64,000 bases of DNA, from the IMG/VR virus record IMGVR_UViG_3300025666_000003, positions 36,108 to 100,107 of that record. The stretch is one strand, 5' to 3'. Shown here piece by piece: positions 1-64,000 of this stretch. The notes below the pieces were generated by a model. The model made no database searches. It was not told the DNA's origin and saw only the letters and a list, made by a program, of their open reading frames with translations. The stretch is from a virus. Within the stretch, counting starts at the first letter, position 1, and each line of letters opens with the position of its first letter. Both the position numbers and the translations under genes were made by a program.

Positions 1-3000
1 TTACTATATCCTATACCATGTTGGTATAACATCACAAGTGGAAACATTTTAAATAATTTACTTATATATGCATTATCTTTTTTATCAGCTTTGGCATTAC
101 CAGTAGATACTTTTTTAATATTAACATCTGCTAATTCTTTTAAATTATGATAATAACTAGATGCCAAGTCCCCTTCTACTCTATTTTTATCTGCTAATGT
201 AAGTACTTTATCATCACCAATAGTATCAGCAGGTGTAAGTTGTTGAAGTACAGGATACTTAACTTTCAAACTTGGAAAATCTTTTATAACATCAAGTATA
301 GTCTGACTAAAAGAATATGTTTCCATTTGCATAAGAAACTTACGGTTAAATGCATTTATTAATGCTCTTTTAGTTAAAAATTCTTCATATGCACGTTCAG
401 GTGTTAAGCCACCTGCTTTGATTCGTTTATATTCTTTATTATCTTTTACTAATTCAATTGGATTTTTTAATTTTGTAATTGCTCTTTCTATACTATATTT
501 AAAGAAACTAGATTTTTTATTACGTATTCCTGATTCAGAAACAAAAGGATCATTTTCTTCTGTAAATGATGTCAAGCCTCTATTAGTGTATGCTTTTTCA
601 GCAGTAGATGATCTAAGGTAATATCCATAATCGTAATCATCTGATAACATTCCTGGATTGATAGTTATAATTTCTTTTTCAGAATTAATTTCTACTCCAC
701 CAGGTATGTTTTTTGTTGATGTATTAACTTTGTAACCTTTATATAAATCTGGATAATCAATTACTTCTCCTTTACTATTTACAAAGTTAGACATGCGATT
801 TTGATAGATGTAATTAACTACACCATTTTTAAATTCACGTATAAATTGACTAACAGCTTCTTGATCACTACCATATCTATCTGCTATTCTTGGTGACCCT
901 AACTTGTCTAAGATAAACTTTGTTATTACAGAATTGTTTCTTAACTTAAATAATGGTTCAAGTAATTTAAGCACAAGTTCATTTTTATAAAATGAGCTTA
1001 ATATTGATTCATTAACTAATGCCAGTACTGTATCTGAATCTACTTTTGAATTAGTCATTAATTCTTCAAGACCTTGTATTTTTCCAACTAATTCTTGGGC
1101 TGTTTTAGATCTTGTAGTATCAGGATTTGCTAATCTTTTAAGTGAATTCAAACCTTTAATTTGCTTTTCAATTTCTAAGAAATGCATAAACGCAGCTATC
1201 TTTGTTTTTTCACTACCTTCACCTTTTACTATTTTATATAATTCATTTTTATTAAAAGTACCAATTCCAGCTTCTTCCATAGCTACACTTGCACCTTGAT
1301 AATATTTACTTGTAGAAACAGGACTTGATCTAAGCTTATAAATTTTATCTCCTTTTTCAGTAATTATAAGATTAATTATAGTATCCTCATTATTTAATAG
1401 TTGCTCCATTTCTGCTTTTGTAGCAAATTCTGTATTCTTTTTACCTTTTTGATAATATTCTACAATTGATTTTCCTTCTAATACAGGAATTAAAGCTTTT
1501 AAATTTTCAGTATTTACTTTAGCTTCCATAGCTATTTTTTCTTTAGCAGACATTGATTCTGTTAAAGTTTGATCAGCGGCCATATATTTAATCAATGGAT
1601 TAGCTATTACTTCTCCTCTTTGAGTAACAATTTCTTCGTAAGCACTGCTAAGCAATCTTTGTTTTTCTGCATACTTACGTACTAATGGATTGGATACAAA
1701 GTAAATTGCATCTTTAGCTGGAACTCCAGCTTTAAATAAATAAAATAATACTGGTGCAAGTTCAGGATTAGCTTGAATATAAAATATCCAAGCATCCGCT
1801 TCAACATCTACTAATCCATTTACTGACTCTGAAAATAGATCAGCTATTTTTTCTATACCATCTACTGAATATATATCAGATAATGAAATTACAGTTTGGT
1901 TTTTACTATTTGTTGTTGAGTTATGGCGAAGTTTTAAACGCATTTTATAATCCACATCTATATCAACATAACCATCTTCACTATATATTTGTGCTTTATA
2001 AGATGCTGGCATTTTTGCATCAATTTGATTTAATAATGGGTGCAATGCATTTTCAATTGCAGCAATACCAAGTACTTCTTTACCAATTAAATTTGCTGAA
2101 TGCTTATCTAAATTAAAAGGTACTTCTAATGTTCTTGTTGGACTTATTACAATATCATTATTTTTTCCATCAATTCTTGGACCATCATAAACATTTTCAA
2201 ATTTATCAAATTCACTAACGTATTTTTGAAGATCCATAGCTATGGGTCTTAATGTATTTGTTCCTGTAGGTTTGGTAAGTTGTGCAAAGTTTGAAGGAAG
2301 CTCAACTATACCTTTAATAGCTTGGATTAAGTTATTTTCTAAAGCATTTTTCTGATTACGTATTATAACTGATATACCTTTTCCTTTATCTTCTTTTATT
2401 TTACTTATTTCTTTTTTTAATTCTTCATTAGTTACATTAGATGTAATAAACTTTCCACTTGCATCAATGCTTGGCATGAATGTAGTCATCTTATCTACAT
2501 CAAAATCAGATCCATTTTTAACTACGATCTCTGAAGGAAGTATAATTATATTACTTGCTGCTGGATCTAGGAATTCGTAGACTTCCATTGACTCAATAAA
2601 TCCTAATGTTTGAGTAGGAATACGTACACCAGCTAATGTTACAGCTTTTCTATTTGAACCATCATCTTGATCTAACCAATTATCATCTTTGATCATCTCA
2701 TTAAGACGCTCCCTTGTTTCTATAACCTCACCATTTATATCTTTAAGATTTAATAAGTTTAGAAAGTCTCCTTGAAGTGCAATTGCAACCTTCATTAGTT
2801 TAGTCTTACCATTTACTTGATGATAAAACGGAAGATTGTTACTTCCCAGGAATTTTTTAATATCAGCTTTTGAAGCTTTATCAAATTTCTGTCTTAAAAC
2901 CCTATCCCATGTACCATTTGTAGTAGCACTAGACACCTGTACAAGTCCTTCACCTTTTACTTTTTGTTTGATTAATCTTTTTTCAATTAAAGATATAATA

Positions 3001-6000
3001 GTTTTTTCAATTGTGTCGGCTTCAAGATGTAAAGACAAATCTATGTTAATCTTATTCTCTTGATTTACACCTATCATCTTTATTAGATGTTTAGGTACTG
3101 CTTTTCTGCCTAATTCTTTATGAATAACATTTACAAATCTATTTAAATCTCCAGTGTATGCTCCATACTTATATTCAAATCCAATATCATTAAGAAGTTC
3201 TATTGTTAAAATTTCTGTGTATTCATCTACAGCATCATCATAAGCTTTGACTTTTTGCTTATCTATACCTACTGGTACTTCACCATTATTATATAAACTT
3301 TCAATAATAACTTTACGTAACTGAGTTGCAAAAATTGTTTTCTTTTTAAATTTATTTGGTACTTTAGTTACATCTTTAAGATATTCACCATATATTTTGT
3401 TTATTGTAAACTCTATATTATTTACAATATCTTTTTGTTCTTCGTTATCATATATTTTATCAGGAGAACCATCTTTTGTTATTCCAGATACTTTTGAACC
3501 AGACTCAAATACAACATATTGAATATCTTTTTCCATCATTTGCTTATGAAGATTATCCATATCTGATCCTTCACCAACCATAGTAGGAATAAGAGGCATT
3601 AATGAGAATTTATGCATTCCTGTTAAAGGTAGTAGTGCATCTGCTATAGGTCCGTAATACTGAAGTTTGTATACAGGAAAAAATTCTTTTATGTCTGAAG
3701 GATTAATTTCTCTGTTATGTATTATATCTTGAAATAAGTCTTCTTGTTCCGGACTCCATTGTTTAGATAACTTTTTTAACATTCTGTATGTATCAAAAGT
3801 AATTAAACCTTGACCATCACCTTCTTCCATATTTTTATACTCATCTATATCTCTAGCTACTCTTGATTCAACTAAAGCTTTTACTAATTGAGGTTTAGTT
3901 GGATTTGAACCTAACTTAGATAATTCAATTTCATTTAATGCATCTTTAAGATCTTCTTTAGCAACTTTCTTAAATCTTATTGCATAGTCTTTTCTCCAAG
4001 CATTTGCTATTTCATCAATGTATATACTAGTTCTTTTAACATCTTCAAGTACAGCTGTATTTATTGTTCCATTGTATTTGATATTTTTGTATCTTGCATC
4101 AAGTGTAGTAGCATAACTACCTTTATTCCATACATTTTGTATAAAGTTTTGTGCTGAAATATCTGTTCTCACACCTAATCCTCCAGAAGTAAGACCTGTA
4201 TTTCTTTTATGTAGATGATCTTTAGCGTGATTATACTGAGCCATATCTCCATACAATAAACCTATTGTTTCAAAGTTATGTATGAATGAATTATATACAT
4301 AAGTTCTTACTAAAGCATCATCAATCTCAGCTTCTGTTAATTTATGTACAGCAAGTTTATTTCTAAGTTTTGGATCAATAAATCTATTTTTTCTAAGTAT
4401 TGCTATAGAGTTTGTAGTTTGATTATCAAAATAATTTTTAGTGCTCTCTGCCATTTTAGCTTTAAGACTAGGGTTATTATTCAATGCTTCAATAAGATCC
4501 GTTCCTTCTAGGTTGTAAATTTGATTTTTTATATTATTGTTTAATACATCATCAAAAGCTGTAAATAATTCACCAGCATAATATTCTTTACCATCCCATT
4601 TCATTCTTCTATTATAGCCTTTATACTTTTTAAATTCTTCTGGATTTGCACGAAATCTTTTGAGTCTTTCAAACTCAGCAGCCATATAAGGTAATATTAT
4701 TTCTTCAAAAGCATAAGTTTCACCTGATCCATTCTTTAATAAAGATTCAAGATCTACATAAAGTTTACTTTGTTCTTGACTAATGGGTCCGTCAATACCA
4801 CCTCTTATAACTATACCAAAAGAAGAAGATTTAGAGGCATGTCTAATAAATTCTTGAATACCTTCTTTAAGCATCAAATTCATTTCTTGTAAAAACTTAC
4901 CATAGTAATCTAGACCTGTAGTAACAACTCCTTCTTGAATCTCTGCATTTTGTGTACCTGAATCAATAAATAATTCTAAACTTTTATCTTTTAATTTATT
5001 AAATTGACCACCATCGTAAAAATTAAATAAGTTTTTAAGTATTTGAGATCTTTTTGTAAATGAATTAGTTGCCGGATTAAGATCTGACATGTGTTTAAAT
5101 TCATCTTTAGTCCACAAGTCAGTAAGTTTTTTTGCTTTATTTAAAGCATACACTCTTCTACTTGCAGTTTGATCATCAATATGTTCGTATACAACATTAC
5201 CTTCTGGATTCAGTACACTAAAGTTTGCATATTGTGATCCATATTTACCATGTAAAATAGCTATACGTTCTATTTGTGTTCTTTCAGTTATTTCTTTACC
5301 AAAAAGTTCAGTTGATAAACCAGTTGATTTACTTAATTCAGCTACAGGATCTTTTTTAAAGATTTCAATTTGAGTTAACTTAAATTCTTCCTGCTTTGTA
5401 AGTTTATTATTTTCTGCTTTAGTTTGAAGTTGAAGTTCTAATGCAGAAAGATCTTTAATAATACTATATATGTATGGTAGACCGTAGTATTCACTACGCA
5501 TTTCTAACTCATTTTTAATTATTTTTAAGTCATCAAGATTCATTCCCAAGGCTCTTGCAAAAGCTAAACTTTTACTAACGTCAAAGGTTCCTTTTACAGT
5601 GCTTGCATCTTTAAATACATCAGTAACTTTTTGAAGATTTAATTTAGATTTATTATTATCTCTTGTGATAAATCTATTTTCTTCTATTGTTTGAGTTTTA
5701 AAGTTATCACTAAAGCTTCTTCTAAGAAGTCCTGTTTCATAACTTGCTTTAATAGGTTTTAATACATAACCATCTTCAGTATTAAATGCAGTAAGTTGCA
5801 TATAAGAGGTTCTCTTTCTTTTGAAAGTTTGCCAAAATGCTGTAGTAATATCAAATTCTGTTTCATGATCAGCAGAATTTGGATTTGGAAGCTTATATTT
5901 AATTAACTGTTCTAATTCCGGAAAAGATTGCCAAAGTAATTTATTATTTAATATTTCATAAGCTTCAACAGGATCTTCAATTCCACCTATAGCTCTAACA

Positions 6001-9000
6001 ACATTATCCCACATGCTACCATAGTTGACTAATTTTTTAAAACCTAATCTATTATAAACAAAATTTTTATTTTCTTTCTTATGAAGACTACCCAATACAT
6101 AAGATACTTCATCTTCTGTACTTTCTTCTAATGATTTTTGACCAACACTTTTATCAGCTATTTGATCTGAATTATTTATTGATTCAGCATCTCCAACATA
6201 ACTATCTTCATCTTCCTTTAATTCTTCATTAATTATAGTTTGTCTTTCATTGATAATTCTATAACTACTATTTTCAACAAGGTATGCTAATGAACCATGC
6301 TTTTCATTACCAAAGTTTGTAATTACAGTTTGTAGTATTCTTATATCATCTTGTAACTTTGCTTGCTCAGCTGTAAGTATTTTAGTAGTTACAGGTTTCT
6401 TATTATATTCAAGAGCTTTGTATTTTGCTCCACCTTCAATATAGCTTGTATATTGTACAGTAGCATCTTGCATTGAATCAACTACTATTATTCCTACACG
6501 TTTCCCTTTACTGTTGGTTATAGATTCGTGACTATAGAAGTCTCCAATAATACTAATTCCATGATACATTTCACCTTTTAACCTGTCTCCTTTTTTTGAG
6601 CTTAAGTTAAGTTTGTTAAATTCATCAATTTGTGATCTAAGAAATACATACTTGTCATCTCCTGATTTTTCACTAGCAATCATAACAGCTGCTGCATTAG
6701 CTTTAAGTTCTGATAAAGTATTGATTGAATTAAAAGAAACATCTGTTATTTGCCCAAGCTCTTTTTTACGGTTTTCAAGTTGTTTTTCAAATCTTCCTTT
6801 AAGTATTTTAAATGCAATCTCTCTATTACTTATATTCTGCTCCGTTCCAAGAAACATTCTTTTCTTTTTCTTATTACTAAGAATCTCAATACTACCTGCT
6901 TTACTACCTGGAGCATCTCCATTTTTAATTGCTAATTGATCAACCATTTCAGAAAGAGTTGAGTCAGCACTTTCAACAAATAAATCTGATTCTTCTTTAT
7001 TTAAAGCATCTTCTTTTTTATTTTTTACTTGAGATATACCTCTGTCCATTTCATTAAACATGACATTGTCAATCAATGGAGTATACTTATTTAGTAGTTT
7101 TGGATTTTTACTAGAAAAATAAAGTGTATCAAACATCTCTTTAACTGATGAAATATCATAAAGATCTGTAATTACATCTTGTTTAGTTGTATTTTCAAAT
7201 ACACTTTTAATCCAATTTAGTATTCTTCTAAAGAGTGAATTTCTTTTTGGCCTACCTTTTTTAGCTTTTGGATTTTTAGAAAAAGTTCTGAAATCTTCTG
7301 CAAGTTCTTCTTCAATATCATAGAAAGACATATCTTTCCATTTACCACCTTTACTTCTTATCTCTTTATATAGTGCAGTCTTTTCTGCTTTTGTCAAGAA
7401 CAATTGTGAAAATGCATGCCAAGCTTCATGATACACATCTACCATGTTACCACCCGTATGCTCATTAATTCCTATCTTACCTAACTTACCACCTTCAAAT
7501 AATGTAGACCCCGCACTAATAAACTCTGCATAAACATCAGAATTTACAATATTGGCCATTTGACCTAAAGAGATGAAATTTTGTAGTGGAGATGTTTTCC
7601 ACCAATCATCAGCACGTTTAATATCTTCAGATGTTATACCTAACTGATTAAGAATGGTTTTTCTTTTAAGTCCACTTTTTGTATCAAAACCATCAAAAAG
7701 ATCTCCTTCTGATGGATTAATAGTTCCTTCAGGATTAAGTTTTTCAGCGTCTGTAGTTTTAATCTTTTTTGCTTCAAGATCTTTCTTTTGTTCTTGATAT
7801 AATTTTGTTCTTGGCTTTTCATTTAATGTGTAATCAGTTTCTTTAATAAAAGCTATTGCCACACCTTCACTATTATATACAGTAATTGTATCAGTAATAT
7901 ATTCAGTATCTGTTTCAATATCTTCGCTAACTAAAGTTACAGAATCATTAAGTTTTGGCATTACTTTTTTAACAGTTCCTTCATTTTTTTTAAATTTTTT
8001 AATAATTGATGCAGATACAGGTTGACCTTCAGCATTAAGAATTGTAAATGAACCATATCCTTCACCTTCTGTATTGGTACCTGTGTTTCCAATGTAGTTA
8101 ACTTTAAAATCTTTTGTGTTATTTTCTTCTAGTTTAAGTTCGTTAACTAAATTATCTTTAAGTTCTCTTGTGTATGATCTAAAATTTTCAGATTCAATTT
8201 CATTTTTTGCTTCATCAATTTCTTCAGTAATCCCTCCTGGTAATGCAAATTGCATGTAAGCATTAAATACTTCTTGAGTTTGGGATGTAGTAAAAATTTC
8301 AGCATGTGCTTTACGTAGTACATCATTAATATAGTCAGCTCTTACAAGTTTTCCATTTTGAAAATCAAAGTAACCTCCGTTAACTAAATCAGCTCTATAA
8401 CGCATTCTTGTTGCACTAACTTGACCAACATTTTCAGCATTTGGATTTGTTACAGTTGTTGCAAACATTAAAGCATCTTTAATTTCTTTAAAAGCTGTTG
8501 CTGATGTTAAGTCAACAGGTTTAACATTTTTATCAATTGCACCACTTTTTTCTGCAACTATTTTAATTGAAAACTCATCAGTAGCTGGAATATAAGACAA
8601 TCTGTATCTTCTTATACTTCTTGCCATATTATTATGAATAAATTGCTCAGCAAAATTCATTTTTTCTTTTCCTGTAAGTTGTGAACTAGTTAATGCACTT
8701 GCTATTTTTCCAGCAATTTCATCAGTCATACGTGGTCTATCAATAGTAAATTTCTTGTTGTCTATTGTAATAGTATGATATCCTTCAGGTCTTCCTTTTG
8801 ATTCTACTGTTACTGATGTTAATGAACTATAAATATTTAACAACTCAGTTTCTGATAATCCAGATTCTGATAATGTATCTAAATACATAAACTTACCTGC
8901 TGCAAAACTTTGGATACCTTCATTAATTCCTGTTATTGGAACTAACTTAGCTTCTTTAGTTTTTATAAATTGCTGAGTAAAATTATAAAGATCTTTTAAT

Positions 9001-10058
9001 TCTTTTTGTTGTTCCTTATCAATTGCATCAATAATATTTTGTTCAGTTTGTTCAGTTTCTTTAGCATACTCTGTTAAAGTCATATCAAATGAAGCTGCTA
9101 ACTTATTTGCAATCTCTGCTGGAGTAGTCACTTGTGATTCTTGATTATAAAGACCTTTTGCATTATATCTAGCTCCTTCTTTTCTTACTGTTCTTGTAAA
9201 CTGATATACATAACTACCATCTTCAGTAATTTTTCCATCAGTATTAAACTTAACTGGATTACCATTTGCATCAACAATAATCATAGCAACTCTTTCATTT
9301 AAAGGAGTTACATTTTTATTTTGTTTACCTTTACCCTCAAGAATATAACCTCTTTCAACAGTTCTTTTAGTATGTGCATCTAAATGTTCTGCTGGAATAT
9401 CTTTAACAAGTATAGGTTTAAGTTTAAGCACTTGATCTTCATATATAACATCATTTAATCCAGGAACACTTTTAGGATCAACTTGATTACTAATATTTCT
9501 TATTGTATTAAATATTCTTCTTCTAGTTTCACTTAAAAGTTCTTGTGTGAAGTCTGTTTTATCTTCAGGATTTAATGGATTATATTCTTGCATTGTTGTT
9601 GCAAGAGGACTAAATGGTCTAAGTCTTAATTCAACAAATTCATTAAGTTTTTCTTCATCAATTACTTCTTTTGGTGTAAGAATTTCTTCTTTTTTTTCAT
9701 TAACCAATTTCTCGAATTCTTCTGGAGATAAATCTGGTCTGAATGTTCTCAATGTATTAACAAATCCGTCATCTGGATTTCTAAAAGTTTGATTTAATTT
9801 TCTTAAATCAGAACCTTCAAGAACAGCATCTTGAGTATCTTGCTGCATAGAAGCTATTGTTAAAAGAGCAGGTAATTGTTGTACAAATTTTGCAGCATTA
9901 GCTTCATTTGTTTTATTTGCTATCTTATCAAACATTATGTTCATATAATTATCAACATTAAAAGGAATATTTTCCTTCATGCCAATCTTTATACTTTTAT
10001 AAGCGTGTTTGTATAATTTTTCTACCTGGTCTACTGTTAATGCACAAGTTATTTTCAT
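1..10058 (-). CDS. Giant virion-packaged two-barrel (crAss-type) DNA-dependent RNA polymerase with a zincin domain; 3' end truncated by the window (>=3352 aa)
   Basis: Not in the ORF track, consistent with no stop inside the window. ATG at 10058, 1 nt after the upstream TAA (MKITCALTVDQVE...). Hand-translated in the same frame: GVRIPTQ...IIILPSEIVVKNGSDFDVDKM (DFDVD at 2493-2507), MEEGDGQGLITFD (~3792-3830), MHKFSLMPLIP (~3585-3617), VFESGSK (~3492-3512), HEAWH (7416-7430). These match the DFDxD-type polymerase of crAss-like phages such as phi14:2 gp66. Confidence 0.93.
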   Translation of the reverse strand, partial: MKITCALTVDQVEKLYKHAYKSIKIGMKENIPFNVDNYMNIMFDKIANKTNEANAAKFVQQLPALLTIASMQQDTQDAVLEGSDLRKLNQTFRNPDDGFVNTLRTFRPDLSPEEFEKLVNEKKEEILTPKEVIDEEKLNEFVELRLRPFSPLATTMQEYNPLNPEDKTDFTQELLSETRRRIFNTIRNISNQVDPKSVPGLNDVIYEDQVLKLKPILVKDIPAEHLDAHTKRTVERGYILEGKGKQNKNVTPLNERVAMIIVDANGNPVKFNTDGKITEDGSYVYQFTRTVRKEGARYNAKGLYNQESQVTTPAEIANKLAASFDMTLTEYAKETEQTEQNIIDAIDKEQQKELKDLYNFTQQFIKTKEAKLVPITGINEGIQSFAAGKFMYLDTLSESGLSETELLNIYSSLTSVTVESKGRPEGYHTITIDNKKFTIDRPRMTDEIAGKIASALTSSQLTGKEKMNFAEQFIHNNMARSIRRYRLSYIPATDEFSIKIVAEKSGAIDKNVKPVDLTSATAFKEIKDALMFATTVTNPNAENVGQVSATRMRYRADLVNGGYFDFQNGKLVRADYINDVLRKAHAEIFTTSQTQEVFNAYMQFALPGGITEEIDEAKNEIESENFRSYTRELKDNLVNELKLEENNTKDFKVNYIGNTGTNTEGEGYGSFTILNAEGQPVSASIIKKFKKNEGTVKKVMPKLNDSVTLVSEDIETDTEYITDTITVYNSEGVAIAFIKETDYTLNEKPRTKLYQEQKKDLEAKKIKTTDAEKLNPEGTINPSEGDLFDGFDTKSGLKRKTILNQLGITSEDIKRADDWWKTSPLQNFISLGQMANIVNSDVYAEFISAGSTLFEGGKLGKIGINEHTGGNMVDVYHEAWHAFSQLFLTKAEKTALYKEIRSKGGKWKDMSFYDIEEELAEDFRTFSKNPKAKKGRPKRNSLFRRILNWIKSVFENTTKQDVITDLYDISSVKEMFDTLYFSSKNPKLLNKYTPLIDNVMFNEMDRGISQVKNKKEDALNKEESDLFVESADSTLSEMVDQLAIKNGDAPGSKAGSIEILSNKKKKRMFLGTEQNISNREIAFKILKGRFEKQLENRKKELGQITDVSFNSINTLSELKANAAAVMIASEKSGDDKYVFLRSQIDEFNKLNLSSKKGDRLKGEMYHGISIIGDFYSHESITNSKGKRVGIIVVDSMQDATVQYTSYIEGGAKYKALEYNKKPVTTKILTAEQAKLQDDIRILQTVITNFGNEKHGSLAYLVENSSYRIINERQTIINEELKEDEDSYVGDAESINNSDQIADKSVGQKSLEESTEDEVSYVLGSLHKKENKNFVYNRLGFKKLVNYGSMWDNVVRAIGGIEDPVEAYEILNNKLLWQSFPELEQLIKYKLPNPNSADHETEFDITTAFWQTFKRKRTSYMQLTAFNTEDGYVLKPIKASYETGLLRRSFSDNFKTQTIEENRFITRDNNKSKLNLQKVTDVFKDASTVKGTFDVSKSLAFARALGMNLDDLKIIKNELEMRSEYYGLPYIYSIIKDLSALELQLQTKAENNKLTKQEEFKLTQIEIFKKDPVAELSKSTGLSTELFGKEITERTQIERIAILHGKYGSQYANFSVLNPEGNVVYEHIDDQTASRRVYALNKAKKLTDLWTKDEFKHMSDLNPATNSFTKRSQILKNLFNFYDGGQFNKLKDKSLELFIDSGTQNAEIQEGVVTTGLDYYGKFLQEMNLMLKEGIQEFIRHASKSSSFGIVIRGGIDGPISQEQSKLYVDLESLLKNGSGETYAFEEIILPYMAAEFERLKRFRANPEEFKKYKGYNRRMKWDGKEYYAGELFTAFDDVLNNNIKNQIYNLEGTDLIEALNNNPSLKAKMAESTKNYFDNQTTNSIAILRKNRFIDPKLRNKLAVHKLTEAEIDDALVRTYVYNSFIHNFETIGLLYGDMAQYNHAKDHLHKRNTGLTSGGLGVRTDISAQNFIQNVWNKGSYATTLDARYKNIKYNGTINTAVLEDVKRTSIYIDEIANAWRKDYAIRFKKVAKEDLKDALNEIELSKLGSNPTKPQLVKALVESRVARDIDEYKNMEEGDGQGLITFDTYRMLKKLSKQWSPEQEDLFQDIIHNREINPSDIKEFFPVYKLQYYGPIADALLPLTGMHKFSLMPLIPTMVGEGSDMDNLHKQMMEKDIQYVVFESGSKVSGITKDGSPDKIYDNEEQKDIVNNIEFTINKIYGEYLKDVTKVPNKFKKKTIFATQLRKVIIESLYNNGEVPVGIDKQKVKAYDDAVDEYTEILTIELLNDIGFEYKYGAYTGDLNRFVNVIHKELGRKAVPKHLIKMIGVNQENKINIDLSLHLEADTIEKTIISLIEKRLIKQKVKGEGLVQVSSATTNGTWDRVLRQKFDKASKADIKKFLGSNNLPFYHQVNGKTKLMKVAIALQGDFLNLLNLKDINGEVIETRERLNEMIKDDNWLDQDDGSNRKAVTLAGVRIPTQTLGFIESMEVYEFLDPAASNIIILPSEIVVKNGSDFDVDKMTTFMPSIDASGKFITSNVTNEELKKEISKIKEDKGKGISVIIRNQKNALENNLIQAIKGIVELPSNFAQLTKPTGTNTLRPIAMDLQKYVSEFDKFENVYDGPRIDGKNNDIVISPTRTLEVPFNLDKHSANLIGKEVLGIAAIENALHPLLNQIDAKMPASYKAQIYSEDGYVDIDVDYKMRLKLRHNSTTNSKNQTVISLSDIYSVDGIEKIADLFSESVNGLVDVEADAWIFYIQANPELAPVLFYLFKAGVPAKDAIYFVSNPLVRKYAEKQRLLSSAYEEIVTQRGEVIANPLIKYMAADQTLTESMSAKEKIAMEAKVNTENLKALIPVLEGKSIVEYYQKGKKNTEFATKAEMEQLLNNEDTIINLIITEKGDKIYKLRSSPVSTSKYYQGASVAMEEAGIGTFNKNELYKIVKGEGSEKTKIAAFMHFLEIEKQIKGLNSLKRLANPDTTRSKTAQELVGKIQGLEELMTNSKVDSDTVLALVNESILSSFYKNELVLKLLEPLFKLRNNSVITKFILDKLGSPRIADRYGSDQEAVSQFIREFKNGVVNYIYQNRMSNFVNSKGEVIDYPDLYKGYKVNTSTKNIPGGVEINSEKEIITINPGMLSDDYDYGYYLRSSTAEKAYTNRGLTSFTEENDPFVSESGIRNKKSSFFKYSIERAITKLKNPIELVKDNKEYKRIKAGGLTPERAYEEFLTKRALINAFNRKFLMQMETYSFSQTILDVIKDFPSLKVKYPVLQQLTPADTIGDDKVLTLADKNRVEGDLASSYYHNLKELADVNIKKVSTGNAKADKKDNAYISKLFKMFPLVMLYQHGIGYS

Positions 10059-10059
10059 A

Positions 10060-13000
10060 TTAAGGACATTCTAAATCGTTAAATAAATCTTCTTCTATAT
10101 CATCAATACTAGATGAGTCTGCTACGTCATTGATAGGATCTTTAGCTATTCCACCAGTTTCTGCAAATAATTTTACTGAGTCTGATGTTTGTTTAATTAA
10201 TTGCTTGTCACTTTCATTAAGTGGTTTAGATGTTGATATAGCTTTTGTTTTAAATATTGCCACTGTTGTAAAATATTCATTAGGGTTATTAAATGTTTTG
10301 CTTTCTCCTGTACTTAATAAAGTTACTGTTACTGAATAAGAAGCACTGGACGCTTGCCCATCATCATCATATTCTGGAACTCCTTGAATTTTTGTAACTA
10401 CAACTGTATCATACTGTTCTGCAAATAATTCTTCACCTTCAAAGATATCATTTTTAACTATAAGTTGAGTCCCTTCTTCAAGATTATCTAAAGCAATTTC
10501 AATATTAGTTCCTTCATCTAATTCTGCTGTTCTTGCTGTAAGTAAACCAGACATTTTGTTTACTGTCTCTGCGTCTATCTTACCCTCTTGAAAAGCAATA
10601 AGTAACTCACCTCTCAATTGATTAACATCATTTGTTTTAGCAATCATTACCTTAACTTCAGCAAGAGTTATTTTTTTAACTGCAGGTTCTGTAGATTTTA
10701 TTTCTTCTTTTGGTTTAGTCTCTTTTTTCTGTTTTCTAGGATTAATTTCTGTTGATCCTTCGGTAGGCTCATCATCACTAAGTTCATCACTACTTGTTTC
10801 TCCTTTATTGTTTTCATAATTTCCTGTATATAATAATATATTAATAATTTCTAAGTTTTCTAAAGCTTTTCCTATAAGAAGCTTTGGTTGTTTAAAGAAT
10901 AATTTACTCATATCAACAATAGCATCTGTAACGTATAAATCTAGAATAAGTTTCTCTTGATCTGTAAGTGGAGCAAATCTGCCAGGTGAATGTAACTTAT
11001 TAAGTGCATCTGCAATTTCAGGACTCATGTTTTTATTTAAAACATTATTTATAACACTGAGTGTAATGTAATCATCTTCTGCTAATACTTTTTCTATATC
11101 TTCTTGTTCTATTAACTCATCTTTTGTATTTACTTCAGATATTTCTTGATAATTAATTTTATTTCTCTCTACTTCTACAGCTACAATAAGTGCTTGATTT
11201 TTAATACGTTGTTTAGAATTATTTGCAGGAATAAGTGAAATAATATTACCATCTTTATCTGTAACAATATCATAACTTTGATTATTAACAATAACTTTCT
11301 TTTCACTTTTTAACTGAACTGTATACTTAGAAGCAATATCTTCTCTTTCCTCAGGAAGATTTAAACCAGCTTCTTCAATTGTAGTTTCTCCTGTAACATC
11401 TGTTAAATATAATGTCTTAGTTGGAGAATATAATTCATACCTAGCAGATTTCTTTTTTCTATTAACTTTCTTTAATCTATATGCTTTTCCTTCAAAGTAA
11501 ACATTTTGACCAATCATTTCATCTAATGTAGGATACTCTACTTCCCCAATAATTTCAACATTAGTTTCAGGAACTTGATCACTATCTTGAGCAACAGTTT
11601 CAGTTAATGCATCAGCTACTTCTGCAGGGAGTTCTTCTTTTTCGTCAATAAGAACTTCTTCTTGTATAGGAATTTTTGTATTAACTTTATCTATAAGATC
11701 TTGACTTGGGTTTAATTCAAACCATGCTGGTGTATCTCTATTTGTAAGGTTTTCATTTATACTACTTGATTCAATTTTACCAGTGTTAATGTTAACTTTA
11801 GTAAGTAAAGGCATTAGATTTATAGTTGCCTCTACGCCTATCATATTAAATAGTAAATTTTTGTATGCTGTTTGTTGTAATTCGTAAGCTTCAGTCTTAG
11901 AATTTTGTGGATAAACACCACCAGTTTTAGTAAAATGTGACCATTTTGTATCCGCACCTGTTTTAAGATCTACAATATGAAATTGACCAAATTTATCTAC
12001 AAGTAGTAAATCTATCTCCCCTGCTATTCTTACATTTTTATCATAAAGTATAAGTCCTTCTGCTGCTATGTAATACGTTCCTTCTTTTATATCTTTTCTT
12101 AATTTAACTAAAGGACCTTTGTTAAAAGTATTATCAAATGCTTCTTGAGTTATAAATGCCCCGTGTATTTTTGAATCCCATATAAATGGTTTATCAACGT
12201 CCATGAAATAATCTCTAACTAATCCATCTATGTATGTACCTGCATTTCTTTCTTCTCTGTAAGTAGCTTCATTTACATCTTTAGTAAGTGTTGCTTCAGC
12301 ATCTTCTTTTGCTAAAGGAATTGTTTTTTCTAAGTCAAGTATTTGTTTACGTATTTCTGCAATACTTTCAGGAGTGCTGCTCTCTAATTTTTCTTCTTCA
12401 AGTATTTCATTTTCTTGACTTTCAATTTGCTGATAAATACGATCAATTTGAATTTGATCAATCTTTTTAGCTTTAAGTCTAGCTTCAATAACTTCAGCTC
12501 TTTCAGCCATTACATCAAATGATATACGTGGAAGTTCATTTGTTCTTGAATAAAGCAAATTCATAAAGTCAACTGCTGTTTCACCAGAACCCATTGTAAG
12601 TTCATAAGCATTTAATACTTTGTCAAGTGCACCATATGCATATGGTTTTTCTTTTAAATCTTCTAGGCTTCTAGTTACTCTAGAGAATGGCTCATGATTA
12701 ATTAAATATGCTTCTTTTGTCTTTCTTATATTTTCATTAAGCTTTTTTATTCTTTCAACTTTTGCAATAGCATCTTGCATTTCTTGAGTTCTAGCTATAC
12801 TTTGTTTGTATGTTAAGTATCTAGATAATTCTCCTAATACTTCAGTATATTCTGCAAACATTAATCTATCTTCATCAGTTTGCTTTTCTTTACTTTCAAT
12901 ATCTGTAATAACTTTTTGATAACGTTTAATATAATTTTTAATAGTTGCTTCACTCATTTCTGAAGACTCAAGGATTTTACCATCAATAGCAATCTGTGGT

Positions 13001-16000
13001 GCAACTGGAGGGCCTTCTTTACTTACATTAAAAATTTCTTCCTGTGTATCATTATATTTTTGAATTATATCAGTTGCTATATCACTTTCCATAAAAGCTT
13101 CTAAGTTATCTTCTGAACTACCTTCATATATTCCAGGTGTAATAACCATTTCATTTTCTAAAGCATCTAAAAGTTCTTGTTTAAGTGTAGCAGGAAGATT
13201 ATTAACAGGTGTATACATTGTAACAGGAATGTATTCATCTGATTCATTATCCTTATTAAAGTTTTCAATTAATTCAGCTTCTTTTTTAGCATATTCTTTT
13301 TCTATTTCTGCTACAGCTGCATCTTCCGGTTTAAGTACTATTTTAAATCTATTAGCTGATTCAAATTTTTCAGTAATATTTTCTATATTTAATACTTTAC
13401 CTTCAGCATTATCTTGTTTTAACTCTTCACCATCTCTATAAAACACTTCTGTAACAGTGTCAGTTCCTTTTTTATATGTAACTGTAACATACTCTTTATC
13501 TTGAAGTTCTTTAAGAACAACTTTAATGCTAAGTTTTTTAAGTTTAGGTTTTTTAATTGCTCCTAAATCTATTTTAGTTTCAGTTTTAGGAAGTTCGTCA
13601 ATCTCAGCCTGCATCTTTTTAGCAAGTTCATCACGTTTTTCTTGAAGAGCTTTTCTTAATGGATGTTTACTTATTGTTTCAACAAGATCTAGTGCTGCTT
13701 TTTGATGAAATAAATTAGCATACTTAGCATAATCAGGACTATTTTCTGTAATTACTTTTTTTCTAGATTCATCATAAAATTCAAGTGGAAACAAACCTTC
13801 TTTTTTAAATCGCACCCAGTCTTCAGGACTTAAGAATATATTATCGTTGGCAAGCTTATTAAGTAATGAATTATCTTCAATGTTATCCATTGCATCTTTA
13901 ACCATCTTATCATAATAATCTTTACGATTTTCATAAAGCTCACTCATCCATTCATAATTTCTTGAAACATGGTCTCTAAAATCAGCTGGACTACTTAATA
14001 AATTAGCATAAAATGCCATTGATCGTGATTGATGACTTAACCTATGATAATCAACTAATTTATCAAATGCTTCATCTATGTTCTTATTAAAGATATGATC
14101 ATCTGATAATTCTGCTATTGTCTTTAAATAATTTTTAAAGTGTGTTTCAAAATCATTTATTGCTTTGTTATCATTCTCTTCAGTTCTGTATGATTCAAAT
14201 CCTTCCCTTAGTGCTGCATCAAATTCTTCATCTGTTGCTTTTTTACCCATATTTTTTTCAAGATCTACACGGGCTTTCTCTCTTAATTCTGGAGTTAAAG
14301 TTTTTATAAAAAAGTATTCATTAAAAGTTTTTAGACCTTCTTGAAAATTAGTATATGCATTAAGTTTCTTTTCAAGTTTGCCTAATCTTTTTTTAGATTT
14401 TTCATCTGTTAATAGTTTTAATCCTTCAATTTCTGTAGAAAGAATATCTTTTTCATTAGAAAGTCTTTCAAGATCAAACACTGAATTAAGATCTGTAGAC
14501 GAAACTTTACTAAAATCAAGTTCTGTAGAAAAGTCTTGCATAATACTTTCCATTCTTGAAACAGTATCAGTAAAACTTTCATTAAAAAAAAGCGCATTTC
14601 TTTGAGCTAATTTCCAAGCACTGTCAAATATACTTGCTTTATTATATGTTTCTGTACCTTTTTCATAGTCATCTAAATTAACAGGACTAGGGAATTTTTC
14701 TTTAATATTTTTATGTGTACGTTCTATTGAACGTGCTCTAGATATTATACTATCAATTCTATCTTGATACTTCTTACCTGTTCCTTTTTCAAAACCAAAT
14801 GCTTCTTCAAATTCTTCAGGAGTTAAACCTTTCATTGATTCTAAATGCTCAACAAAAAAGTCCATTGAGTTTGTATCTAATGCAAGTGCAACTTTTTGAA
14901 TCAACCCTTCTTCTCTGGCATCCATTGTCTCCATCTTTGGAGAATCTTTTGAAATATCATTTACTGAATTTTGAAGTGCTTGATTAAATAATTTTGATTC
15001 AAAGAAATCTTTTGGATCAGAATAAAATTCATTAAGTGCAGCAGCAACATCTTTACCTGTTTTAGCTTTTGCATTTTTGTATTCTGCATATACATCTTTA
15101 TTAAAAATTTTATTATAACCTAGCTGATAGTTATTAACAACAGCATTCATTGGTTTAGCAAACATACCCATCATAAAACCACTTGCAAAAGTTTCAAATC
15201 CTTGAGCTGATAGTTGAGCATCTATTGCATTAGTAAGTAAACCTTTTGAAAAGTCACTTGTTATTACACTTTCATCAACGTACATTTGCTTATAGTAATT
15301 TTTACTAAAGTCAGCAATTACATCTTGAGCATTTTCTTGTAAACCTTCACTTACGTTTGCTTTAAAATATCCCATAAAACCTTTTACACTTGTACCAAGA
15401 GGTTGACTACTAAAATTCTTTAATGCATTCTTAAAACTTTTATCTGTATATTCAAATGCACCTTTAGCAGCAGTTTTTTTAGCTCCTTCTTTAGTTGCAC
15501 CTTTTACAGTTTTCTTAAATACTACCTTACCTGTTTCAAGATCAATAACATCACTTATTTTTGAACTTAATGCTTTTTTAAGGCCACGGTTTGATCCAAG
15601 TACATTAGGCAGAAGTATTTTATTACTAGCAAATATTATTGCTGTATTCCAAAGTAATGCATTTGTACCTGCAGCTTTGGCTTGTTTTGTCATTTCTTCT
15701 TGAACTTCATTAGTTGGAGCTTCATGAAATTCATTATAATGTTCATCATATAATTCTTGATATAATTCATTCTGAACAAAACCACCTTCAAGTCTAGCTT
15801 CAGATAAAGCCATGTTAGCATTTCTCACATCTCTATAAAATCCACCAGCTGTTTTTGATAGCTTAGCTAAATTATTAATATTATCACCTACAGACTCTGC
15901 TTTTTTTATATCTTGAATTGCACCACGAACATTTTCAAAAGGATTTATTACCCTACCTACAGATGTTCCCCAAAATGTTCTTGCATTAGAAACATTATTT

Positions 16001-16827
16001 AAACCTTTCATTGTTTGATTTACTGCTTTTGTACCATCATACATTAAATCAGCAGTAGCTCCAATCTTGCGTATTTTTCTTAAGTTATTAGCTGTTGCTG
16101 CAAAGAAACTTGCCCCTCCTGTAGCAGGCGTTAATAATGTTCCTGCTATTTCTTCTAATATTGCAGATGTAAATATACCAGCAGTGTATGCAAAAGACAT
16201 AGCTGTGTTACTCATAAATGCACCAAAACCATCTTTACTTGATTGACCAATAGCTGCTGCTTCAGCATATTCTTTTGCTGATTCAAGATTTACACTAAAG
16301 TCCCCTTTTAAAGCTTTAAATAAACTTTCATAAGTATCCGTGAATCCTTTTGTAAATAAAGGAGCCATTGAATTACTTATCATGACAGATGTATTTTCCC
16401 ACCAACTTGTGTTTGCATTATAGAGAGCTTCATTATCTCTCATTGGTGAAAATCCTAACTTTTCAAACTTTTCTGGACCATACGCAGCATATCTTTTATA
16501 AAAGTTATTACCAGAAGCTCCCGCATTATAAGAAAAAATGCGTGAATGTTGTTCAGGTGGAGCTTCGCCAAGTGCTAGAAGTCTACCTTCTATTCCATTA
16601 AATTTTTCTTGATATGATGTAGGAACACCTTTATTTACTTTATTTATGTCAGCATTTTTTTTTCTTAATGTTTTAAAGTCTGCAGTAAGTGGTTCTTGAT
16701 AAAATTCAGGAAACGAAGGTGTATCTCCTTCAAAAGGTTTTAAACTTTCAGGATTAATATTTTGTGGATTTATTTTTCCAAATTCTGGACCTAAGGATTC
16801 AGTTGCGTCAAATGTGTTATCTGCCAT
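10060..16827 (-). CDS. Large ejected/core protein (2255 aa) with hydrophobic N-terminal helices and an internal PD-(D/E)XK nuclease domain
   Basis: Long ORF next to the RNAP gene. Hydrophobic segment AMSFAYTAGIFTSAILEEIAGTLLTPATGGASFFAA. RecB-like motifs AGEIDLLLVD, IVDLKTG and YELQQTAY (~11860-12025). Confidence 0.75.
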   Translation of the reverse strand: MADNTFDATESLGPEFGKINPQNINPESLKPFEGDTPSFPEFYQEPLTADFKTLRKKNADINKVNKGVPTSYQEKFNGIEGRLLALGEAPPEQHSRIFSYNAGASGNNFYKRYAAYGPEKFEKLGFSPMRDNEALYNANTSWWENTSVMISNSMAPLFTKGFTDTYESLFKALKGDFSVNLESAKEYAEAAAIGQSSKDGFGAFMSNTAMSFAYTAGIFTSAILEEIAGTLLTPATGGASFFAATANNLRKIRKIGATADLMYDGTKAVNQTMKGLNNVSNARTFWGTSVGRVINPFENVRGAIQDIKKAESVGDNINNLAKLSKTAGGFYRDVRNANMALSEARLEGGFVQNELYQELYDEHYNEFHEAPTNEVQEEMTKQAKAAGTNALLWNTAIIFASNKILLPNVLGSNRGLKKALSSKISDVIDLETGKVVFKKTVKGATKEGAKKTAAKGAFEYTDKSFKNALKNFSSQPLGTSVKGFMGYFKANVSEGLQENAQDVIADFSKNYYKQMYVDESVITSDFSKGLLTNAIDAQLSAQGFETFASGFMMGMFAKPMNAVVNNYQLGYNKIFNKDVYAEYKNAKAKTGKDVAAALNEFYSDPKDFFESKLFNQALQNSVNDISKDSPKMETMDAREEGLIQKVALALDTNSMDFFVEHLESMKGLTPEEFEEAFGFEKGTGKKYQDRIDSIISRARSIERTHKNIKEKFPSPVNLDDYEKGTETYNKASIFDSAWKLAQRNALFFNESFTDTVSRMESIMQDFSTELDFSKVSSTDLNSVFDLERLSNEKDILSTEIEGLKLLTDEKSKKRLGKLEKKLNAYTNFQEGLKTFNEYFFIKTLTPELREKARVDLEKNMGKKATDEEFDAALREGFESYRTEENDNKAINDFETHFKNYLKTIAELSDDHIFNKNIDEAFDKLVDYHRLSHQSRSMAFYANLLSSPADFRDHVSRNYEWMSELYENRKDYYDKMVKDAMDNIEDNSLLNKLANDNIFLSPEDWVRFKKEGLFPLEFYDESRKKVITENSPDYAKYANLFHQKAALDLVETISKHPLRKALQEKRDELAKKMQAEIDELPKTETKIDLGAIKKPKLKKLSIKVVLKELQDKEYVTVTYKKGTDTVTEVFYRDGEELKQDNAEGKVLNIENITEKFESANRFKIVLKPEDAAVAEIEKEYAKKEAELIENFNKDNESDEYIPVTMYTPVNNLPATLKQELLDALENEMVITPGIYEGSSEDNLEAFMESDIATDIIQKYNDTQEEIFNVSKEGPPVAPQIAIDGKILESSEMSEATIKNYIKRYQKVITDIESKEKQTDEDRLMFAEYTEVLGELSRYLTYKQSIARTQEMQDAIAKVERIKKLNENIRKTKEAYLINHEPFSRVTRSLEDLKEKPYAYGALDKVLNAYELTMGSGETAVDFMNLLYSRTNELPRISFDVMAERAEVIEARLKAKKIDQIQIDRIYQQIESQENEILEEEKLESSTPESIAEIRKQILDLEKTIPLAKEDAEATLTKDVNEATYREERNAGTYIDGLVRDYFMDVDKPFIWDSKIHGAFITQEAFDNTFNKGPLVKLRKDIKEGTYYIAAEGLILYDKNVRIAGEIDLLLVDKFGQFHIVDLKTGADTKWSHFTKTGGVYPQNSKTEAYELQQTAYKNLLFNMIGVEATINLMPLLTKVNINTGKIESSSINENLTNRDTPAWFELNPSQDLIDKVNTKIPIQEEVLIDEKEELPAEVADALTETVAQDSDQVPETNVEIIGEVEYPTLDEMIGQNVYFEGKAYRLKKVNRKKKSARYELYSPTKTLYLTDVTGETTIEEAGLNLPEEREDIASKYTVQLKSEKKVIVNNQSYDIVTDKDGNIISLIPANNSKQRIKNQALIVAVEVERNKINYQEISEVNTKDELIEQEDIEKVLAEDDYITLSVINNVLNKNMSPEIADALNKLHSPGRFAPLTDQEKLILDLYVTDAIVDMSKLFFKQPKLLIGKALENLEIINILLYTGNYENNKGETSSDELSDDEPTEGSTEINPRKQKKETKPKEEIKSTEPAVKKITLAEVKVMIAKTNDVNQLRGELLIAFQEGKIDAETVNKMSGLLTARTAELDEGTNIEIALDNLEEGTQLIVKNDIFEGEELFAEQYDTVVVTKIQGVPEYDDDGQASSASYSVTVTLLSTGESKTFNNPNEYFTTVAIFKTKAISTSKPLNESDKQLIKQTSDSVKLFAETGGIAKDPINDVADSSSIDDIEEDLFNDLECP

Positions 16828-19800
16828 TTTGTAAGTCTATATTTGCTTTTCTAACGTTGAACAATTCTGTTATTAAAACTTCTCGTGTATGCATAGATAG
16901 ATTATGTAAAGGTATTGGACGGCTTTCATTTCTATAATCTTTTATATTAGGATCCCATGTTTTATATTTAACCAAAGCTGACCAAGGTGCACCTGTCTCT
17001 TTTGGATTACTTGGAGTAATGTGAAAAGAACCAACATTAGGAACCTCATAAAAATCTCCTGCAGCTCCTTTATATTTTACACTTTGCTCATATGGATCCA
17101 TCCAGCTAGAATTAAATAAATTATTATTAAAATTTAATTTATCTGACATAAAATTAAAACCATTTTTCATAAATTTTTCACCTTCCTCTACTGTAAATAA
17201 ATTTTCTTCTTTAACTTCTCCTTTTGCATTTAGAGTAGATATATATGATTCCATCCATTCTTTTTCAGGTATTACTTGCATTCCACCTACTAAACCATTT
17301 CCTCCAGCTATTGAAAGTGCTTTTATAGTAAAAGGTTTCATTTTATTAAGTGGGTTGTAAAATTCAGCTTCAAAATCTCTCCATGCTAATAATACTTTTT
17401 CATTTAATTCTAAATCTCCACTATTAAGATCTGAAGGTTCATCTCCAAGAGCTGCAACACTATTAGTACCATCCCAATCAATATTAGCAAAATCTCCTTT
17501 AGAAAACTGATTCATTGTTACATATCCTGGTGACATGTATGCTTTAGGGATTACCATTTGGTTTCCAATGCTATTTACGGATAGTCCGGTACCTCCGTTA
17601 CCATCTCCATACATATTAATACCAGAAACGTAATCTTTCATTACATCACCATCTTTGTAAACATTATTAATTTGTGTTATTAGATTATCATAAGTTGTCT
17701 CATAATCATCAGAACCTTTTGGTAAAAGAAGTCCTGTACCAGATGCTGCAGCTTTAGGACTATGCATTTGATAATCACCTACTATTTTTTGAATTTGTTT
17801 TTTATTTTCTTCTGTAACTTCATAAATATCATGTTCTCCTCCAAACCAACCACGTGCACTTTTTGTAAGAGTAACATATTGACTGTCACCCTTAATGTTT
17901 TTCTTCCATAAAGCAGCTTCAGGTTCACCTGTCAGTACTTTAACTTTTCCATCTGCTGTATAAAGATTCACTGTTGAGTTAGCTTGAAGAACTCCTTCTT
18001 TATTTACTTTATTCCATACATTAAAACCATTTTCTACTCTACCCGTTCCAAAGGGACCCTTAGAAGCTCTCATAGCTTTTGCACCAAGTAAATCTCTGTA
18101 ATATAAATAATTATTGTTATCAATTGTAACTGGCTTACCATCTATAATTCTTTGCGTAGGTCTTTCAATTAAATTTCTTGATGTACCATCCGCTTGTAAT
18201 TTTTCAATAAATTCAAATTTACTTAATTGTGAACCTGATTCATCAAAAATTGCATTTATATCTTCAGTATTATACCCATTGTCTAGAAGTCTTCTTTCTA
18301 CTGCTGCAGCCATTTTAAGTTTACTATCTTGATAGTTTTTTTGATTATCAAGACTTACAGTAAATTTATCAGAGTTTATAATTAAATTTGCATGCATTTG
18401 TTGTAACACACCTCCATCTTCAGTAAGTGTAGGATTTTCTTTTAAATAACTAGTTACTCTATTAACAATACCTTCTAATCTTTTAGCAGGAAAGTTTACG
18501 CCTTGACTTGTAAAAGCTTCATTTAATTCATGTACAGTTTCATAATCTGGAGTTCCTTGATTTTCTTGTCGGTTTGCTGCATTTTGTTCCCAAGCTTGCC
18601 TTGCGTAATTCCCTACAGGTTTATTTAAAAAATCATACCATTTCCCTTTACCAGTTCCTCCACCAGATTCTTCTTGTCTTTTTACTCTATCAATATCAGC
18701 CTGCTGCATTCCAAATTGATACGGTTTCTGCCCAGTACCATCACCAGTCCCATTTAATAAATCTTTTATTTCAGCATCAGTTATTAAGTTTTTACCTTCT
18801 AAATAACCAAAAAATGTTGTATATTCTTCAATAAGAGGTCTGTTAATATTTTCAAGATTATGTTTAGCTTGTTGTTCAGCAATTTCAAACATATTTTGGG
18901 GTGGTGTAGTTTGTCCTGTTCCTCTTGGTTTAGTAAAAAAAGTGTTATGCATATCAGGATTTTCTACAATCTTACCACTATATGGATCAATTTTATCTAT
19001 ACCATTATCTAATCTAAACTTTTGTATCATATTTAGCTTTTCACCTGTATTTCTAGCTTTTACTCTAGACATAGCTGCAGCATCTTTAAGCTCCTGAACT
19101 TTATATGGATTAGCTTCAATATCAATACCTGCATTTCTAAAGGCCCAATTCTCAGCACCCTCTTTCATATCTTTTTGCATAAAAAATGAAGCCATACCTG
19201 CATCTACTTTTTGTCTTAATGATTTAAGATCACCATATGGATTTTCAAAACCTGTTGAAGTAGATAGTGTATTTTGTCCTGTACCAAGAAGTTTTTGAAC
19301 GTATTTTGATTGTTCTAAAACAGTTGTATTAATACCTGCACTTTCTTTTAACTTTTCTAAATATGTCATAGATTCAACACTACCATTACCACCATCAATA
19401 TTTTTCTGTACTTCTATTGATTTATTTTTAGTAGCTCTCCCACTATCTTCTAAAGTTTTTACTCTATCTTCATTTAATTTTTTAAGAGTATTAAAACTAG
19501 TTTGAAGGTATTCCATTTCTGCAGCTTCCTTACTATCTCCAAACTGTGCAGCATTATTATATGCAAAATCTTTTCTAGTTACATAAGATTGTGTTCTATA
19601 TACTGCACCAATTGCAGGATCAGATCCTAAAGTAGCTTCAAATATTTTATAAAGCGGATCCATAGCTGCTTCACCATTAGTTTTCTTAATGACCCATTTA
19701 CCATCAGGACTAAAATCAATTGATTCAACGTTAAGATCTGCTTTTATAGCTAAATCTTCAATTCTTTCACCTACATTTATGTATGATGTATATTCAGCAT

Positions 19801-20293
19801 TACCAAATGTCATTGATTCTTCATCATTACTTTCTTTGAATTCTTCTCTACGATAATCCATCTCTCTTATACCAGTATCCCAGTATTGAGACTTCATTTC
19901 AGCATCCATAGAATTCTTTAAGCTTTTTGCACGAGATCTTTTTCGCATGTAATTCTTAGTCCATGCCATATCTTTCATAAGAAATTTATTCTCATAAAAA
20001 GGTTTGAATACTTGACTAGCTTGAGATACGTTTTGTTCTAATGATAAATCTAAACCAGCTACTCTATTTAGATTAAATTCTATATCTTTTAAATATTCCT
20101 CTTTTCTTTCAATATTTGGTTCTCTTGTAAGATCCGCATACATATACTGACCATACATTTTATTAATTGATTTCCAGTTTTGATCATACTGATTTTGCTT
20201 AGCCTGCATTAAACCACCATAGAAATTCAAGTCCGGTTGAAAGGGTTGAATTTCTGGTATAAAATCTGTAACTCCTTGAAGATAAGTTGCCAT
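16817..20293 (-). CDS. Putative internal virion (cargo/ejection) protein, 1158 aa
   Basis: Long ORF lying between the cargo genes and the RNAP, as in crAss-like phages. Helical N-terminus (QPFQPDLNFYGGLMQAKQNQYD). Confidence 0.6.
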   Translation of the reverse strand: MATYLQGVTDFIPEIQPFQPDLNFYGGLMQAKQNQYDQNWKSINKMYGQYMYADLTREPNIERKEEYLKDIEFNLNRVAGLDLSLEQNVSQASQVFKPFYENKFLMKDMAWTKNYMRKRSRAKSLKNSMDAEMKSQYWDTGIREMDYRREEFKESNDEESMTFGNAEYTSYINVGERIEDLAIKADLNVESIDFSPDGKWVIKKTNGEAAMDPLYKIFEATLGSDPAIGAVYRTQSYVTRKDFAYNNAAQFGDSKEAAEMEYLQTSFNTLKKLNEDRVKTLEDSGRATKNKSIEVQKNIDGGNGSVESMTYLEKLKESAGINTTVLEQSKYVQKLLGTGQNTLSTSTGFENPYGDLKSLRQKVDAGMASFFMQKDMKEGAENWAFRNAGIDIEANPYKVQELKDAAAMSRVKARNTGEKLNMIQKFRLDNGIDKIDPYSGKIVENPDMHNTFFTKPRGTGQTTPPQNMFEIAEQQAKHNLENINRPLIEEYTTFFGYLEGKNLITDAEIKDLLNGTGDGTGQKPYQFGMQQADIDRVKRQEESGGGTGKGKWYDFLNKPVGNYARQAWEQNAANRQENQGTPDYETVHELNEAFTSQGVNFPAKRLEGIVNRVTSYLKENPTLTEDGGVLQQMHANLIINSDKFTVSLDNQKNYQDSKLKMAAAVERRLLDNGYNTEDINAIFDESGSQLSKFEFIEKLQADGTSRNLIERPTQRIIDGKPVTIDNNNYLYYRDLLGAKAMRASKGPFGTGRVENGFNVWNKVNKEGVLQANSTVNLYTADGKVKVLTGEPEAALWKKNIKGDSQYVTLTKSARGWFGGEHDIYEVTEENKKQIQKIVGDYQMHSPKAAASGTGLLLPKGSDDYETTYDNLITQINNVYKDGDVMKDYVSGINMYGDGNGGTGLSVNSIGNQMVIPKAYMSPGYVTMNQFSKGDFANIDWDGTNSVAALGDEPSDLNSGDLELNEKVLLAWRDFEAEFYNPLNKMKPFTIKALSIAGGNGLVGGMQVIPEKEWMESYISTLNAKGEVKEENLFTVEEGEKFMKNGFNFMSDKLNFNNNLFNSSWMDPYEQSVKYKGAAGDFYEVPNVGSFHITPSNPKETGAPWSALVKYKTWDPNIKDYRNESRPIPLHNLSMHTREVLITELFNVRKANIDLQNGR

Positions 20294-20353
20294 GTCTATT
20301 ATTTATTATAAATGTATTAAAATTTTATAAGTTTAGTAAACCTATAAAGTTTA

Positions 20354-23300
20354 CTAAAACATGAAAGGGAATACATTTGAACCCATAACATACCCACCAT
20401 CTTGTTGATATTGTGACATTGCATTGTCTACATCACTTCCAGCATAACCAGCTTGTTTAGCTAAAGCATCTCTGGCAGCTTTTTGTGCTACTGCAGCAGG
20501 TATACCTTGATCTAAATATTGCTGGAACCATTCATCATATGTCTTAGCTGTACGTTCACCTGTAAACTTTTTCTTCTCCCCTGTATAATCCATTTGACCA
20601 CCTACAGATGGGTCAACTGAATACTGCGGATACATTTGATTAAGTGCATCTGTTTTCCATCTATTGGTAATTGCTCCTGTATACAATCCTCTACCTTGAG
20701 CTCTTGATTGAGCCATTGAATTATCATATTGTTGATTAGCAATTGTATTTTGATCATACAATCTTTGATTTTTCTGAGCTTCTAACATACGCTCTTGATT
20801 TCTAACACCTACGTTAGCTTGTTCAAATTGATTTGCTATTCCAACATTTTGTGTATTGTGTCTTGAAATTGCTTCTGCAGTATTTCCTGCTAATTGACCT
20901 TGTATAGAACTTGCTCTTGCGGATGCTGCTTGTGGTCCTGTAAATTGAGATAAACCTTCCATCATTGAAGCAGCACCTGCTGTAGCTAGATTAGCATCAA
21001 ATCTTGGATCAGTAAATGTAGGATCCATTTCTTCAAGATCAACACCTGGTGCCCACGGCATGTACTTGTTGATTCTTGATCTGTCCATTATGTTACCTGC
21101 AATGTTTACTTCATCTTGCAACCACCATGGAGCGGGTCCTCTTGGGCCATCAGGTTCAATATCTACTTCTGTTTTCTTTCTTTCTTTTTCTTCTTTTAAA
21201 TCTTCTTCACCATATCCATAGTTACTTATACCAGCTAATTGACCTGCAGTTGTATTTCCATATATTGATTGTGATAAATCATCACTAAAATCATCAATAG
21301 GTGATACATTTGGAAACCTCTGACCTGTTTCATCTGAAGCACCCATTTGAACATTATTTGCAAAACTACGTAAAGCATACTGTTTATCTTGATCTGTATA
21401 AAGACCTTTATCAACATTATCAGTTAAAGTTGTATAACCATGGAAAGTAGCTTGTTGAAGTGCTCTTTCTTTTCCGCTAGCTTCAAGAGGAACTCCAATC
21501 AGCTTTGATGCATTCTGAATAGTAGTCCAACCTTTTTCTTTATACGTTTTGATTAGTTCTTTGCCTTCTTCTAAAGTTTTAACAATTTTTTTATTTACCA
21601 ATTCCTGAGCTGTTTTTAAACCTCTTCCACTATCTATAAATACTCTTGAGTTAATATCATTAGCACCAAGTTTAAGATTTCTTTCTTGATGTTTTAAGAA
21701 TGAAGCTATGATTTGATCATCTGTAGGTTTGGTATAACCTCTAGCACTCCATGTTTTACCATACTTTCCAGGTTTTCCATTTTTCCCTTTTCTTTTATAT
21801 GATTCTTTATTATCTAAAGCTGCCAAAGTTTGTTTAATAATTTCTGCTCTTACTATAGGATCTTTTACTGAAGCTACTAAAGCCTGATATTGTCCAGCTT
21901 CTACACGAGTAGCGTCTCCACCCCAAGAATCTATATCAGTACCTGAGTATTCAGGAAAAGTATTTTGTGTTTTTGTTATTTTTCTTCTCTTACCATCATT
22001 ACCAATAACTACTAACACTTTATTAGCTTTCTCAGCTTCATTAAATTTAAAATATTTAGCTCTTTTATACTCAGCTTCTGTTTTATAGTCTGATCTATTA
22101 ATAACTATTTCACCTTCCTTTTTTGCTCCACCCCCTTGATATTTATCAAGTTGACCACCACTTCTATAACTTGAATTACCATAATTCATTTCTGAATTTG
22201 GCATCATGTATCCTTCAGGCATCATATGATATCCTTCAGGTGTAGATTCTCCTCCAGTTTGAAATGTTGTTGAAACTCTAGGTTTTTTTCTTTGATGAAA
22301 TAAATCATATACTCTATCACCAAATGTTCTATTATATATATCTTCAGCTTCTTGATTTGAACCATATACATTTAAATCTGCATTTGGATTATAATGAAAA
22401 CTTTTATTTCCTTTTTGTACATATTCAGGACTGTTTGTAAATTCTTCAGAATTAGGATCTAATCCAATTTGATTATAAGAAGTATTATCTGCATCATTAA
22501 GATCATTAGTAGAAAACATAGTTTCTGGTAGTAAAGAAACACCTGTTTGAGCTTGAGGTATAAATCTTTGTAAACTACCTCCATTTCGTGCCATTGGCAT
22601 TTCTTCACAAGGAACACATTTATCTTGCATTATTGTTTGACCATTAGCTAAAGGCATAGGAACTTTTATCATACAAGGACATTTATCAATTGCATCCATA
22701 CTATTTTGTAAATACCCAGGAGTAGGTTTGCCCCAATCCATTCTATGCATCATTCTACGTTGAAAGTTTTTTTCATATTTAACTTTTTCTTCTGGAGTCA
22801 TTGATGGATTAGGTGTAGGTGAAATAATTTTTTCAAAATTTTGTCGGTTAAGATTGTATTCATTCTTTTTCTCCCACCAATCTTTTTCCTCTTGAGACCA
22901 TTTTGTTGGATCTGAAAGATTAGGATTATCTTTTAAATAATCTATTGTTTCTTGATCATTTTTAAACTCTTTTGGAAAAACTTCTCCATCCTTTTGATAT
23001 TTAGGAATAAATCTATTAAGAGGAGCTACTGATTCATAACCGTATCTAGCTAATGGCATTTCCTCCATTGGCTGCTGTTGTTGCTGTTGTTGATCCTGTT
23101 GAGCTAATTGTTGTTGTTCTTGCAACATCTCTTCTGGTAAAATATCTTGATCAGTAAGCCCCATCTTTTCCATGTAGGGTCTAGCAACTTGAGGAATACC
23201 TTGTTCAAAGTTTTTTAAAGATTCTTGTGCTAAAGCAAGTGCACCGAGTTTCATTTGAAACTCTTGTATCATTAATTCAGCAGTAGCAATATCTTTTTTA

Positions 23301-23776
23301 TCAGAATTAGGACTCTGTAAAATTTCTCTATATTTATTAATATCATATTGCTTAGCTAATTCTGCAGGAGTGTATCCTCTTTTAGATTTACCTTTTTTAT
23401 CAACTTTACCAAACATTGCTAAGACTTTTGGATCTTTAATCTTCATTTGATTAAAGTCACTAAAGATAAATGTATTAGCTGGAAGATTTAATGGTGTTCC
23501 TCCATTATTATGTCGTTTACCACCAATTACATAAGTTTCTGCAAAGTTATCTCCATTAATATCACCGTATGCAACTTCACCTTTTTCAGCTTCTAAATTA
23601 GCATTTTCCCTAGCTACTGGTTTTAAAGTACGGGAAGTTGATGTATTTTGCATTTTATTTTCATTAACATCTGCACCACCAAAGTTTCCAAATTGTTCTG
23701 GAACTGTGTTACTATAACCATTTGCAGCGCCTCCTGCTTTAGCTTGCGGTAATCTTTTTATTCTTACTCTACGCAT
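20354..23776 (-). CDS. Putative capsid cargo protein (1140 aa), modular, with repeated xxGG linker motifs
   Basis: N-terminal block ANLEAEKGE...GGKRHNNGGTPLNLP..FIFSD resembles crAss-like cargo proteins (from recall). Has a poly-Q stretch, a Q/N/A-rich helical C-terminus and about 9 linker motifs. Confidence 0.65.
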   Translation of the reverse strand: MRRVRIKRLPQAKAGGAANGYSNTVPEQFGNFGGADVNENKMQNTSTSRTLKPVARENANLEAEKGEVAYGDINGDNFAETYVIGGKRHNNGGTPLNLPANTFIFSDFNQMKIKDPKVLAMFGKVDKKGKSKRGYTPAELAKQYDINKYREILQSPNSDKKDIATAELMIQEFQMKLGALALAQESLKNFEQGIPQVARPYMEKMGLTDQDILPEEMLQEQQQLAQQDQQQQQQQPMEEMPLARYGYESVAPLNRFIPKYQKDGEVFPKEFKNDQETIDYLKDNPNLSDPTKWSQEEKDWWEKKNEYNLNRQNFEKIISPTPNPSMTPEEKVKYEKNFQRRMMHRMDWGKPTPGYLQNSMDAIDKCPCMIKVPMPLANGQTIMQDKCVPCEEMPMARNGGSLQRFIPQAQTGVSLLPETMFSTNDLNDADNTSYNQIGLDPNSEEFTNSPEYVQKGNKSFHYNPNADLNVYGSNQEAEDIYNRTFGDRVYDLFHQRKKPRVSTTFQTGGESTPEGYHMMPEGYMMPNSEMNYGNSSYRSGGQLDKYQGGGAKKEGEIVINRSDYKTEAEYKRAKYFKFNEAEKANKVLVVIGNDGKRRKITKTQNTFPEYSGTDIDSWGGDATRVEAGQYQALVASVKDPIVRAEIIKQTLAALDNKESYKRKGKNGKPGKYGKTWSARGYTKPTDDQIIASFLKHQERNLKLGANDINSRVFIDSGRGLKTAQELVNKKIVKTLEEGKELIKTYKEKGWTTIQNASKLIGVPLEASGKERALQQATFHGYTTLTDNVDKGLYTDQDKQYALRSFANNVQMGASDETGQRFPNVSPIDDFSDDLSQSIYGNTTAGQLAGISNYGYGEEDLKEEKERKKTEVDIEPDGPRGPAPWWLQDEVNIAGNIMDRSRINKYMPWAPGVDLEEMDPTFTDPRFDANLATAGAASMMEGLSQFTGPQAASARASSIQGQLAGNTAEAISRHNTQNVGIANQFEQANVGVRNQERMLEAQKNQRLYDQNTIANQQYDNSMAQSRAQGRGLYTGAITNRWKTDALNQMYPQYSVDPSVGGQMDYTGEKKKFTGERTAKTYDEWFQQYLDQGIPAAVAQKAARDALAKQAGYAGSDVDNAMSQYQQDGGYVMGSNVFPFMF

Positions 23777-23785
23777 AATACAAAT

Positions 23786-25954
23786 TTATATAAATTCTAG
23801 TTCTCCACCACTATTAATGAAGTCTTCTATATCTTCTTCACTCATATACATTTCATCACCTATCTGTCCACCTTTTTGTGATACACCTCTGAATCCTTGT
23901 TGATTTGGTCTAAAGTTACCTTGTTGACCCCAGTCACCTACTTTCTTTTTTCTTGTTACAGGGTTAAAAGCTTCAGCATTAGTTTGATCTTCCAACCATT
24001 TGTCTCTTGATTTTTCAGCTGGTTTTTCAAATATGTTACCTATAGTCCAGTTAGCTTTTGCATTAAAACCTTGAACCAATTTTTCACCATCAATATTATA
24101 CATATCTTTTTTTTCATAATCTACATCAGCTTTTCCTTGATTATCTCTATCATTTTGTGTAATTAATCCATCATTTTGATAGTTTCCATCTTCACCCATT
24201 GTAATTCCAGGTGTATAATTTTCATTTGTAAATGAATTAGTTATGTTTTTCATTAAAAATGGATTTTCAACTTGACTATTAAGACTGCCACCAACATCTT
24301 CGTTAATATCAAATGAAGGGTTTCCTTGAAAATCTCTACATACACCATCTGCGCCTTTAAAATAACCAGGCTTGCAAGTTTCTAGACCCATCTGTGCTCT
24401 ACTTAAGTTACCATTTTCTTGTCTTTGTTCAGGTCTACCTTGACGTACTTTATTCCACATATTTTGGAATACATTAGTACCACCTGTATCATTACCTTGG
24501 ATACCTTGCTGTGTTTTCCATTTCATTCTTTCAAATATATTACCTTCATCTGGAACTTTGTACCCTGCATCAATGGCATCACGTCTTTGTTCAACAGTCA
24601 TGTTTTCTGTATCACGTTTATTAATTCTACCTCTACTGTTAACAGGTGCATCTATCATAGGCATTTGTTGATTACCTAGTCGATTCATCATACCATCTGA
24701 TCCTCTATACATTGTAGGTGCTTCATAATTTTCTAATGCTGCACCAGGTACTATATTTGTTCCATATGTAGTTGTCCATTCTTGTGGTCTACCTCTTCTG
24801 CTTGCTTTAGTTACCTTAGTTTGTGTAGCATCATTGTAATTTATCCCTCCTGTATAAGGATTACCTTCCATATCTCTAGCATTACTGGCTTGTGCCCAAG
24901 AACCTTGGTATTCTACACCTCTGTTGAATGGTATTAAATCTCTCCAATTTCTTTTACCTTTCATTTTTTTATCAAATAAACCAGGATAAATGTTTTGTCC
25001 AGTTGATGTTTTACCAATTATACCACTATTAATTCTTCTTTGATTATTTATTTGCTGATCAATATACTTATCTCTTTCAGCTTGTATTCTTCTAGCTTCT
25101 GCATCATCTTTAACTTCACCTTCTGTTTGATATTTTTGTATACCACCTTTAGAAAATCTTGTAAGATCACCATCTACAAATCCACCATACTGGTTCATTT
25201 GTTGTTGTTCTTGGATCATTGCTTCATACTGCTCTTCAGCTTGCTTCTTTAAACTAGATTCATTTGAAGCTTCTTTAAGACCACTCATAAATTCTTCCTT
25301 AATTCTTTTTCTATCTCCTAGTGCACTATCTGTAATAGTTGCTTTAGTAACTTTAGGCTGTTCAGGTTGACCTACATCACCCATTTGTTTTTTAGCAAGT
25401 TTCATTACATTACTAACAAATTTCTTTTTACTTATTTGACCACCTTTTTTTGCTTCTACAAGTTCATCATCATACAAGTATGACTCATCAAGATCTTCAT
25501 TCATCATTTGATCATTCATCATTTGATTAGCTGATGGTTGTGATTGTATCATTTGTTCTTGCATTCCAGAATATTCAGGAGCTGTTTCTGCTGCAAGGTC
25601 ATCTTGTGGTTTTGGAATTCTTTTTTCATTAAATGAATCAACAACTGAACTTATCATTTTAGATAATTCTTCAGGATTTATTTGATCTTTAAGTTGTTTA
25701 AGTAAAGCTTCATAAATTATTTGTGGTTCTTCACCTTCTTCTAATGCTTGTGAAATAACACTAAGTAATTGTTGTTTTGGATCAACTTGTTGTTGTTGCA
25801 TAGGTTGCATAGGTTGTTGTTCCATAGGATATTGTGCTTCAGCCATATTACCGCCTTCCTGCACTCTATTCATAAACTGAGCTGTCCTATTTACATAAGC
25901 TCCTGCTCCTTCTGTAGCACCTCCTGCTTTATATACTCTTACACGTTTCTTCAT
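23786..25954 (-). CDS. Putative cargo protein (722 aa), Q/M-rich and modular
   Basis: Motifs YKAGG, VQEGG, AKKGG, NQYGG, FSKGG, SQKGG. C-terminal tag DEMYMSEEDIEDFINSGGELEFI. Confidence 0.55.
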   Translation of the reverse strand: MKKRVRVYKAGGATEGAGAYVNRTAQFMNRVQEGGNMAEAQYPMEQQPMQPMQQQQVDPKQQLLSVISQALEEGEEPQIIYEALLKQLKDQINPEELSKMISSVVDSFNEKRIPKPQDDLAAETAPEYSGMQEQMIQSQPSANQMMNDQMMNEDLDESYLYDDELVEAKKGGQISKKKFVSNVMKLAKKQMGDVGQPEQPKVTKATITDSALGDRKRIKEEFMSGLKEASNESSLKKQAEEQYEAMIQEQQQMNQYGGFVDGDLTRFSKGGIQKYQTEGEVKDDAEARRIQAERDKYIDQQINNQRRINSGIIGKTSTGQNIYPGLFDKKMKGKRNWRDLIPFNRGVEYQGSWAQASNARDMEGNPYTGGINYNDATQTKVTKASRRGRPQEWTTTYGTNIVPGAALENYEAPTMYRGSDGMMNRLGNQQMPMIDAPVNSRGRINKRDTENMTVEQRRDAIDAGYKVPDEGNIFERMKWKTQQGIQGNDTGGTNVFQNMWNKVRQGRPEQRQENGNLSRAQMGLETCKPGYFKGADGVCRDFQGNPSFDINEDVGGSLNSQVENPFLMKNITNSFTNENYTPGITMGEDGNYQNDGLITQNDRDNQGKADVDYEKKDMYNIDGEKLVQGFNAKANWTIGNIFEKPAEKSRDKWLEDQTNAEAFNPVTRKKKVGDWGQQGNFRPNQQGFRGVSQKGGQIGDEMYMSEEDIEDFINSGGELEFI

Positions 25955-25972
25955 TATAAACTTTATATATAT

Positions 25973-25987
25973 TAATATACTAAATTT
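25973..25987 (-). promoter_or_regulatory. Candidate phage promoter motif TTTAGTATATTA
   Basis: 18 nt upstream of the ATG at 25954. Shares 15 of 15 nt with the 43634 copy. Confidence 0.6.
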
Positions 25988-26013
25988 TGATGTATTGTTT
26001 AAACTTTATAAAT

Positions 26014-28323
26014 TTAAAATTCTTCTACTACATAACCACCGTCTCTATACTCTTGTATTTCTTCATCACTTAATTCCATTTCTATAAAGTTACCACCTTT
26101 AGAAAACTTATATGATTTTCCTTTGTCATCACTTTCTAATGCTGCACCAGTTGCTATTGCTCCTGGTATTATACCATATGTTTTATTTAAGACATCTGTA
26201 ACTGCTTTAATCCAATTTTTACTTCCTACAGGCATAGTAGGACTCATACTAGCAGATCCTGGTGAATTTAAAGAATAAGCATCTAAATAATTTAAAAGTT
26301 TATATATATCATCATATTTTCCACGTTGTAGTTGTCTCCCGCCTTTTACACCTCCCCTGTAATCACCTTTTAAAACCTTATGTTTATAGATACCTCCTTC
26401 TTCTGAGGGAGCTGACCATTCCCCAAACATGTTTGACTTTGCAAATTCTGTTTCTCCTTCGTTTAATCCTTTCCCCAGCTTTTCAACCATTTCCTCTGTA
26501 ATCTCATCTCCCATTTTTAAACCAGCATTTTCTTCTAACCAGCCGATAGCTTTTCTAAATCTAACTTGTTGTTCTGGAGCAATTGATTGATACTCTGCAC
26601 CACCAGGTATACTTACATTTTTATCTTCAGTAAGCTTTAAAGCAGGATAATTATCATATAAAGGTTGACCATGAAGTTTCCCATCTATAGAAATATAAGG
26701 ACCTTTTGAATCACTGAATAAATGATTAACTTCATGGTCTATAACACCTAAAACATCTTCTTTACTTTTATTTTTTAAGTTTCTAGTATTAATCGCTATT
26801 TTACCATTTCCTTCATATACACCACCCGCTTTATCTCCTAAGTCTTTTAAAGTAATAGAACCTTCATTAAATTCTTTTGTAAATTTTTCTATAGACTCTG
26901 TTACTTCCTCTCTACTTCTACCTGTAGCTTTCATATTATTAGTAATAAACTTATCAGTCGTAAGTCTACTTTTTATTTTTTGAACTATATCAGCAACATC
27001 TTTATTTGTTACTCCTAATTTAGACAAATCTGCAAGATCATTTGATTTTCCTAAAAATTTATTTATATTTGGATCTACTTGATTCATTCTTTTGTATACT
27101 GATACAATTTCATCTACAGGTGTTCCTTGTGCAATTGAATTAATAATTTCAGCTTTAGGTACGGATAAAGATATTTCGTTTAATTTAGGATTTAGTTTAT
27201 CTAAAGTACTAAATACTGATTCTAATGTAATAAGTGGAACTTCGTTTTTTAATGCAATCTCTGCAAAATCTTTTAATTGTTCATTTGTTACACCTGTTGG
27301 TAATTTGTAATCTTGGAAATTACCCATTTTTGGTACAGAATTATTTGTAACATAATATTTTTTATCAATTGATGCAGTGTTTTTTATTACATCATCAATT
27401 AATTTCTTAGCTAAAATTTCTTGATGCGTACCTACTTTTTTATTTATTAAAGCTTCTGCTTTTTTAAGTTCAGGAATCTTATTAAAAATTTCAGGACTGC
27501 GCCCTTTTAACTTGTCTAAAGTTTGTTTAAGTATAGTTTGATCATAAAAACTAATATCATCAGCAAGAGCTTTTGGAGCTTTTGGAACTTTTATATTTTT
27601 AGCTGATGCTGGAAGTGCTTTATGAGCTTTTCTTATTGCACGCCATTCTTTAGTTCCTGGTATAAATGCAAGTAAACCTAAGGCAGCTTCTACGTAATTT
27701 TCATTATCTATTGCCATATCTATGTCACTTGCCCATTTAAGTGGATTACCCATTTGATTAACAAAGTCAAGTGGGTTGGATCCTTGTCCTTTTCCTTCAT
27801 CACCATAGCCAAATTTTTCTCGGAAACTTGATGCAGTTGGATCAATTCCTGCATATAACATTTGATTATAGTTTCTTGGCATATTATCTAAGCCTCCACC
27901 TACAAATGAATATTTAGCTGCTGCAAAAGGATTACTAACAATATCTGAAAATCTGTCAATACCTCTATCCCAAGAACTAGGCTTGTCCCATTCTTCTACA
28001 GTGCCATGATTTTCTTTAGCAGTAGCATGCATATCGTATATGTCAACTAATTCACTAAGACTTTTAATATTATCTTTTACCATGTCTCCACTACCTGCTT
28101 CTCCTGTTTTAATTAACTCACGAGCAATTGCAGCTTTTTGTTGAAATATATTTATTGATTCATCAGTTAAATCTCCTCCATTTTTTGGTGGGTAATAGTT
28201 ATAAGGTTGTGTTGATTCAGAAACTGCTGGAGCATATGCAGGATTATCTAAAATTGGGTCATAAGTTGCCCCTGTTCTACCTTTTTGTGCTTTTGGTAAA
28301 GCTTTTATTTTATATCGTGCCAT
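26014..28323 (-). CDS. Putative cargo protein (769 aa) with an HExxH zincin-like metallopeptidase domain
   Basis: GVIDHEVNHLF (HEVNH at 26722-26736), preceded by AGGVY..GKIAIN. Leader MARYKIKALPKAQKG. C-terminal tag EMELSDEEIQEYRDGGYVVEEF. Confidence 0.6.
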   Translation of the reverse strand: MARYKIKALPKAQKGRTGATYDPILDNPAYAPAVSESTQPYNYYPPKNGGDLTDESINIFQQKAAIARELIKTGEAGSGDMVKDNIKSLSELVDIYDMHATAKENHGTVEEWDKPSSWDRGIDRFSDIVSNPFAAAKYSFVGGGLDNMPRNYNQMLYAGIDPTASSFREKFGYGDEGKGQGSNPLDFVNQMGNPLKWASDIDMAIDNENYVEAALGLLAFIPGTKEWRAIRKAHKALPASAKNIKVPKAPKALADDISFYDQTILKQTLDKLKGRSPEIFNKIPELKKAEALINKKVGTHQEILAKKLIDDVIKNTASIDKKYYVTNNSVPKMGNFQDYKLPTGVTNEQLKDFAEIALKNEVPLITLESVFSTLDKLNPKLNEISLSVPKAEIINSIAQGTPVDEIVSVYKRMNQVDPNINKFLGKSNDLADLSKLGVTNKDVADIVQKIKSRLTTDKFITNNMKATGRSREEVTESIEKFTKEFNEGSITLKDLGDKAGGVYEGNGKIAINTRNLKNKSKEDVLGVIDHEVNHLFSDSKGPYISIDGKLHGQPLYDNYPALKLTEDKNVSIPGGAEYQSIAPEQQVRFRKAIGWLEENAGLKMGDEITEEMVEKLGKGLNEGETEFAKSNMFGEWSAPSEEGGIYKHKVLKGDYRGGVKGGRQLQRGKYDDIYKLLNYLDAYSLNSPGSASMSPTMPVGSKNWIKAVTDVLNKTYGIIPGAIATGAALESDDKGKSYKFSKGGNFIEMELSDEEIQEYRDGGYVVEEF

Positions 28324-28325
28324 AA

Positions 28326-31300
28326 TTATATTTTTTCAAAAACGTAACCTTGTTTTTCTAATGCTTTTACTTCTTCATATGTAAGTTCAACTTCATCATT
28401 TATTTTACCATTAAATTGTGTTGTACCGCCTTGTTCTAAAAACTTAGGGTTACTGATAGATGCAATTGAAGGTACTGAATCTAATTCTTTATCTTGTTTT
28501 ATTTTTCTTTTTATTTCTGCACGTTGCCGTGATCTTTTATCTACTGGAAGACCAAGAGATGCACCTAAAGTAAATGTAGGACGGAATCCTAAATTTTCAG
28601 AATTATTTGATTCTGTATCTGTTTTTTTACCTAATACTGGATTAAACATTACTCCTGCATTTAGTTTAAGAATTGAATTATTTTTAAGTTTTCTTTTATA
28701 ATCTGCTTTAATACCATAATTTAATCCAAGTTGTGCTTCTTTTCTATCTTCACCAAATACTTGTGTTGCTGATGCATGTGGTTTTGTTTGTGCATTCATT
28801 CCACCATAAGGAGTTATGTTTAATTCATTTTGCCTATTTTTAATTGCGTGAATTTTATGACCTGCGCTTAAATCATAATACCCTCCTCTTACTGGATCTA
28901 AACCTATATTTTGTTTCATGAAGTTTTTAGCTGGCCAACTTCCTCTTTGTTCAGTTCCAAACTCATAACCTGCTTTAGCACCAAAACCAAAGTTACCACC
29001 ATAGACATCTCCTGATAAAGTGTGAATATTAGATCTATCTTTTGTCCCTCTAAATTCATGCTCTAATCCAAGATTACCCATTAAACCATAGTCATCTGAA
29101 TTATACTGCGGACCTAAAGAAAGAGTTGTGCCATTCTGAGCTTGTGGTAATTCCTCTACTACGTAGCCTCCATCTTTGTATGCTTTAATCTCGTGTTCAT
29201 CTAAGTCAAGTTCAATATAATTATTATTTTGCCCACCACTTTGCAAAAATCCTATTTTTCTAGATTCTAAGTCTTCAGGTTTAACAGCTTTCTCTCGTTG
29301 CACCCATCCTATTACAGGTTCTTTCACCCATTCTAAAGTACTAGCTGGTGGCTTAACTGTTCCTGGTGTAGATTTTTTCTTTATAGGTGCAGGCTTACTA
29401 ACAGGTATATCTTCAATAGAAACCTCTGGACTTGCTATAGGTTCAACATTTCCTATAGGTCTTTCTGTACTTATAGCAACAGCATCTGCACGTTCTTGAT
29501 CAGTCATGTTCCGTCCATTCTTCTTATAGTATTCAGCATCAGCTATAAAGGCATCTAGTGTTGGATATTTTTCTTTATCTACATTCTTGTACGCAGCTTT
29601 ATATGACTTCTTAGGTTGTATTATATTAATCAAGGTACCAAATGTATTAGGATCAGGAAGTAATTCTTCTTCTTCTTCTTCTTTATATATGTAAGGTTGA
29701 ACTGGTTTTGAATATGTTACATTGTAACCTGAATATTGTGGTCCTGAACCTGTTAACCATTGACTCCAAGTTTGGTGTGGTGTATATGCACCTGTTGGAC
29801 CTATAGTAGGATGACTAAATTCAGCATGGATAGCTTTATTCTTTAGATCTTTTGTAGGTTTTTTATTTTCATCCCAGTTATCCGAAACTCTTATATTAGG
29901 ATTATCTGGATGCGGATAGGATGCTGCTGAAACACTATTATAAAGCTGTGGTGGTTGATTCATTGGTTTGGTTGCTTGATATAAATCTCCCAAGCTCTCA
30001 GAACTATTTACAGAATCGAAACCTATTAAATCACCTACTCTATTTTTGAAATCATTACTAAAGTTATAAAGATCTAAACTATCCTTATAACCCTGTAATC
30101 TTGGATCATCAGGATCTGTTAACTCTATAGGCTTTCTACCTCCTCTTTGAGCTTTAGGTATAAATCTATTTAATGTGCCTCCTTTTTGCAAATAACTACC
30201 TGTACTTAGATTATACTCTTTTAAATCTTTAGGTTTAACAGGTCTCTGTATTTGATACCAAGTTCCTGTTTGTGGATGTTTTACCCACTGTAGAGTAGAA
30301 GCTGGTGGTTTAACTGTTCCTGGTGTATCAGCAGGGGTATCTTTAATAGGAACTTTTGGTATTCTGTATGCACCCATTCTTATATCAAAGTAATCAGGGT
30401 CAGCACCTTGCCTCTCCATTAATTTCTTCATTTCTGGCCCGTCAGTGATACTTATTCCGACAGGTGCATGATATGTGTAGTCATCATCTTCATACATTAC
30501 ACCTGGATTTTCAACAGGTTTTATATAATAATCTTTGTCAAGTACCTCTATACTTTTTATTTGATTTTCATCTGTACCATTATTCCCTATATAATCAGTA
30601 ACGTTAGTTATCTTAGCTAAATCTTCAGCAGGCATATTTCTACCATTCTTCTTATAGTATTCAGCATCAGCTATAAATGCATCAATAGTTGGATATTTTT
30701 CTTTGTCTACATTTTTGTATGCATCTTCATATGACTTCTTAGGTTGTATTATAGTACCAAGTGCCCGTCCAGATGAAGAACTAGAAGATGAAGTTTTGTT
30801 TCTAGTTAATTCTTTTTCTTCTTCAGTCTTCATATCCCAAGGCTTTATTGAAGTTGGATTATAATAAGGTAACTTTGTCAAAGCTCCAGGAGTTTTGGCG
30901 CGAACTTTGTTTTGTTGCAGTTGTCTATAAAGAAGAACTTTCATATCTTTCTCAGTAAAGCCTTTAGATTTAGCATACGTAATAAGGTCTTTTTTACCAG
31001 TATTGGTGTCATCATATTCCAAAAAAAGATGAAGATTATCAGGATCTCTGTGAAGCTTTTCATAAAGCTCACGTTCTGTTTTGTTTAACTTATTATAACC
31101 AAACATATTTTTTGGAGTGTACATTATCTCACCTTCAGGTTTTATTCTGTGATCATATCTTAGTAAAGGTGCATTAGTATCTATTGCACCTGTAATCATA
31201 TCACTTGTGTAAGATATGTTTGGATCATTGTTACGCTCAATTATTTTTGTATTATCATATGATAAATCAGAATGACCCATAGTTTCTGCCTCAATTTCTT

Positions 31301-32888
31301 TCATTCTTGAATTAGTTTCACCCCAATGAGGAAAAATATCTACATCGTAAAAATTTTTATTTTTATCATAAAACCCCTGAACTTCCATTGCATTATTGTA
31401 AAGATCTAAACTATCTTGTCTAGTAACTTCTATTGGTGGTACTCTTCTTGATGGAAAAATGCCAGTTTGTGCTTTTGGTAAGAATATATTTTCGCCACCT
31501 TCTTGTAAAGTATTAGTAAACATTTTAAGCTGAGCTAATGTAGGTTTGAAAGGTTTTTTAGTTATACTACTTGTTCCAATATTATACGATGGACCTTGTG
31601 CACGTCTTTCTCTTTCGTACCATGTTCCAGTTGAAGGTGATTTATGCCAAGTAGTAGCAGATCCAGGTAATTCAAGAAGAGCATTATTTGTCTTATCATG
31701 AATAAGCTGTTTATCAATTTCTTTAGTTGGTATTTGTTCTAAAGGTTTGGTAGGAAGTGTAGGAGTTTGCGCTTCTTCCCATGCTGCTTTATCCATTACT
31801 GGTTTCTTGTAAACAGGTGACGTATGACTACCATCCCAATATGTTCCTGTAGGTTTTATTGTCTCGTGATATAGATCAGGAGATGTTGCAATACTATTTC
31901 TTACATTACCATTGAATGGTAAAGTATCATAGTAGTTTAATATTTTTTCAGCACTAGGATCATCTGTACCATAAGCATTTATTAAAGCTTTCCTGTTAGA
32001 GAATCCACCTGCATTATAATTATTCCAATCCCAAGAATGATTACTTGCCATAAATCTATTACGTCTATCTTTTAAACCTTGTTCAAGAGTAAGTCCTTTA
32101 TTGTTATAATATCTTTCCATGGATTCTTTCTGAGCAGGATCATTACCCAAAACTTCCATTGTAGACAATTGGTTAGCCTTTTGAAATTGATAAGCATTGT
32201 ATAAATTTAAACTATCACTATAGGCTGCTTGATTAAATATATCACCACCTGTTTGCTTATTTTGTAAATGTTCTGGTAATTGATCTTTCCAAGAACCCAT
32301 TCCAAAAGCTAATGCAGCTTCCTTATCCTTTCCAAAATCATATACCTCACCTCTTTTCTCAGCCTCTTCATATATTGGCCACCAACCATCTTTTTCATCA
32401 GACATGTCAACCCAATTTCTAGAGTCGTCTGCGTATGGTTTAGAGTCTTGAAATAATGAAGGGAATGCTACCCAACCTCTTCCGTCTACGTACTCTGCTT
32501 TCATTAAGTGAGAGGATACATCAGAAGGTCTAGAAAACTGACCTGAAGGTGTCCAAACAGAATGCCCGTCATAGTTTTCTCTTGTCCCTCTTCTTTGTTT
32601 TACAGTATGACCACCAGATTGCATTTGTGGAAATTCATCAACATAGTCTGCACCGGGAAAATTATAATCTTGTCCTGGTTGCATCATCATACCTGGGCCA
32701 ACATTAGGTTGTGCCCATACAGGGTAAGGTACATTATCCATAGTAATATCACTACCTGGAATTCTTGTATTTTCTCCAGGATGAGCCCATTGTCCTCTTG
32801 GATCTTTTATTATATCCTTTGGTTTTGATGGAGCTTTTGCTTTACCTAATTCTGATATAGCTTTTGAAAGAAGTTTTTTATTATACAT
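28326..32888 (-). CDS. Putative multi-module cargo polyprotein (1520 aa): three paralogous modules plus a beta-barrel-like module
   Basis: Ten linker motifs, internal protein and DNA repeats, and an amphipathic beta-strand module near the C-terminus. Confidence 0.6.
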   Translation of the reverse strand: MYNKKLLSKAISELGKAKAPSKPKDIIKDPRGQWAHPGENTRIPGSDITMDNVPYPVWAQPNVGPGMMMQPGQDYNFPGADYVDEFPQMQSGGHTVKQRRGTRENYDGHSVWTPSGQFSRPSDVSSHLMKAEYVDGRGWVAFPSLFQDSKPYADDSRNWVDMSDEKDGWWPIYEEAEKRGEVYDFGKDKEAALAFGMGSWKDQLPEHLQNKQTGGDIFNQAAYSDSLNLYNAYQFQKANQLSTMEVLGNDPAQKESMERYYNNKGLTLEQGLKDRRNRFMASNHSWDWNNYNAGGFSNRKALINAYGTDDPSAEKILNYYDTLPFNGNVRNSIATSPDLYHETIKPTGTYWDGSHTSPVYKKPVMDKAAWEEAQTPTLPTKPLEQIPTKEIDKQLIHDKTNNALLELPGSATTWHKSPSTGTWYERERRAQGPSYNIGTSSITKKPFKPTLAQLKMFTNTLQEGGENIFLPKAQTGIFPSRRVPPIEVTRQDSLDLYNNAMEVQGFYDKNKNFYDVDIFPHWGETNSRMKEIEAETMGHSDLSYDNTKIIERNNDPNISYTSDMITGAIDTNAPLLRYDHRIKPEGEIMYTPKNMFGYNKLNKTERELYEKLHRDPDNLHLFLEYDDTNTGKKDLITYAKSKGFTEKDMKVLLYRQLQQNKVRAKTPGALTKLPYYNPTSIKPWDMKTEEEKELTRNKTSSSSSSSGRALGTIIQPKKSYEDAYKNVDKEKYPTIDAFIADAEYYKKNGRNMPAEDLAKITNVTDYIGNNGTDENQIKSIEVLDKDYYIKPVENPGVMYEDDDYTYHAPVGISITDGPEMKKLMERQGADPDYFDIRMGAYRIPKVPIKDTPADTPGTVKPPASTLQWVKHPQTGTWYQIQRPVKPKDLKEYNLSTGSYLQKGGTLNRFIPKAQRGGRKPIELTDPDDPRLQGYKDSLDLYNFSNDFKNRVGDLIGFDSVNSSESLGDLYQATKPMNQPPQLYNSVSAASYPHPDNPNIRVSDNWDENKKPTKDLKNKAIHAEFSHPTIGPTGAYTPHQTWSQWLTGSGPQYSGYNVTYSKPVQPYIYKEEEEEELLPDPNTFGTLINIIQPKKSYKAAYKNVDKEKYPTLDAFIADAEYYKKNGRNMTDQERADAVAISTERPIGNVEPIASPEVSIEDIPVSKPAPIKKKSTPGTVKPPASTLEWVKEPVIGWVQREKAVKPEDLESRKIGFLQSGGQNNNYIELDLDEHEIKAYKDGGYVVEELPQAQNGTTLSLGPQYNSDDYGLMGNLGLEHEFRGTKDRSNIHTLSGDVYGGNFGFGAKAGYEFGTEQRGSWPAKNFMKQNIGLDPVRGGYYDLSAGHKIHAIKNRQNELNITPYGGMNAQTKPHASATQVFGEDRKEAQLGLNYGIKADYKRKLKNNSILKLNAGVMFNPVLGKKTDTESNNSENLGFRPTFTLGASLGLPVDKRSRQRAEIKRKIKQDKELDSVPSIASISNPKFLEQGGTTQFNGKINDEVELTYEEVKALEKQGYVFEKI
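29515..30753. repeat. Imperfect ~110-bp direct repeat (about 29515-29625 and 30643-30753), plus a second ~45-bp repeat (about 29325-29369 and 30282-30327)
   Basis: Both long copies read ccattcttcttatagtattcagcatcagctataaa...atatgacttcttaggttgtattata and encode IIQPKKSYxxAYKNVDKEKYPTxDAFIADAEYYKKNGRNM. The short pair encodes TPGTVKPPASTL(Q/E)WVK. Confidence 0.95.
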
Positions 32889-35800
32889 TACCTTGGGGAT
32901 ATTTGATTCTTAGTATTAACTATTTTCACTACCATGTTTACACCATTTGATATATCTTTTCTTAAATATAGCATATTATTGTAATGTCTGAACTTTTTTC
33001 TTTGCAAAGGTTCTTTTGTATAATTAAGATTAAATTCATTTAAAGCTTTAATATAACCATTTGATTCTGTAATCCAAATGTGTCTTTGTTGTTTTCCACC
33101 TAGTTGAGTTGTTGTTCCAGGAATTACTGGATTAGTAGTTGGACTACTTGAGCCTACAGGAAACTCTCCTCTATCTCTTGTTATATCCCAAAACTGATTA
33201 AATCTATATTTATGTTCTTCCTTTGAAAATAGTATATCTATTGAACTACCATTTATGATAGGGTATGTGAGATTTAAAGGAACATTGTTTTTAGGATATA
33301 TAAATAAATCTAAATATCCGGATACTTGCTCAGTGTTATGTATTACAGCTGTATCAAAATTATAATCTAATACATGAAATTGATCTACACAATTATATTC
33401 ATTTCTTCTATAGCACTCAAGTAAATATTCTACACTTTTCATTGTAGTTATTGTCTGTCCAGTCACTATAGGAATTTCAACTTCAAATGGATAGTTAGTA
33501 CCATAAAAGTTACAGTATTCATTACATAAATTATTATGTTTCCAAACACCGTTATCTTTAACAGTTAAAAAATTACCTTTAGATGCTAGCATTATATTTG
33601 GATGCCAGTCATGATGAGAAACCCAGAATTTAGATTTTGGATCATATGACATTGTCCAAGAAGCATCTTCAAATATATTTGCATCTTTAAGATTAGTTCT
33701 TATTACATCATCTACTATAAATTGTTTAAGTTCTTCATTCCAAACTACTCTTCCTTTAAACGGATCTTTTAATTTGTAATCTTTTTTAGCAAAGTAAAGT
33801 ACACTGTTTTCATTATCATATATTGAATGACATCCAATACCAGCTACTGGATTATCAGTATGTGGATAATTTGGAAAATCTTCTAAAAGTTGAAATGGTA
33901 AGAATTTATTAAACCACCATTTTAATCCTGAACTTGATATTTCTTGTAAACCAGATGCATATGAAAATATTTTACCTTGATTTTGACTTATGTAAAACAT
34001 ACCAGCTGGCGTAGATATTACACTTCTTCCATTTTGAGATGATCCATATTCATATTCTTCATCTGCAGCTACTACATTTTGTGCAGCTTGATTAAACAAC
34101 CCACCATCACCTAAGGTAACTTTAGTACCTAAGTCTGTTTGTAAAGTATCAACACCTTGGTAAACCATAGGGCTTGCATTTTTAAACGTAATAAATATAC
34201 CCGTTTTAGCAAAGTTTTTTACACTACTTATTTGATTTTTAAATTCTTTATAATTATTAGGTAAATACATAAACCATGAATCTTTTACTGATTCTAATTC
34301 TTGTGGTAATGAATAAAGAATTCTATCTGGATAATATGTATAACAAAGTTCTGCAACTTGAGGATCATAAAACCTAGTTTGAAGATTACCTTGTGAAAAA
34401 TATTGAGTAAACAATTTTGATATACTTAAAGAGTAATCATATTCGTTATAGTTACCTCTAGTAATAACATCTGGATTCATATTAAATAATCTATACAAAT
34501 CAGTATATCCATATGGGTCATAATGTTTTTCAAAAATTTCAACACCTTGTTCTCTAAAATCTACAATAACATCACTCTCAACATAAAAGTCTCTTACAGC
34601 TGATGTAGACAAATAGAAGTATGCATTTTTAATTCCAAATATTCCGTTATTAAGATTAGCTATTGTTCCTAAAATACTATTATCATTACTGTAATTATAA
34701 TTTTCCCAATCTAGATTATAATAATTATGTGGAAACAGTCCTTCACCTTCAGGAGGTGTATTAAATGGATTAATAAAATCTATAAGATTTGCCCACATTG
34801 CATTGGCTTCATATCTTATACTATTCATCCAGAATCGTGGATCAGGAATCATCTTTCTATTTAGATAATTATATTCAGTTCCATCTGGTTGATCATATAA
34901 CCAATCATGAAACATAAACATAGAATTCTTTTCTGTATATCTATTAATGTAAGTATCTCCTTCAAATAATATAGGCGTTGTTTGAATAATTTTTTGTTCA
35001 AATTGAGGAAGGCTGCATGCTGGAGCTAATGTAGTAATGGGAATATCAGCATACTCAAACTTTTGTTCACACGGTGTAATTGGAATTTGCTTTATTGCTT
35101 GTAATTGCCCATACTGATTTCCTATACGTACTTTAATACCTCCGTAATGACTTTTGATATTTTTATTAAAAGTTTTTGTTTTACCTTTTTTAAAGTCAAC
35201 ATGTGATACATCAGAAGTACCTATAGTAACTAATGAATCATCAGCTCCAGGCCCTGTAAGAAAATTTGGACCACCTGTTACTCTGCTAACTCCTTCAGAA
35301 GTTCTAATAACTACTGTTTCAGATCTTCTAAGATTATTAATTCTATAAGTAACTGGAAAGCCAAAAGTTGCAGGTGTATAACTAGACATTTCTTGAAGAT
35401 CTTGACCTAAATAAAATTCATCTTCTATATTAAATCTACGTATCTTTGTTAGATCAACTTTATTAAACGTATCATAGTACCCATGTGCAATTAATTGAAG
35501 AGCACGTTGTCTATAAGGTACAAGAGAATATATTAATCTAATTACTAAATCTGCTCCTTCTGAAAAGTAATATAGCATTTGTGCTAAATCATTGCCAAAT
35601 ACATTTGCTAAACTACTATTTTTAAGATATTGATGTTTACTTAACTCTGTGTCATAACTAGGTGCTGTGTATGTACCACCTGCACGTAAACCACCATCTA
35701 AATTAAATTTATCATAATGATCTTGTAAAGAGCCATCTGTACCTACTCCTGGAATGAATGAAAAGATACTTGATAAACCTTCATTTACAGCTTCACCATT

Positions 35801-38278
35801 ATTAAAATAGTCATCATATTCATTTGTGTATGTAGGTTCATCATTATTTGTAAATTCATCAACACCTGAACCACCAGTGACTCCAGAATCATCTGAGTAT
35901 TCTACTATTTCTGTAGAACCATCATTACTGTTAAGTGGACTTATAGTTCCTGGAGTAAGTAATCCAGAACCACCCGTTAAAAAACCACTTGTACCACTTG
36001 TACCACCTCCACCACCAATTGAATTTTGGGTATAGTCATCACCAAAGACTCTAGTAAAACTAGCTCCTGGAGCATTAATAGTTCTCTTACCTAAATTAGC
36101 TATGATAGCTTCAATAATACCACCCATAATAGCAGCCCACATTGCAACATCTTTTAAAAGCTTATCTTTAGGATGCTTACTAGGTTCTATAAACTGTTGA
36201 TCGCTTTCACCACTTATATTACCATATAGTTTTAATTCTGTAGTTCCTAAAAAAGGTTCTTTAAATTCAGTATCTGGTGAGTGAAATGTTATTATGTCTT
36301 CTGGAATATTTGCTTCAGTAATATCAATTGTATCATCATCATTGTCTACTGCTCTGATATATGGATCAACAGCACCATTGACACCTCCTGTTGGATTAAT
36401 AGTATTAAAAGGATGATTAGGGTATAATCCTGCTGTACCACCCCCTGTTACTCTGTAAGGTCTCATATTATTAAGCATACCTTTTGCTATAATAGTTTTG
36501 TTTCCATCACGAGCTCCTCTTAATATTTCATATCCTACTAAATTTGGTATATCATTACCATCATTATCTTTAGGATAAATTATATTTTCAAACAATACTC
36601 CTAGAATTCTAATTTTACTACCATCAGTTCCGTTATCTATAAAATGATTTACATCATCGTTTACACTTTGTTCTGGAAACTTATGATGTCTAATTTGCAA
36701 TCCACATAAATCCCATTGTTCACTTGCTTGACCATATACACCTGTCCAACACTGAGCACTTGAATTCCAAATTTCAGGTTTATTATCAGGATAAAATTCT
36801 GTTGACTGCCAGTATCCCATGTCACCTGTTCTTAACACTACACCACCATCTGGAAGTACTGTTCCATTTGGAGTACCTGATGTAGCTGTATTTATAGTTT
36901 CAAATAACAGTGTATCATCAGGAAGGCTATCGTCATCTGAGTATACAGAATTTTCAAACAAACCAGTATTTTGAAATAATCTTGGCCCTCTACCTGGAAT
37001 ATGATAAGATGAAGTTTTATCTCCTGTATTGTATACCCATCTAATAAAAAATGGATAATTTTCATCTCTTAAATAACTAGGCTTATGCCCACCTTTAGAA
37101 TAATATCTTGCAGGATATTCTACTGAAGCCCACTTAGCTTTAATTAAATTTGCTAATGGTTGATAATTAAAATCAAATTTAGATGTAGGACCTATTCTTA
37201 ATAAATAGTTATCTATCTCAACTATTTCATCTGATCTTTCAAAAATAGGATTTTGTAATGGAATAAGACTTAATTGTACAGGAATAAGATCTTCTTTTAT
37301 TTGATCAATATATATAGTTGTTGTACGAGTAGAATAGTATCCTATCTTTTTTGCAACAGCACCTTGATTTATATTTTGAATTATAACAAGTTCAAATTCA
37401 TCAAAATGTTCTGAATCAGCTTCTACATTAATCTTTAAGCCACCTCTTGCATTATCTTTATGCCAAATAGGCTGAACATTACTAGGTGAATAATAATCTG
37501 TAACTTTCTGATTTTTAATAGTATACGCAAGTACTACAAAATATGAACCATTAAATAAAGTACCACCTTGTGTACCAGATTCAATTGTTAAACAAGGTGT
37601 ATCAACTAACCTAGCTAATCTAATAGCATTGCAATCAAGCTCTTGTGTATCTACACATATCTTACAACCATTTACAATTGGACAATCTTCAATCCATTGT
37701 ACACCTGGCCATTGTATAGTATCACTTCCATTTGTATATTCATTATCACTTGCCCATACAAAATCATTTGAAGGCCATATTTGAGGATCCCCAATGTTTA
37801 AATACCTATCTGGATTATTACTATCTGCAAAATACACTGCCCATGAACAATCTTCCTTTTCTCTTGAAGCTCCTGTAATTAAATTATATCTATCAAAGTT
37901 TAAACAATTATCCTGAACAATAATTTTATAACTACATAAGTCTTCTTGAAATAAACCTATTTCATCTTTTTTACCTGTTTGACCGGGTCCTAAAATAGAA
38001 GTTGTAAAAATTACCCAGTTATCACTAAATAAATGTATTGCACCAATTATTTCTTTTTCAGAACCTACTAATGTTTCCCCTGCAGTAATACATAAATAAT
38101 TAGAAGATTCATTTGATAATGTACCTAAGTTACCTTCTGCTGTATTATTTACAGCATTACGAGCATGTGTCCATTCTCCTTCAGATACAAAAGATGGATC
38201 CGCATCTTTGTTTAACCCTTTAAAAAAAGTATTAGTATTTAGTTGACCTGTATTTTGTTTTCCTTGTTTTTTAGCCAT
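32888..38278 (-). CDS. Tail muzzle / stabilisation protein (P22 gp10-like), 1796 aa
   Basis: N-terminus NTFFKGLNKD...WTHARNAVN, beta-rich propeller-like composition, and C-terminal WTMSYDPKSKFWVSHHDWHP. Lies after the ring proteins as in crAss-like phages. Confidence 0.8.
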   Translation of the reverse strand: MAKKQGKQNTGQLNTNTFFKGLNKDADPSFVSEGEWTHARNAVNNTAEGNLGTLSNESSNYLCITAGETLVGSEKEIIGAIHLFSDNWVIFTTSILGPGQTGKKDEIGLFQEDLCSYKIIVQDNCLNFDRYNLITGASREKEDCSWAVYFADSNNPDRYLNIGDPQIWPSNDFVWASDNEYTNGSDTIQWPGVQWIEDCPIVNGCKICVDTQELDCNAIRLARLVDTPCLTIESGTQGGTLFNGSYFVVLAYTIKNQKVTDYYSPSNVQPIWHKDNARGGLKINVEADSEHFDEFELVIIQNINQGAVAKKIGYYSTRTTTIYIDQIKEDLIPVQLSLIPLQNPIFERSDEIVEIDNYLLRIGPTSKFDFNYQPLANLIKAKWASVEYPARYYSKGGHKPSYLRDENYPFFIRWVYNTGDKTSSYHIPGRGPRLFQNTGLFENSVYSDDDSLPDDTLLFETINTATSGTPNGTVLPDGGVVLRTGDMGYWQSTEFYPDNKPEIWNSSAQCWTGVYGQASEQWDLCGLQIRHHKFPEQSVNDDVNHFIDNGTDGSKIRILGVLFENIIYPKDNDGNDIPNLVGYEILRGARDGNKTIIAKGMLNNMRPYRVTGGGTAGLYPNHPFNTINPTGGVNGAVDPYIRAVDNDDDTIDITEANIPEDIITFHSPDTEFKEPFLGTTELKLYGNISGESDQQFIEPSKHPKDKLLKDVAMWAAIMGGIIEAIIANLGKRTINAPGASFTRVFGDDYTQNSIGGGGGTSGTSGFLTGGSGLLTPGTISPLNSNDGSTEIVEYSDDSGVTGGSGVDEFTNNDEPTYTNEYDDYFNNGEAVNEGLSSIFSFIPGVGTDGSLQDHYDKFNLDGGLRAGGTYTAPSYDTELSKHQYLKNSSLANVFGNDLAQMLYYFSEGADLVIRLIYSLVPYRQRALQLIAHGYYDTFNKVDLTKIRRFNIEDEFYLGQDLQEMSSYTPATFGFPVTYRINNLRRSETVVIRTSEGVSRVTGGPNFLTGPGADDSLVTIGTSDVSHVDFKKGKTKTFNKNIKSHYGGIKVRIGNQYGQLQAIKQIPITPCEQKFEYADIPITTLAPACSLPQFEQKIIQTTPILFEGDTYINRYTEKNSMFMFHDWLYDQPDGTEYNYLNRKMIPDPRFWMNSIRYEANAMWANLIDFINPFNTPPEGEGLFPHNYYNLDWENYNYSNDNSILGTIANLNNGIFGIKNAYFYLSTSAVRDFYVESDVIVDFREQGVEIFEKHYDPYGYTDLYRLFNMNPDVITRGNYNEYDYSLSISKLFTQYFSQGNLQTRFYDPQVAELCYTYYPDRILYSLPQELESVKDSWFMYLPNNYKEFKNQISSVKNFAKTGIFITFKNASPMVYQGVDTLQTDLGTKVTLGDGGLFNQAAQNVVAADEEYEYGSSQNGRSVISTPAGMFYISQNQGKIFSYASGLQEISSSGLKWWFNKFLPFQLLEDFPNYPHTDNPVAGIGCHSIYDNENSVLYFAKKDYKLKDPFKGRVVWNEELKQFIVDDVIRTNLKDANIFEDASWTMSYDPKSKFWVSHHDWHPNIMLASKGNFLTVKDNGVWKHNNLCNEYCNFYGTNYPFEVEIPIVTGQTITTMKSVEYLLECYRRNEYNCVDQFHVLDYNFDTAVIHNTEQVSGYLDLFIYPKNNVPLNLTYPIINGSSIDILFSKEEHKYRFNQFWDITRDRGEFPVGSSSPTTNPVIPGTTTQLGGKQQRHIWITESNGYIKALNEFNLNYTKEPLQRKKFRHYNNMLYLRKDISNGVNMVVKIVNTKNQISPR

Positions 38279-38287
38279 CTCGATATA

Positions 38288-39295
38288 TTATAATCTGTAA
38301 CTTCCATTTGGAGAATAGCTTTTAAACATATCATAGTATTTACTATACATGGCTTTTCTATTACTAGCCCATACTTTGTGCATCTCAGAAAAGTTAGGAG
38401 TGTTTACAATGCTCAATGCTCTGTTACGTGCTTCTCTTAATTTTACTTCTACTAACTGTAATCTTTGAACTACATCACTACCATTTAAATAAAGATTCTC
38501 TAATATGCGTTGTTTAATAGCATACTCATAATATTGATTTATTTCATCATGATCAGGTAACATTAAATTACCATCGCAGTCTTCTAATGCTCCTTGATAA
38601 TTAAGATATATTTTACCTGTTGTAAATGAAGTATGTAAAAAATTATTTTTTATCCAACCTTCATCAGGAGTATTAAAATATAAGTTAGGACATTCACATT
38701 CAATACCTTGACCTGTTTTCATTCTTAACGGATGTACTGTAGAATATACTCTAGTTTGTCCAGAGTTAACTATTTGTATTAATTCTTGAGCATCACCTTT
38801 ACAATTGAAAAATACACGTGGTTGCACGCATGTATTACCATATGGATTATTTGAATCATAACCTAATTCTTGAATTGTAGCTGCATTAGTTATGCAAGAT
38901 GCATTGTTATTACAAGGATTGCAATTACAAGAAGAACAATTTACAGTAGCTGGAGCACATTGATTAATAGTAGCTGGGACTTCTGCATAAGGAACTTCGT
39001 GAATATTAGTACCACCAACATCGTAACCCGTATGTACTTTATGTTCACCACAAATTAATCCAAAATTAAATACATAAAAATCATCTGGCAGTTTTGCTTT
39101 ACTATGATTAACTTCAAGAATAACTTCTTTAGTCATATTGATTCTTAAACCAAGATCATATGTAACACGTTTAGCAATTTTAATAAGTTGTTGTGGTTGT
39201 ATAACACCTTCTAATGCATATGATTGAAAATCAACATGAACTTCATCCATTAACTGATCAAAGGTTTTATATTTTAGTGTATAGTTAAAGTCCAT
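38288..39295 (-). CDS. Tail ring / tubular (adaptor) protein with a Cys-rich insertion
   Basis: Motifs AKLPDDF, GKIYLNYQG and LMLPD resemble P22 gp4/T7 gp11-like ring proteins. Directly upstream of the muzzle gene. Confidence 0.65.
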   Translation of the reverse strand: MDFNYTLKYKTFDQLMDEVHVDFQSYALEGVIQPQQLIKIAKRVTYDLGLRINMTKEVILEVNHSKAKLPDDFYVFNFGLICGEHKVHTGYDVGGTNIHEVPYAEVPATINQCAPATVNCSSCNCNPCNNNASCITNAATIQELGYDSNNPYGNTCVQPRVFFNCKGDAQELIQIVNSGQTRVYSTVHPLRMKTGQGIECECPNLYFNTPDEGWIKNNFLHTSFTTGKIYLNYQGALEDCDGNLMLPDHDEINQYYEYAIKQRILENLYLNGSDVVQRLQLVEVKLREARNRALSIVNTPNFSEMHKVWASNRKAMYSKYYDMFKSYSPNGSYRL

Positions 39296-39966
39296 TATCT
39301 TAATACATTTTGACTATCATCAGATCCATTAGTTGGAATCTGAATAGTAGTTGTAAGTTCCGTAATTACAAATTGTTCAATTTCAGAGAATAAATACTCT
39401 GGGATATTAAATTCAGCTTCTTGTCTTATTTGACATTCAGTTGATGTATCACATGAATATTCACTTACATCACCTTCAAATAAAGCATTAATTAAAACAG
39501 CATCCCAAATTACATCTGGAATATATAAGTATCCATTATCATACCAGTAATATTTTTTTTTATTATATTTAAAGTTAGTACTATTACTAAGTGAAACATA
39601 TATATTTGAAAATGTTTCAGTAAGTTCAGTAGTCCCATCAATTGAGTTTACATACCTTATAACAGGACCTCCACCTGCAGTTGCAATAGATGGTAGTTTA
39701 TCTTTTGTACGTTTAATTGTACATCCTGAATATATACCTGTACATCCAGCTTCTATTTTATCAACATCAATTAATTCAACAAAAGGTAACGTCTTAAATA
39801 TTGAACTAATGTTTGTTAATTTGTTTTTATTGTCTTCTCTTTTCATTAAAGAAGTACCGTACTTAAGAATAGAATAATAAATTGTTCTATCAGTTAAAAA
39901 AGGATCTTCTTTAACTGCTTTAAGTGTGTTTCTTACTCTAGAGATTGCTTCACCAATTGTTGTCAT
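39295..39966 (-). CDS. Tail ring protein (223 aa)
   Basis: Motifs YYWYDNGYLYI and EFNIPEYL. Located in the tail module. Confidence 0.55.
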   Translation of the reverse strand: MTTIGEAISRVRNTLKAVKEDPFLTDRTIYYSILKYGTSLMKREDNKNKLTNISSIFKTLPFVELIDVDKIEAGCTGIYSGCTIKRTKDKLPSIATAGGGPVIRYVNSIDGTTELTETFSNIYVSLSNSTNFKYNKKKYYWYDNGYLYIPDVIWDAVLINALFEGDVSEYSCDTSTECQIRQEAEFNIPEYLFSEIEQFVITELTTTIQIPTNGSDDSQNVLR

Positions 39967-40550
39967 ATGTCAAACTCATTATAGTTTTTCAGACCGGGGT
40001 CTTTTTTATTTTTCATTCTATGCTTGGTTGTCTCTTTATTAAAGATTTCCCGCATCTTTCTCATAGGATCAACTTGAATATACATTGTCCAATTCTCTGG
40101 ATAACTTTTAGACAAACTTCTTTTAAATGTTCTACATGCATTAAAAGCCCAACACTCTCTATTAATAAACTTATATTTACTTGCGTAACTTGTATAAAAA
40201 ATCTTAGCTAGTTTACCATCTGTTTCCCAATTTTTATTATTAACTGTTATACCATATTTCTGAGACTTGCCAAAGTTTATATTATTCTTCTTACTAGCTT
40301 GACAAGTACCTACAAAGACATATCCTAAGCCTTCTGGTAATTCTACACCGTCTCTAACATCAATTACATTTTCCCAAAATAGAATATTAAAAGCTTTTCC
40401 TATTTTTCTTAAATCTTTATCACTAACATCTTTATATCTTAAATGTTTTTTTCTAAAATCATTAAAGAGCTTAGGATTCATAACTTGATAAACATCTGGT
40501 CTGAATCTGGGTCCCTTTATGTTTGGTTTTTTAAATTCTTTGGTATTCAT
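39963..40550 (-). CDS. HU/IHF-like basic DNA-binding protein
   Basis: Helices followed by GVELPEGLGYVFV (HU-like beta arm entry). Very basic. crAss-like phages carry IHF-like genes at this position. Confidence 0.55.
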   Translation of the reverse strand: MNTKEFKKPNIKGPRFRPDVYQVMNPKLFNDFRKKHLRYKDVSDKDLRKIGKAFNILFWENVIDVRDGVELPEGLGYVFVGTCQASKKNNINFGKSQKYGITVNNKNWETDGKLAKIFYTSYASKYKFINRECWAFNACRTFKRSLSKSYPENWTMYIQVDPMRKMREIFNKETTKHRMKNKKDPGLKNYNEFDI

Positions 40551-40560
40551 ACTATATATT

Positions 40561-40575
40561 TAATATACTAAAATT
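40561..40575 (-). promoter_or_regulatory. Candidate phage promoter motif TTTAGTATATTA
   Basis: 10 nt upstream of the ATG at 40550, downstream of a terminator. Confidence 0.6.
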
Positions 40576-40608
40576 AACTGAATTTAGCAAGTTAACACAA
40601 ATATACAG

Positions 40609-40640
40609 AAAAACAAAACCCCTGAATAATTCCAAGGGTT
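40609..40640 (-). terminator. Rho-independent terminator
   Basis: Minus strand AACCCUUGGA-AUUA-UUCAGGGGUU (10-bp stem with 2 G-U pairs) followed by UUGUUUUU. Confidence 0.8.
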
Positions 40641-40685
40641 ATGCTTTTTGTTAGCCGCAGAAACCAACAAACTACGACATATTTT
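40609..40685 (-). ncRNA. Candidate small antisense RNA (hairpin plus terminator)
   Basis: GUCGUAG-UUUGUUGGUUU-CUGCGGC stem-loop at 40654-40678. The loop is complementary to the leaders at 50353-50363 and 53341-53351. Confidence 0.45.
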
Positions 40686-40691
40686 ATATTA

Positions 40692-41513
40692 CTAAAATAT
40701 TTTAGTAAGAGATAATATTTTTGATGTTACAAAATTTCCTGGATCTGCAACAACAAATCTAGCTCTTACAGCAAAAAGAGTACCTAAAAAGTTTGTTGTA
40801 TCAACTACTGAAGTTGTATTTAAGCCTGTTCCAATATTATCAAGGACACCACCGTATTGTACACTACCTGTTGCACCAATACTTCTTACAACAATTTCTG
40901 CTTCAAGTACAAAGTCGTTACCTCCTGTTGATGAGTGAGTTGCAAGAGTAATACCACCAAATTGAACCTGAATTTCAGTGTCCGTTGCAAAACCTACAGT
41001 ACGTTCTACGTGAACTTTCAGTCTAAAAGTATCACCAACACTTAATGAATTTGCTGGGATAGTCATTGATCCTACACCTGAACCTACAAAATTTGTAAAA
41101 CTGGTTGTGTTTGATACAACCGCATCTGCAATAGCTGTAAATAATCCTTGGGGTAGTATATTATCAATAGCAGTACAAAAATAAGCTACAATTAATACTA
41201 GTGCATCTTCAACTAAAGTATCTGCAGGTACAATTACATCAAGATTACATAAAATATCATTATCTACAGTTACTTCATCACATAAAAAAGATGTTATAGA
41301 TGCAAGTGCATCTGAAACACTAGAGTTTGTACTTACTACTTCAACAAGACCACAAGTGATTGGCAATCCTGTATATACAATACATTCTGCATTAAATGAT
41401 TCTGAACATGGTTGTACTTCAGGACAATCAGATGGTACTGGACATGGTGGAGGAGTAGTTAAATAACTATCTTGACATCCACATTTACTTAAATTACATT
41501 TATTACAACTCAT
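40692..41513 (-). CDS. Cys-rich fibre/spike-like structural protein (273 aa)
   Basis: Cys-rich N-terminus with CIVYTGLPITC and a beta-rich C-terminal domain. In the tail cluster. Confidence 0.5.
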   Translation of the reverse strand: MSCNKCNLSKCGCQDSYLTTPPPCPVPSDCPEVQPCSESFNAECIVYTGLPITCGLVEVVSTNSSVSDALASITSFLCDEVTVDNDILCNLDVIVPADTLVEDALVLIVAYFCTAIDNILPQGLFTAIADAVVSNTTSFTNFVGSGVGSMTIPANSLSVGDTFRLKVHVERTVGFATDTEIQVQFGGITLATHSSTGGNDFVLEAEIVVRSIGATGSVQYGGVLDNIGTGLNTTSVVDTTNFLGTLFAVRARFVVADPGNFVTSKILSLTKIF

Positions 41514-41536
41514 GTTTTTATTTTTATTAATCTTTA

Positions 41537-42019
41537 TTACGCTACTGTTATTCTATATGATCCAGTAATGCTAAAGATACCTTCAATATTTCCTGTTATG
41601 TTATTATATCTTAACCCTGAACAAAGACCGTTAGCAATTGCATCTTCATATTCCACATCTGGTGGAGCAATATTTTGAGCTTGTCCTACCATAATTAAAA
41701 ATCTTCCTGCTACCCAATCAGCAATTGTTTTACCAGGAACCATTATTGCTAATTGTGCAGGTGTTACTAAAAGAACCCAAACACCTGTAGCATTTACGTT
41801 AGAAGTACGTGTGCCAAAAGCTAAAGCTCCTCCTCCTGCAGGACCTTGTGGACCTTCCGGACCAGTAGCTCCATCATTTCCATCAGCTCCATCAGCACCA
41901 TCAGGACCTTGGATACCTTGGATACCTTGGGTACCCGGATCTCCTTGAGAACCTGGTAAGCCTCTGTCACCTTTCTCTGGTGTACACGAACAGTCACATT
42001 TACAATTTCCACAACTCAT
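41537..42019 (-). CDS. Collagen-like fibre protein (160 aa)
   Basis: 15 consecutive G-X-Y triplets (about 41837-41971) after MSCGNCKCDCSC. Confidence 0.8.
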   Translation of the reverse strand: MSCGNCKCDCSCTPEKGDRGLPGSQGDPGTQGIQGIQGPDGADGADGNDGATGPEGPQGPAGGGALAFGTRTSNVNATGVWVLLVTPAQLAIMVPGKTIADWVAGRFLIMVGQAQNIAPPDVEYEDAIANGLCSGLRYNNITGNIEGIFSITGSYRITVA

Positions 42020-42030
42020 ATTAATCTGTA

Positions 42031-43629
42031 TTAATCTATGTATGCTACTAAACCATCTAAAGTAAATGCAAAACCTCCTATATCTGTTTCTTCTCCAGCA
42101 TCACATGTCAAAGGCCACGTAGTATTTCTAGTACCTGACGTTAATGGAAAATCTGCATTTAAAGGTGCATTTTGTATATCTGTATTTACATCAATATAAT
42201 TAGGAACATACTCACCAAGTCTAATATTAGTAGTTACCATTCTTAATGGAGAACTTCCTAGCCATCCAGCACCTCTTGTTGGTGTAATTTCTAAATCTTT
42301 TAATGTAGCGAAATATAATTTTTTGTCTACAGTAATACCAACATTACCGGGAGCTACTAAACTTGTTCCATATGTAGCATCTAAATCAAGACCTCTTGTA
42401 GATATTGTATGTGAGCCTACATAAGGCCCATCTAAATTAGTAGCTGCAGGTAAAACACTTGCTGGAATTATACTTAAATTATTATTAAAAAATACACCTC
42501 CGTTAGAACTTAACGTAACTCCTCCACTTGCACCTGTATAAGGTGCTACATATAATTCACTATTGTATGATGTATTTGCAAGAAATGGAATTAACGTAGT
42601 TCCTCCATCATTACTTAATGGAATAAAAACATTTCCTCTAAAATTTAATACTTTTCCTATTCTACGTACCTGAGGTTTAGTTATAGATAAAGGATAGAAT
42701 TGAAAACCTTCTAAATCTACCCAACCTGTATCAACTAACTCAGCTTTAATATTATAGTTACCGAGACTATTTATTAATGTTAAATCTATAGTTTCACTGT
42801 CAGTTACAGAAACTGTAGTCGCAACAGCATTTCGCATATCACATAATGTTATCCATACGTTATTTATAGATTGTGATAATGTTGTAGCACTTGCTATCCA
42901 AGTCCCTGCATATTCAACTGACATTGAATTAGCTGGATTAACCTTAGAAGGACTGGCTGATAAACCAAGACATTCTGCAGCAATAGCTGTTGCAATATCA
43001 GCTATTGTACCTACGTTACTTATATAATTACAATATGCAATTTCCAATGCACTCAATACTTGATCAATTGGCGTTGGTACACCTGGTAACACACAAGCTG
43101 GGGTAATAGATGGTAATGTAAATGTAGGCGCTGGTGCTACTTCTAATGAAACTATTCTTACTTCATGGTTTGCTATACCTGCTTTATTTAAACTAATTTC
43201 AGTAATATTCTCTGCAATTTTAGTTCCCATTGCTAAAGAGTAATCTGTAAGATCCATTGTAGTTTCACCATCTTCTTGAAATGGTTCAGCTACTGTTATT
43301 ATACAACCTGATGGGCATTCGCCATCACCTAATCCAACATGTGTATGTGGATCTAGATTTTCTAATTTACAAATCTTTTCAGTTAAAAATTGAATAAATG
43401 CTTTAAAATCATCAGGTTTAGATTGATTAATATTAAAACATGACAAATCATAACTATTAATATCAAGAATAGTTAATACACAACATAGTTCTTCAGCTAA
43501 TTTAGCTACTACATCTGATACTGTGTCACCTCTACATAAATTAATACATGGGATGTCGGGCCCTTGCCATATCACACAATTAGAGGATATTGGACTGCAG
43601 GGTTTGTTATCTAAGTTTAAAGGCTTCAT
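42031..43629 (-). CDS. Tail fibre-like protein (532 aa)
   Basis: Cys-rich N-terminus and a short coiled coil (NHEVRIVSLE). DTGWVDL...PQVRRIGKVLNFRG is typical of fibre C-terminal domains. Confidence 0.6.
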   Translation of the reverse strand: MKPLNLDNKPCSPISSNCVIWQGPDIPCINLCRGDTVSDVVAKLAEELCCVLTILDINSYDLSCFNINQSKPDDFKAFIQFLTEKICKLENLDPHTHVGLGDGECPSGCIITVAEPFQEDGETTMDLTDYSLAMGTKIAENITEISLNKAGIANHEVRIVSLEVAPAPTFTLPSITPACVLPGVPTPIDQVLSALEIAYCNYISNVGTIADIATAIAAECLGLSASPSKVNPANSMSVEYAGTWIASATTLSQSINNVWITLCDMRNAVATTVSVTDSETIDLTLINSLGNYNIKAELVDTGWVDLEGFQFYPLSITKPQVRRIGKVLNFRGNVFIPLSNDGGTTLIPFLANTSYNSELYVAPYTGASGGVTLSSNGGVFFNNNLSIIPASVLPAATNLDGPYVGSHTISTRGLDLDATYGTSLVAPGNVGITVDKKLYFATLKDLEITPTRGAGWLGSSPLRMVTTNIRLGEYVPNYIDVNTDIQNAPLNADFPLTSGTRNTTWPLTCDAGEETDIGGFAFTLDGLVAYID

Positions 43630-43633
43630 ATTA

Positions 43634-43648
43634 TAATATACTAAATTT
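43634..43648 (-). promoter_or_regulatory. Candidate phage promoter motif TTTAGTATATTA
   Basis: Exact 12-mer in three intergenic gaps: 25973-25984, 40561-40572 and 43634-43645. Confidence 0.6.
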
Positions 43649-43684
43649 AATCTATTTTATACTAAAATTTATCTACTTTTTCAA

Positions 43685-46204
43685 TTAAGGGCATAGTCCC
43701 CCTTCAACTACTGTAACTTCATCAATTGGCCTTGTGTATAACGTACCCTCACGAGCACAAATTACTTCAGTGTCTTCTGTAGATACAGCTGGGTAAGTAA
43801 CTGATTGAGCTATACCACTACAGTCTAACCAACTATAAACATATCCTGGTGAACCTGCTAAAAAAGTTAAAGTATAATTTACACATATGAATTCACAACA
43901 ACTAGTTTCTTTATATTCAAAACCTTTCTCTGCTGATACTACTAAAGTTTGGCCTGGTTGTCCACAAAAAGTAAATGCATCCCATTCACCACTAACACCT
44001 GGATAAGTATATTCAGTTGCTATACCATCACAATCAATATATGGAATGACACCGGGGGCTCCATTATTCACTGCTCCTGTATATGTAGAGCAAGAGCAAG
44101 GTATAAGTGGCTCTGGACAGTCACCTAGAAGTTCTAAAAAACCTTCTGTTATTATAGGTGTACCTGGAGTGACACATATAGTATACACTATTACAGTATC
44201 TGTTAAAACATGTTCAATAGTAATTATTTCATTAGTTTCACAATCTGTATATGAAGTTATATCATCAGGTGCATCAGTTTCGTATGTAATAGTGTAACCT
44301 AAACAAGCACCTGTTGTACAATCTATAAATCCTGTTGATGGCGCAGCACAAGGATCAAAACATGCATTTGTTGGTGGACATACATAATCAGGATTTGTAA
44401 TTGCTGTTAGATTAAGCATTTCTTTTTTAATCTCCCATTTATTTAAATCTATAGTTTTACAATTTGTTGATATACCATATCTATCTTCCAAAGCTATTTT
44501 ATAGTATGCTTCAGCAAAGTTACAAGATACTTTATCATAGTAATCTGCTGGACAACCTGGTGTATTATAGCCTGGTCTTACACTACGTGTTTTAGATATA
44601 ACTTCAGAACATTCCCATATAGAGCTTTCATTTTCTATTATTTCTTCTGTACAGTCACCATACCATTCAATATCTATAGCATTTTCAAGATTCCATTCAA
44701 TTGCACAAACTCTTGGAGTTCTTGCACCACTAGGTATAATAGCAGTTTCTATCCAACTTCCATTACAATCTAAATATTGTAAAGACCCTGATATAGTTCC
44801 TCCATTAACAGCAGTAGAACATACACAATCAGATAGATCTGCTTTACAACTATCGCAGTCTGTATAATATTCATTTATAAAAACTGTTTCAAAAGTATTG
44901 CCTTTTAACTCTCTTACTTCTTCAAGTTCAAAACATATGCCTGGTATATTATCTAGAGTAACTATAAAACCTTCATAAGCTACTAAATCAGTATCAGTAT
45001 ATATTACATCATGTATTTGACCAGGACATGGAGTTAATTTCCAAAATGTACTTAAACATGTTTTGCAATTCTTAAATGAATATTGTACTATAAGATTTTG
45101 ATCAGAAGGCGGTGCAATTTCTAAACACTCTACAAACCAGCATCCTGCACAATTTTCAAATTCTACAGCTTGATCAATATATTCAGATAAATCATTTGTT
45201 GTATATTTTATATAGTTACTGTCCTCACAATTAGTAAGTTTATAACCTTTACACTTTCTACATTCTTCACAATCTGTCCAGCTGCTTATTACTGTAACTT
45301 CAATTGCACATTCACATTCACTAATTTCTCTAAAGCTCCAACATGTATTTGGAAACCCGTCTAGTTTAAGAATGTTTGCAGTATCAATGTATGTTTGAAT
45401 AGAAGTATAGCTAACATATATATCATCTTCAATTCCTTCACAATCTGTTAATAAAAAACATGTACTAATCGGACATATTTTAGATGGTGGTAGTAATCCA
45501 TCACTTTCACAATCACCAAACATTTCTACTTCAAAACTTGCACTTAAATCCCAAGATCTAGCACAAACTTTTTCAGACCACACCCTATCAATTGGTATAA
45601 TTAACGTTTCATTAACACCATCACAATTAACAATTACTACTGATATTGGTGCAATTATAGTATCTTTACTACGCACCCTAATACAAACACAACATTCAGA
45701 ATCATCACACGGTGTGCCAGTTGCTATAACTTCAGCTTCATTAGGAAAAGTAGCTAAGTTGCTTAATTCACTACTAACATTTTTTACTACAGTGTAAGTT
45801 TTATCTTTATAAAGATATGCTTCAGCATTATTAAATACTCGTGATGTTGGTTGAAAATAAAGACTATCATCACCTTGACAACAAGGTATCAATACAGTAG
45901 TACCACAATTACAATCAGGTTCAAGAACAAATGCTTCAGCACAAGTATCAGCAAGATACACCATTTCACTAGTTGTAGGTACTGGTGTAGCAGGTTGAGC
46001 TGCAATTGCAACACTTTCATGAGTTACAGTATAACACCCTTCTAATTCAGGGTTACTAGGAGAAGGTGTGTATTTCCAAACAGTTCCCTGAACTGTATTC
46101 CACCAACCATTAGGGCCAGCTTCATTTACCTGACCTCCAAATTCTAAAATTTCACCATCTTCACAACAAGGTGTAAAAGTTATTTTTGCTCCTAGTATTG
46201 ACAT
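43685..46204 (-). CDS. Very Cys-rich repeat structural protein (839 aa)
   Basis: Repeats of the types [FYW]xLTxC...C[WF]...CxxC and CxxYT...YxDC...ICxxxG. Confidence 0.6.
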   Translation of the reverse strand: MSILGAKITFTPCCEDGEILEFGGQVNEAGPNGWWNTVQGTVWKYTPSPSNPELEGCYTVTHESVAIAAQPATPVPTTSEMVYLADTCAEAFVLEPDCNCGTTVLIPCCQGDDSLYFQPTSRVFNNAEAYLYKDKTYTVVKNVSSELSNLATFPNEAEVIATGTPCDDSECCVCIRVRSKDTIIAPISVVIVNCDGVNETLIIPIDRVWSEKVCARSWDLSASFEVEMFGDCESDGLLPPSKICPISTCFLLTDCEGIEDDIYVSYTSIQTYIDTANILKLDGFPNTCWSFREISECECAIEVTVISSWTDCEECRKCKGYKLTNCEDSNYIKYTTNDLSEYIDQAVEFENCAGCWFVECLEIAPPSDQNLIVQYSFKNCKTCLSTFWKLTPCPGQIHDVIYTDTDLVAYEGFIVTLDNIPGICFELEEVRELKGNTFETVFINEYYTDCDSCKADLSDCVCSTAVNGGTISGSLQYLDCNGSWIETAIIPSGARTPRVCAIEWNLENAIDIEWYGDCTEEIIENESSIWECSEVISKTRSVRPGYNTPGCPADYYDKVSCNFAEAYYKIALEDRYGISTNCKTIDLNKWEIKKEMLNLTAITNPDYVCPPTNACFDPCAAPSTGFIDCTTGACLGYTITYETDAPDDITSYTDCETNEIITIEHVLTDTVIVYTICVTPGTPIITEGFLELLGDCPEPLIPCSCSTYTGAVNNGAPGVIPYIDCDGIATEYTYPGVSGEWDAFTFCGQPGQTLVVSAEKGFEYKETSCCEFICVNYTLTFLAGSPGYVYSWLDCSGIAQSVTYPAVSTEDTEVICAREGTLYTRPIDEVTVVEGGLCP

Positions 46205-46208
46205 TAAT

Positions 46209-46337
46209 TTATTTTTTTAACTTAAGAGATTTTTCATATGCTTGCAAGCAAGTAGTACAGCAGGATTTTGAATTTGATGCTGTTCTTTTTTGGCAGCCAC
46301 ATGAAAGTTTTCTTTTACAATTTATACAATTTGCCAT
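46209..46337 (-). CDS. Small basic Cys-rich protein (42 aa), probably metal-binding
   Basis: Hand-translated and below the track cut-off: MANCINCKRKLSCGCQKRTASNSKSCCTTCLQAYEKSLKLKK. It fills the gap between two genes and has an A-rich leader. Confidence 0.75.
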   Translation of the reverse strand: MANCINCKRKLSCGCQKRTASNSKSCCTTCLQAYEKSLKLKK

Positions 46338-46358
46338 CTTTTTGGTTTTTTAAATGGT

Positions 46359-46904
46359 TTAACAAGAACTATTGCAGTCAAGCTTATCTAATAGCTTTAA
46401 AGCATAGTTATATAAAGTCATACCTTTTTGAGGTTCATGACAATATTCAACTTTAGCTACAGCTGCGTCTAAATACATTTTAATTAATCTAAGTTGTTCT
46501 AATTTATTTTTAAGTTCACAATCTGGTTCACAGTTTGAAATATCTAATTCACACAATGCTTCATTATATTTTATCAAAGCTTGTGTAATTCTTAAATGGT
46601 TGTACTCTACGTATACAACTTCATTAGGTGAAATACTATATTTAATTATATATATTCCATCAGGAAAGTTTAAGTAACTAGTTCCACAATCATCTACCTG
46701 CAAACCTAAGTCACACGCTGTTAATACAATTGATGATCCTGGTACAAAATCAATTTGAGTTGAATATGTAAATCCTGGAGGTGTGATGTTTAGTGTAGGA
46801 CACGTTACAGGAACTATATCTACATAAACACTTGTATCCATAATAGAAATTATGCATGGATTCATTACTGTAGGTACTTCTAAACTTAATACGTGATTTG
46901 CCAT
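46359..46904 (-). CDS. Hypothetical structural protein (181 aa)
   Basis: ORF in the structural operon. Beta-rich N-half (FPDGIYIIKYSI) and helical C-half. Confidence 0.55.
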   Translation of the reverse strand: MANHVLSLEVPTVMNPCIISIMDTSVYVDIVPVTCPTLNITPPGFTYSTQIDFVPGSSIVLTACDLGLQVDDCGTSYLNFPDGIYIIKYSISPNEVVYVEYNHLRITQALIKYNEALCELDISNCEPDCELKNKLEQLRLIKMYLDAAVAKVEYCHEPQKGMTLYNYALKLLDKLDCNSSC

Positions 46905-46916
46905 TGTAATTATATT

Positions 46917-46953
46917 AAAAAAAGGAGAGGAGATATACTCTCACTCTCCTTTT
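46917..46953 (-). terminator. Rho-independent terminator
   Basis: Minus strand AAAAGGAGAGTGAGAGTATATCTCCTCTCCTTTTTTT. Confidence 0.8.
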
Positions 46954-46977
46954 AATTATTTTAAATTTATTAAGAGA

Positions 46978-48501
46978 TTAGTCTCCAGGTATTGCTGTTG
47001 TTGGTATACACACAGACAAACATGACACTGTCTCTAATTGTACACATTCATTACAGTTAGATAACCAACCATTAACAAATGCTTCAAATTCAGTATTAGT
47101 AGATCCCGCAGGAACAATAATATCTAACATGTACTGATCATTATCAAATGTACCTGTTGGGTTATTAAAACGTGGAACACTATGTAAGATACAGTATCTA
47201 TCATAAGTTGCAGTTCTATCAATAATATTTAAGATATCATTTCCTTGAGTAATCTCACGGATTCTAAGATCAGTATGGAAGAATGATTGACGGTAAGACT
47301 CTGACATAATAACGTCACGTGCTACTGTTTCACCAAATCCTTGACCTTGTGAACCAAGACACTCATCAACTACACAACATCCTGCAAATGTACAAGGATC
47401 TCCATTTAAATCAACTTCAGAAGCATAAAGTCTTAAAGGCTCTTTCTCGTAGAAATCACTTGTTTGGAATGTACAATCACCAAATTTAGTATCAATGTAT
47501 GCTCCATTAAGGATTAAACCTGCACAAGCATCTGTAATATATCCAGGAGATACATAGTTATCCCAAGTATCAGCACCTTGTGTTACTAAGAAAGCTGCGT
47601 CAGTTCCTGGTTTGTACCATAAAACTCCAGTTTGATCAACCACTACTGGAAGAACAAAGTTAGACATGATAGCATCATCAACAATACCTTCAGCCCATTT
47701 AATCATTACAAGTGTTCCATCTGTAAGAACCGGAGTAACTGTACCATCTGCACAACACCCTGTGTATGCATCAAGAGTTTTGTATGCTTGATGATTCAAT
47801 GTACGTAATGTAGGAGAACCTTTAACATCTAAACGTAAATTATATGTTTCATCACATAAGAATTCACAACAGCAATCAGTACCACCTGCAGCAGCTGAAA
47901 CTGTAAGAATATCTACAGTTGCATCAGCATTACCACCTACTAATGTAACTACATCAGGAGTACTAGTATATCCAATACCTGGATTAATTATACTAGTAAT
48001 TGTTGGTACACCAGCAGCTACAGTAGCTCCTAAGATCATACCTGAACCTAAACCACCAGTAACAGCAAATGCTACTTCAGTTACAGAGTTAGTATAACCA
48101 GTTCCATTTGCGTTGTCAGTGTATGTAAGAACACCACCACCTAAGTTAAAAGAAGTACCTCCAATATTTAAGATAGCTCTAGTAGGATTACACGCTTCTA
48201 CTTTATAAAATTGATTTACGTATTTAGGGTTAATCATCTTTGATTTGTTACTCTCTTGGTAACCCCCGTGAAAAGGACCTTGTTTATCATTTTGATAAAG
48301 TGTTCCTGCAGCTAAAATAAGGTTACAACAATTTGTTGGTGGAGTTGCTGTATCTTGTATCTCCCATGTTGTTGGATTTACAAACGCAAACTCACCAGTT
48401 GCAAGTATATTACTTGCTGTACCTAACATTCCTTCTGCTTTGTCAGTAAAGCCTGTAGTTCCTACAAAACATTTACTAAACGCATGATTAAAATATGCCA
48501 T
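46978..48501 (-). CDS. Abundant structural protein (auxiliary capsid/decoration-like), 507 aa, with a beta-rich insertion
   Basis: Downstream of the capsid genes and followed by its own terminator. Contains a G/T/V-rich insertion (PTITSIINPGIGYTS). Confidence 0.5.
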   Translation of the reverse strand: MAYFNHAFSKCFVGTTGFTDKAEGMLGTASNILATGEFAFVNPTTWEIQDTATPPTNCCNLILAAGTLYQNDKQGPFHGGYQESNKSKMINPKYVNQFYKVEACNPTRAILNIGGTSFNLGGGVLTYTDNANGTGYTNSVTEVAFAVTGGLGSGMILGATVAAGVPTITSIINPGIGYTSTPDVVTLVGGNADATVDILTVSAAAGGTDCCCEFLCDETYNLRLDVKGSPTLRTLNHQAYKTLDAYTGCCADGTVTPVLTDGTLVMIKWAEGIVDDAIMSNFVLPVVVDQTGVLWYKPGTDAAFLVTQGADTWDNYVSPGYITDACAGLILNGAYIDTKFGDCTFQTSDFYEKEPLRLYASEVDLNGDPCTFAGCCVVDECLGSQGQGFGETVARDVIMSESYRQSFFHTDLRIREITQGNDILNIIDRTATYDRYCILHSVPRFNNPTGTFDNDQYMLDIIVPAGSTNTEFEAFVNGWLSNCNECVQLETVSCLSVCIPTTAIPGD

Positions 48502-48578
48502 TTTTTTAAAAGTTTAATTTATATAAATAATTATAATATAATATAATGAATATATTGTTACTAAACAACATATTTTAT

Positions 48579-49277
48579 TTAATTATTTCTTTCTGCACCT
48601 TCACTACCTCTACTGAACTGACTACTTGATTCAATATCACCTGCTAGTATACTTGCAGCTTCATCAATAATTAGTTCTATAATATCATCTTTAAATTCAG
48701 ATAGAACCTCTATTGCTGAACGTTCTTGAGTATATGGGTCAACACAATTTTCTACTTGAATTTTAATAGGTTGTCTGTAATATATAAGAGAACCTTCAGC
48801 TATTGAAAATTTTGAGTCATGATAAATATTTACTTTATTACCACGTAATGTAGCAAATGTTTCGGCCCATTCAAAACTTGGTTGTTTTGATACATCTCTA
48901 AGTAATTGATTTAAGTTAGCTTCTTCTGCTAAGTATACATTCATTCTTCTACCTTCACAACAATCGTCACCTGCTTTTATATCTACACGTTTCCATTGTA
49001 GATAATCTTCTGGAATTTCACCAAATACGTGATCTGATTTATTATTAAGACTTAATGGAAATGTTTCAAGTAATACTTGAAGATCATCAATTCTTCGTGT
49101 AGATTGTTCATCACCTTCTTTAGTAAGATTAATACCATGAAGTTGTCTTCTTGGCCATTCTACTTGTGCTTTATTAAAAGCTTCAACAAACTGCCAACAT
49201 TCTATATTATCATAATCTTGACTATCTAATTTATTTAGACGTTGTTTAAGTTTTATAAATATAGTACTGTTTAACAT
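48579..49277 (-). CDS. Head-tail ring/adaptor protein (232 aa)
   Basis: Motifs FVEAFNKAQ, IPEDYL, YYRQP and IIDEAA are typical of crAss-like ring proteins. Position fits. Confidence 0.6.
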   Translation of the reverse strand: MLNSTIFIKLKQRLNKLDSQDYDNIECWQFVEAFNKAQVEWPRRQLHGINLTKEGDEQSTRRIDDLQVLLETFPLSLNNKSDHVFGEIPEDYLQWKRVDIKAGDDCCEGRRMNVYLAEEANLNQLLRDVSKQPSFEWAETFATLRGNKVNIYHDSKFSIAEGSLIYYRQPIKIQVENCVDPYTQERSAIEVLSEFKDDIIELIIDEAASILAGDIESSSQFSRGSEGAERNN

Positions 49278-49290
49278 TAGTAATAAATTT

Positions 49291-49322
49291 AAAAAAGTCA
49301 GGCAAGTTGCCTCACCTGACTT
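49291..49322 (-). terminator. Rho-independent terminator with a GNRA loop
   Basis: Minus strand AAGUCAGGUGAG-GCAA-CUUGCCUGACUU-UUUU (12-bp stem). Confidence 0.85.
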
Positions 49323-49341
49323 AGATTTGTTCTTTTTTCTT

Positions 49342-50349
49342 TTAAGCGTTCCACAATTTCTCCACCTTAGTATTTAGATTTTGTAAAATATCCTCATGTA
49401 AAGGATTCTTCAAATATTCTATTACTTCAGATACATTTTTACCCATTAGAGATTGTGTTTCTGTATGATAAATATGTCCATCAGCTTTAGTAGCGATATA
49501 CTTATAATATACAGAATCTTTTACAATTGATCTAATTTTTAATGTCTCCATATCAAGTTTTGTTGCATCAAGGAATCCATTAGCTGCTCTTTCTTTATTT
49601 CCTTCTACACCTTCACCTGTAATGTGTCTATCCATATTATCATAGATAACATCATTTGGAGTGTTTCTTTTGTACTGTATACTTGTACCATCAACAACTT
49701 TTGCAATATACATTAATTTAGTACTATTCTTGTCAAAGAGTTTTTGCAATTCAGCAAGTGCTCTATTACGTAATTTCTTGTATTCTGTTTTAGCAGTTAC
49801 TGTCTGCTCTTCTTTATCTAAATAAAATTTAGGTGGAATTGCTTGAGTTCTTGCATCATCATAACTTTTTGATACAAATGCAAATCCTCCTGCATCAATT
49901 GCATGAAGTTTTATTCTGTCATAAGGATCTTTTGGATCTAAGAATACTGGTTCATTTCCACAACTAAGAACAATCTTGTTCCAAAATTCTTCATTGTCGG
50001 GTTTAAGTAATTTAACTTTATTCCAAAAATCTTTATCTTCAACATCAAGAACATTAGCAGCAAGCTCTTTTTCTAATTCTGCTACAGATTCTCTAATACT
50101 TTTGATTACTCCTTCTCTTTTTTCATCTGGAAGAAGTTTAACTTCAGGTGCAAATTCATTTAAACCTGTTAAATAACGCATAATACCATTATTTTCTAAA
50201 CATGCTAGTTGTTCATAATGTTTAACGCCATCATATAATGATAGTCCATAATTTTCAAGTCCCATATTTGATACTGAATTATCAAAGAATGGTCTGATAG
50301 CAATGGCTTTGCTTTTTGTTGCGAATCCTTCTACGTGTGTAAAACTCAT
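49342..50349 (-). CDS. Conserved head-module protein downstream of the MCP (335 aa)
   Basis: ORF flanked by terminators, at a position conserved in crAss-like head modules. Function not evident. Confidence 0.55.
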   Translation of the reverse strand: MSFTHVEGFATKSKAIAIRPFFDNSVSNMGLENYGLSLYDGVKHYEQLACLENNGIMRYLTGLNEFAPEVKLLPDEKREGVIKSIRESVAELEKELAANVLDVEDKDFWNKVKLLKPDNEEFWNKIVLSCGNEPVFLDPKDPYDRIKLHAIDAGGFAFVSKSYDDARTQAIPPKFYLDKEEQTVTAKTEYKKLRNRALAELQKLFDKNSTKLMYIAKVVDGTSIQYKRNTPNDVIYDNMDRHITGEGVEGNKERAANGFLDATKLDMETLKIRSIVKDSVYYKYIATKADGHIYHTETQSLMGKNVSEVIEYLKNPLHEDILQNLNTKVEKLWNA

Positions 50350-50371
50350 TTGTTTGTTGGTTTTAATTATT

Positions 50372-50402
50372 AAAAAAAGGGAGAGAGTATTAACTCTCTC
50401 CC
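50372..50402 (-). terminator. Rho-independent terminator after the major capsid gene
   Basis: Minus strand GGGAGAGAGT-TAAT-ACTCTCTCCC-TTTTTTT, a perfect 10-bp stem. Confidence 0.9.
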
Positions 50403-50415
50403 ATACTATATTAGA

Positions 50416-52032
50416 TTAAAATGATCCTCCAGTAATTGGATTTCTCATTACAATTTTCAATACTTTAGTTGGATCTTTCACCCAAATTGCAGGCATTGTT
50501 TGTGACATCATAACACGATAACCATTGAATTGACCAGAAGACTGGAATCCTTGAGTACGTCCCATGTAATCCATTGTACCATTCTGATACCACCACTTCA
50601 ATTGATTGTCCCATCCTAATTTCAACATGTAAATGTTGTCATTAACATTATCAGTGATATCAAAGATAATAAATGAGTAAGATGATAATGGGAAACCATC
50701 AATGATTGGGTTTTCAATATCATTAGTATGAACATTATCAAATGCTGGGTTCACAACAAATTTAACGTTAGCCAAGAATGGAATAACATAACTTGTATAA
50801 GCAAATCCAAAGTTTAAATCCATACTGTTTCCAGAGATAGCTCCAATATCAGAAGCTTGAATTACAAGACCTGAAGATACTGCTTCACGTTTGATAGCTT
50901 CGTTTACCATTCTCATTCCACCCATACCAGTTTGAACAACTAGTGAACGTTGTGGATCTGGACCAGTAAATTCAACTTTACCATTAAAGAAATTATAAAG
51001 TTCTCCACGGAATAAATCTAAGTTAAAGTTATTCTTATTGTATACTCTTTTGAAAGAGTTATCCAATTGCTTCCAAAGACCAACAGATAATCTAACATCA
51101 TCTGGACCATCTTGACGAACTCTACCACCATGACCCCACATTAAGTAAGTTTCAATGTCATTAGCAATTTTAGTCAAGTGAGCTGCTTCCATTTGAGTAA
51201 GGAAAGTACGAGATAAGTCACCATTGTCAAATGCTTTCTTAACTGCATCTTTACCCATGATCTTAACCATATCCTCTAAAGAAGATATTGATGGATCCAT
51301 TGATGTACCAAATGTTCTCCAAATCTCTGTTACAGGAACAGTACCATCAGCATTCATTGCTCCCTTAACCATAAGGTCAGCTTTAGAAGATACTGAATAG
51401 TGTACGTGAGCTTCTGCACCACCTACGTAGTTGTAGAATTCACGAAATCCTGTTTTAGTTGTGATATCAGAGAAACGTTCTCCATATTCACCTCTTGCAG
51501 AACCTTTTCTAAAAAGTTTTGTTCCATTTGACAAATACTTGTTGTCCAAGAATTTATAGTTGTCGTTGTTTACTAATTGAACAGTGTAGATAAAACCATC
51601 ACCTACAGGAAGAATATCTTCCGCAGTAATATAAAGTTCACATCCATTATACTTATCATAAGTAATAATGTCACCGTGTCCAAATTCTCTACAGTTAAGT
51701 TTGATTTTGAAAGTAGTACCTTCAACACCTTTTGCTTCATTTGCAGGTTCAATGTCTTCTAAAATGTAAGGAAGATCTTGTGATACAGGTGTTTGCCACT
51801 TGTATTCACCACGTGCATTATCTACTTCGATAATATTTTTTCCACCAAAGCTAGATAGCTGATAAAGAGGCATTTCTACTTTCTGTGCCATTGCCCAAAG
51901 GTCAACTGGCCCCATGTCCATAGGTTCTGCATCTTTCAGCATATTAACCAAGTGATAAGAATCCACATGAGAACTAGCATCATATGCTGTGTCTCTTAGG
52001 AATATACCATTATTTAATACTGGAGTCGCCAT
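50416..52032 (-). CDS. Major capsid protein (538 aa)
   Basis: Third gene after terminase (terminase-portal-scaffold-MCP) and followed by a strong terminator. Motifs EYKW, ETYLMWG, VQTGMGG and IWVKDPTK resemble crAss-like MCPs. Confidence 0.85.
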   Translation of the reverse strand: MATPVLNNGIFLRDTAYDASSHVDSYHLVNMLKDAEPMDMGPVDLWAMAQKVEMPLYQLSSFGGKNIIEVDNARGEYKWQTPVSQDLPYILEDIEPANEAKGVEGTTFKIKLNCREFGHGDIITYDKYNGCELYITAEDILPVGDGFIYTVQLVNNDNYKFLDNKYLSNGTKLFRKGSARGEYGERFSDITTKTGFREFYNYVGGAEAHVHYSVSSKADLMVKGAMNADGTVPVTEIWRTFGTSMDPSISSLEDMVKIMGKDAVKKAFDNGDLSRTFLTQMEAAHLTKIANDIETYLMWGHGGRVRQDGPDDVRLSVGLWKQLDNSFKRVYNKNNFNLDLFRGELYNFFNGKVEFTGPDPQRSLVVQTGMGGMRMVNEAIKREAVSSGLVIQASDIGAISGNSMDLNFGFAYTSYVIPFLANVKFVVNPAFDNVHTNDIENPIIDGFPLSSYSFIIFDITDNVNDNIYMLKLGWDNQLKWWYQNGTMDYMGRTQGFQSSGQFNGYRVMMSQTMPAIWVKDPTKVLKIVMRNPITGGSF

Positions 52033-52067
52033 AATTGTTAATTGTTATTTATTGTTTATTTGTTTAC

Positions 52068-53339
52068 TTATCTTTTGAAAAAACCTCCTGGATCTCTCTG
52101 AAGTGTTTTTTTTGTTTTTCTTCTTGTTGGTTCTTCTTGTGGTGAGGAAGAAACATTTTTTCTTGCTTCTTCAGTTTTAAGTTGTCTAACAACTTTTTCT
52201 GTAGCTGCATTACCACCTTGTTCTTTAATTTTATTTTTGTATCCTTGAGGATCTTGTAATAACCAAAGTGCTTCAGCAATTAGATCATGTCTTGGTTCTA
52301 CAAATTGATACTTTTCTAAAAGATGACCAAGTAAATTAGTTGGTTTCCCAGATATAGAAGGGTAATTTGGTTGAACTAATCCTGAATATAACATACCTTG
52401 AGTTTTCTTATCAAGTTTAATATCTCCAAGTTGACCTACAGATAAAGTATCGTATACGTTATCCATATATTGTTTAGCAGCAGTTTCTTGTTGATGTTTT
52501 TTAGATTCTTGTTGAGCAAGTTTATTTGCTATAATAGACTCTTGCATCTTATCAAGCTTTGGTTTAAACTGTGAAGCTTTTGCATCTAACTTTCCAATAT
52601 CATCCCATTCAGATATCTGCTCTTCAATTTCCTCTGCTGTACCAAACTGAGTAGCATGTAGATATTGTCTTGCAATTTCTGGATGATGTGTTTCAATATC
52701 TAAACTTAAATCTACAATTTCACTTACTTGTGATAGTGTTTTAAATAATCCTTTTAGATCTTGCCCTCCATCTGCTACATACTTAGCAGCAATTTGAAGT
52801 TCATCAGGAAGTGAATTAAAAAACTCAGTTGGCATTGATGCGGCAACTTTATTTTCTCTTTCTTGAAAATTAGCTTCTAGTAATTCTCTAAAATCTTTTA
52901 CTGAATAGTCTTCTAACTCTTTCCCATCATCAAATGGAATAAGAGTCCCCGCTTCAATCATTTTAGTAGTAAGATCATATAAACCATCTTTATCAAGTTT
53001 TGGCCTACCTACATTACCACCATCTTCTTCCTCATTAATAAGTTTATCTAACTCATCCATCTCAACTTTAACTTCTTCAGCCTCTTCTTCTGTTTGAGGA
53101 GTTTCATCTGTTGTTTCACCTGTTAAGCTAGGTTTCTTATCATCAAGGAAATTTACATTTACTTTTTCCTTTGAGAATATATTTGGTTTTTTCTCTACAG
53201 GTAGAGGTTCTGAACCATCTTCCGGTAGCATAATACTATCTGCACCAGGTTGTCCAAACATTGCGTCTATATCAATATTTGCTTCTTGTACTGTTGTATT
53301 ATCAATAAGGTCTATCACTTCTTTTGTTTCTTGAGCCAT
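52068..53339 (-). CDS. Putative scaffolding/head assembly protein (423 aa)
   Basis: Acidic disordered N-terminus, helical core and basic C-terminus. Lies between portal and MCP. Confidence 0.6.
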   Translation of the reverse strand: MAQETKEVIDLIDNTTVQEANIDIDAMFGQPGADSIMLPEDGSEPLPVEKKPNIFSKEKVNVNFLDDKKPSLTGETTDETPQTEEEAEEVKVEMDELDKLINEEEDGGNVGRPKLDKDGLYDLTTKMIEAGTLIPFDDGKELEDYSVKDFRELLEANFQERENKVAASMPTEFFNSLPDELQIAAKYVADGGQDLKGLFKTLSQVSEIVDLSLDIETHHPEIARQYLHATQFGTAEEIEEQISEWDDIGKLDAKASQFKPKLDKMQESIIANKLAQQESKKHQQETAAKQYMDNVYDTLSVGQLGDIKLDKKTQGMLYSGLVQPNYPSISGKPTNLLGHLLEKYQFVEPRHDLIAEALWLLQDPQGYKNKIKEQGGNAATEKVVRQLKTEEARKNVSSSPQEEPTRRKTKKTLQRDPGGFFKR

Positions 53340-53452
53340 TTTTGTTGGTTTTAATTGCTTAATATTAATATATGGAAATTTATAGAGATAAACTTCTAAA
53401 ATTTAAAATAACTGCATCTAAAGATGATGATTTTTTGCATTATATAGCTAAG

Positions 53453-56203
53453 TTACTTTTCTTTACTTTTAGAAGATTTGTTATCAAACCTATTTTTGTT
53501 TTCTCTAGCTATTTGTAAATCTGTATCTTTCATCTGAAGTTGAGCTTGAATTTTCTCTCTTTCAATTTGATTTTTGTTAGCATCACTAGTAATATTGTTT
53601 GATTCCTTTTCTCTTTGCAGTTGCATTTGATCTTGGTATTGTTCGCTCTGTTTCATTTGAGCCATGGAATCTTGAAAATCAGATTGTTGGTTTTCATTAA
53701 TATCCATTGTTGCTCCAAAGCCAGAAGCTCTAATTTCTGCAACCATAAGATCTCTTCTTCTATTTAACTCAGCCTCTGTTGATTCATGATCTAATTTAGC
53801 TTTCTCTTCTGCAGCTTGTGCTTGAATTTGTTGTTCTTGCATTTGCTGAGCTGATTGTTGTTCTTGTTGTTTCTGTTGTTGAATTTTTTCTTCTGAATCT
53901 TTAAGAACATGGTTAAGTTCAGATACAGAATCAGATTGCATAATCTTACCTAAGTCATAAATAGAAGCTCCTGTAGTATTATTATTTACTGCCAAATTCT
54001 TAAGTTGCTCTAATATAGATCTATGATTTGCAGTTGTGCTTGCAAATATATTTAAGTCTCTCATTAACAAATCAGTACCATTTATTTGAAAGTTAACCTT
54101 TTCATCTAAAGATGTTGTATAACTTAATCTTAACGAAGGTTTTGTAGAATTATAATATTGTGCTAAATCTGTACGCATTTGATGTACTCTAGGCATTAGA
54201 TAATCTGAATGTTGTATAAAAAACATTTCTGTTTGTGCATAAGATGCACTCACTGCTTGCTCAACACCCGTGGCTGTAGTTTGAGATAGTTGTTGTCCCA
54301 TTCTTTGTGGATTAACACCTATTACTTCATATGCTTGTTGTTTAAAATAATTAGCCAACTGTACTCGTCCCATTAATCTATTAGTTTGTTCTAAATCTAA
54401 TTTTTGGAAATGTTGGAAATTAAGTGGATTCTCTGTATTAGTTATTGAAGTATCTAATGGAAGAATTTGAAAATTCTTCATTGCTGTATATGCTTTAGCA
54501 TAATTACCTTTACCCCAGTCTTCACCAAGTGAATGTTTTGGTAATGTATTCTGATCAAGCATAATAATAGTACCTAGTTCATCAACTAAAATATCTGCAA
54601 TTTGATTATTTACAATGTTATATCCAATTTGATATGGTTTCATTAAATCAAGTAAAGCAGTTGATTTTGTATTTCTATCTGAAAATACAGCACCTTCTAC
54701 TGGAAGTTTACATCCATATAAAGAATTATCTCCTTTAAATTGAAACTTAAGTGGTCCTAATGTACTTCTATCTATACCAATATAAAGTGGCGTAAACCCA
54801 TCTGGATTATTCATGCCCCAATAACTAGGGATATTTGGTCCAATTTTTACACCACCCCAAACTTCGTTAGTCCATATCCAATCTATATGATCTCCAAATA
54901 TTAAATTGTCTTTACTTTTATTTTTAAAAAGTCTAGTATCATATATTGGATTATTAATTACTTTATAGTCCTCTGTTACAATTTCATTTGTAACTTCACC
55001 ATTATCATCTATCTTAGTTAGATGACCTAATTTTCTTTGTGATTTCCAATAACCTGTTGTTACTCTTACTAAGTAAGCTGTTCCTTCTGAATAATAGTCT
55101 TCACTTTCACTAAGTATTTGATTAACAACGTCTGCTCCTTCGTATACACTATTGGCCATCATTGATGTATATTGTCTATACGCTAATGAAGGCATGTTAG
55201 TATTTGATTCATGTGATTTTGTACCATCATAAAATGAACCATCATTCTGGTATCCTGATATTGAATATCCTGCCGCATTGATAGGATAGATAGCTTCTAA
55301 TGCAGCTAACTGATCTTCGTCCATCAAGTATCCATATTTATCAATAACATCGGCTACAGTAAGCATATCAGTTTTTCCAACCCAGTTAGATTGAGAAATA
55401 TATCTTGCATCAGGTGACTTATGATAAAAAGTAAGAGCTGGATTCCACAGTTCTACTTCATAATCATCTTCCATCATTCTCATATGCCAAAATTCTCTGT
55501 CAGCAATTAACATATCACGGAAAGCTCTTTCTTCAAGTTCATCCATGTTAAATCTTTCAATGTCTACTTTATGCTGATGACTTGCCCATTCTTCTACCAT
55601 AGATCTATAGTCTTTTTGAAAAAAAGATTCTATTTCTGGTAATGTTCTTATGTTTTCTGGTGCAAGTTGTTGCTGTGCTTCTTCAGATTCCGGATCTAAA
55701 CCTTGTTCAAGTAAAGATGCTACAATTTTCATTTCAGCTTCACCCATTAAAACTTCTTCAACCATAGATCTTTTTTGTTCCATCATCTCATTATAAGATG
55801 TGTCATCTACTGCACGGTATGTAAGTTTAGTGCTTCGTTTAGCAAACTCTGCTGTAAGTACATTAATAACATTTGGAATAATTGGATAGAACTTTAATTC
55901 TAATGCTGATGAATCTTCTTCTGTAAGTAATTCTACAAGTTCACGTTGCTCATGATCTGTTTCAACTATATAGTCTGATTTATCAATTAAACCTTTGGCC
56001 AACTTATAATTTTTCATTATACGTCTGGCATTTTTTTTAATTTGTTTTAATCCGTTCCATTCTAACCAATCAAGATTCCAAGCTGCCCATTGTTCATCTT
56101 TATCTTTTTTAGAAATAAACTGTAGAGGTTGTGTAACATTACCTAAACGATTATGTTTTTGTTTAGCCCCATTCTTTATTTGCATTGCATTTTGTACTTG
56201 CAT
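53453..56203 (-). CDS. Portal protein (916 aa)
   Basis: Directly after terminase. Motifs FYPIIPNVINVL, DLMKPYQIGYN and GVNPQRMG, with a Q-rich coiled-coil C-terminus. Confidence 0.88.
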   Translation of the reverse strand: MQVQNAMQIKNGAKQKHNRLGNVTQPLQFISKKDKDEQWAAWNLDWLEWNGLKQIKKNARRIMKNYKLAKGLIDKSDYIVETDHEQRELVELLTEEDSSALELKFYPIIPNVINVLTAEFAKRSTKLTYRAVDDTSYNEMMEQKRSMVEEVLMGEAEMKIVASLLEQGLDPESEEAQQQLAPENIRTLPEIESFFQKDYRSMVEEWASHQHKVDIERFNMDELEERAFRDMLIADREFWHMRMMEDDYEVELWNPALTFYHKSPDARYISQSNWVGKTDMLTVADVIDKYGYLMDEDQLAALEAIYPINAAGYSISGYQNDGSFYDGTKSHESNTNMPSLAYRQYTSMMANSVYEGADVVNQILSESEDYYSEGTAYLVRVTTGYWKSQRKLGHLTKIDDNGEVTNEIVTEDYKVINNPIYDTRLFKNKSKDNLIFGDHIDWIWTNEVWGGVKIGPNIPSYWGMNNPDGFTPLYIGIDRSTLGPLKFQFKGDNSLYGCKLPVEGAVFSDRNTKSTALLDLMKPYQIGYNIVNNQIADILVDELGTIIMLDQNTLPKHSLGEDWGKGNYAKAYTAMKNFQILPLDTSITNTENPLNFQHFQKLDLEQTNRLMGRVQLANYFKQQAYEVIGVNPQRMGQQLSQTTATGVEQAVSASYAQTEMFFIQHSDYLMPRVHQMRTDLAQYYNSTKPSLRLSYTTSLDEKVNFQINGTDLLMRDLNIFASTTANHRSILEQLKNLAVNNNTTGASIYDLGKIMQSDSVSELNHVLKDSEEKIQQQKQQEQQSAQQMQEQQIQAQAAEEKAKLDHESTEAELNRRRDLMVAEIRASGFGATMDINENQQSDFQDSMAQMKQSEQYQDQMQLQREKESNNITSDANKNQIEREKIQAQLQMKDTDLQIARENKNRFDNKSSKSKEK

Positions 56204-56205
56204 CT

Positions 56206-58407
56206 TTATTTTAGGTTTTTAAATGGAGATCTCTTTATTGACTTACCATTAACTCTTATACCTTTACCTATATTTCGGAAAGGTGTATGTGATAATTTAT
56301 ACAAATTATCTGAATTTTGCAACTTTTTACTTGCATCATCCATAATAACATTTTTCATATATCCTCTATTAGACTGCTGTATTCTCATAAAAGCAACTAA
56401 TGCAGAAAAAGCAACTAACCTATCTACGTTAAGACCAGGTTGGTATTGCTGCATTTCTGTAAGCAACATAGGATCAGGAATTCTTTCAATTCCAAAGGTT
56501 GTTTTAATTATTGTACCATCTTCTTCAGTTTCAACATCTATTTCTTCTTTAGTATATTCTACACAATAACTAAGTAAATGTGTTTTAAATAAGACACCAG
56601 TATTTTTCCATCCATATTCTTGATATACACTTCTATTTGAAGCTAAATCTTTTAAGAACATTATCTGATCTTTAGGTACAAGATATCTTTGTCTTTTTTT
56701 TGATATCATATACTGAATAAATAATGAAATATTATTTTCTATTAAAGCCCAAGCATTATACCATTCTATTACTAATGATAATCTTTCATGAGTTTTATTA
56801 ATATCATCAAATCTCCCGCACCAAGCTGCTACTATTTTATCTTGTTCAAGATAAGTTTCAGTTTCTCCTGCTGTTACTTTGGTAACTTCTATTGGAGCTT
56901 TCATAACATACATGGAACATAATGAATCAGAAGTTGTTGTTTTACCTTCAGATACCGGATCAATTGATACATAGTACATACCAAACTTTAAATCTTTTTC
57001 TGGTCTTTCCCATACTACGACACATCCTGTTTTATCTTCTCTTTTTTTAGAAACAGGAAATTCACTGATTGGAAGTTTGTCTGTAGCTTTTGCTTTTATT
57101 TTTCCATCTGCTTCCCTTGTAAGTTCTAAATGTTCATATGCATATTCTTTTTCTTTTATTCTCATTAGTTGAGCTCCTACATGTTCTTGTGGAAATATAG
57201 ATTGGTTTCTATATGCAAAGGCTTCTTCAATATTTCTTGGATGTTGAGATATTCTTAATTGATATTTTGCAGCAGTTAGTTTGATCTTCCATTCAGCAAA
57301 TTGTTTATCTAATGCTTCTAATGCTTCTTCTACAAGTGAATTTCCGTAATCATCTATGAAAGGTGGCATTGACCATTGTTCTGGAATAAATAAACCTGAT
57401 TTACCATGTGTATGCTCTTTATCCAATAAATCAGTTTCTACTGCATATATGTCATTATCCTCAGGAAATAGGATCATATCTTTTAATGGTTCACATTGAT
57501 CAAGATCACCTACTGAACCAGCTGCTACAAAAACTCCAGTAGTAACAAAACCAGATTTCATAGCAGGTCTAATGTACTCAAATGTTTGATCCATCTTTGG
57601 AGCAATCCCAGCCTCTTCATGAAAAAAGAATTTACATGGTCCACCTACACCATTTGTTGGATCTTTTTCAAATGACATTCCTTGAATAGTACCTTTAAGA
57701 CCTTTTTTAGTTTTTCTATTATTCCTTCTTACTTCAATTTGCTGTTGCCACATTAAAACTTTATCCGGATTCATTGGACGGTACCATGCTGTATGTTCAT
57801 TAAGGAATGCTGCATATTCAGAAAGAAATTTCCAAGTACCTTTTTCATTTATGTAATCTTTAAGGCTTGATCCCATTTTTAATGAGACACCTGCTTCAAA
57901 CCATAATTGATTTAGAAGTTTAGCTGCATGATAATATGAAGACGCTATCTGTCTTTTTTTTAATATAGCAACATGTTTATAATTTAGTTCTGCTAACATC
58001 TCATATAATGACATATGATATTGTGCATCTCTTATTTTAGCAAAACCAAAAGCTGATATTTCTTTATTATATATTGGAAGAAAATTCAACCACATATAGT
58101 ATTCTCTACTTATATACCAAGTGTTGTCTTTAGATTTATATATTACACCTTTTCTACATTTCTTTTTTTCTCCGTCCCAGTATTTTTTAAAATCTCTTGA
58201 TTTAAAAGGAGCTGCGCAATATACTTTACTAGTTTCAAACTTCCTGCCTTCAATATTAAATTCATGACTTGTTTTATCAAATTTATACTCACCTGGCAAT
58301 TTAAATAAATCTAATAAAAATTGAGCATATTCTTCTCTAGAATCAAAAGATGTTTCTGTCCATGTACCATTATCCCAAGTAGGTATTTCTTGATAAATTT
58401 CACTCAT
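56206..58407 (-). CDS. terL: Terminase large subunit (733 aa)
   Basis: Walker A-like LKKRQIASSY, Walker B FFFHEEAG, nuclease VSIDPV, ALIENN and NVDRLVA. Confidence 0.93.
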   Translation of the reverse strand: MSEIYQEIPTWDNGTWTETSFDSREEYAQFLLDLFKLPGEYKFDKTSHEFNIEGRKFETSKVYCAAPFKSRDFKKYWDGEKKKCRKGVIYKSKDNTWYISREYYMWLNFLPIYNKEISAFGFAKIRDAQYHMSLYEMLAELNYKHVAILKKRQIASSYYHAAKLLNQLWFEAGVSLKMGSSLKDYINEKGTWKFLSEYAAFLNEHTAWYRPMNPDKVLMWQQQIEVRRNNRKTKKGLKGTIQGMSFEKDPTNGVGGPCKFFFHEEAGIAPKMDQTFEYIRPAMKSGFVTTGVFVAAGSVGDLDQCEPLKDMILFPEDNDIYAVETDLLDKEHTHGKSGLFIPEQWSMPPFIDDYGNSLVEEALEALDKQFAEWKIKLTAAKYQLRISQHPRNIEEAFAYRNQSIFPQEHVGAQLMRIKEKEYAYEHLELTREADGKIKAKATDKLPISEFPVSKKREDKTGCVVVWERPEKDLKFGMYYVSIDPVSEGKTTTSDSLCSMYVMKAPIEVTKVTAGETETYLEQDKIVAAWCGRFDDINKTHERLSLVIEWYNAWALIENNISLFIQYMISKKRQRYLVPKDQIMFLKDLASNRSVYQEYGWKNTGVLFKTHLLSYCVEYTKEEIDVETEEDGTIIKTTFGIERIPDPMLLTEMQQYQPGLNVDRLVAFSALVAFMRIQQSNRGYMKNVIMDDASKKLQNSDNLYKLSHTPFRNIGKGIRVNGKSIKRSPFKNLK

Positions 58408-58431
58408 GTACTATAGCTTTTTTATTAATCA

Positions 58432-58950
58432 TTATTCATCATCATATGCTAAGCCTTCTCCACCACGAACTTGACTTTGTTGTTCATCTTTAAGATCTCT
58501 ATAAGCCCCCTTAAAAGAAGATCTTATTGAATCAAATTTAGATGCTGCGTTTACCATAGAAGTTATGTTACCATCTTTACCATCAGTAATAACTGTCACT
58601 TCCATATATTTAGCTAATCTGTCTAACATATTAGCTATTCCATCGTATGCTCTACTTGTTGGTGTAGAATTCATATCTTGACAAAATTTAAGAGCCATAC
58701 GTATAGATTCATCTTCTGTAGAAAATTCAGAATTAATTTCATCAAGAATCATAGATTCTTTATCAACTATTGGTGTTGTAAAAAATGGATTTAAATCAGG
58801 ACTTGGACAAGTCATATAAAAAAGATATAAGTAAATTTTGAGATGTTCCTCTGGATACTTATCCATTATATTCTTTAAAGTTTTCAATGTATAACAATGT
58901 TCACTTGGAATTACTGCTCCATTTTGTATATCAAATAATTTAATCAGCAT
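58432..58950 (-). CDS. Conserved helical protein upstream of terL (possible small terminase subunit)
   Basis: Assignment rests on position, size and a helical/coiled-coil C-terminus only. Confidence 0.4.
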   Translation of the reverse strand: MLIKLFDIQNGAVIPSEHCYTLKTLKNIMDKYPEEHLKIYLYLFYMTCPSPDLNPFFTTPIVDKESMILDEINSEFSTEDESIRMALKFCQDMNSTPTSRAYDGIANMLDRLAKYMEVTVITDGKDGNITSMVNAASKFDSIRSSFKGAYRDLKDEQQSQVRGGEGLAYDDE

Positions 58951-59179
58951 CTTCTAATAATTTATCAATTTCTTCTAAAGTGTTATTAACAGTATATATT
59001 CCCCCATTTACTGTATAAATTAATGTTTGCGTTAAAGAAATTTCTCCTTCTGTATCAACAAAATGTCTATATGCTTCTATCTGGTCTTTTCTAATACGCA
59101 TGTTTACAAGTATGTCTTGTTGTACACCAAGCTCAGCAAGCTTGATATTTTCCATTATTACTTCAAGTTTTATAATCAT
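58940..59179 (-). CDS. Hypothetical protein (79 aa)
   Basis: ORF tightly packed in the operon. Weakly similar to its neighbour (IEAYRHFVDTEG vs VIAYYQFVDPNG). Confidence 0.6.
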   Translation of the reverse strand: MIIKLEVIMENIKLAELGVQQDILVNMRIRKDQIEAYRHFVDTEGEISLTQTLIYTVNGGIYTVNNTLEEIDKLLEDAD

Positions 59180-59182
59180 ATT

Positions 59183-59425
59183 TTATGGGTTTACTATTGC
59201 GTCAAATGCTGCATATGTCATATCTATTACTATAGGTGGTACACCTGTCATCATGACATTTGTACTTAATGTAAGAGTTCCGTTAGGATCAACAAATTGA
59301 TAATATGCAATTACGCTTGCAATATCAATTGTTCCTGACGAAGATTCATAATTAAATACAGGTTGATTATTTACATCTGGTGTTACATAAAGTGTTAATA
59401 CTGTAACGGCTTGTGGTGTTGTCAT
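59183..59425 (-). CDS. Hypothetical protein (80 aa), possible paralogue of 58940-59179
   Basis: ORF tightly packed in the operon, with a shared I.AY..FVD..G motif. Confidence 0.6.
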   Translation of the reverse strand: MTTPQAVTVLTLYVTPDVNNQPVFNYESSSGTIDIASVIAYYQFVDPNGTLTLSTNVMMTGVPPIVIDMTYAAFDAIVNP

Positions 59426-59427
59426 AA

Positions 59428-60264
59428 TTATTTCTTTTTAAGTTTATGTTTGTTTTCATGTAACCAGTTTATCATTTGTTGGACCTCATCTTTTAAATAA
59501 GGCACTGGAATCTCTACTACTTTTGTTACTACAGGATCTCCATTTGCTTCACGAGCTATTATTGGATATCCATAATCATCTTGTCCTGCATGTTTAAATA
59601 ATACATGGTGCAACATTATTGTACCAGGTTTAAGTTTTGGGTTATGTTTTAATATAATATACATATAAATACTTAACTGTAAAGCATAGTGAAAAAAATT
59701 ACAATCTTCAATATGACTAATTGGGGACAACATTTTTTGTGATATGCCTTCCCAATTTACATATGAATTCATTTTTATTTCTTTATTTGTTTTATAATCA
59801 ATAACATTTACATGCCCATTAACTATTTCTACTAAATCTGATTGGCCACATATTCCAGCAGATTTTAAATAAACCATGTGTTCTGGATATATACCCTCAT
59901 CTATTTTTTGTTCAGGAGCTATTTTGTCTCCATCTTTTTTTATTATAGGTGAAAATACAGGAAGATTTAAACCTTCTCTTTCTATTGAAGCTAAATTACA
60001 TAAATCATTTTCTCTTTGATTATGATAAAATGTGCCTACACCCATTGCTCTATTAGCTTCACCATCCCAAATATCTAAAATTTCTTTAAAAGGTAATCCA
60101 TACCATTTAGATTTTTTATTTTTTGATACTTTTTTAGCAACGGCTTTTGCATCAAATGGTTTTTTTAAAGAAGAAACTAAAGTTGTTACACTAGTCCAAT
60201 TAATATTTTCAGCAGAATCTATACTATTATAACTATGTGCTGCTTCATTAAATACTATACTCAT
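59428..60264 (-). CDS. PD-(D/E)XK (RecB/lambda-exonuclease-like) nuclease
   Basis: Motifs SVTT, GTFYH, PEHMVY, ICGQSDLV, VIDYKT and YALQLSIY. Confidence 0.85.
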   Translation of the reverse strand: MSIVFNEAAHSYNSIDSAENINWTSVTTLVSSLKKPFDAKAVAKKVSKNKKSKWYGLPFKEILDIWDGEANRAMGVGTFYHNQRENDLCNLASIEREGLNLPVFSPIIKKDGDKIAPEQKIDEGIYPEHMVYLKSAGICGQSDLVEIVNGHVNVIDYKTNKEIKMNSYVNWEGISQKMLSPISHIEDCNFFHYALQLSIYMYIILKHNPKLKPGTIMLHHVLFKHAGQDDYGYPIIAREANGDPVVTKVVEIPVPYLKDEVQQMINWLHENKHKLKKK

Positions 60265-60269
60265 TTTAT

Positions 60270-60539
60270 TTATTTTTTATGAATACTCCATTTTCCTTGA
60301 GGACACTCTGATTCCATGGATCTTAGTTTTAATTTAAGTGAACATCCACAATCACCACAACAAGGTTGAGTTCCTTTAACTTCACATTTTGTTCCTAATG
60401 TGTCAAACATGTTACATTGTCTGCATATAGAATATCTATAGTTAGCTACATTTTCTATATAAGGTTTTCTAAATGTATTATTTAAAAAACCTTCCCATAT
60501 TAATTTTCTATTAGTCCAGATTTTTTTTACATTCATCAT
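60270..60539 (-). CDS. Small Zn-finger-like protein
   Basis: RYSICRQC...CCGDCGCSL...CPQGKW. Confidence 0.7.
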   Translation of the reverse strand: MMNVKKIWTNRKLIWEGFLNNTFRKPYIENVANYRYSICRQCNMFDTLGTKCEVKGTQPCCGDCGCSLKLKLRSMESECPQGKWSIHKK

Positions 60540-60894
60540 TTAGATTTTTTTTAAATTCTGTCTTTATAAAATTAAACTCTTCTATTTTTTGCTTAACTGA
60601 AGATAAGGATTCTAAACGAGCTTCCAATCTTTTCTTGTTAAAATAACCTGAAAATTCAAAAGTATCTGCTTTATTTGCCATGCTACTGTATTTTAGAATA
60701 AGCTTGTCAACGGTCTTTGGTTTTATAACCATTTGACCTAGCCCGTCTAGATTTATCCTAGTATAACTTAATTCTGATAAATGCCTTCTAACTTCTTTAT
60801 AATAAAATGTAATAAACTTATCTACAAGATCCTCACCAATATTTTGTTCTTCGGCAATTTCTTTAAATAATTTATTTGGTTTTTTAGGAATCAT
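60511..60894 (-). CDS. HU/IHF-like DNA-binding protein
   Basis: LFKEIAEEQNI...LVDKFI...RINLDGLGQMVIKP follows the HU helix-helix-strand pattern. Confidence 0.6.
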   Translation of the reverse strand: MIPKKPNKLFKEIAEEQNIGEDLVDKFITFYYKEVRRHLSELSYTRINLDGLGQMVIKPKTVDKLILKYSSMANKADTFEFSGYFNKKRLEARLESLSSVKQKIEEFNFIKTEFKKNLNDECKKNLD

Positions 60895-61249
60895 TAGCTA
60901 AAAAATTATAATCAAGAAGTATAGTTCCTTCTGTTTGAATTTTTAAACTGGGATCAATACTAATTAATTTTTTATTAATAGTGTCTTTAATTACTAAACC
61001 ATTCTTTTCAGCTTTATTAATTGAATTTCTAACAGTCTGAGAAGATTTAAATACTGAGTGTTCTTCAGAAGCATCGTAACAAAAATCAGTAAGTTCTATT
61101 GGGCTGTTTAAACTTAATAAAGTTAAACATTCAAGATCAGCATTACTCACTGTTATCCTATTAAGATAACAATGAGTAACAATCTGAAATTTTACAGTGT
61201 CCCATTTAGACATTTTTACACGCTTCTGTACTTGATTTACTAAAGCCAT
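60884..61249 (-). CDS. Putative winged-helix DNA-binding protein
   Basis: SSQTVRNSINKAEKNGLVIKD resembles a wHTH recognition helix and wing. Confidence 0.5.
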   Translation of the reverse strand: MALVNQVQKRVKMSKWDTVKFQIVTHCYLNRITVSNADLECLTLLSLNSPIELTDFCYDASEEHSVFKSSQTVRNSINKAEKNGLVIKDTINKKLISIDPSLKIQTEGTILLDYNFLANDS

Positions 61250-61251
61250 GA

Positions 61252-61575
61252 TTAACTAGTTCTTAATGGTTTTTTTCTTTTTAGTTTTTTTTTCTTAGCT
61301 TCAGGTTTAGGTTTAGGTGAAGATTCTTGAGTTACTTTTTCAGGATATTCTTCAGGATATTCTTCTTGATTTTCATTTTGTGCTAGCATCATTGCACTCT
61401 GCATTGAGATTTGCAATCTTTTAAAACGTACTTCATCTACTTCCATCAGTTTAGTTTCATATCCTAACTGAGCATCTAGATAAGGCATTGAATCTTTATA
61501 GAATGTAAGCATTTCTTCCTTTCGTCTATCCATCTCTTCTGGTGAAAGTTTTTCTGTGTTTTCTTGATAATCCAT
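61252..61575 (-). CDS. Hypothetical protein (likely start MDYQENT at 61575)
   Basis: ATG at 61575 with an A/T-rich leader. The track start at 61602 is a TTG inside the promoter motif. The C-terminus is basic. Confidence 0.65.
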   Translation of the reverse strand: MDYQENTEKLSPEEMDRRKEEMLTFYKDSMPYLDAQLGYETKLMEVDEVRFKRLQISMQSAMMLAQNENQEEYPEEYPEKVTQESSPKPKPEAKKKKLKRKKPLRTS

Positions 61576-61599
61576 AATTATATTTAATTGGTTTAAATA

Positions 61600-61607
61600 C
61601 AAATATA
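61600..61607 (-). promoter_or_regulatory. Bacteroidota housekeeping -7 promoter element (TAnnTTTG)
   Basis: Minus strand TATATTTG, intergenic and just after a terminator. The same octamer occurs at 40598-40605 and 63351-63358. Confidence 0.6.
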
Positions 61608-61640
61608 CAAAATTTGTTTAAACTTACCAAGTTTATACAC

Positions 61641-61670
61641 AAAACCCAAATACTAAAAGTATCTGGGCTT
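61641..61670 (-). terminator. Rho-independent terminator after the lysis cassette
   Basis: Minus strand AAGCCCAGATACT-TTT-AGTATTTGGGTTTT. Confidence 0.75.
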
Positions 61671-61740
61671 GCCTTACCTAACTTAGCATCTAACATGCGT
61701 TCTTGATTATAGATAATTTTAAAACTAATTTTAAAAAAAA

Positions 61741-61908
61741 TTATCTAGACTTTATAGTGAGATTTAATAATGTGAACAAATAAAATTCACGTGAAATATC
61801 TATTTCAAATGCAATAATATCTATCTTACCCAATCTTATTTTAAGATGTAACTTGTCCCATTGTTTATTTGTCCAAGCTTTTTTCTTCCAGGAGTTTCTA
61901 TATTTCAT
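61741..61908 (-). CDS. Small hypothetical protein (55 aa)
   Basis: Hand-translated: MKYRNSWKKKAWTNKQWDKLHLKIRLGKIDIIAFEIDISREFYLFTLLNLTIKSR. ATG 2 nt after the endolysin stop. Confidence 0.7.
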   Translation of the reverse strand: MKYRNSWKKKAWTNKQWDKLHLKIRLGKIDIIAFEIDISREFYLFTLLNLTIKSR

Positions 61909-61910
61909 AA

Positions 61911-62744
61911 TTACATTACTTTGATTATATCTTGAATACGTGTTTGAGGAGTAATGATTATACCATTTTTTTCAAAATAGCTAATTATTATAGATAAATA
62001 ACTATTTCCTGCTCTAGCTCCTGTAGCATAAATTTTTACAAACTGATCTAATTGTCCTGTAAATATAAAATTGTATCCAGGAAGATATGGACTCATGCCA
62101 TATAGTTTAGAATGTTTGGCAATTTCAGGAGAAAAATAAGGACTTATAATTTTTCTTGCTCCTAAAGGATATGCTTTATGTTTACCTGAAGCAACTTTTA
62201 ATATATAATTTTTTTGAGCTAATATACCTTCTTGTAGACTATCTATTTTTTTATTTAATCCAGAATCAACATTTCCAATATTTCCTGGATTGTTTGTACG
62301 ATAAGATCTTGTTCCTACACGAAAACCTTCTTTATAAGCCATTATAGTAATAAGTAATTGTAATCCAGTTGGTTCATTACCTATAATTGCATCTCTAGCA
62401 GGAATATATTCTTCTAATATTTCTTTATTAAATTTAATTTTTAGATTAGTTTTAATAAGCTGATCTGGATAATGAGATCCTTCAATTAAAAATCCTTTAT
62501 ATTTTTCATCATACTCAGAAGTTGGTGGGTGTTGCATGTCTAAATTAAGTAACTTAAATGTTTCTTTACCTGCTTTACCATCAATTACAAGCCCATTAGC
62601 TTTTTGAAATTTTCTTAAATACTTATCAGTGGTTGGCCCAAATCTTTTAGAATATGGAATATGTATTGGCCAGCAACCTACAGCATTCAAACTTTTTTGA
62701 ATTTGAATAACATTTTTTCCGTAGTCTCCTCTTTTTATTATCAT
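61911..62744 (-). CDS. Endolysin: N-terminal peptidoglycan-binding domain plus a lysozyme-like catalytic domain
   Basis: IKRGDYGKNVIQIQKSL...FGPTT...FQKANGLVIDGKAGKET (PG-binding pattern). AYKEGF...RTNNPGNI. Adjacent to the holin. Confidence 0.8.
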   Translation of the reverse strand: MIIKRGDYGKNVIQIQKSLNAVGCWPIHIPYSKRFGPTTDKYLRKFQKANGLVIDGKAGKETFKLLNLDMQHPPTSEYDEKYKGFLIEGSHYPDQLIKTNLKIKFNKEILEEYIPARDAIIGNEPTGLQLLITIMAYKEGFRVGTRSYRTNNPGNIGNVDSGLNKKIDSLQEGILAQKNYILKVASGKHKAYPLGARKIISPYFSPEIAKHSKLYGMSPYLPGYNFIFTGQLDQFVKIYATGARAGNSYLSIIISYFEKNGIIITPQTRIQDIIKVM

Positions 62745-62749
62745 AATTA

Positions 62750-63346
62750 TTATTTTTTACCTAACTTCCAATATAAACCAAATTGAATTTGTGGTTTAAA
62801 CTTTTGATCAACACCAATACCTAAACCAAAAGCTGTTCTTTTTTTAGTTTTAAGTAAACCTTCTAAACCTACATACTTTAAAGCATTAATAGAAGCGCCA
62901 ACATGTGGTCCTACATAAAATTCTCTTTTGTTAAGATAATGTTCTTCAGTTATTGTTATTGTTTTAATAGGGTATAGAATTTCATATTGTAGATTTCTAT
63001 TAGAAATTTTATTTTTAAGAATACTATCATTAATTATAATCTTAACACTATCGTCAGCTATAGTGTCTGTATAATAATACGTAATAAAATAATCTTTTAT
63101 AATAGCTGAAGTATCTACATTTTTATATACAGTATCATTAGGTAATATTCTATCATTCCATTTAGGAATATAATTGTTTACAAATACTGTAATTGTATCA
63201 ATCTTTGTAACAGTTTCTATTTTAGTAATGATTTTAGTTTCATTATCTATAACTTTTTTACCACATTGTCTTAATAATAATAATACAATTATTAATAAAA
63301 CTATAAGTAAATTTTTTAAATTCTTAAAAAAATTAGTTACATTCAT
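62750..63346 (-). CDS. Membrane-anchored lysis-cassette protein (spanin-like); likely start MNVTN at 63346
   Basis: Hydrophobic LLIVLLIIVLLLLRQC and C-terminal amphipathic strands ending IQFGLYWKLGKK. Lies between holin and endolysin. Confidence 0.5.
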   Translation of the reverse strand: MNVTNFFKNLKNLLIVLLIIVLLLLRQCGKKVIDNETKIITKIETVTKIDTITVFVNNYIPKWNDRILPNDTVYKNVDTSAIIKDYFITYYYTDTIADDSVKIIINDSILKNKISNRNLQYEILYPIKTITITEEHYLNKREFYVGPHVGASINALKYVGLEGLLKTKKRTAFGLGIGVDQKFKPQIQFGLYWKLGKK

Positions 63347-63365
63347 TAAGCAAATATAATAAATC

Positions 63366-63596
63366 TTATTTACTAAGAATACCTTTAGCAATAGATATTC
63401 CTAACATTGTACCTGAGTAAGCCCACATAGGATTCAATATCTCAGATGCTACTGTATACCAATCTAACCCACTTACTATGGCACCTGTTGCTGCTAGTAG
63501 ACCTACAATAATTCCCATAAAACGTTTAGATGAAAACTTACCAGTACCTTTTGGTGTTTCTTCTGAAAAAATGTCATTAACAAATTTTTTCATCAT
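63366..63596 (-). CDS. Putative holin (2 TM)
   Basis: 76 aa, SSKRF followed by two hydrophobic segments. Upstream of the endolysin. Confidence 0.65.
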   Translation of the reverse strand: MMKKFVNDIFSEETPKGTGKFSSKRFMGIIVGLLAATGAIVSGLDWYTVASEILNPMWAYSGTMLGISIAKGILSK

Positions 63597-63751
63597 TAAC
63601 TTTTAGGAGATACTTTTGCTGGTGAGTTCATTTTACGGTTTGTAGGAGTAGGTCTAGTTTGAACTGTTGCTTTCTTGTTCATTGATCTGTTAGCTGGTGT
63701 TGCTGTTCTTTGAACTGTTGCTTTCTTGTTTAAAGATGGAATTGTTTTCAT
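63596..63751 (-). CDS. Small basic repeat protein (51 aa)
   Basis: Hand-translated: MKTIPSLNKKATVQRTATPANRSMNKKATVQTRPTPTNRKMNSPAKVSPKS. TAATG overlap with the holin start. Confidence 0.7.
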   Translation of the reverse strand: MKTIPSLNKKATVQRTATPANRSMNKKATVQTRPTPTNRKMNSPAKVSPKS

Positions 63752-63766
63752 ATTATTATTATTTGT

Positions 63767-64000
63767 TTAGTTTTTAACTTTAGACATGCTTGTTACTCTT
63801 TTATTTAAAGCCTTAATGTCTTTTGATATACATTGAAATGTTTTTTCACTTGTGTCTTTATTATTATCCATTTCTTTTTTAATGTACTCTATGTTTCTTG
63901 CTTGAGTAGTTGCATTAACATCAACCTTTCTATGAATTTCGCTTACTTCCTGGCTTATTGTCATTGCATCTGGTGGCCTACAGTTGACAGCTTTATCTAC
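63767..64000 (-). CDS. Hypothetical coiled-coil protein, probably 5'-truncated by the window
   Basis: The frame stays open from the track start (63964) to the window edge (VDKAVNCRPPDAM...). Confidence 0.6.
   Translation of the reverse strand, partial: VDKAVNCRPPDAMTISQEVSEIHRKVDVNATTQARNIEYIKKEMDNNKDTSEKTFQCISKDIKALNKRVTSMSKVKN

Follow-up and report, generated by a model that had tools for sequence, protein, structure and literature searches.

In PhicrAss001, the cargo genes gp45 and gp46 come after the muzzle gene, and density bound to the portal corresponds to residues 425-552 of gp45 (Bayfield et al. 2023, PMC10172136). Using this work together with PDB entries 7QOG, 7QOI, 7QOJ, 7QOL and 8CKB and Pfam family PF25725 as sources on gp45, we noticed that the portal-bound density begins with an intact AFGG, and that SAYGG lies four residues ahead of the start of the barrel-bound helix 214-245. 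Beyond the N-terminal region, gp45 contains further aromatic-GG motifs at residues 209, 263, 332, 427 and 562. The polyvalent proteins of phages and conjugative elements are also believed to be packaged, and to be delivered along with the DNA, and zincin-like peptidases have been proposed to process those of phages (Iyer, Burroughs, Anand, de Souza, Aravind 2017, PMC5512222). The text of the latter paper does not mention 'crAss' or 'linker'.

The window, a 64,000-nucleotide stretch of viral DNA, comes from a crAss-like phage and gave Pfam matches to the muzzle, ring 1, ring 2 and capsid families. A muzzle protein homolog of 1796 residues (PF25731 crAss_MUZ, E 1.3e-25) is encoded at 32888..38278 on the minus strand; the Ring 1 protein is found at 38288-39295, the Ring 2 protein at 39295-39966 and the major capsid protein at 50416-52032. 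Just after the muzzle gene follow four ORFs, all on the minus strand, as are their features described below, with a total of 4151 residues. P0001 (cargo protein A, 1520 aa, 28326..32888) consists of a conserved N-terminal anchor module and variable modules, and P0002 (769 aa, 26014..28323) of a basic leader, three swappable modules and an acidic tag. They are followed by P0003 (cargo protein B, 722 aa, 23786..25954) and P0004 (cargo protein C, 1140 aa, 20354..23776), which belongs to a large conserved family. A Pfam search of the window's proteins revealed no recognisable polyvalent domains. From gene position we infer that the four products are present in the virion, and the ORFs probably represent a modular cargo (ejection-protein) block that is packed and injected. 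This supports the preliminary description of this DNA, which had regarded them as cargo-type proteins.

That description had listed copies of a short motif, [AYFLM][QKRES]xG(G), in the four proteins. All 30 named copies were found at their places, with MQSGG at exactly 32610-32624 and KQTGG at exactly 32244-32258. Of the strict form [AYFLM][QKRES]xGG there are 17 copies, whereas 1000 shuffles preserving composition gave 2.1 on average and never more than 7 (Poisson tail 1e-10). The other ORFs of the 100-kb genome have only five copies in 27,955 residues, compared with the 17 in the 4151 cargo residues (Fisher 1e-11). The form P[KQL][AY][QRK]x(1-2)G was present in eight copies in the four proteins and in one elsewhere in the window. 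It was confirmed that the flanking structural genes display no comparable clustering. Gly-Gly pairs are more numerous in the muzzle protein (20), but their contexts there are random. The motif was found in all of 80 related loci and was enriched in the cargo gene block only, with ratios to shuffles of 3.6 for the block, 2.4 for the P0004 family, 0.9 for the muzzle and 0.6 downstream. Among P0001 homologs (n=119), 707 copies were counted where 225 were expected, with the logo D-E-[IL]-P-x-[MYF]-[QKR]-[DK]-G-G-Y-[IV]-V-E-E-L. A description of the motif was not found in the literature searched. In principle, chance or composition alone might produce such motifs in low-complexity linkers rich in Gly and Gln. 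In this direction, some listed copies match weakly and the loose single-Gly form is just ~1.6-fold enriched (41 versus 25.5), so that RAQMG, PLARYG, AKKGG and LEQGG are weak when taken alone. We rejected this origin as extremely improbable, as it is refuted by the shuffles of the strict form and by the positions kept across hundreds of homologs, and is also at odds with the random contexts in the muzzle protein.

Concerning P0001, Pfam and PHROG searches gave no match. Its 139 homologs are all mosaics that have mainly residues 1-95 in common, and relatives carry SET, kinase, ART-PolyVal, lysozyme, amidase, VanY and NlpC/P60 domains. The N-terminal anchor module (aa 1-93, 32610..32888) ends with PQMQSGG and is covered by 97-113 of 119 relatives; just after MQSGG, coverage falls from 113 to 46. 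The second module (aa 101-215, 32244..32588), covered by 24-46 relatives, ends with KQTGG, after which coverage falls from 24 to 6. Homology thus stops right after both motifs, which supports the swapping of modules there, and local alignment ends cluster 0-5 residues after the motif (258 versus 54 expected). Further into the protein we found the junctions LQEGG-ENIFL-PKAQTG (aa 461-476, 31461..31508), a third copy of the 45-nt DNA repeat D2, and LQKGG-TLNRFI-PKAQRGG (aa 900-917, 30138..30191), whose DNA is 82% identical to a P0004 cassette through the same repeat (22542-22586 versus 30142-30186). A full internal cassette, LQSGG-QNNN-YIELDLDEHEIKAYKDGGYVVEEL-PQAQNG (aa 1215-1253, 29130..29246), is common to 17-18 relatives. 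P0001 has no basic leader and terminates with an acidic tag of type T1, LEQGG...VELTYEEVKALEKQGYVFEKI-stop (28329..28439), which precedes basic leaders in related loci.

These junctions share one plan, comprising h-Q-x-GG, an optional acidic strand-helix-GG-strand tag, and a short strand followed by P-K-A-Q-x-G(G). The pairs of motifs with a short spacer that had been noticed earlier (such as LQKGGTLNRFIPKAQRGG) are a conserved composite, visible also as the 45-nt repeat; D2 joins cassettes of different genes, as do repeats D6 and D18 (24-31 nt). The cassette occupies flexible linkers that connect the folded modules, as well as natural polypeptide ends.

P0002 presented a different picture of its internal borders. 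Exhaustive HMMER searches showed that its stretches ~5-250, 275-425, 425-625/746 and 734-768 match separately, at varied positions, in 133 proteins. The earlier proposal that motifs lie at module boundaries was supported for P0001, by its drops in coverage, and for P0004, by its linkers; the internal borders of P0002 near residues 250-275 and 425 have no motif. The protein starts with the basic leader MARYKIKALPKAQKG (28279..28323) and ends with the acidic tag FSKGG-NFIEMELSDEEIQEYRDGGYVVEEF-stop (26017..26106), and the tag alone (query 734-768) matches internal sites in many proteins. Between them lies a zincin-like metallopeptidase module (aa ~425-625, 26449..27051; HEVNH at 26722-26736), in which H530, E531, H534, E584, Q585 and Q586 are invariant among 31 sequences. 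A Pfam search with this module gave no match; its AlphaFold2 model (pLDDT 77.6) gave top Foldseek matches that were all zincins but weak (E 0.2-1). As a swappable module it is sporadic: 6 of the 80 related loci have it.

In P0003, whose orthologs are directly upstream of P0004 homologs in related loci, the basic leader contains two motifs (MKKRVRVYKAGG ... NRVQEGG, 25850..25954). A triple motif, NQYGG-FVDGDLTR-FSKGG-IQ-KYQTEG (aa 254-279, 25118..25195), has repeat D18 in common with PKYQKDG of P0004. In the C-terminal acidic tag SQKGG-QIGDEMYMSEEDIEDFINSGGELEFI-stop (23789..23881), alignment of 41 orthologous ends (A2) revealed an invariant Gly-Gly and the consensus YMTxEEIxxFLAxGGExEYL.

P0004 has at least 1397 homologs and was examined with a family alignment (A1) and an AlphaFold2 model (m9143a044f68c). 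In its basic leader MRRVRIKRLPQAKAGG (23729..23776), P10 and G15 are invariant and V4, I6 and A12 nearly invariant among 51 sequences. Residues 1-60, with the invariant P10, G15, G33, G34 and D36, are nevertheless predicted at pLDDT <40, a combination that would be typical of segments folding on binding, taking into account that low pLDDT alone is no proof of disorder. [quoted passage not shown] This link is weak and comes from a short local similarity and an ESM Atlas feature search, in which the nearest named clusters of residues 55-230 carry PF25725 (score 0.92, 183 shared features); the PF25725 HMM and a profile comparison gave no match. All nine P0004 motifs are in stretches with pLDDT <50, in agreement with the boundaries proposed from sequence. 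They include the pair PLARYG ... PKYQKDG in the linker aa 226-269 (22985..23056) and ARNGG, PQAQTG, FQTGG, YRSGG and YQGGG in the long linker aa 341-550 (22127..22756). The confident domain 551-860 begins in the residues directly following YQGGG, whose last residue is 550. The C-terminal motif QQDGGYVMGSNVFPFMF-stop (20357..20407) is kept family-wide as KKGG-h-V-Y-G-x-x-x-F-P-F-h-h, with P1137 and F1138 invariant.

Gene splits fall inside the junction cassette. In a fused ortholog, P0046, the junction reads VQKGG-FL-PQAKTG with neither acidic tag nor basic leader; in the present phage, the acidic tag at this junction is followed by a stop codon, then Met, then a basic strand. In 99 junctions, the net charge was -5.2 at the upstream end (controls +1.5) and +4.1 at the downstream start (controls -0.7). 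Both an acidic end and a basic start were present in 72%, and ~28% were without charge complementarity. Tag type T3 stood before leader type L3 in 41 of 42 cases, and internal tags had no adjoining basic strand. Natural ends were never at Gly-Gly, with C-termini 5-12 residues after it and N-termini ~10 residues before it. The results support the view of swappable modules whose joints, like the ends of the polypeptides, are marked by the motif.

Taking into account the enrichment of the motif, its confinement to the cargo block and to linkers, the swapping of modules at it and the tag-then-leader pattern, our tentative preference, with a probability of roughly 45%, is that the motifs are uncut seams and docking handles. 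The four ORFs would behave like one long cargo chain with split genes. The cassette would stay uncut, serving as a seam for module exchange between phages, as comparison of homologs indicates, and as a docking handle that may become ordered only upon binding. It could bind a virion component, for instance the portal or the tail channel, or else the handle of a neighbouring cargo protein, an acidic C-terminal tag meeting the basic N-terminal leader of the next protein; both loading and ejection would then handle the cargo proteins as an ordered string. Conserved gene order alone could also account for the pairing of tags and leaders. We consider it doubtful that precursors are instead packed and cut at or near Gly-Gly into modules by a phage zincin or host enzyme, with leaders and tags trimmed. 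The exposed linkers, module borders and proximity to both protein ends would suit such sites, and motif pairs would yield spacer peptides, which occur in other viral polyproteins. Candidate metallopeptidases are the HEVNH module, a HEAWH sequence in a 4246-aa giant protein, and a DUF2201_N metallopeptidase-VWA protein encoded outside the window. The zincin-processing proposal for polyvalent proteins (Iyer et al. 2017) points the same way. However, searches of the genome for clan CE peptidases (C48, C5) found none, no prohead protease family was present among the structural or replication modules, and the HEVNH module is missing from most of the related loci, all of which have the motif. In adenain and ubiquitin-type sites, the hydrophobic residue is one place closer to Gly-Gly than in the cassette motif. 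The residue that follows it here is Q, K or R interchangeably, the simple form is unconstrained after Gly-Gly, and conservation reaches further than a cleavage site needs, to 12 residues upstream in leaders and to 6 residues downstream in tags. Taken with natural ends that avoid Gly-Gly and the AFGG left intact in the PhicrAss001 map, this makes cleavage the weaker reading. The proposed cutting into many small effectors is thus not supported, and the putative docking signal offered as its alternative suits the data better. Other viruses remove short terminal peptides at comparable sites, examples being adenovirus pVI and the T4 capsid-targeting sequences, and leaders and tags could therefore still be trimmed.

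A cassette that acts only as a flexible hinge and recombination joint, without specific binding, seems unlikely to us. Gly-Gly would free partly unfolded modules to thread the portal and tail, and the conserved coding sequence would supply homology for module swapping. The exchange of modules at the motif, its position in linkers and the DNA repeats shared by cassettes of different genes are all in line with this, and demarcation motifs of polymorphic toxins mark swap points similarly. On the other hand, a plain hinge needs neither an aromatic or hydrophobic residue at fixed distance, nor the adjacent Q/K/R, nor the P-x-A-Q frame. Nor would it account for the acidic tag and basic leader that arise exactly at gene splits, or for leader positions kept invariant in at least 51 diverged sequences. 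At 30% G+C and with strong codon bias, most of the identity between the DNA repeats, itself modest, is to be expected.

The reading as uncut seams and handles can be set against several known systems. Clan CE cysteine proteases (adenovirus protease, ASFV pS273R, Ulp/SENP) carry out Gly-Gly-directed polyprotein processing. Their sites resemble the cassette in being short, ending in Gly-Gly with an upstream hydrophobic residue and recurring in virion proteins; they differ in the offset of that residue by one position, and no peptidase of this clan was detected in the genome. The capsid-targeting sequences of T4 internal proteins and the cargo-loading peptides of encapsulins, which steer unrelated cargo into an HK97-fold shell, are likewise short terminal peptides, whereas cassette peptides are also internal and repeated, and form an acidic/basic pair at gene splits. 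The pre-toxin demarcation motifs, VENN in CdiA and DPxGL in Rhs, similarly are short conserved motifs where a conserved delivery part meets swappable modules; here the sequence is another, the setting is a phage virion, and each cargo protein has many seams rather than one. Polyvalent proteins, like the present ones, are large phage mosaics of many swappable domains, and P0001 relatives carry ART-PolyVal, kinase, SET and peptidoglycan-hydrolase domains, with the zincin-like module in P0002; unlike here, PMC5512222 describes for them neither a conserved junction peptide nor acidic tags or basic leaders. To gp45 there was no significant sequence or profile match. In the present phage the function is spread over four genes, the consensus is [YFLM]-[QKR]-x-GG and P-K-A-Q-x-G rather than the F/Y-A-x-GG of gp45, and gp45 has nothing that corresponds to the acidic tag or the long N-terminal anchor module. 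As in the present phage, however, the gene for gp45 (cargo protein C1) directly follows the muzzle gene, and a basic N-terminus is followed by an aromatic-x-x-GG motif (MAKKKIKRRGKMPPNIFDTGG). PF25725 is carried by the clusters nearest to the P0004 N-terminal domain, and the pieces of gp45 ordered in cryo-EM begin at or beside aromatic-GG motifs.

The window, the right-hand 64 kb of the 100,107-bp virus record (G+C about 30%), carries structural genes of a crAss-like phage. Pfam identified a crassvirus muzzle protein (32888-38278; PF25731, E 1.3e-25), tail ring protein 1 (38288-39295), tail ring protein 2 (39295-39966) and the crassvirus major capsid protein (50416-52032). The portal is probably encoded at 53453-56203. 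Several structural proteins encoded within 40692-46204 have Cys-rich starts (MSCNKCNLSKCGC, MSCGNCKCDCSC) and an 839-aa protein is Cys-rich; none of these matches Pfam. Four minus-strand ORFs follow the muzzle gene, here designated P0001 (28326-32888, 1520 aa), P0002 (26014-28323, 769 aa), P0003 (23786-25954, 722 aa) and P0004 (20354-23776, 1140 aa). Pfam and PHROGs gave no matches for the four proteins. Beyond them lie genes for proteins of 1158, 2255, 4246 and 1994 aa in turn, which by size and position are the counterparts of the PhicrAss001 genes after gp45 and gp46. In PhicrAss001, the muzzle gene is followed by genes for the cargo proteins gp45 (C1) and gp46 (C2) and then for giant RNA-polymerase-associated proteins; all have been detected in virions and are presumed to be ejected into the host (PMC10172136). 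The block has the gene position of crassvirus cargo protein 1, directly downstream of the muzzle gene. Judging from gene position and PhicrAss001, we infer that the four proteins would be delivered into the host with the DNA.

The preliminary description had listed 30 copies of short Gly-containing motifs in these proteins. Every copy is present, and such coordinates as had been given are exact. For the strict form [AYFLM][QKRES]xGG, the four proteins together hold 17 copies, where 1000 composition-preserving shuffles gave a mean of 2.1 and a maximum of 7; the remaining 27,955 residues of the genome hold only five (Fisher 1e-11). Of P-x-[AY]-[QRK]-x-G there are eight copies in the four proteins and one in the rest of the window. 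Enrichment is only about 1.6-fold for the loose single-Gly form, so that some of the listed copies are weak when taken alone. The muzzle protein contains more Gly-Gly pairs (20), in random contexts. Among homologues of P0001 the motif is about 3-fold enriched (707 versus 225 expected), and across 80 related viral contigs its excess is limited to the cargo block, with motif/shuffle ratios of 3.6 for the cargo block, 2.4 for the P0004 family, 0.9 for the muzzle and 0.6 for the downstream proteins. In the literature searched, we found neither the motif nor any processing of cargo described for Crassvirales.

The motifs had also been proposed to separate distinct modules, and their location in linkers, the ends of homology at motifs and the exchange of modules among relatives support this segmentation. 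Concerning location, an AlphaFold2 model of P0004 built from an alignment of 51 homologues is confident at residues 61-225, 270-340, 551-860 and 880-1120, and its parts with pLDDT <50 (1-60, 226-269, 341-550 and 1124-1129) contain all nine motifs. The best-predicted domain starts where the YQGGG motif ends, at residue 550. As for homology, P0001 has 139 homologues of 850-2570 residues, which are mosaics whose common part is mainly the first 95 residues; 97-113 relatives cover the part up to PQMQSGG, 24-46 the part up to KQTGG and at most 6 the rest. In an all-against-all BLAST of these homologues, ends of homology clustered 0-5 residues past a motif (258 versus 54 expected, a figure somewhat inflated because the motif itself can be aligned). 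The domains carried by the relatives include SET, protein kinase, ART-PolyVal, lysozyme, amidase, VanY, NlpC/P60, YkuD, LysM/SLT and histidine-phosphatase domains. The rule does not extend to the internal module borders of P0002 near residues 250-275 and 425, which an exhaustive homologue search showed to be motif-free.

Within the block, conservation is highest in the N-terminal 95 residues of P0001 (aa 1-93 at window 32610-32888), with 50-85% identity in about 100 mosaic proteins that are otherwise unrelated; these residues begin with a predicted amphipathic stretch, KKLLSKAISELGKA. This module could be an anchor to a conserved part of the virion; in PhicrAss001, an unassigned helix of 14 residues is bound to the muzzle. 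Elsewhere in P0001, a direct repeat of 135 nt with 87% identity (29494-29628 and 30622-30756) corresponds to a duplicated module (GT-IIQPKKSY..KNVDKEKYPT.DAFIADAEYYKKNGRNM), and a W-x-K-x-P-x-TG-TWY-like element occurs three times, each just ahead of an h-Q-x-GG motif. Between PQAQNG and LEQGG, aa about 1255-1450 (28540-29130) form a Gly/aromatic-rich stretch with an alternating pattern, common to only 4-6 relatives.

The family to which P0004 belongs has at least 1397 members; a tblastn search with P0004 against a phage collection gave zero matches. The family retains a basic N-terminal leader (M-x-x-K-V-R-I-K-K-L-P-Q-A-K-T-G), internal h-Q-x-GG and L-P-K-A-Q-x-G motifs, and the end K-K-G-G-h-V-Y-G-x-x-x-F-P-F. 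Residues about 880-1050 (20600-21140) form a long predicted helical hairpin. The whole model, searched with Foldseek and VIA-align, yielded nothing beyond generic helical-hairpin matches at Z about 7 (IpaB translocator, EsxA and T7 tail complex), which are not significant.

Closer inspection of the motifs revealed that they are parts of a three-part composite cassette, consisting of h-Q-x-GG, then in some copies an acidic tag about 22 residues long and built as strand, helix, x-x-GG, strand (such as YIELDLDEHEIKAYKDGGYVVEEL), and lastly a short strand leading into P-[KQ]-A-Q-x-G(G). Parts of the cassette are found at the protein ends: three of the four proteins start with a basic strand and a P-x-A-Q-x-G or Y-K-x-GG motif, and the acidic tag forms the C-terminus in three of four. 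One orthologue (P0046) is a fusion of P0003-like and P0004-like proteins with the junction ...VQKGG-FL-PQAKTG..., whereas this phage has at that junction ...SQKGG, acidic tag, stop codon, Met, basic strand, LPQAKAGG. Across 99 non-redundant gene junctions inside the cargo blocks of related loci, the mean net charge was -5.2 in the last 25 residues of the upstream protein (controls, +1.5) and +4.1 in residues 2-13 of the downstream protein (controls, -0.7), an acidic end and a basic start occurring together in 72%. In 41 of 42 cases the tag variant GGEIEYL stood ahead of KVRIKKLPQAKTG, a variant of the leader. The downstream giant proteins have neither leader nor tag. This split-gene grammar, in which an acidic tag is followed by a basic leader, is added by the present analysis. 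One related locus (L005; likewise L003 and L004) carries a 211-aa GIY-YIG-like ORF (10071-10706, starting MATYLQSISGIYKITN...) directly before the homologue of the 1158-aa gene (10709-13801), whose product starts MATYLQGVTDY.... The ORF appears to encode a homing endonuclease and to have inserted right at the 5' end of the gene, with duplication of the first six codons.

The only module with a recognizable likeness is a zincin-like one in P0002 (aa about 425-625, window 26449-27051), in which H530, E531 and H534 of HEVNH are invariant, as is E584 of the E-Q-Q further downstream. Its model is confident (pLDDT 77.6), and the top Foldseek matches are all zincins, with weak scores (E 0.2-1). Pfam recognized no family in the module or in its small stand-alone relatives. 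HEVNH-type modules also occur as stand-alone proteins of 170-400 aa and within proteins of up to 2562 aa. The module is swappable and sporadic, being present at 6 of 80 related loci, and from this distribution it is more likely one more effector than an enzyme serving a universal motif. That the HEVNH zincin is not a universal partner of the motif is a further addition of this analysis. Outside the window, a 439-aa protein of the replication module (genome 15644-16963; L082) combines a DUF2201_N putative metallopeptidase with a VWA-like domain; the annotation of PhicrAss001 gp77 likewise includes a metalloprotease domain.

Two functions had been suggested for the motifs, sites at which precursors are cut into many small effectors and docking signals. 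Cleavage is possible: in other viruses, terminal and spacer peptides are clipped off at comparable sites, and further metallopeptidase candidates exist in the HEAWH sequence of the 4246-aa giant protein and in the DUF2201_N-VWA protein. On the other hand, clan CE peptidases (PF02902, C48; PF00770, C5) were absent at E up to 1, an absence that is not absolute because the record is estimated to be 84% complete, and no prohead-protease family was seen in the structural or replication modules. Together with the sporadic occurrence of the zincin and the fact that natural protein ends never coincide with Gly-Gly, this leaves the production of many small effectors unsupported. Conservation also extends further than at a typical cleavage site, covering P10, A12 and G15 as well as V4 and I6 of the leader, and the entire tag. 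Residues 1-60 of P0004 combine conservation with predicted disorder, which suggests folding on binding. Against obligatory cutting, in a distant relative only, the AFGG at residues 425-428 of gp45 is intact in the portal-bound density (residues 425-552). Of the two functions, that of a putative docking or coupling handle suits the cassette better. Particular modes of cleavage were rejected on individual grounds: SEA-type or other autoproteolysis at the Gly-Gly-Tyr-Val-Val turn, as no nucleophile follows Gly; 3C-like cleavage after Gln, as the position is Q, K or R interchangeably; and 2A-type peptide-bond skipping, as there is no NPGP.

Taking the handle reading further, the acidic tag might pair with the basic leader of the next protein as charge-complementary strands, giving a non-covalent 'cargo train' whose loading and ejection would follow gene order and whose modules could be swapped. 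Where genes are split inside the junction cassette, the train would still form, non-covalently; the 1520-aa protein with its anchor module would come first and the putatively portal-binding 1140-aa protein last. We give this proposal a probability of roughly 0.2. Crassviruses rank among the most abundant phages of Bacteroidota in the gut and the environment, and the matter touches the question of how several megadaltons of protein are loaded into a particle and injected in order. With a short conserved cassette at joints and ends, this question gains a concrete, mutable handle: the cassette may signal loading, couple the proteins or be the place where they are cut. It would also account for the free shuffling of enzyme modules such as kinase, SET, ADP-ribosyltransferase and cell-wall hydrolases, and, should it signal loading, it might be used to pack foreign proteins into phage particles.

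We compared the block with the cargo proteins of PhicrAss001. The HMM for the portal-bound domain of gp45 (PF25725, crAss_CARG1; gp45 residues 424-555) matched nothing in the whole genome (E up to 10) or in P0004 residues 1-180 (E up to 1), while gp45 itself scored 2.3e-66. An ESM Atlas feature search with P0004 residues 55-230 ranked PF25725 clusters first (score 0.92, 183 shared features), and a local similarity to gp45 was seen (EKGEVAYGD...FIFSD to EQGEVVYDDYVFSD). For the putative portal-binding domain, Foldseek and VIA searches with the whole 1140-residue model returned nothing, and there was no significant match between P0004 or the P0004-family alignment and gp45 (BLASTP, hhalign) or between the alignment profile and PDB sequences. 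As the HMM and profile comparisons were blank, kinship of P0004 residues 55-230 with the gp45 domain is a lead, not a result. PF25712 (Crassvirus cargo protein 2; gp46 scores 6.4e-219) was not matched in Pfam searches of the four proteins or the 1158-aa neighbour, and the latter had no significant match to gp46. In gp45, the barrel-bound helix (residues 214-245) begins four residues after SAYGG. For PhicrAss001, the published SDS-PAGE and MALDI data comprise bands of 15 to over 300 kDa.

A second comparison is with polyvalent proteins, in which several unrelated effector or enzyme domains share one polypeptide (Iyer et al. 2017, PMC5512222). Pfam found none of the signature domains (MuF, ART-PolyVal, MPTase-PolyVal) in the four proteins, and their modules other than the zincin-like one have no known family; the relatives of P0001 do display the multidomain arrangement, and one of them (P0136) contains ART-PolyVal. 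In kind, we place the motif pattern with phage-packaged modular cargo, or polyvalent, proteins.

Follow-up and report, generated by a model that had tools for sequence, protein, structure and literature searches.

A predicted ten-stranded beta-barrel of outer-membrane type within a cargo-type protein of a distant crAss-like phage

Introduction

To our knowledge, every outer-membrane ejection protein characterised so far in short-tailed phages is helical. Phages also encode stand-alone outer-membrane proteins (OMPs), which are produced from separate genes and exported via the Sec and BAM machineries of the cell. T7 gp14, P22 gp7, and DEV gp73/N4 gp52 are packaged in the virion without export signals and expelled, and their insertion into the outer membrane has been proposed or shown (PMC11445570, PMC13434306). 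In the structural atlas of PhiCrAss001, gp45 and gp46 were proposed to form a trans-envelope channel (PMC10172136), and a 2026 study of N4 stated that structures of crassvirus ejection proteins are still needed (PMC13434306).

Here, we analyzed a window of 64,000 nucleotides (positions 36,108 to 100,107 of the IMG/VR virus record IMGVR_UViG_3300025666_000003), for which an original prediction had proposed an outer-membrane-type barrel inside a cargo protein. We describe the extent and predicted fold of this module, the evidence on which of its faces points outward, and its possible role.

Results

The barrel-bearing gene follows the muzzle gene

The reading frame that carries the module is open over its whole length. 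This frame, its leader, and the upstream gene are as follows, in coordinates of the window.

28326..32888, minus strand: 1520-aa ORF (P0001), encoding a Cys-free cargo-type protein built of modules, in the place of crassvirus cargo protein 1
32601..32888, minus strand: N-terminal leader of P0001, ~96 aa, with 45-64% identity to barrel-bearing P0005, P0009, P0017, and P0020
32888..38278, minus strand: muzzle protein gene (Pfam crAss_MUZ, E 1.3e-25), directly upstream and abutting the P0001 ORF

The order of a muzzle gene followed by a barrel-bearing gene was repeated in an independent contig (L005). PhiCrAss001 shows the matching order, gp44 and then gp45, and its gp45 (cargo protein 1, PF25725) is like P0001 in lying directly after the muzzle gene. 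The CARG1 domain was not detected in P0001 by Pfam (no match at E ≤ 1), and crAss_CARG1 was found in the barrel-bearing relatives P0016 (E 1.1e-14), P0021, P0022, and P0024. In several barrel-bearing relatives, this portal-binding domain is located downstream of the barrel. The source virus is a distant crAss-like phage, and P0001 fills the cargo-protein-1 slot after the muzzle gene. The assignment of the segment to a cargo protein was borne out both by this position in the crass-like virion module and by the relatives with crAss_CARG1.

We also searched P0001 for helical membrane segments and export signals. No alpha-helical transmembrane segment was found in the ORF with 19-residue Kyte-Doolittle windows, and a hydrophobic alpha-helical membrane segment of the T7 gp14/DEV gp73 type was likewise absent. 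In the relatives with CARG1, a weak hydrophobic segment rich in Gly and Ala persists at approximately residues 77-95, by which the idea that the barrel is a clean replacement of the gp45 transmembrane helix was rejected. As had been noted from the start, P0001 has no signal peptide; the maximum 19-residue Kyte-Doolittle mean in the ORF was 0.53. In P0006 and L004, where the barrel starts at residue 9, the N-terminus is polar and again no signal peptide was present. Because of this absence, a Lom-like exported moron was ruled out as an identity for the barrel.

Extent of the module and its flanks

The barrel module was delimited by AF2, fold searches, and the family alignment. The module and its flanks are listed below in the order of the protein chain.

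29151..29219, minus strand: acidic tag of ~23 aa upstream of the barrel, residues 1224-1246, a short helix at low model confidence
29133..29150, minus strand: linker LPQAQN of the recurring P-x-A-Q-x-G(G) type, residues 1247-1252, abutting strand 1
28545..29132, minus strand: predicted 10-stranded up-and-down barrel module, residues 1253-1448, 196 aa
Strands 1-5 (AF2): residues 1253-1263, 1268-1280, 1287-1298, 1301-1314, and 1320-1331
Strands 6-10 (AF2): residues 1335-1350, 1354-1367, 1387-1400, 1406-1416, and 1436-1448
28482..28538, minus strand: basic helix rich in Lys/Arg that immediately follows strand 10, residues 1451-1469
28395..28481, minus strand: disordered linker containing FLEQGG, residues 1470-1498
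28329..28394, minus strand: C-terminal tag copy, residues 1499-1520, which also ends the neighboring 769-aa protein

The second Gly of the linker motif is invariant and forms the first residue of strand 1, and the basic helix after the barrel is kept in relatives as an RKIKK..AKQ-like stretch. All nine strands quoted in the original prediction are present, together with the boundary motifs PQAQNG before and LEQGG after them, and its interval of 28540-29130 corresponds to approximately residues 1253-1450. Its count of about ten strands agrees with the ten given by AF2; its list of nine had missed strand 5, which starts with AKNFMK.

AF2 predicts a closed barrel

When the module alone was modeled with AF2, an all-beta, closed barrel of ten antiparallel strands was obtained (pLDDT 80.2, pTM 0.71), with strands of 11-16 residues. 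In a 316-aa cassette, the barrel was the same as in the module-only run; its blocks had pLDDT values of 80-93, and those of the flanks were <50. Both termini and the short basic turns were placed at one end of the barrel and two long loops at the other, and OMPs likewise have their termini and short turns at one end and long loops opposite.

Over-confidence of the prediction, with the segment being a Gly-rich, largely disordered or beta-aggregating spacer without a defined fold, is in our estimation very improbable. Such a spacer would fit the shallow AF2 input alignments (14-18 sequences) and the two barrel loops at pLDDT 41-60, but both AF2 runs agree, with strands at pLDDT 80-93, and among ~20 proteins, those with identities as low as ~25-30% still show the strand pattern and some 20 invariant or near-invariant residues. 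Owing to this conservation, the barrel segment is far more than chance. We favor, with good confidence in the model, a closed beta-barrel that is neither an open sheet nor a sandwich; a soluble sandwich or open sheet had been named beforehand as the outcome that would speak against an outer-membrane barrel, and AF2 gave a closed barrel instead.

Fold searches with the AF2 model were then compared. Foldseek against the PDB returned 13 matches at E ≤ 0.001, all of them transmembrane barrels, including the designed TMB10_163, PcoB, NanC, OmpG, Omp33, and autotransporter and invasin beta-domains. No soluble barrel was among the PDB matches at this threshold, and the BFVD matches of the module were phage-encoded OMP-like proteins. 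With these best matches, the proposed likeness to an outer-membrane barrel fold held up. With VIA-align, TMB10_163 was top-ranked (Z 14.8, rmsd 2.4 over 142 residues), followed by OpcA (Z 12.8) and OmpT (Z 12.2), which are natural OMPs with ten strands. VIA-align is a geometry-only aligner with which soluble 10-strand barrels score nearly as high as OMPs: Rv2717c (Z 12.7), CPES lyase (12.4), THAP4 nitrobindin (11.9), and nitrobindin (11.6).

The description of the module as porin-like was not sustained. A general porin (trimeric, 16-18 strands) calls for a barrel of 14-18 strands with a constriction loop that forms a diffusion pore; the ten strands of the model place it in the OpcA/OmpT class. 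A role as the DNA conduit itself also fell away, as a monomeric 10-strand barrel is too narrow for DNA. Both a porin and a DNA conduit were thus ruled out by the presence of only ten strands.

The polar face is rich in glycine

Next, the two faces of the strands were compared in the homologue alignment. The alternation of hydrophobic with polar/Gly columns exceeded that in 2000/2000 within-strand shuffles (13 non-redundant homologues). Charged residues made up only 4% of the hydrophobic face, and Gly made up 24% of the polar face, on which about ten Gly are near-invariant in the family alignment. The polar-face Gly content was 17-39% in 14 family modules, 12-32% in 8 Escherichia coli outer-membrane barrels, and 0-17.6% in 30 non-OMP proteins, and the values of 12 of the 14 modules were higher than every one of the 30 negatives.

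Several other measures were neutral. Neither column entropy, as a measure of conservation, nor side-chain-volume variance separated the two faces, and no aromatic girdle was apparent, there being no difference by position within strands. A crude count of dyad-hydrophobic segments failed to separate OMPs from soluble beta proteins, and by a rough estimate of the barrel volume, the hydrophobic face could also fit the barrel interior.

OMPs carry a C-terminal beta-signal with an aromatic residue at the chain end; the last strand of the module fits the loose motif polar-x-G-x-x-hydrophobic-x-hydrophobic, at a place that is not the end of the chain. Its columns were 85% polar at 196, 62% Gly at 198, 100% hydrophobic at 201, and 92% hydrophobic at 203. 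From the sequence pattern, we infer an outward hydrophobic belt with a polar/Gly lumen.

Sequence links lead toward outer-membrane barrel families

Pfam OMP_b-brl (PF13505, clan MBB) matched inside the module in P0011 and P0012, a near-duplicate pair, at E 9e-4, and a third family member matched it only below E = 1, giving 3 of 14 members in total; the best score of 19.9 bits did not reach the curated cut-off of 28.7. The module of P0001 itself had no match in Pfam, PHROGs, or PDB-sequence searches. Among the protein-language-model neighbors of two queries, every named one was an outer-membrane barrel family. No significant sequence link was found between the module and solved OMPs, and the family profile gave flank noise only against PDB sequences. 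When the module profile was aligned by hhalign with E. coli OmpX, OmpW, OmpT, and OmpA, with Blc and YceI as controls, the best was OmpX, at a probability of 11%. Taken at the level of sequence, the polar-face Gly, the OMP_b-brl matches, and the language-model neighbors indirectly favor a membrane-type barrel.

The neutral face measures bear on the reading that the module is a soluble 10-strand barrel of the nitrobindin/Rv2717c/FABP (calycin-like) type, with a hydrophobic core, Gly and polar residues outside, and a function as a ligand- or lipid-binding or structural cargo domain. Consistent with this reading, the VIA-align scores of 11.6-12.7 are close to those of OMPs, the protein is synthesized in the cytoplasm and carries no signal peptide, neither conservation nor side-chain volume tells the faces apart, and the hydrophobic face could fit inside by the volume estimate. 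However, no soluble barrel was recovered by Foldseek at E ≤ 0.001, and the polar-face Gly content of 17-39% stands against 0-17.6% in soluble controls. Moreover, the module is ~40 residues longer than the members of those families, with strands of 11-16 residues, and the Pfam and language-model leads are all toward outer-membrane barrels. We consider a soluble barrel rather unlikely.

The module is mobile among metagenomic proteins

The barrel module was present in about 20 metagenomic proteins, with one copy in each and E-values from 1e-146 to 1e-11, at N-terminal, middle, or C-terminal positions of the host proteins. The module is an autonomous, conserved, mobile domain. This variation in position weakens the argument that the barrel would be the first part out of the tail. 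No match to the ORF or the module was obtained by tblastn in 50,697 deposited phages, and scans of IMG/VR and GTDB genomes with the module alignment found none. A metagenome scan for the module yielded only two loci, and a word-indexed protein search at near length returned no relatives.

Discussion

We give about an even chance to the reading in which the module is an ejected outer-membrane anchor or narrow pore, an OMP-type barrel, embedded between flexible linkers, whose hydrophobic dyads would face the lipid and whose lumen would be lined with Gly and polar residues. In this mechanism, P0001 would be synthesized in the cytoplasm, would not be exported, and would enter the virion as cargo, its barrel segment being unfolded or only in a loose fold. 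At infection, the protein would be extruded unfolded through the tail, and the barrel segment would then fold into the host outer membrane. The barrel would serve as an anchor, or at most a narrow water-filled pore, that holds both the ejection apparatus and the remainder of the polypeptide at the envelope; as many as about a dozen of these barrels might encircle the tip of the tail. At the end that bears both termini, the basic turns and the basic helix would touch anionic lipid or LPS head groups. Release of the module by cleavage, as the original prediction had it, might occur at the GG linkers.

A genuine membrane-type barrel might also have another role, such as an aggregation-prone packing or condensing element in the capsid, a plug of the tail lumen, or a factor in superinfection exclusion. 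The varied positions of the module in its host proteins are compatible with such roles, as is the recurrence of the bracketing tags at the C-termini of neighboring cargo-type proteins, where they may be packaging signals. However, it is not obvious what a barrel with a lipid-facing surface would pair with inside the capsid, and there is no export signal toward the outer membrane of the producer cell. Superinfection exclusion, which the original prediction had entertained, is unlikely: the producing cell would have no means of exporting the protein, and receptors could not be masked by the dozen copies that an infecting virion brings. We regard these other roles as improbable.

A further reading, which we consider less likely than not, is that an OMP-type barrel delivered by the virion of a tailed phage would enter the outer membrane of the host from the outer side, without Sec and perhaps without BAM. 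The ejection apparatus of podovirus type would then have its first membrane element that is a beta-barrel and not alpha-helical, in the form of a module shuffled between GG linkers in crass-like cargo proteins. For the outer-membrane step of crassvirus entry through the Bacteroidota envelope, a conserved OMP-like barrel that lacks an export signal and lies in the cargo-protein slot offers a concrete candidate that is cheap to test. If the reading is true, the module would be a natural example of a beta-barrel membrane protein that is delivered from outside the cell and must then fold into a membrane. It would then bear on BAM-independent insertion and on nanopore engineering, the latter because a designed 10-strand nanopore is the structure that it matches most closely.

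Among known barrels, the module resembles OpcA, OmpT, and TMB10_163 (Z 12.2-14.8) in its predicted 10-strand up-and-down topology, its hydrophobic-dyad and Gly/polar faces, and the lack of Cys. It differs from them in having no signal peptide and in being internal to a 1520-aa phage protein; its last strand leads into a basic helix and more chain, with no C-terminal aromatic residue. Nitrobindin and Rv2717c share the strand number and topology of the module, but they have only ~150-160 aa, their strands are shorter, and their polar face is not Gly-rich. Stand-alone phage OMPs, such as lambda Lom of the Ail/Lom family and the BFVD entries named "outer membrane protein beta-barrel," are phage-encoded OMP-type barrels like the predicted module, whereas the module forms part of a cargo-type protein and lacks an export signal.

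Among ejection proteins, gp45 of PhiCrAss001 has a Gly-rich alpha-helical transmembrane segment (residues 136-158) and no barrel, whereas P0001 has the predicted barrel, no helical transmembrane segment, and no detectable CARG1. T7 gp14, P22 gp7, and DEV gp73/N4 gp52 are small, alpha-helical proteins whose oligomers make up a channel wide enough for DNA; by contrast, the module is a predicted monomeric beta-barrel in a long chain of several modules. In comparison with these systems, the module suggests a membrane anchor delivered by the virion that is a beta-barrel and not helical.

Predicted fold of the segment

The segment at positions 28540-29130 was located at residues ~1253-1450 of P0001, a cargo-type protein of 1520 aa, and all the strands and both boundary motifs listed in the original prediction were found there. 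The absence of a signal peptide was correctly noted because the module (residues 1253-1448) is internal to P0001; the maximum 19-residue Kyte-Doolittle mean was 0.53, with no hydrophobic helix. AlphaFold, which had been proposed as a check together with Foldseek, gave a 10-strand barrel. When a 226-residue piece was modeled by AF2 with a 14-sequence alignment (pLDDT 80.2, pTM 0.71), ten meander strands of 11-16 residues and a C-terminal helix were obtained, and these ten strands were recovered, at pLDDT 80-93, in a second AF2 run (residues 1205-1520, 18 sequences). Because the strands were confident and the linkers and tags in this run fell below pLDDT 50, the barrel is a self-contained bead on a flexible chain. 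In the model, four short, net-basic turns and the two termini share one barrel end, and the other end carries two 19-residue loops.

Foldseek against the PDB returned 13 matches at E ≤ 0.001, all of them transmembrane barrels, with the designed 10-strand nanopore TMB10_163 at the top; the matches in BFVD were phage-encoded OMP-like proteins. TMB10_163 also ranked first in VIA-align, which compares geometry only (Z 14.8, rmsd 2.4 Å, 142/143 residues). The natural 10-strand OMPs OpcA and OmpT scored Z 12.8 and 12.2, respectively, and soluble 10-strand barrels scored nearly as high (Rv2717c, 12.7; phycobilin lyase, 12.4; nitrobindins, 11.6-11.9). Topology therefore cannot tell a membrane barrel from a soluble one. 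With ten strands, the module falls in the OpcA/OmpT class and not in the porin-like class originally suggested.

Possible membrane character of the two barrel faces

Among 13 non-redundant homologues, hydrophobic columns alternated with polar/Gly columns, and the mean inter-face difference of 0.48 was reached by none of 2000 within-strand shuffles. The hydrophobic face contained Leu (14%), Gly (14%), Ala (12%), Tyr (10%), Phe (9%), Val (9%), and Ile (9%), and 4% of its residues were charged. On the polar face, Gly reached 24%, and most of the near-invariant Gly residues lay there. The faces were calibrated with a sequence-only dyad detector, and the 30 non-OMP controls comprised two soluble barrels, eight other E. 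coli proteins, and 20 proteins of the window phage.

Face composition by the dyad detector (proteins; polar-face Gly; hydrophobic-face aromatics)
8 E. coli OM barrels; 12-32%; 30-42%
30 non-OMP proteins; 0-17.6%; 5-27%
14 family modules; 17-39%; 21-36%

Polar-face Gly was above every negative control in 12 of the 14 family modules, and the aromatic content of the modules was intermediate between OM barrels and controls. Pfam OMP_b-brl matched inside the module at E = 9e-4, below the curated cut-off, in two nearly duplicate metagenomic relatives, P0011 and P0012; a third family member matched only below E = 1, also under the cut-off. The named neighbours in two protein-language-model feature searches were OM-barrel families only (PagL-type lipid A deacylases, Porin_O_P, OMP_b-brl, DUF3316, DUF6850, YfaZ, and TraO), at scores all at or below ~0.9, which serve as leads only. 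Column entropy and side-chain-volume variance were the same on both faces, and a rough estimate of barrel volume permits either face inside. The best hhalign probability against E. coli OMPs was 11%, and no solved OMP was found by the family profile search. The lines of evidence that favour a membrane barrel (face composition, polar-face Gly calibration, Pfam, language-model neighbours, and the layout of loops and turns) all depend on composition and are therefore correlated in part. We consider it fairly probable that the module is a membrane-type barrel.

Genomic context of the barrel-bearing protein

The parent virus record is 100,107 bp, of which the window forms part; the G+C content of the window is ~30%, and every large gene lies on its minus strand, including the following:

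56206-58407, minus strand, large terminase (PHROGs)
53453-56203, minus strand, portal (PHROGs)
50416-52032, minus strand, major head protein (PHROGs)
32888-38278, minus strand, 1796-aa ORF, crassvirus muzzle protein (Pfam crAss_MUZ, E = 1.3e-25)
28326-32888, minus strand, P0001, 1520-aa ORF, next gene after the muzzle gene

The large terminase showed only ~25% (24-26%) identity to any deposited crassvirus terminase, and the phage is therefore a deep-branching crass-like phage. One module relative originates from a TARA Oceans scaffold. The lineage represents a distant, probably aquatic crass-like group. In PhiCrAss001, cargo protein 1 (gp45) is encoded directly after the muzzle gene gp44 (PMC10172136), and P0001 fills the same slot. 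The order recurs on the metagenomic contig L005, where a muzzle homologue (42% identity) is immediately followed by the barrel-bearing protein and then by homologues of three ORFs of the window (1140, 1158, and 2255 aa).

The 2255-aa ORF (10060-16827), which encodes a giant protein in the RNA-polymerase-associated region, has a marginal Pfam PD-(D/E)XK nuclease match at residues 1582-1631 (E = 1.1e-4, 22.6 bits versus a cut-off of 22). The cargo-type ORFs (16817-32888) are nearly Cys-free, with 0, 0, 2, 4, and 0 Cys in 1520, 769, 722, 1140, and 1158 aa, whereas 19 Cys occur in the muzzle protein. Compared with the 1158-, 2255-, and 3352-aa ORFs, those of 1520, 769, 722, and 1140 aa carry the [QKRES]-x-G-G motif at 3-10 times the density.

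Distribution and modular architecture

When phmmer was run exhaustively over 1.84 billion representatives, it matched 17 proteins, of which 13 had E ≤ 1e-10, and further module proteins were gained by a profile search. With a domain-only HMM, exactly one module copy was detected in each of ~20 proteins of 285-1898 aa, and none in PhiCrAss001 gp44-46 or the window's other large ORFs. The module had no match among 50,697 deposited phage genomes; in the same deposited phages, the part of P0016 that corresponds to CARG1, the portal-binding domain of cargo protein 1, matched gp45 of PhiCrAss001 and other crassviruses.

Placement of the barrel in P0001 and its metagenomic relatives
From residue 9: P0006, TARA contig L004
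After a common ~95-aa leader: P0005, P0009, P0015, P0017, P0020
At 231-470, upstream of crAss_CARG1: P0016, P0021, P0022
Same placement, CARG1 unrecorded: P0023
Near the C-terminus: P0001, P0004, P0014

In every case a GG linker borders the barrel on its N-side, strand 1 starts with the invariant G1253, and the last strand leads into a basic helix. The N-terminal leader (P0001 residues 1-96, 32601-32888) was 45-64% identical in P0005, P0009, P0017, and P0020. Retention of this leader with differing middle parts suggests that modules have been shuffled while the ends stayed fixed. The module is a conserved, mobile domain, confidently predicted as a barrel and set between flexible linkers. P0014 has a borderline SET-domain match at residues 42-83 (E = 1.8e-4, 22.3 bits versus a cut-off of 22.4), overlapping the part homologous to P0001 residues 26-206.

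An acidic tag of ~22 aa (L-x-L-T/D-x-E-I-x-x-Y-R/K-x-G-G-Y-x-V-E) is frequently found on one side of the barrel, or on both, and also terminates neighbouring cargo-type proteins and many relatives. Its positions are as follows:

29151-29219 and 28329-28394, acidic tag flanking the barrel cassette
about 26017-26110, acidic tag at the C-terminus of the 769-aa ORF

AF2 gave only a short helix for this tag, at low confidence. The tag could be a packaging or docking signal.

PhiCrAss001 gp45 has a predicted TM helix at residues 136-158 (hydropathy 1.73), which is resembled by a weak Gly/Ala-rich segment at residues ~77-95 of P0016, P0021, P0022, and P0023 (hydropathy 1.2-1.4). A clean replacement of the gp45 TM helix by the barrel was rejected, since CARG1-bearing relatives keep this hydrophobic stretch. 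In these four proteins, the barrel is an addition to a gp45-like element. No gp45-like hydrophobic helix was found in P0001 or the window's other cargo-type ORFs, among which the barrel was the sole membrane-type element detected.

Possible role in outer-membrane entry

The barrel-bearing proteins show muzzle-gene synteny and no export signals, and in relatives the barrel occurs together with the portal-binding C1 domain. An exported moron such as Lom was rejected: no signal peptide is present even where the barrel starts at residue 9. The protein may be packaged as cargo and pass through the tail in unfolded form, as has been suggested for gp45 (PMC10172136). Its barrel segment would then fold into the outer membrane of the host and serve the ejection apparatus as an anchor or narrow pore; the idea of a DNA conduit fails, as a monomeric ten-strand barrel is unable to pass dsDNA. 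The basic turns and helix at the terminus-bearing end may bind anionic head groups, and insertion from outside would place the termini on the cis (outer) side, with the loops crossing the membrane. Urea-unfolded OmpA inserts into vesicles in vitro in this manner, with termini cis and loops crossing the membrane. Alternatively, the beta-signal-like last strand might recruit BAM from the periplasm. For the originally predicted release by cleavage, which may occur at the GG linkers, no protease was found. The 769-aa ORF (26014-28323), which adjoins P0001, contains an HEVNH (HExxH) motif at residue 530 and had no family match; on the basis of this motif, it could be a candidate zincin-type protease for linker processing.

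Full-text literature searches turned up no earlier description of an OMP-like barrel in a cargo or ejection protein of a crassvirus. Through the barrel, crassvirus entry becomes testable at its outer-membrane step. The module may belong with virion-delivered envelope-spanning proteins. The known OM ejection proteins of short-tailed phages (T7 gp14, P22 gp7, DEV gp73, and N4 gp52) are helical (PMC11445570, PMC13434306), whereas the module described here is a predicted beta-barrel.

Follow-up and report, generated by a model that had tools for sequence, protein, structure and literature searches.

A conserved hairpin following the last fibre gene of a crAss-like phage displays a loop complementary to head-gene start-codon leaders: a candidate phage riboregulator

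The DNA considered here, called the window, is the final 64 kb (64,000 nucleotides) of a 100,107-bp virus record from an uncultured crAss-like phage. The minus strand holds all of the large genes of the window, arranged as is usual for crAss-like phages: terminase, portal, a 423-aa gene, the MCP (assigned by a match to the PHROG major head protein), and a 335-aa gene, followed by tail and fibre genes and then by genes for giant virion proteins. The nearest cultured relatives that we found are the FpV4-type Flavobacterium psychrophilum phages (tblastn, ~32% identity, one structural protein), and blastn of a 1.7-kb region and of the hairpin element described below against cultured phages returned nothing meaningful. 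The gene located immediately upstream of the hairpin (40692–41513, minus strand; stop codon 40694–40692) appears in the open reading frame list as a 273-aa Cys-rich, fibre-like gene. Its N-terminal part is common to the variable fibre genes of related phages, and a pattern search of viral contigs with the 273-aa protein retrieved no relatives. Indeed, the gene preceding the hairpin is highly variable, both in the window and in its equivalents in the related loci L001–L080, with only the N-terminal 80–130 aa shared; many of these variable genes terminate in ...V(T)VIG-stop.

Thirteen nucleotides past that stop codon lies the seed hairpin (40678–40654, minus strand). Specifically, a 5′ arm, GUCGUAG (40678–40672), and a 3′ arm, CUGCGGC (40660–40654), form a 7-bp stem with two G·U pairs that encloses the 11-nt loop UUUGUUGGUUU (40671–40661). 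RNAfold returns this hairpin as the minimum free energy structure, in agreement with the original prediction as to sequence, stem, G·U pairs, and position, and the 106-nt region containing it has a z-score of −5.3 relative to shuffled sequences. The loop has a predicted unpaired probability of 0.96 in an 87-nt terminated RNA. Downstream, an A-rich linker, UAACAAAAAGCAU (40641–40653, minus strand), is single stranded in the predicted folds and leads to an intrinsic terminator (40607–40640, minus strand), which consists of a 10-bp stem-loop (40640–40617) followed by UUGUUUUUCU. The terminator begins, as had been proposed, 13 nt past the hairpin. A terminator scan found this one, against 0.1 expected, and it has the expected G+C-rich stem-loop and U-tract (TTGTTTTTCT) on the transcribed strand. 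No open reading frame of at least 30 aa in the window list covers the element. ARAGORN found no tRNA there; the loop core presumably resembles a common tRNA D-loop sequence.

The linker is itself predicted to pair, either with the terminator U-tract or with the loop. The latter arrangement is an alternative hairpin (40641–40671, minus strand) in which the loop and 3′ arm join the UAACAAA linker (UUUGUUGGUU/GGCUAACAAA), and in which the seed would be hidden. In isolation, the two hairpins are energetically equal (−7.0 kcal/mol for the seed hairpin versus −7.1 kcal/mol for the alternative). We considered whether such a cis pseudoknot or alternative hairpin, formed by the loop with the UAACAA linker, could be the function of the element, and we rejected the notion: the linker is unconserved across clades, whereas the match between loop and leaders is conserved. 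Cis pairing of loop and linker may nonetheless modulate exposure of the seed in the main clade.

Relatives were collected using as an anchor the conserved 223-aa protein encoded two genes downstream. A first set of 80 related loci, with proteins 46–66% identical to those of the window, was taken from IMG/VR, and distant clades, down to 43% identity of the neighboring protein, were reached by a profile search seeded on the FpV4 protein and by two further searches. An automatic fold of all GTTGGT sites was set aside as too noisy. The same module, a hairpin followed by a linker of ~10–15 nt and then a terminator, is present in 80 of 80 first-set relatives and in the distant clades to 43% protein identity, giving 99 distinct contexts in all. 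The module of locus L004 is found 900 nt farther upstream, owing to insertion of a 260-aa gene past the terminator. In two lineages, represented by L105 (18394–19176, 260 aa) and L234 (17532 onward, 437 aa), an extra gene separates the terminator from the promoter that serves the 195-aa gene; in both, the hairpin–terminator module stays beside the fibre gene and not beside the downstream promoter. The hairpin marks a conserved boundary beside a highly variable tail-fibre cassette, and the conserved hairpin–terminator may double as the fixed edge at which that cassette is swapped.

Conservation of the hairpin takes a particular form: the loop is constant and the stem is free to change. The loop core, GUUGGUUU, is invariant among ~100 distinct elements, with the overall form (U)UGUUGGUU(U), or GGUUGGUUU in sister clades. 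By contrast, more than 20 stem variants occur across the 99 contexts, some with no shared sequence, including GUCGCAG/CUGUGGC, GUUACAG/CUGUGAC, GUCAUG/CAUGAC, CACAU/GUGUG, UUAGUUG/CAACUAG, GUAGAG/CUCUGC, and GUCAGG/CCUGAC; all are paired and rich in G·U. In an alignment of 58 relatives, 96.2% of stem cells are paired, and the covariation score is 0.316 versus 0.224 for shuffled alignments, with 0 of 500 shuffles scoring as high and slid controls reaching at most 0.116. Three stem positions have G·U pairs in 21–34 of the 58 sequences, so the fold forms only in the sense-strand RNA, which bears out the proposal that the G·U pairs of the window belong to the minus-strand RNA alone. The terminator stems likewise covary (helices 2 and 3), while the linker sequence varies outside the main clade. 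In the 20 kb upstream of and including the hairpin in 20 relatives, the antisense word occurs essentially once per genome, and that occurrence is the hairpin.

The original prediction envisaged a separate sRNA gene with its own promoter, an arrangement that the comparison does not support. In 87 of the 99 distinct contexts, a long open reading frame ends 0–28 nt (median 6) before the hairpin, a distance that leaves no room for a promoter. The promoter-like TTTTAGTAATATAAA of the window overlaps the stop codon of the upstream reading frame, has no −35 partner, and has no counterpart in relatives, and an own promoter for the hairpin RNA was set aside on these grounds. A minimal reading frame, ATG-TCG-TAG, does exist at 40680–40672 as had been described, but an ATG at the 5′ edge of the hairpin is present in only 34 of 99 contexts, and a functional two-codon reading frame was accordingly set aside. 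A leader-peptide attenuator of the His_leader type was also considered and rejected: the match scores 28.4 bits against a gathering threshold of 49 and arises from the terminator, the mini-reading frame is present in those same 34 contexts, and neither of the two alternative hairpins disrupts the terminator stem. Because the hairpin abuts the stop codon, and because promoter and mini-reading frame are unconserved, the element is a 3′UTR element of the last fibre gene and not a separate sRNA gene.

Beyond the terminator (40562–40604, minus strand) come a TAtaTTTG box (40604–40597) and a sigma-70-like promoter, TTGCTA-17-TATATT (40590–40562). The promoter carries the recurring motif TTTTAGTATATT, which also precedes the 532-aa and 722-aa genes. 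The TAnnTTTG box and TTGCTA-17-TATATT promoter, which serve the next gene, fit the “middle” promoter type of the crAss-like Cellulophaga phage phi14:2, in which the capsid module is expressed late and the downstream virion-protein genes are middle genes (phi14:2 preprint, Drobysheva et al.). The match to this late/middle layout suggests that the hairpin marks the 3′ end of the late transcript. The phi14:2 work describes promoters and unexplained non-coding RNAs, and not this hairpin element (phi14:2 preprint).

What sets the loop apart is where its complement lies. The window contains three exact copies of the 11-mer AAACCAACAAA: the plus-strand copy at 40661–40671, which is the hairpin loop, and minus-strand copies at 50353–50363 and 53341–53351. 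Dinucleotide shuffles give 0.14 expected copies, 0 of 100 shuffles reach three, and the whole 100-kb genome contains no copies beyond those of the window. When one mismatch is allowed, the 8 matches do not differ significantly from the 5.0 expected. The first target site (53341–53351, minus strand) occupies −2 to −12 relative to the AUG, leaving a gap of 1 nt, of the 423-aa scaffold-like gene that comes just after the portal gene (52068–53339). The second, AAACCAACAAAC (50352–50363, minus strand), occupies −4 to −15 relative to the AUG of the 335-aa post-MCP gene (49342–50349), directly 3′ of the MCP terminator; here, the gap from the 11-mer to the AUG is 3 nt, and the match extends to 12 nt with the closing G of the stem, as had been predicted. 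A degenerate site, AAAAACCAAAAAG (46338–46348, minus strand), precedes a 42-aa zinc-ribbon mini-gene (46209–46337). The original prediction recorded this last site as a partial match; it is partial because the leader of the zinc-ribbon gene is degenerate in the window, and the orthologous mini-gene bears the full motif in most relatives. The target proteins match no PHROGs or Pfam family.

Both full sites are predicted to be accessible and to pair strongly. Unpaired probabilities of the target sites are 0.66–0.79. The first site (unpaired probability 0.79) has a predicted duplex energy of −12.8 kcal/mol, and the second reaches −16.4 kcal/mol when the closing G is included; the degenerate site manages only −7.3 kcal/mol. 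When the loop was matched to all 80 leaders of the genome, the two leaders named in the original prediction ranked first and second, at −12.4 and −12.1 versus a median of −3.9 kcal/mol. Against the pairing interpretation, good sites number only two in this phage, the third being degenerate. A/C-rich, G-poor leaders are the norm in this genome. The two target leaders also share a longer word, the 16-mer AATTAAAACCAACAAA (50353–50368 and 53341–53356, minus strand), which extends 5 nt beyond the pairing reach of the loop. The extra AAUUA could reflect leader function or a recent copying event.

The same relationship recurs in other genomes. We fetched 20 kb upstream of the hairpin for 20 relatives. 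In genomes with fetched head genes, AAACCAAC, the complement of the loop core, lies 1–15 nt ahead of the AUG in the same orthologous genes, namely the ~412–433-aa gene after the portal gene, the ~336–341-aa gene after the MCP, and a 44–71-aa reading frame after the 180-aa gene. Genome after genome, AACCAACAA stands 1–4 nt from the AUG, often in 2–3 tandem copies, and leaders of the post-MCP orthologs carry 1–3 tandem copies of the motif. Orthologs of the zinc-ribbon mini-gene have the full motif in most relatives. Across 21 genomes, 57 of 403 leaders reach a loop-pairing energy of −9 kcal/mol or better, versus 14 of 403 for the reversed loop, and almost all of the 57 belong to the three orthologous genes. 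Counting against the pairing interpretation, A/C-rich words abound in these phages’ sense strand in general, and the reversed-motif control is also strand biased. The central idea of the original prediction, a hairpin loop antisense to the start-codon leaders of head genes, holds in this comparison, and hairpin and loop are kept along with the leader motif in the relatives examined.

The third member of the group deserves description of its own. The miniprotein (46209–46337, minus strand; orthologs at L084:12902 and L089:14237) is conserved, basic, 42–71 aa long, and zinc-ribbon-like, with the pattern CxNC-x7-CGC-x~13-C-x2-C (CxxC...CGC...CxxC), and it is encoded between the 181-aa and 839-aa virion genes. 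It matches no Pfam or PHROG family.

Since the 8-nt cores of leader (AAACCAAC) and loop (GUUGGUUU) are invariant, co-variation between them can be read only at the flanks. In the main clade, where the loop reads U-GUUGGUUU, the target leaders that contain the core read AAACCAAC-A in 61 of 61 cases and AAACCAAC-C in none of the 61. Where the loop of a clade instead has G-GUUGGUUU, AAACCAAC-C is found in 7 of 24 target leaders, from at least four separate lineages. At the other flank, sister genomes show one inserted base in both partners: loops ending in UUUAU accompany AUAAACC leaders, and loops ending in UUUAAU accompany UUAAACC leaders. Joint change of loop and leaders, which the original prediction had suggested as a test, is in this way partial. 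Although these flanks change together in sister clades, most clade-B leaders retain AAACCAACAAA despite the changed loop, which counts against pairing and limits it there to 8–10 bp. The Flavobacterium phage FpV4 (32% identity) has neither the hairpin nor the motif. In sister clades (L186–L192 and L225–L231), target leaders additionally carry (U/A)GUCAG 4–10 nt upstream of AAACCAAC, and the linker of these clades, CUGAC(UAGG), provides a second, collinear complementarity of 5–7 nt to it. A simpler possibility is that GUCAG marks where transcription starts following a TAnnTTTG or TATATT box.

Taken together, conservation, partial co-variation, and joint absence from FpV4 make pairing between loop and leader the best reading. 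Specifically, we propose that a terminator-capped RNA module in the 3′UTR that follows the last tail-fibre gene, where the late virion-gene transcript ends, pairs through its loop with the leaders of head genes and represses their translation, a proposal to which we assign a probability of about 0.6. The RNA would be transcribed as the end of that late message and possibly trimmed to a stable fragment of ~70–85 nt. Its 7-bp stem would display the 11-nt loop, the seed of which, GUUGGUUU (UUUGUUGGUUU in this phage), would pair with the AAACCAAC(AAA) that directly precedes the AUG in both the scaffold-like gene and the post-MCP gene and, in most relatives, in the zinc-ribbon mini-gene as well. 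The messages are of the Bacteroidota type, lacking a Shine–Dalgarno sequence and reliant on an unstructured, A-rich leader. A duplex covering approximately −1 to −15 should block 30S binding, and less assembly protein would be translated as the RNA accumulates late in infection. Given messages with no Shine–Dalgarno sequence and sites at approximately −1 to −15, the likeliest consequence is that initiation is repressed. As judged from sequence comparison, then, the element probably gives rise to a phage-made RNA that tunes translation of two or three virion-assembly genes; that this RNA is made, is stable, and pairs in trans to repressive effect is what we infer. One fact that counts against the repression proposal is that regulator and targets lie within the same late transcription unit.

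That shared transcription unit agrees with the same pairing having a positive or structural effect, such as protecting the short leaders from nucleases, opening the leader for the ribosome, or tying internal start sites to the late transcript’s 3′ end. All of the pairing evidence applies equally to this version. Co-expression of regulator and targets from a late module, as in the phi14:2 program, fits a helper at least as well as a repressor, and the genes targeted are ones required at high copy number. The sites, however, are predicted to be mostly unpaired already (0.66–0.79), leaving no obvious need for opening, and a duplex at −1 to −15 occupies the region in which FopS pairing blocks initiation (PMC11697453). 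We regard a positive effect as unlikely, and we give equally low odds to the notion that leaders do not pair with the loop at all. Under this second scenario, the hairpin is a 3′-end element (a protein site, or a module for RNA stability or termination efficiency), and AAACCAAC independently enhances translation of highly expressed genes, its complementarity to the loop being incidental. The constant placement of the hairpin directly between stop codon and terminator agrees with this scenario, and an invariant loop on a free stem would also suit a loop recognized by a protein; the A/C-rich, G-poor character of leaders genome-wide and the many clade-B leaders that did not follow the loop change point the same way. 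What such an element fails to explain is why two independently conserved 8-nt cores should be exact complements, why leaders change from A to C only where the loop has a facing G (7 of 24 versus 0 of 61), and why FpV4 is without both features.

Two further explanations dispense with RNA–RNA pairing altogether. The motif AAACCAAC/GTTGGTTT could be bound, whichever way round it lies, by one phage or host DNA-binding protein, both at three start regions and where the late operon ends. Joint conservation and joint change would then follow from a shared protein as well, and tandem leader copies resemble operator arrays. Yet the inverted copy is always located inside a covarying, G·U-rich stem, and because G·U pairs are A·C mismatches on the other strand, selection acts on the RNA fold. 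Furthermore, the leader sites lie 1–4 nt from the AUG, often just past a terminator, leaving no space in which a controlled promoter could fit. We consider a DNA-level motif quite improbable. Chance complementarity between a low-complexity, U/G-rich loop and A/C-rich leaders is the least credible explanation, with odds that we deem negligible: the unremarkable number of one-mismatch matches (8 versus 5.0 expected) is what chance would give, but the exact 11-mer occurs three times against 0.14 expected, and loop and orthologous leaders are conserved wherever both were examined, which contradicts a coincidence.

We speculate that the loop–leader repression proposed above extends across environmental crAss-like phages as a family-wide system. 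In this extended form, to which we give somewhat less than even odds, the late transcript’s 3′ end, protected by the terminator, would serve as an “anti-leader” RNA with one loop seed of 8–11 nt and a regulon comprising the scaffold-like, post-MCP, and zinc-ribbon genes. Such a system would be the first conserved trans-acting RNA regulon to be described in Crassvirales. The hairpin starts so soon after the stop codon (13 nt in the window, a median of 6 nt in relatives) that its 5′ arm would be melted by ribosomes terminating there. Termination on the fibre gene might, in this manner, switch the seed between exposed and self-paired states.

Few viruses of Bacteroidota are as abundant as the crAss-like phages, and, to our knowledge, almost nothing is known about post-transcriptional gene control in them. 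Our literature search found nothing on such an RNA in crAss-like phages, and Rfam has no family at gathering score on the window. If the proposal of loop–leader pairing is correct, a single, very small conserved RNA governs how much is made from key capsid-assembly genes throughout a large group of phages. It would represent a novel RNA family, unmatched in Rfam, and a natural case of antisense control of start sites that lack a Shine–Dalgarno sequence. The 8-nt seed and its tag would also offer a simple, testable handle for engineering or tracking these phages.

Loop-seeded antisense RNAs have precedents among phages. The c4 RNA of P1/P7 and the CI RNA of P4 are phage antisense RNAs cut from longer transcripts, and they control immunity and antirepressor genes of temperate elements. 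The element described here is, like them, phage encoded and, judging by its sequence, not from a gene of its own, with a loop complementary to the phage’s own transcripts, including ribosome-binding regions. In contrast to theirs, its candidate targets are head-assembly genes, in a crAss-like phage that is presumably lytic, and the RNA is encoded downstream, rather than upstream, of those targets. It has no sequence or Rfam similarity to c4/CI; the Rfam family C4 (P1/P7 c4) is absent from the matches to 40500–40800 up to E = 10.

Base-pairing sRNAs derived from 3′UTRs are familiar in enterobacteria, where they include RNAs of the CpxQ, SroC, and DapZ type. The phage element shares with this class a location in an mRNA 3′UTR, use of the intrinsic terminator of that mRNA, and a short, conserved seed complementary to the initiation regions of several mRNAs, with processing and expression putative here. 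It departs from the class in being encoded by a phage, in having the phage’s own virion genes as candidate targets, and in presenting its seed in a hairpin loop instead of a single-stranded stretch. A further difference lies in the hosts, which belong to a phylum in which the named sRNA partner is RbpB and not Hfq (PMC11697453).

Within that phylum, the Bacteroides thetaiotaomicron sRNAs FopS and GibS act as translational repressors that pair beside the start codon (PMC11697453, PMC7366714). Both have their own promoters, a single-stranded 5′ seed, host glycan-utilization targets, and an interaction with RbpB (PMC11697453, PMC7366714). [quoted passage not shown] The defining traits of the FopS/GibS family (own promoter, single-stranded 5′ seed, and sequence similarity) are not found in the phage element, whose seed lies in a hairpin loop and which has neither a promoter of its own nor any sequence similarity to FopS or GibS. 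The element therefore appears, from what its sequence reveals, to resemble both 3′UTR-derived sRNAs and the loop-seeded c4 and CI RNAs while belonging to none of these families.
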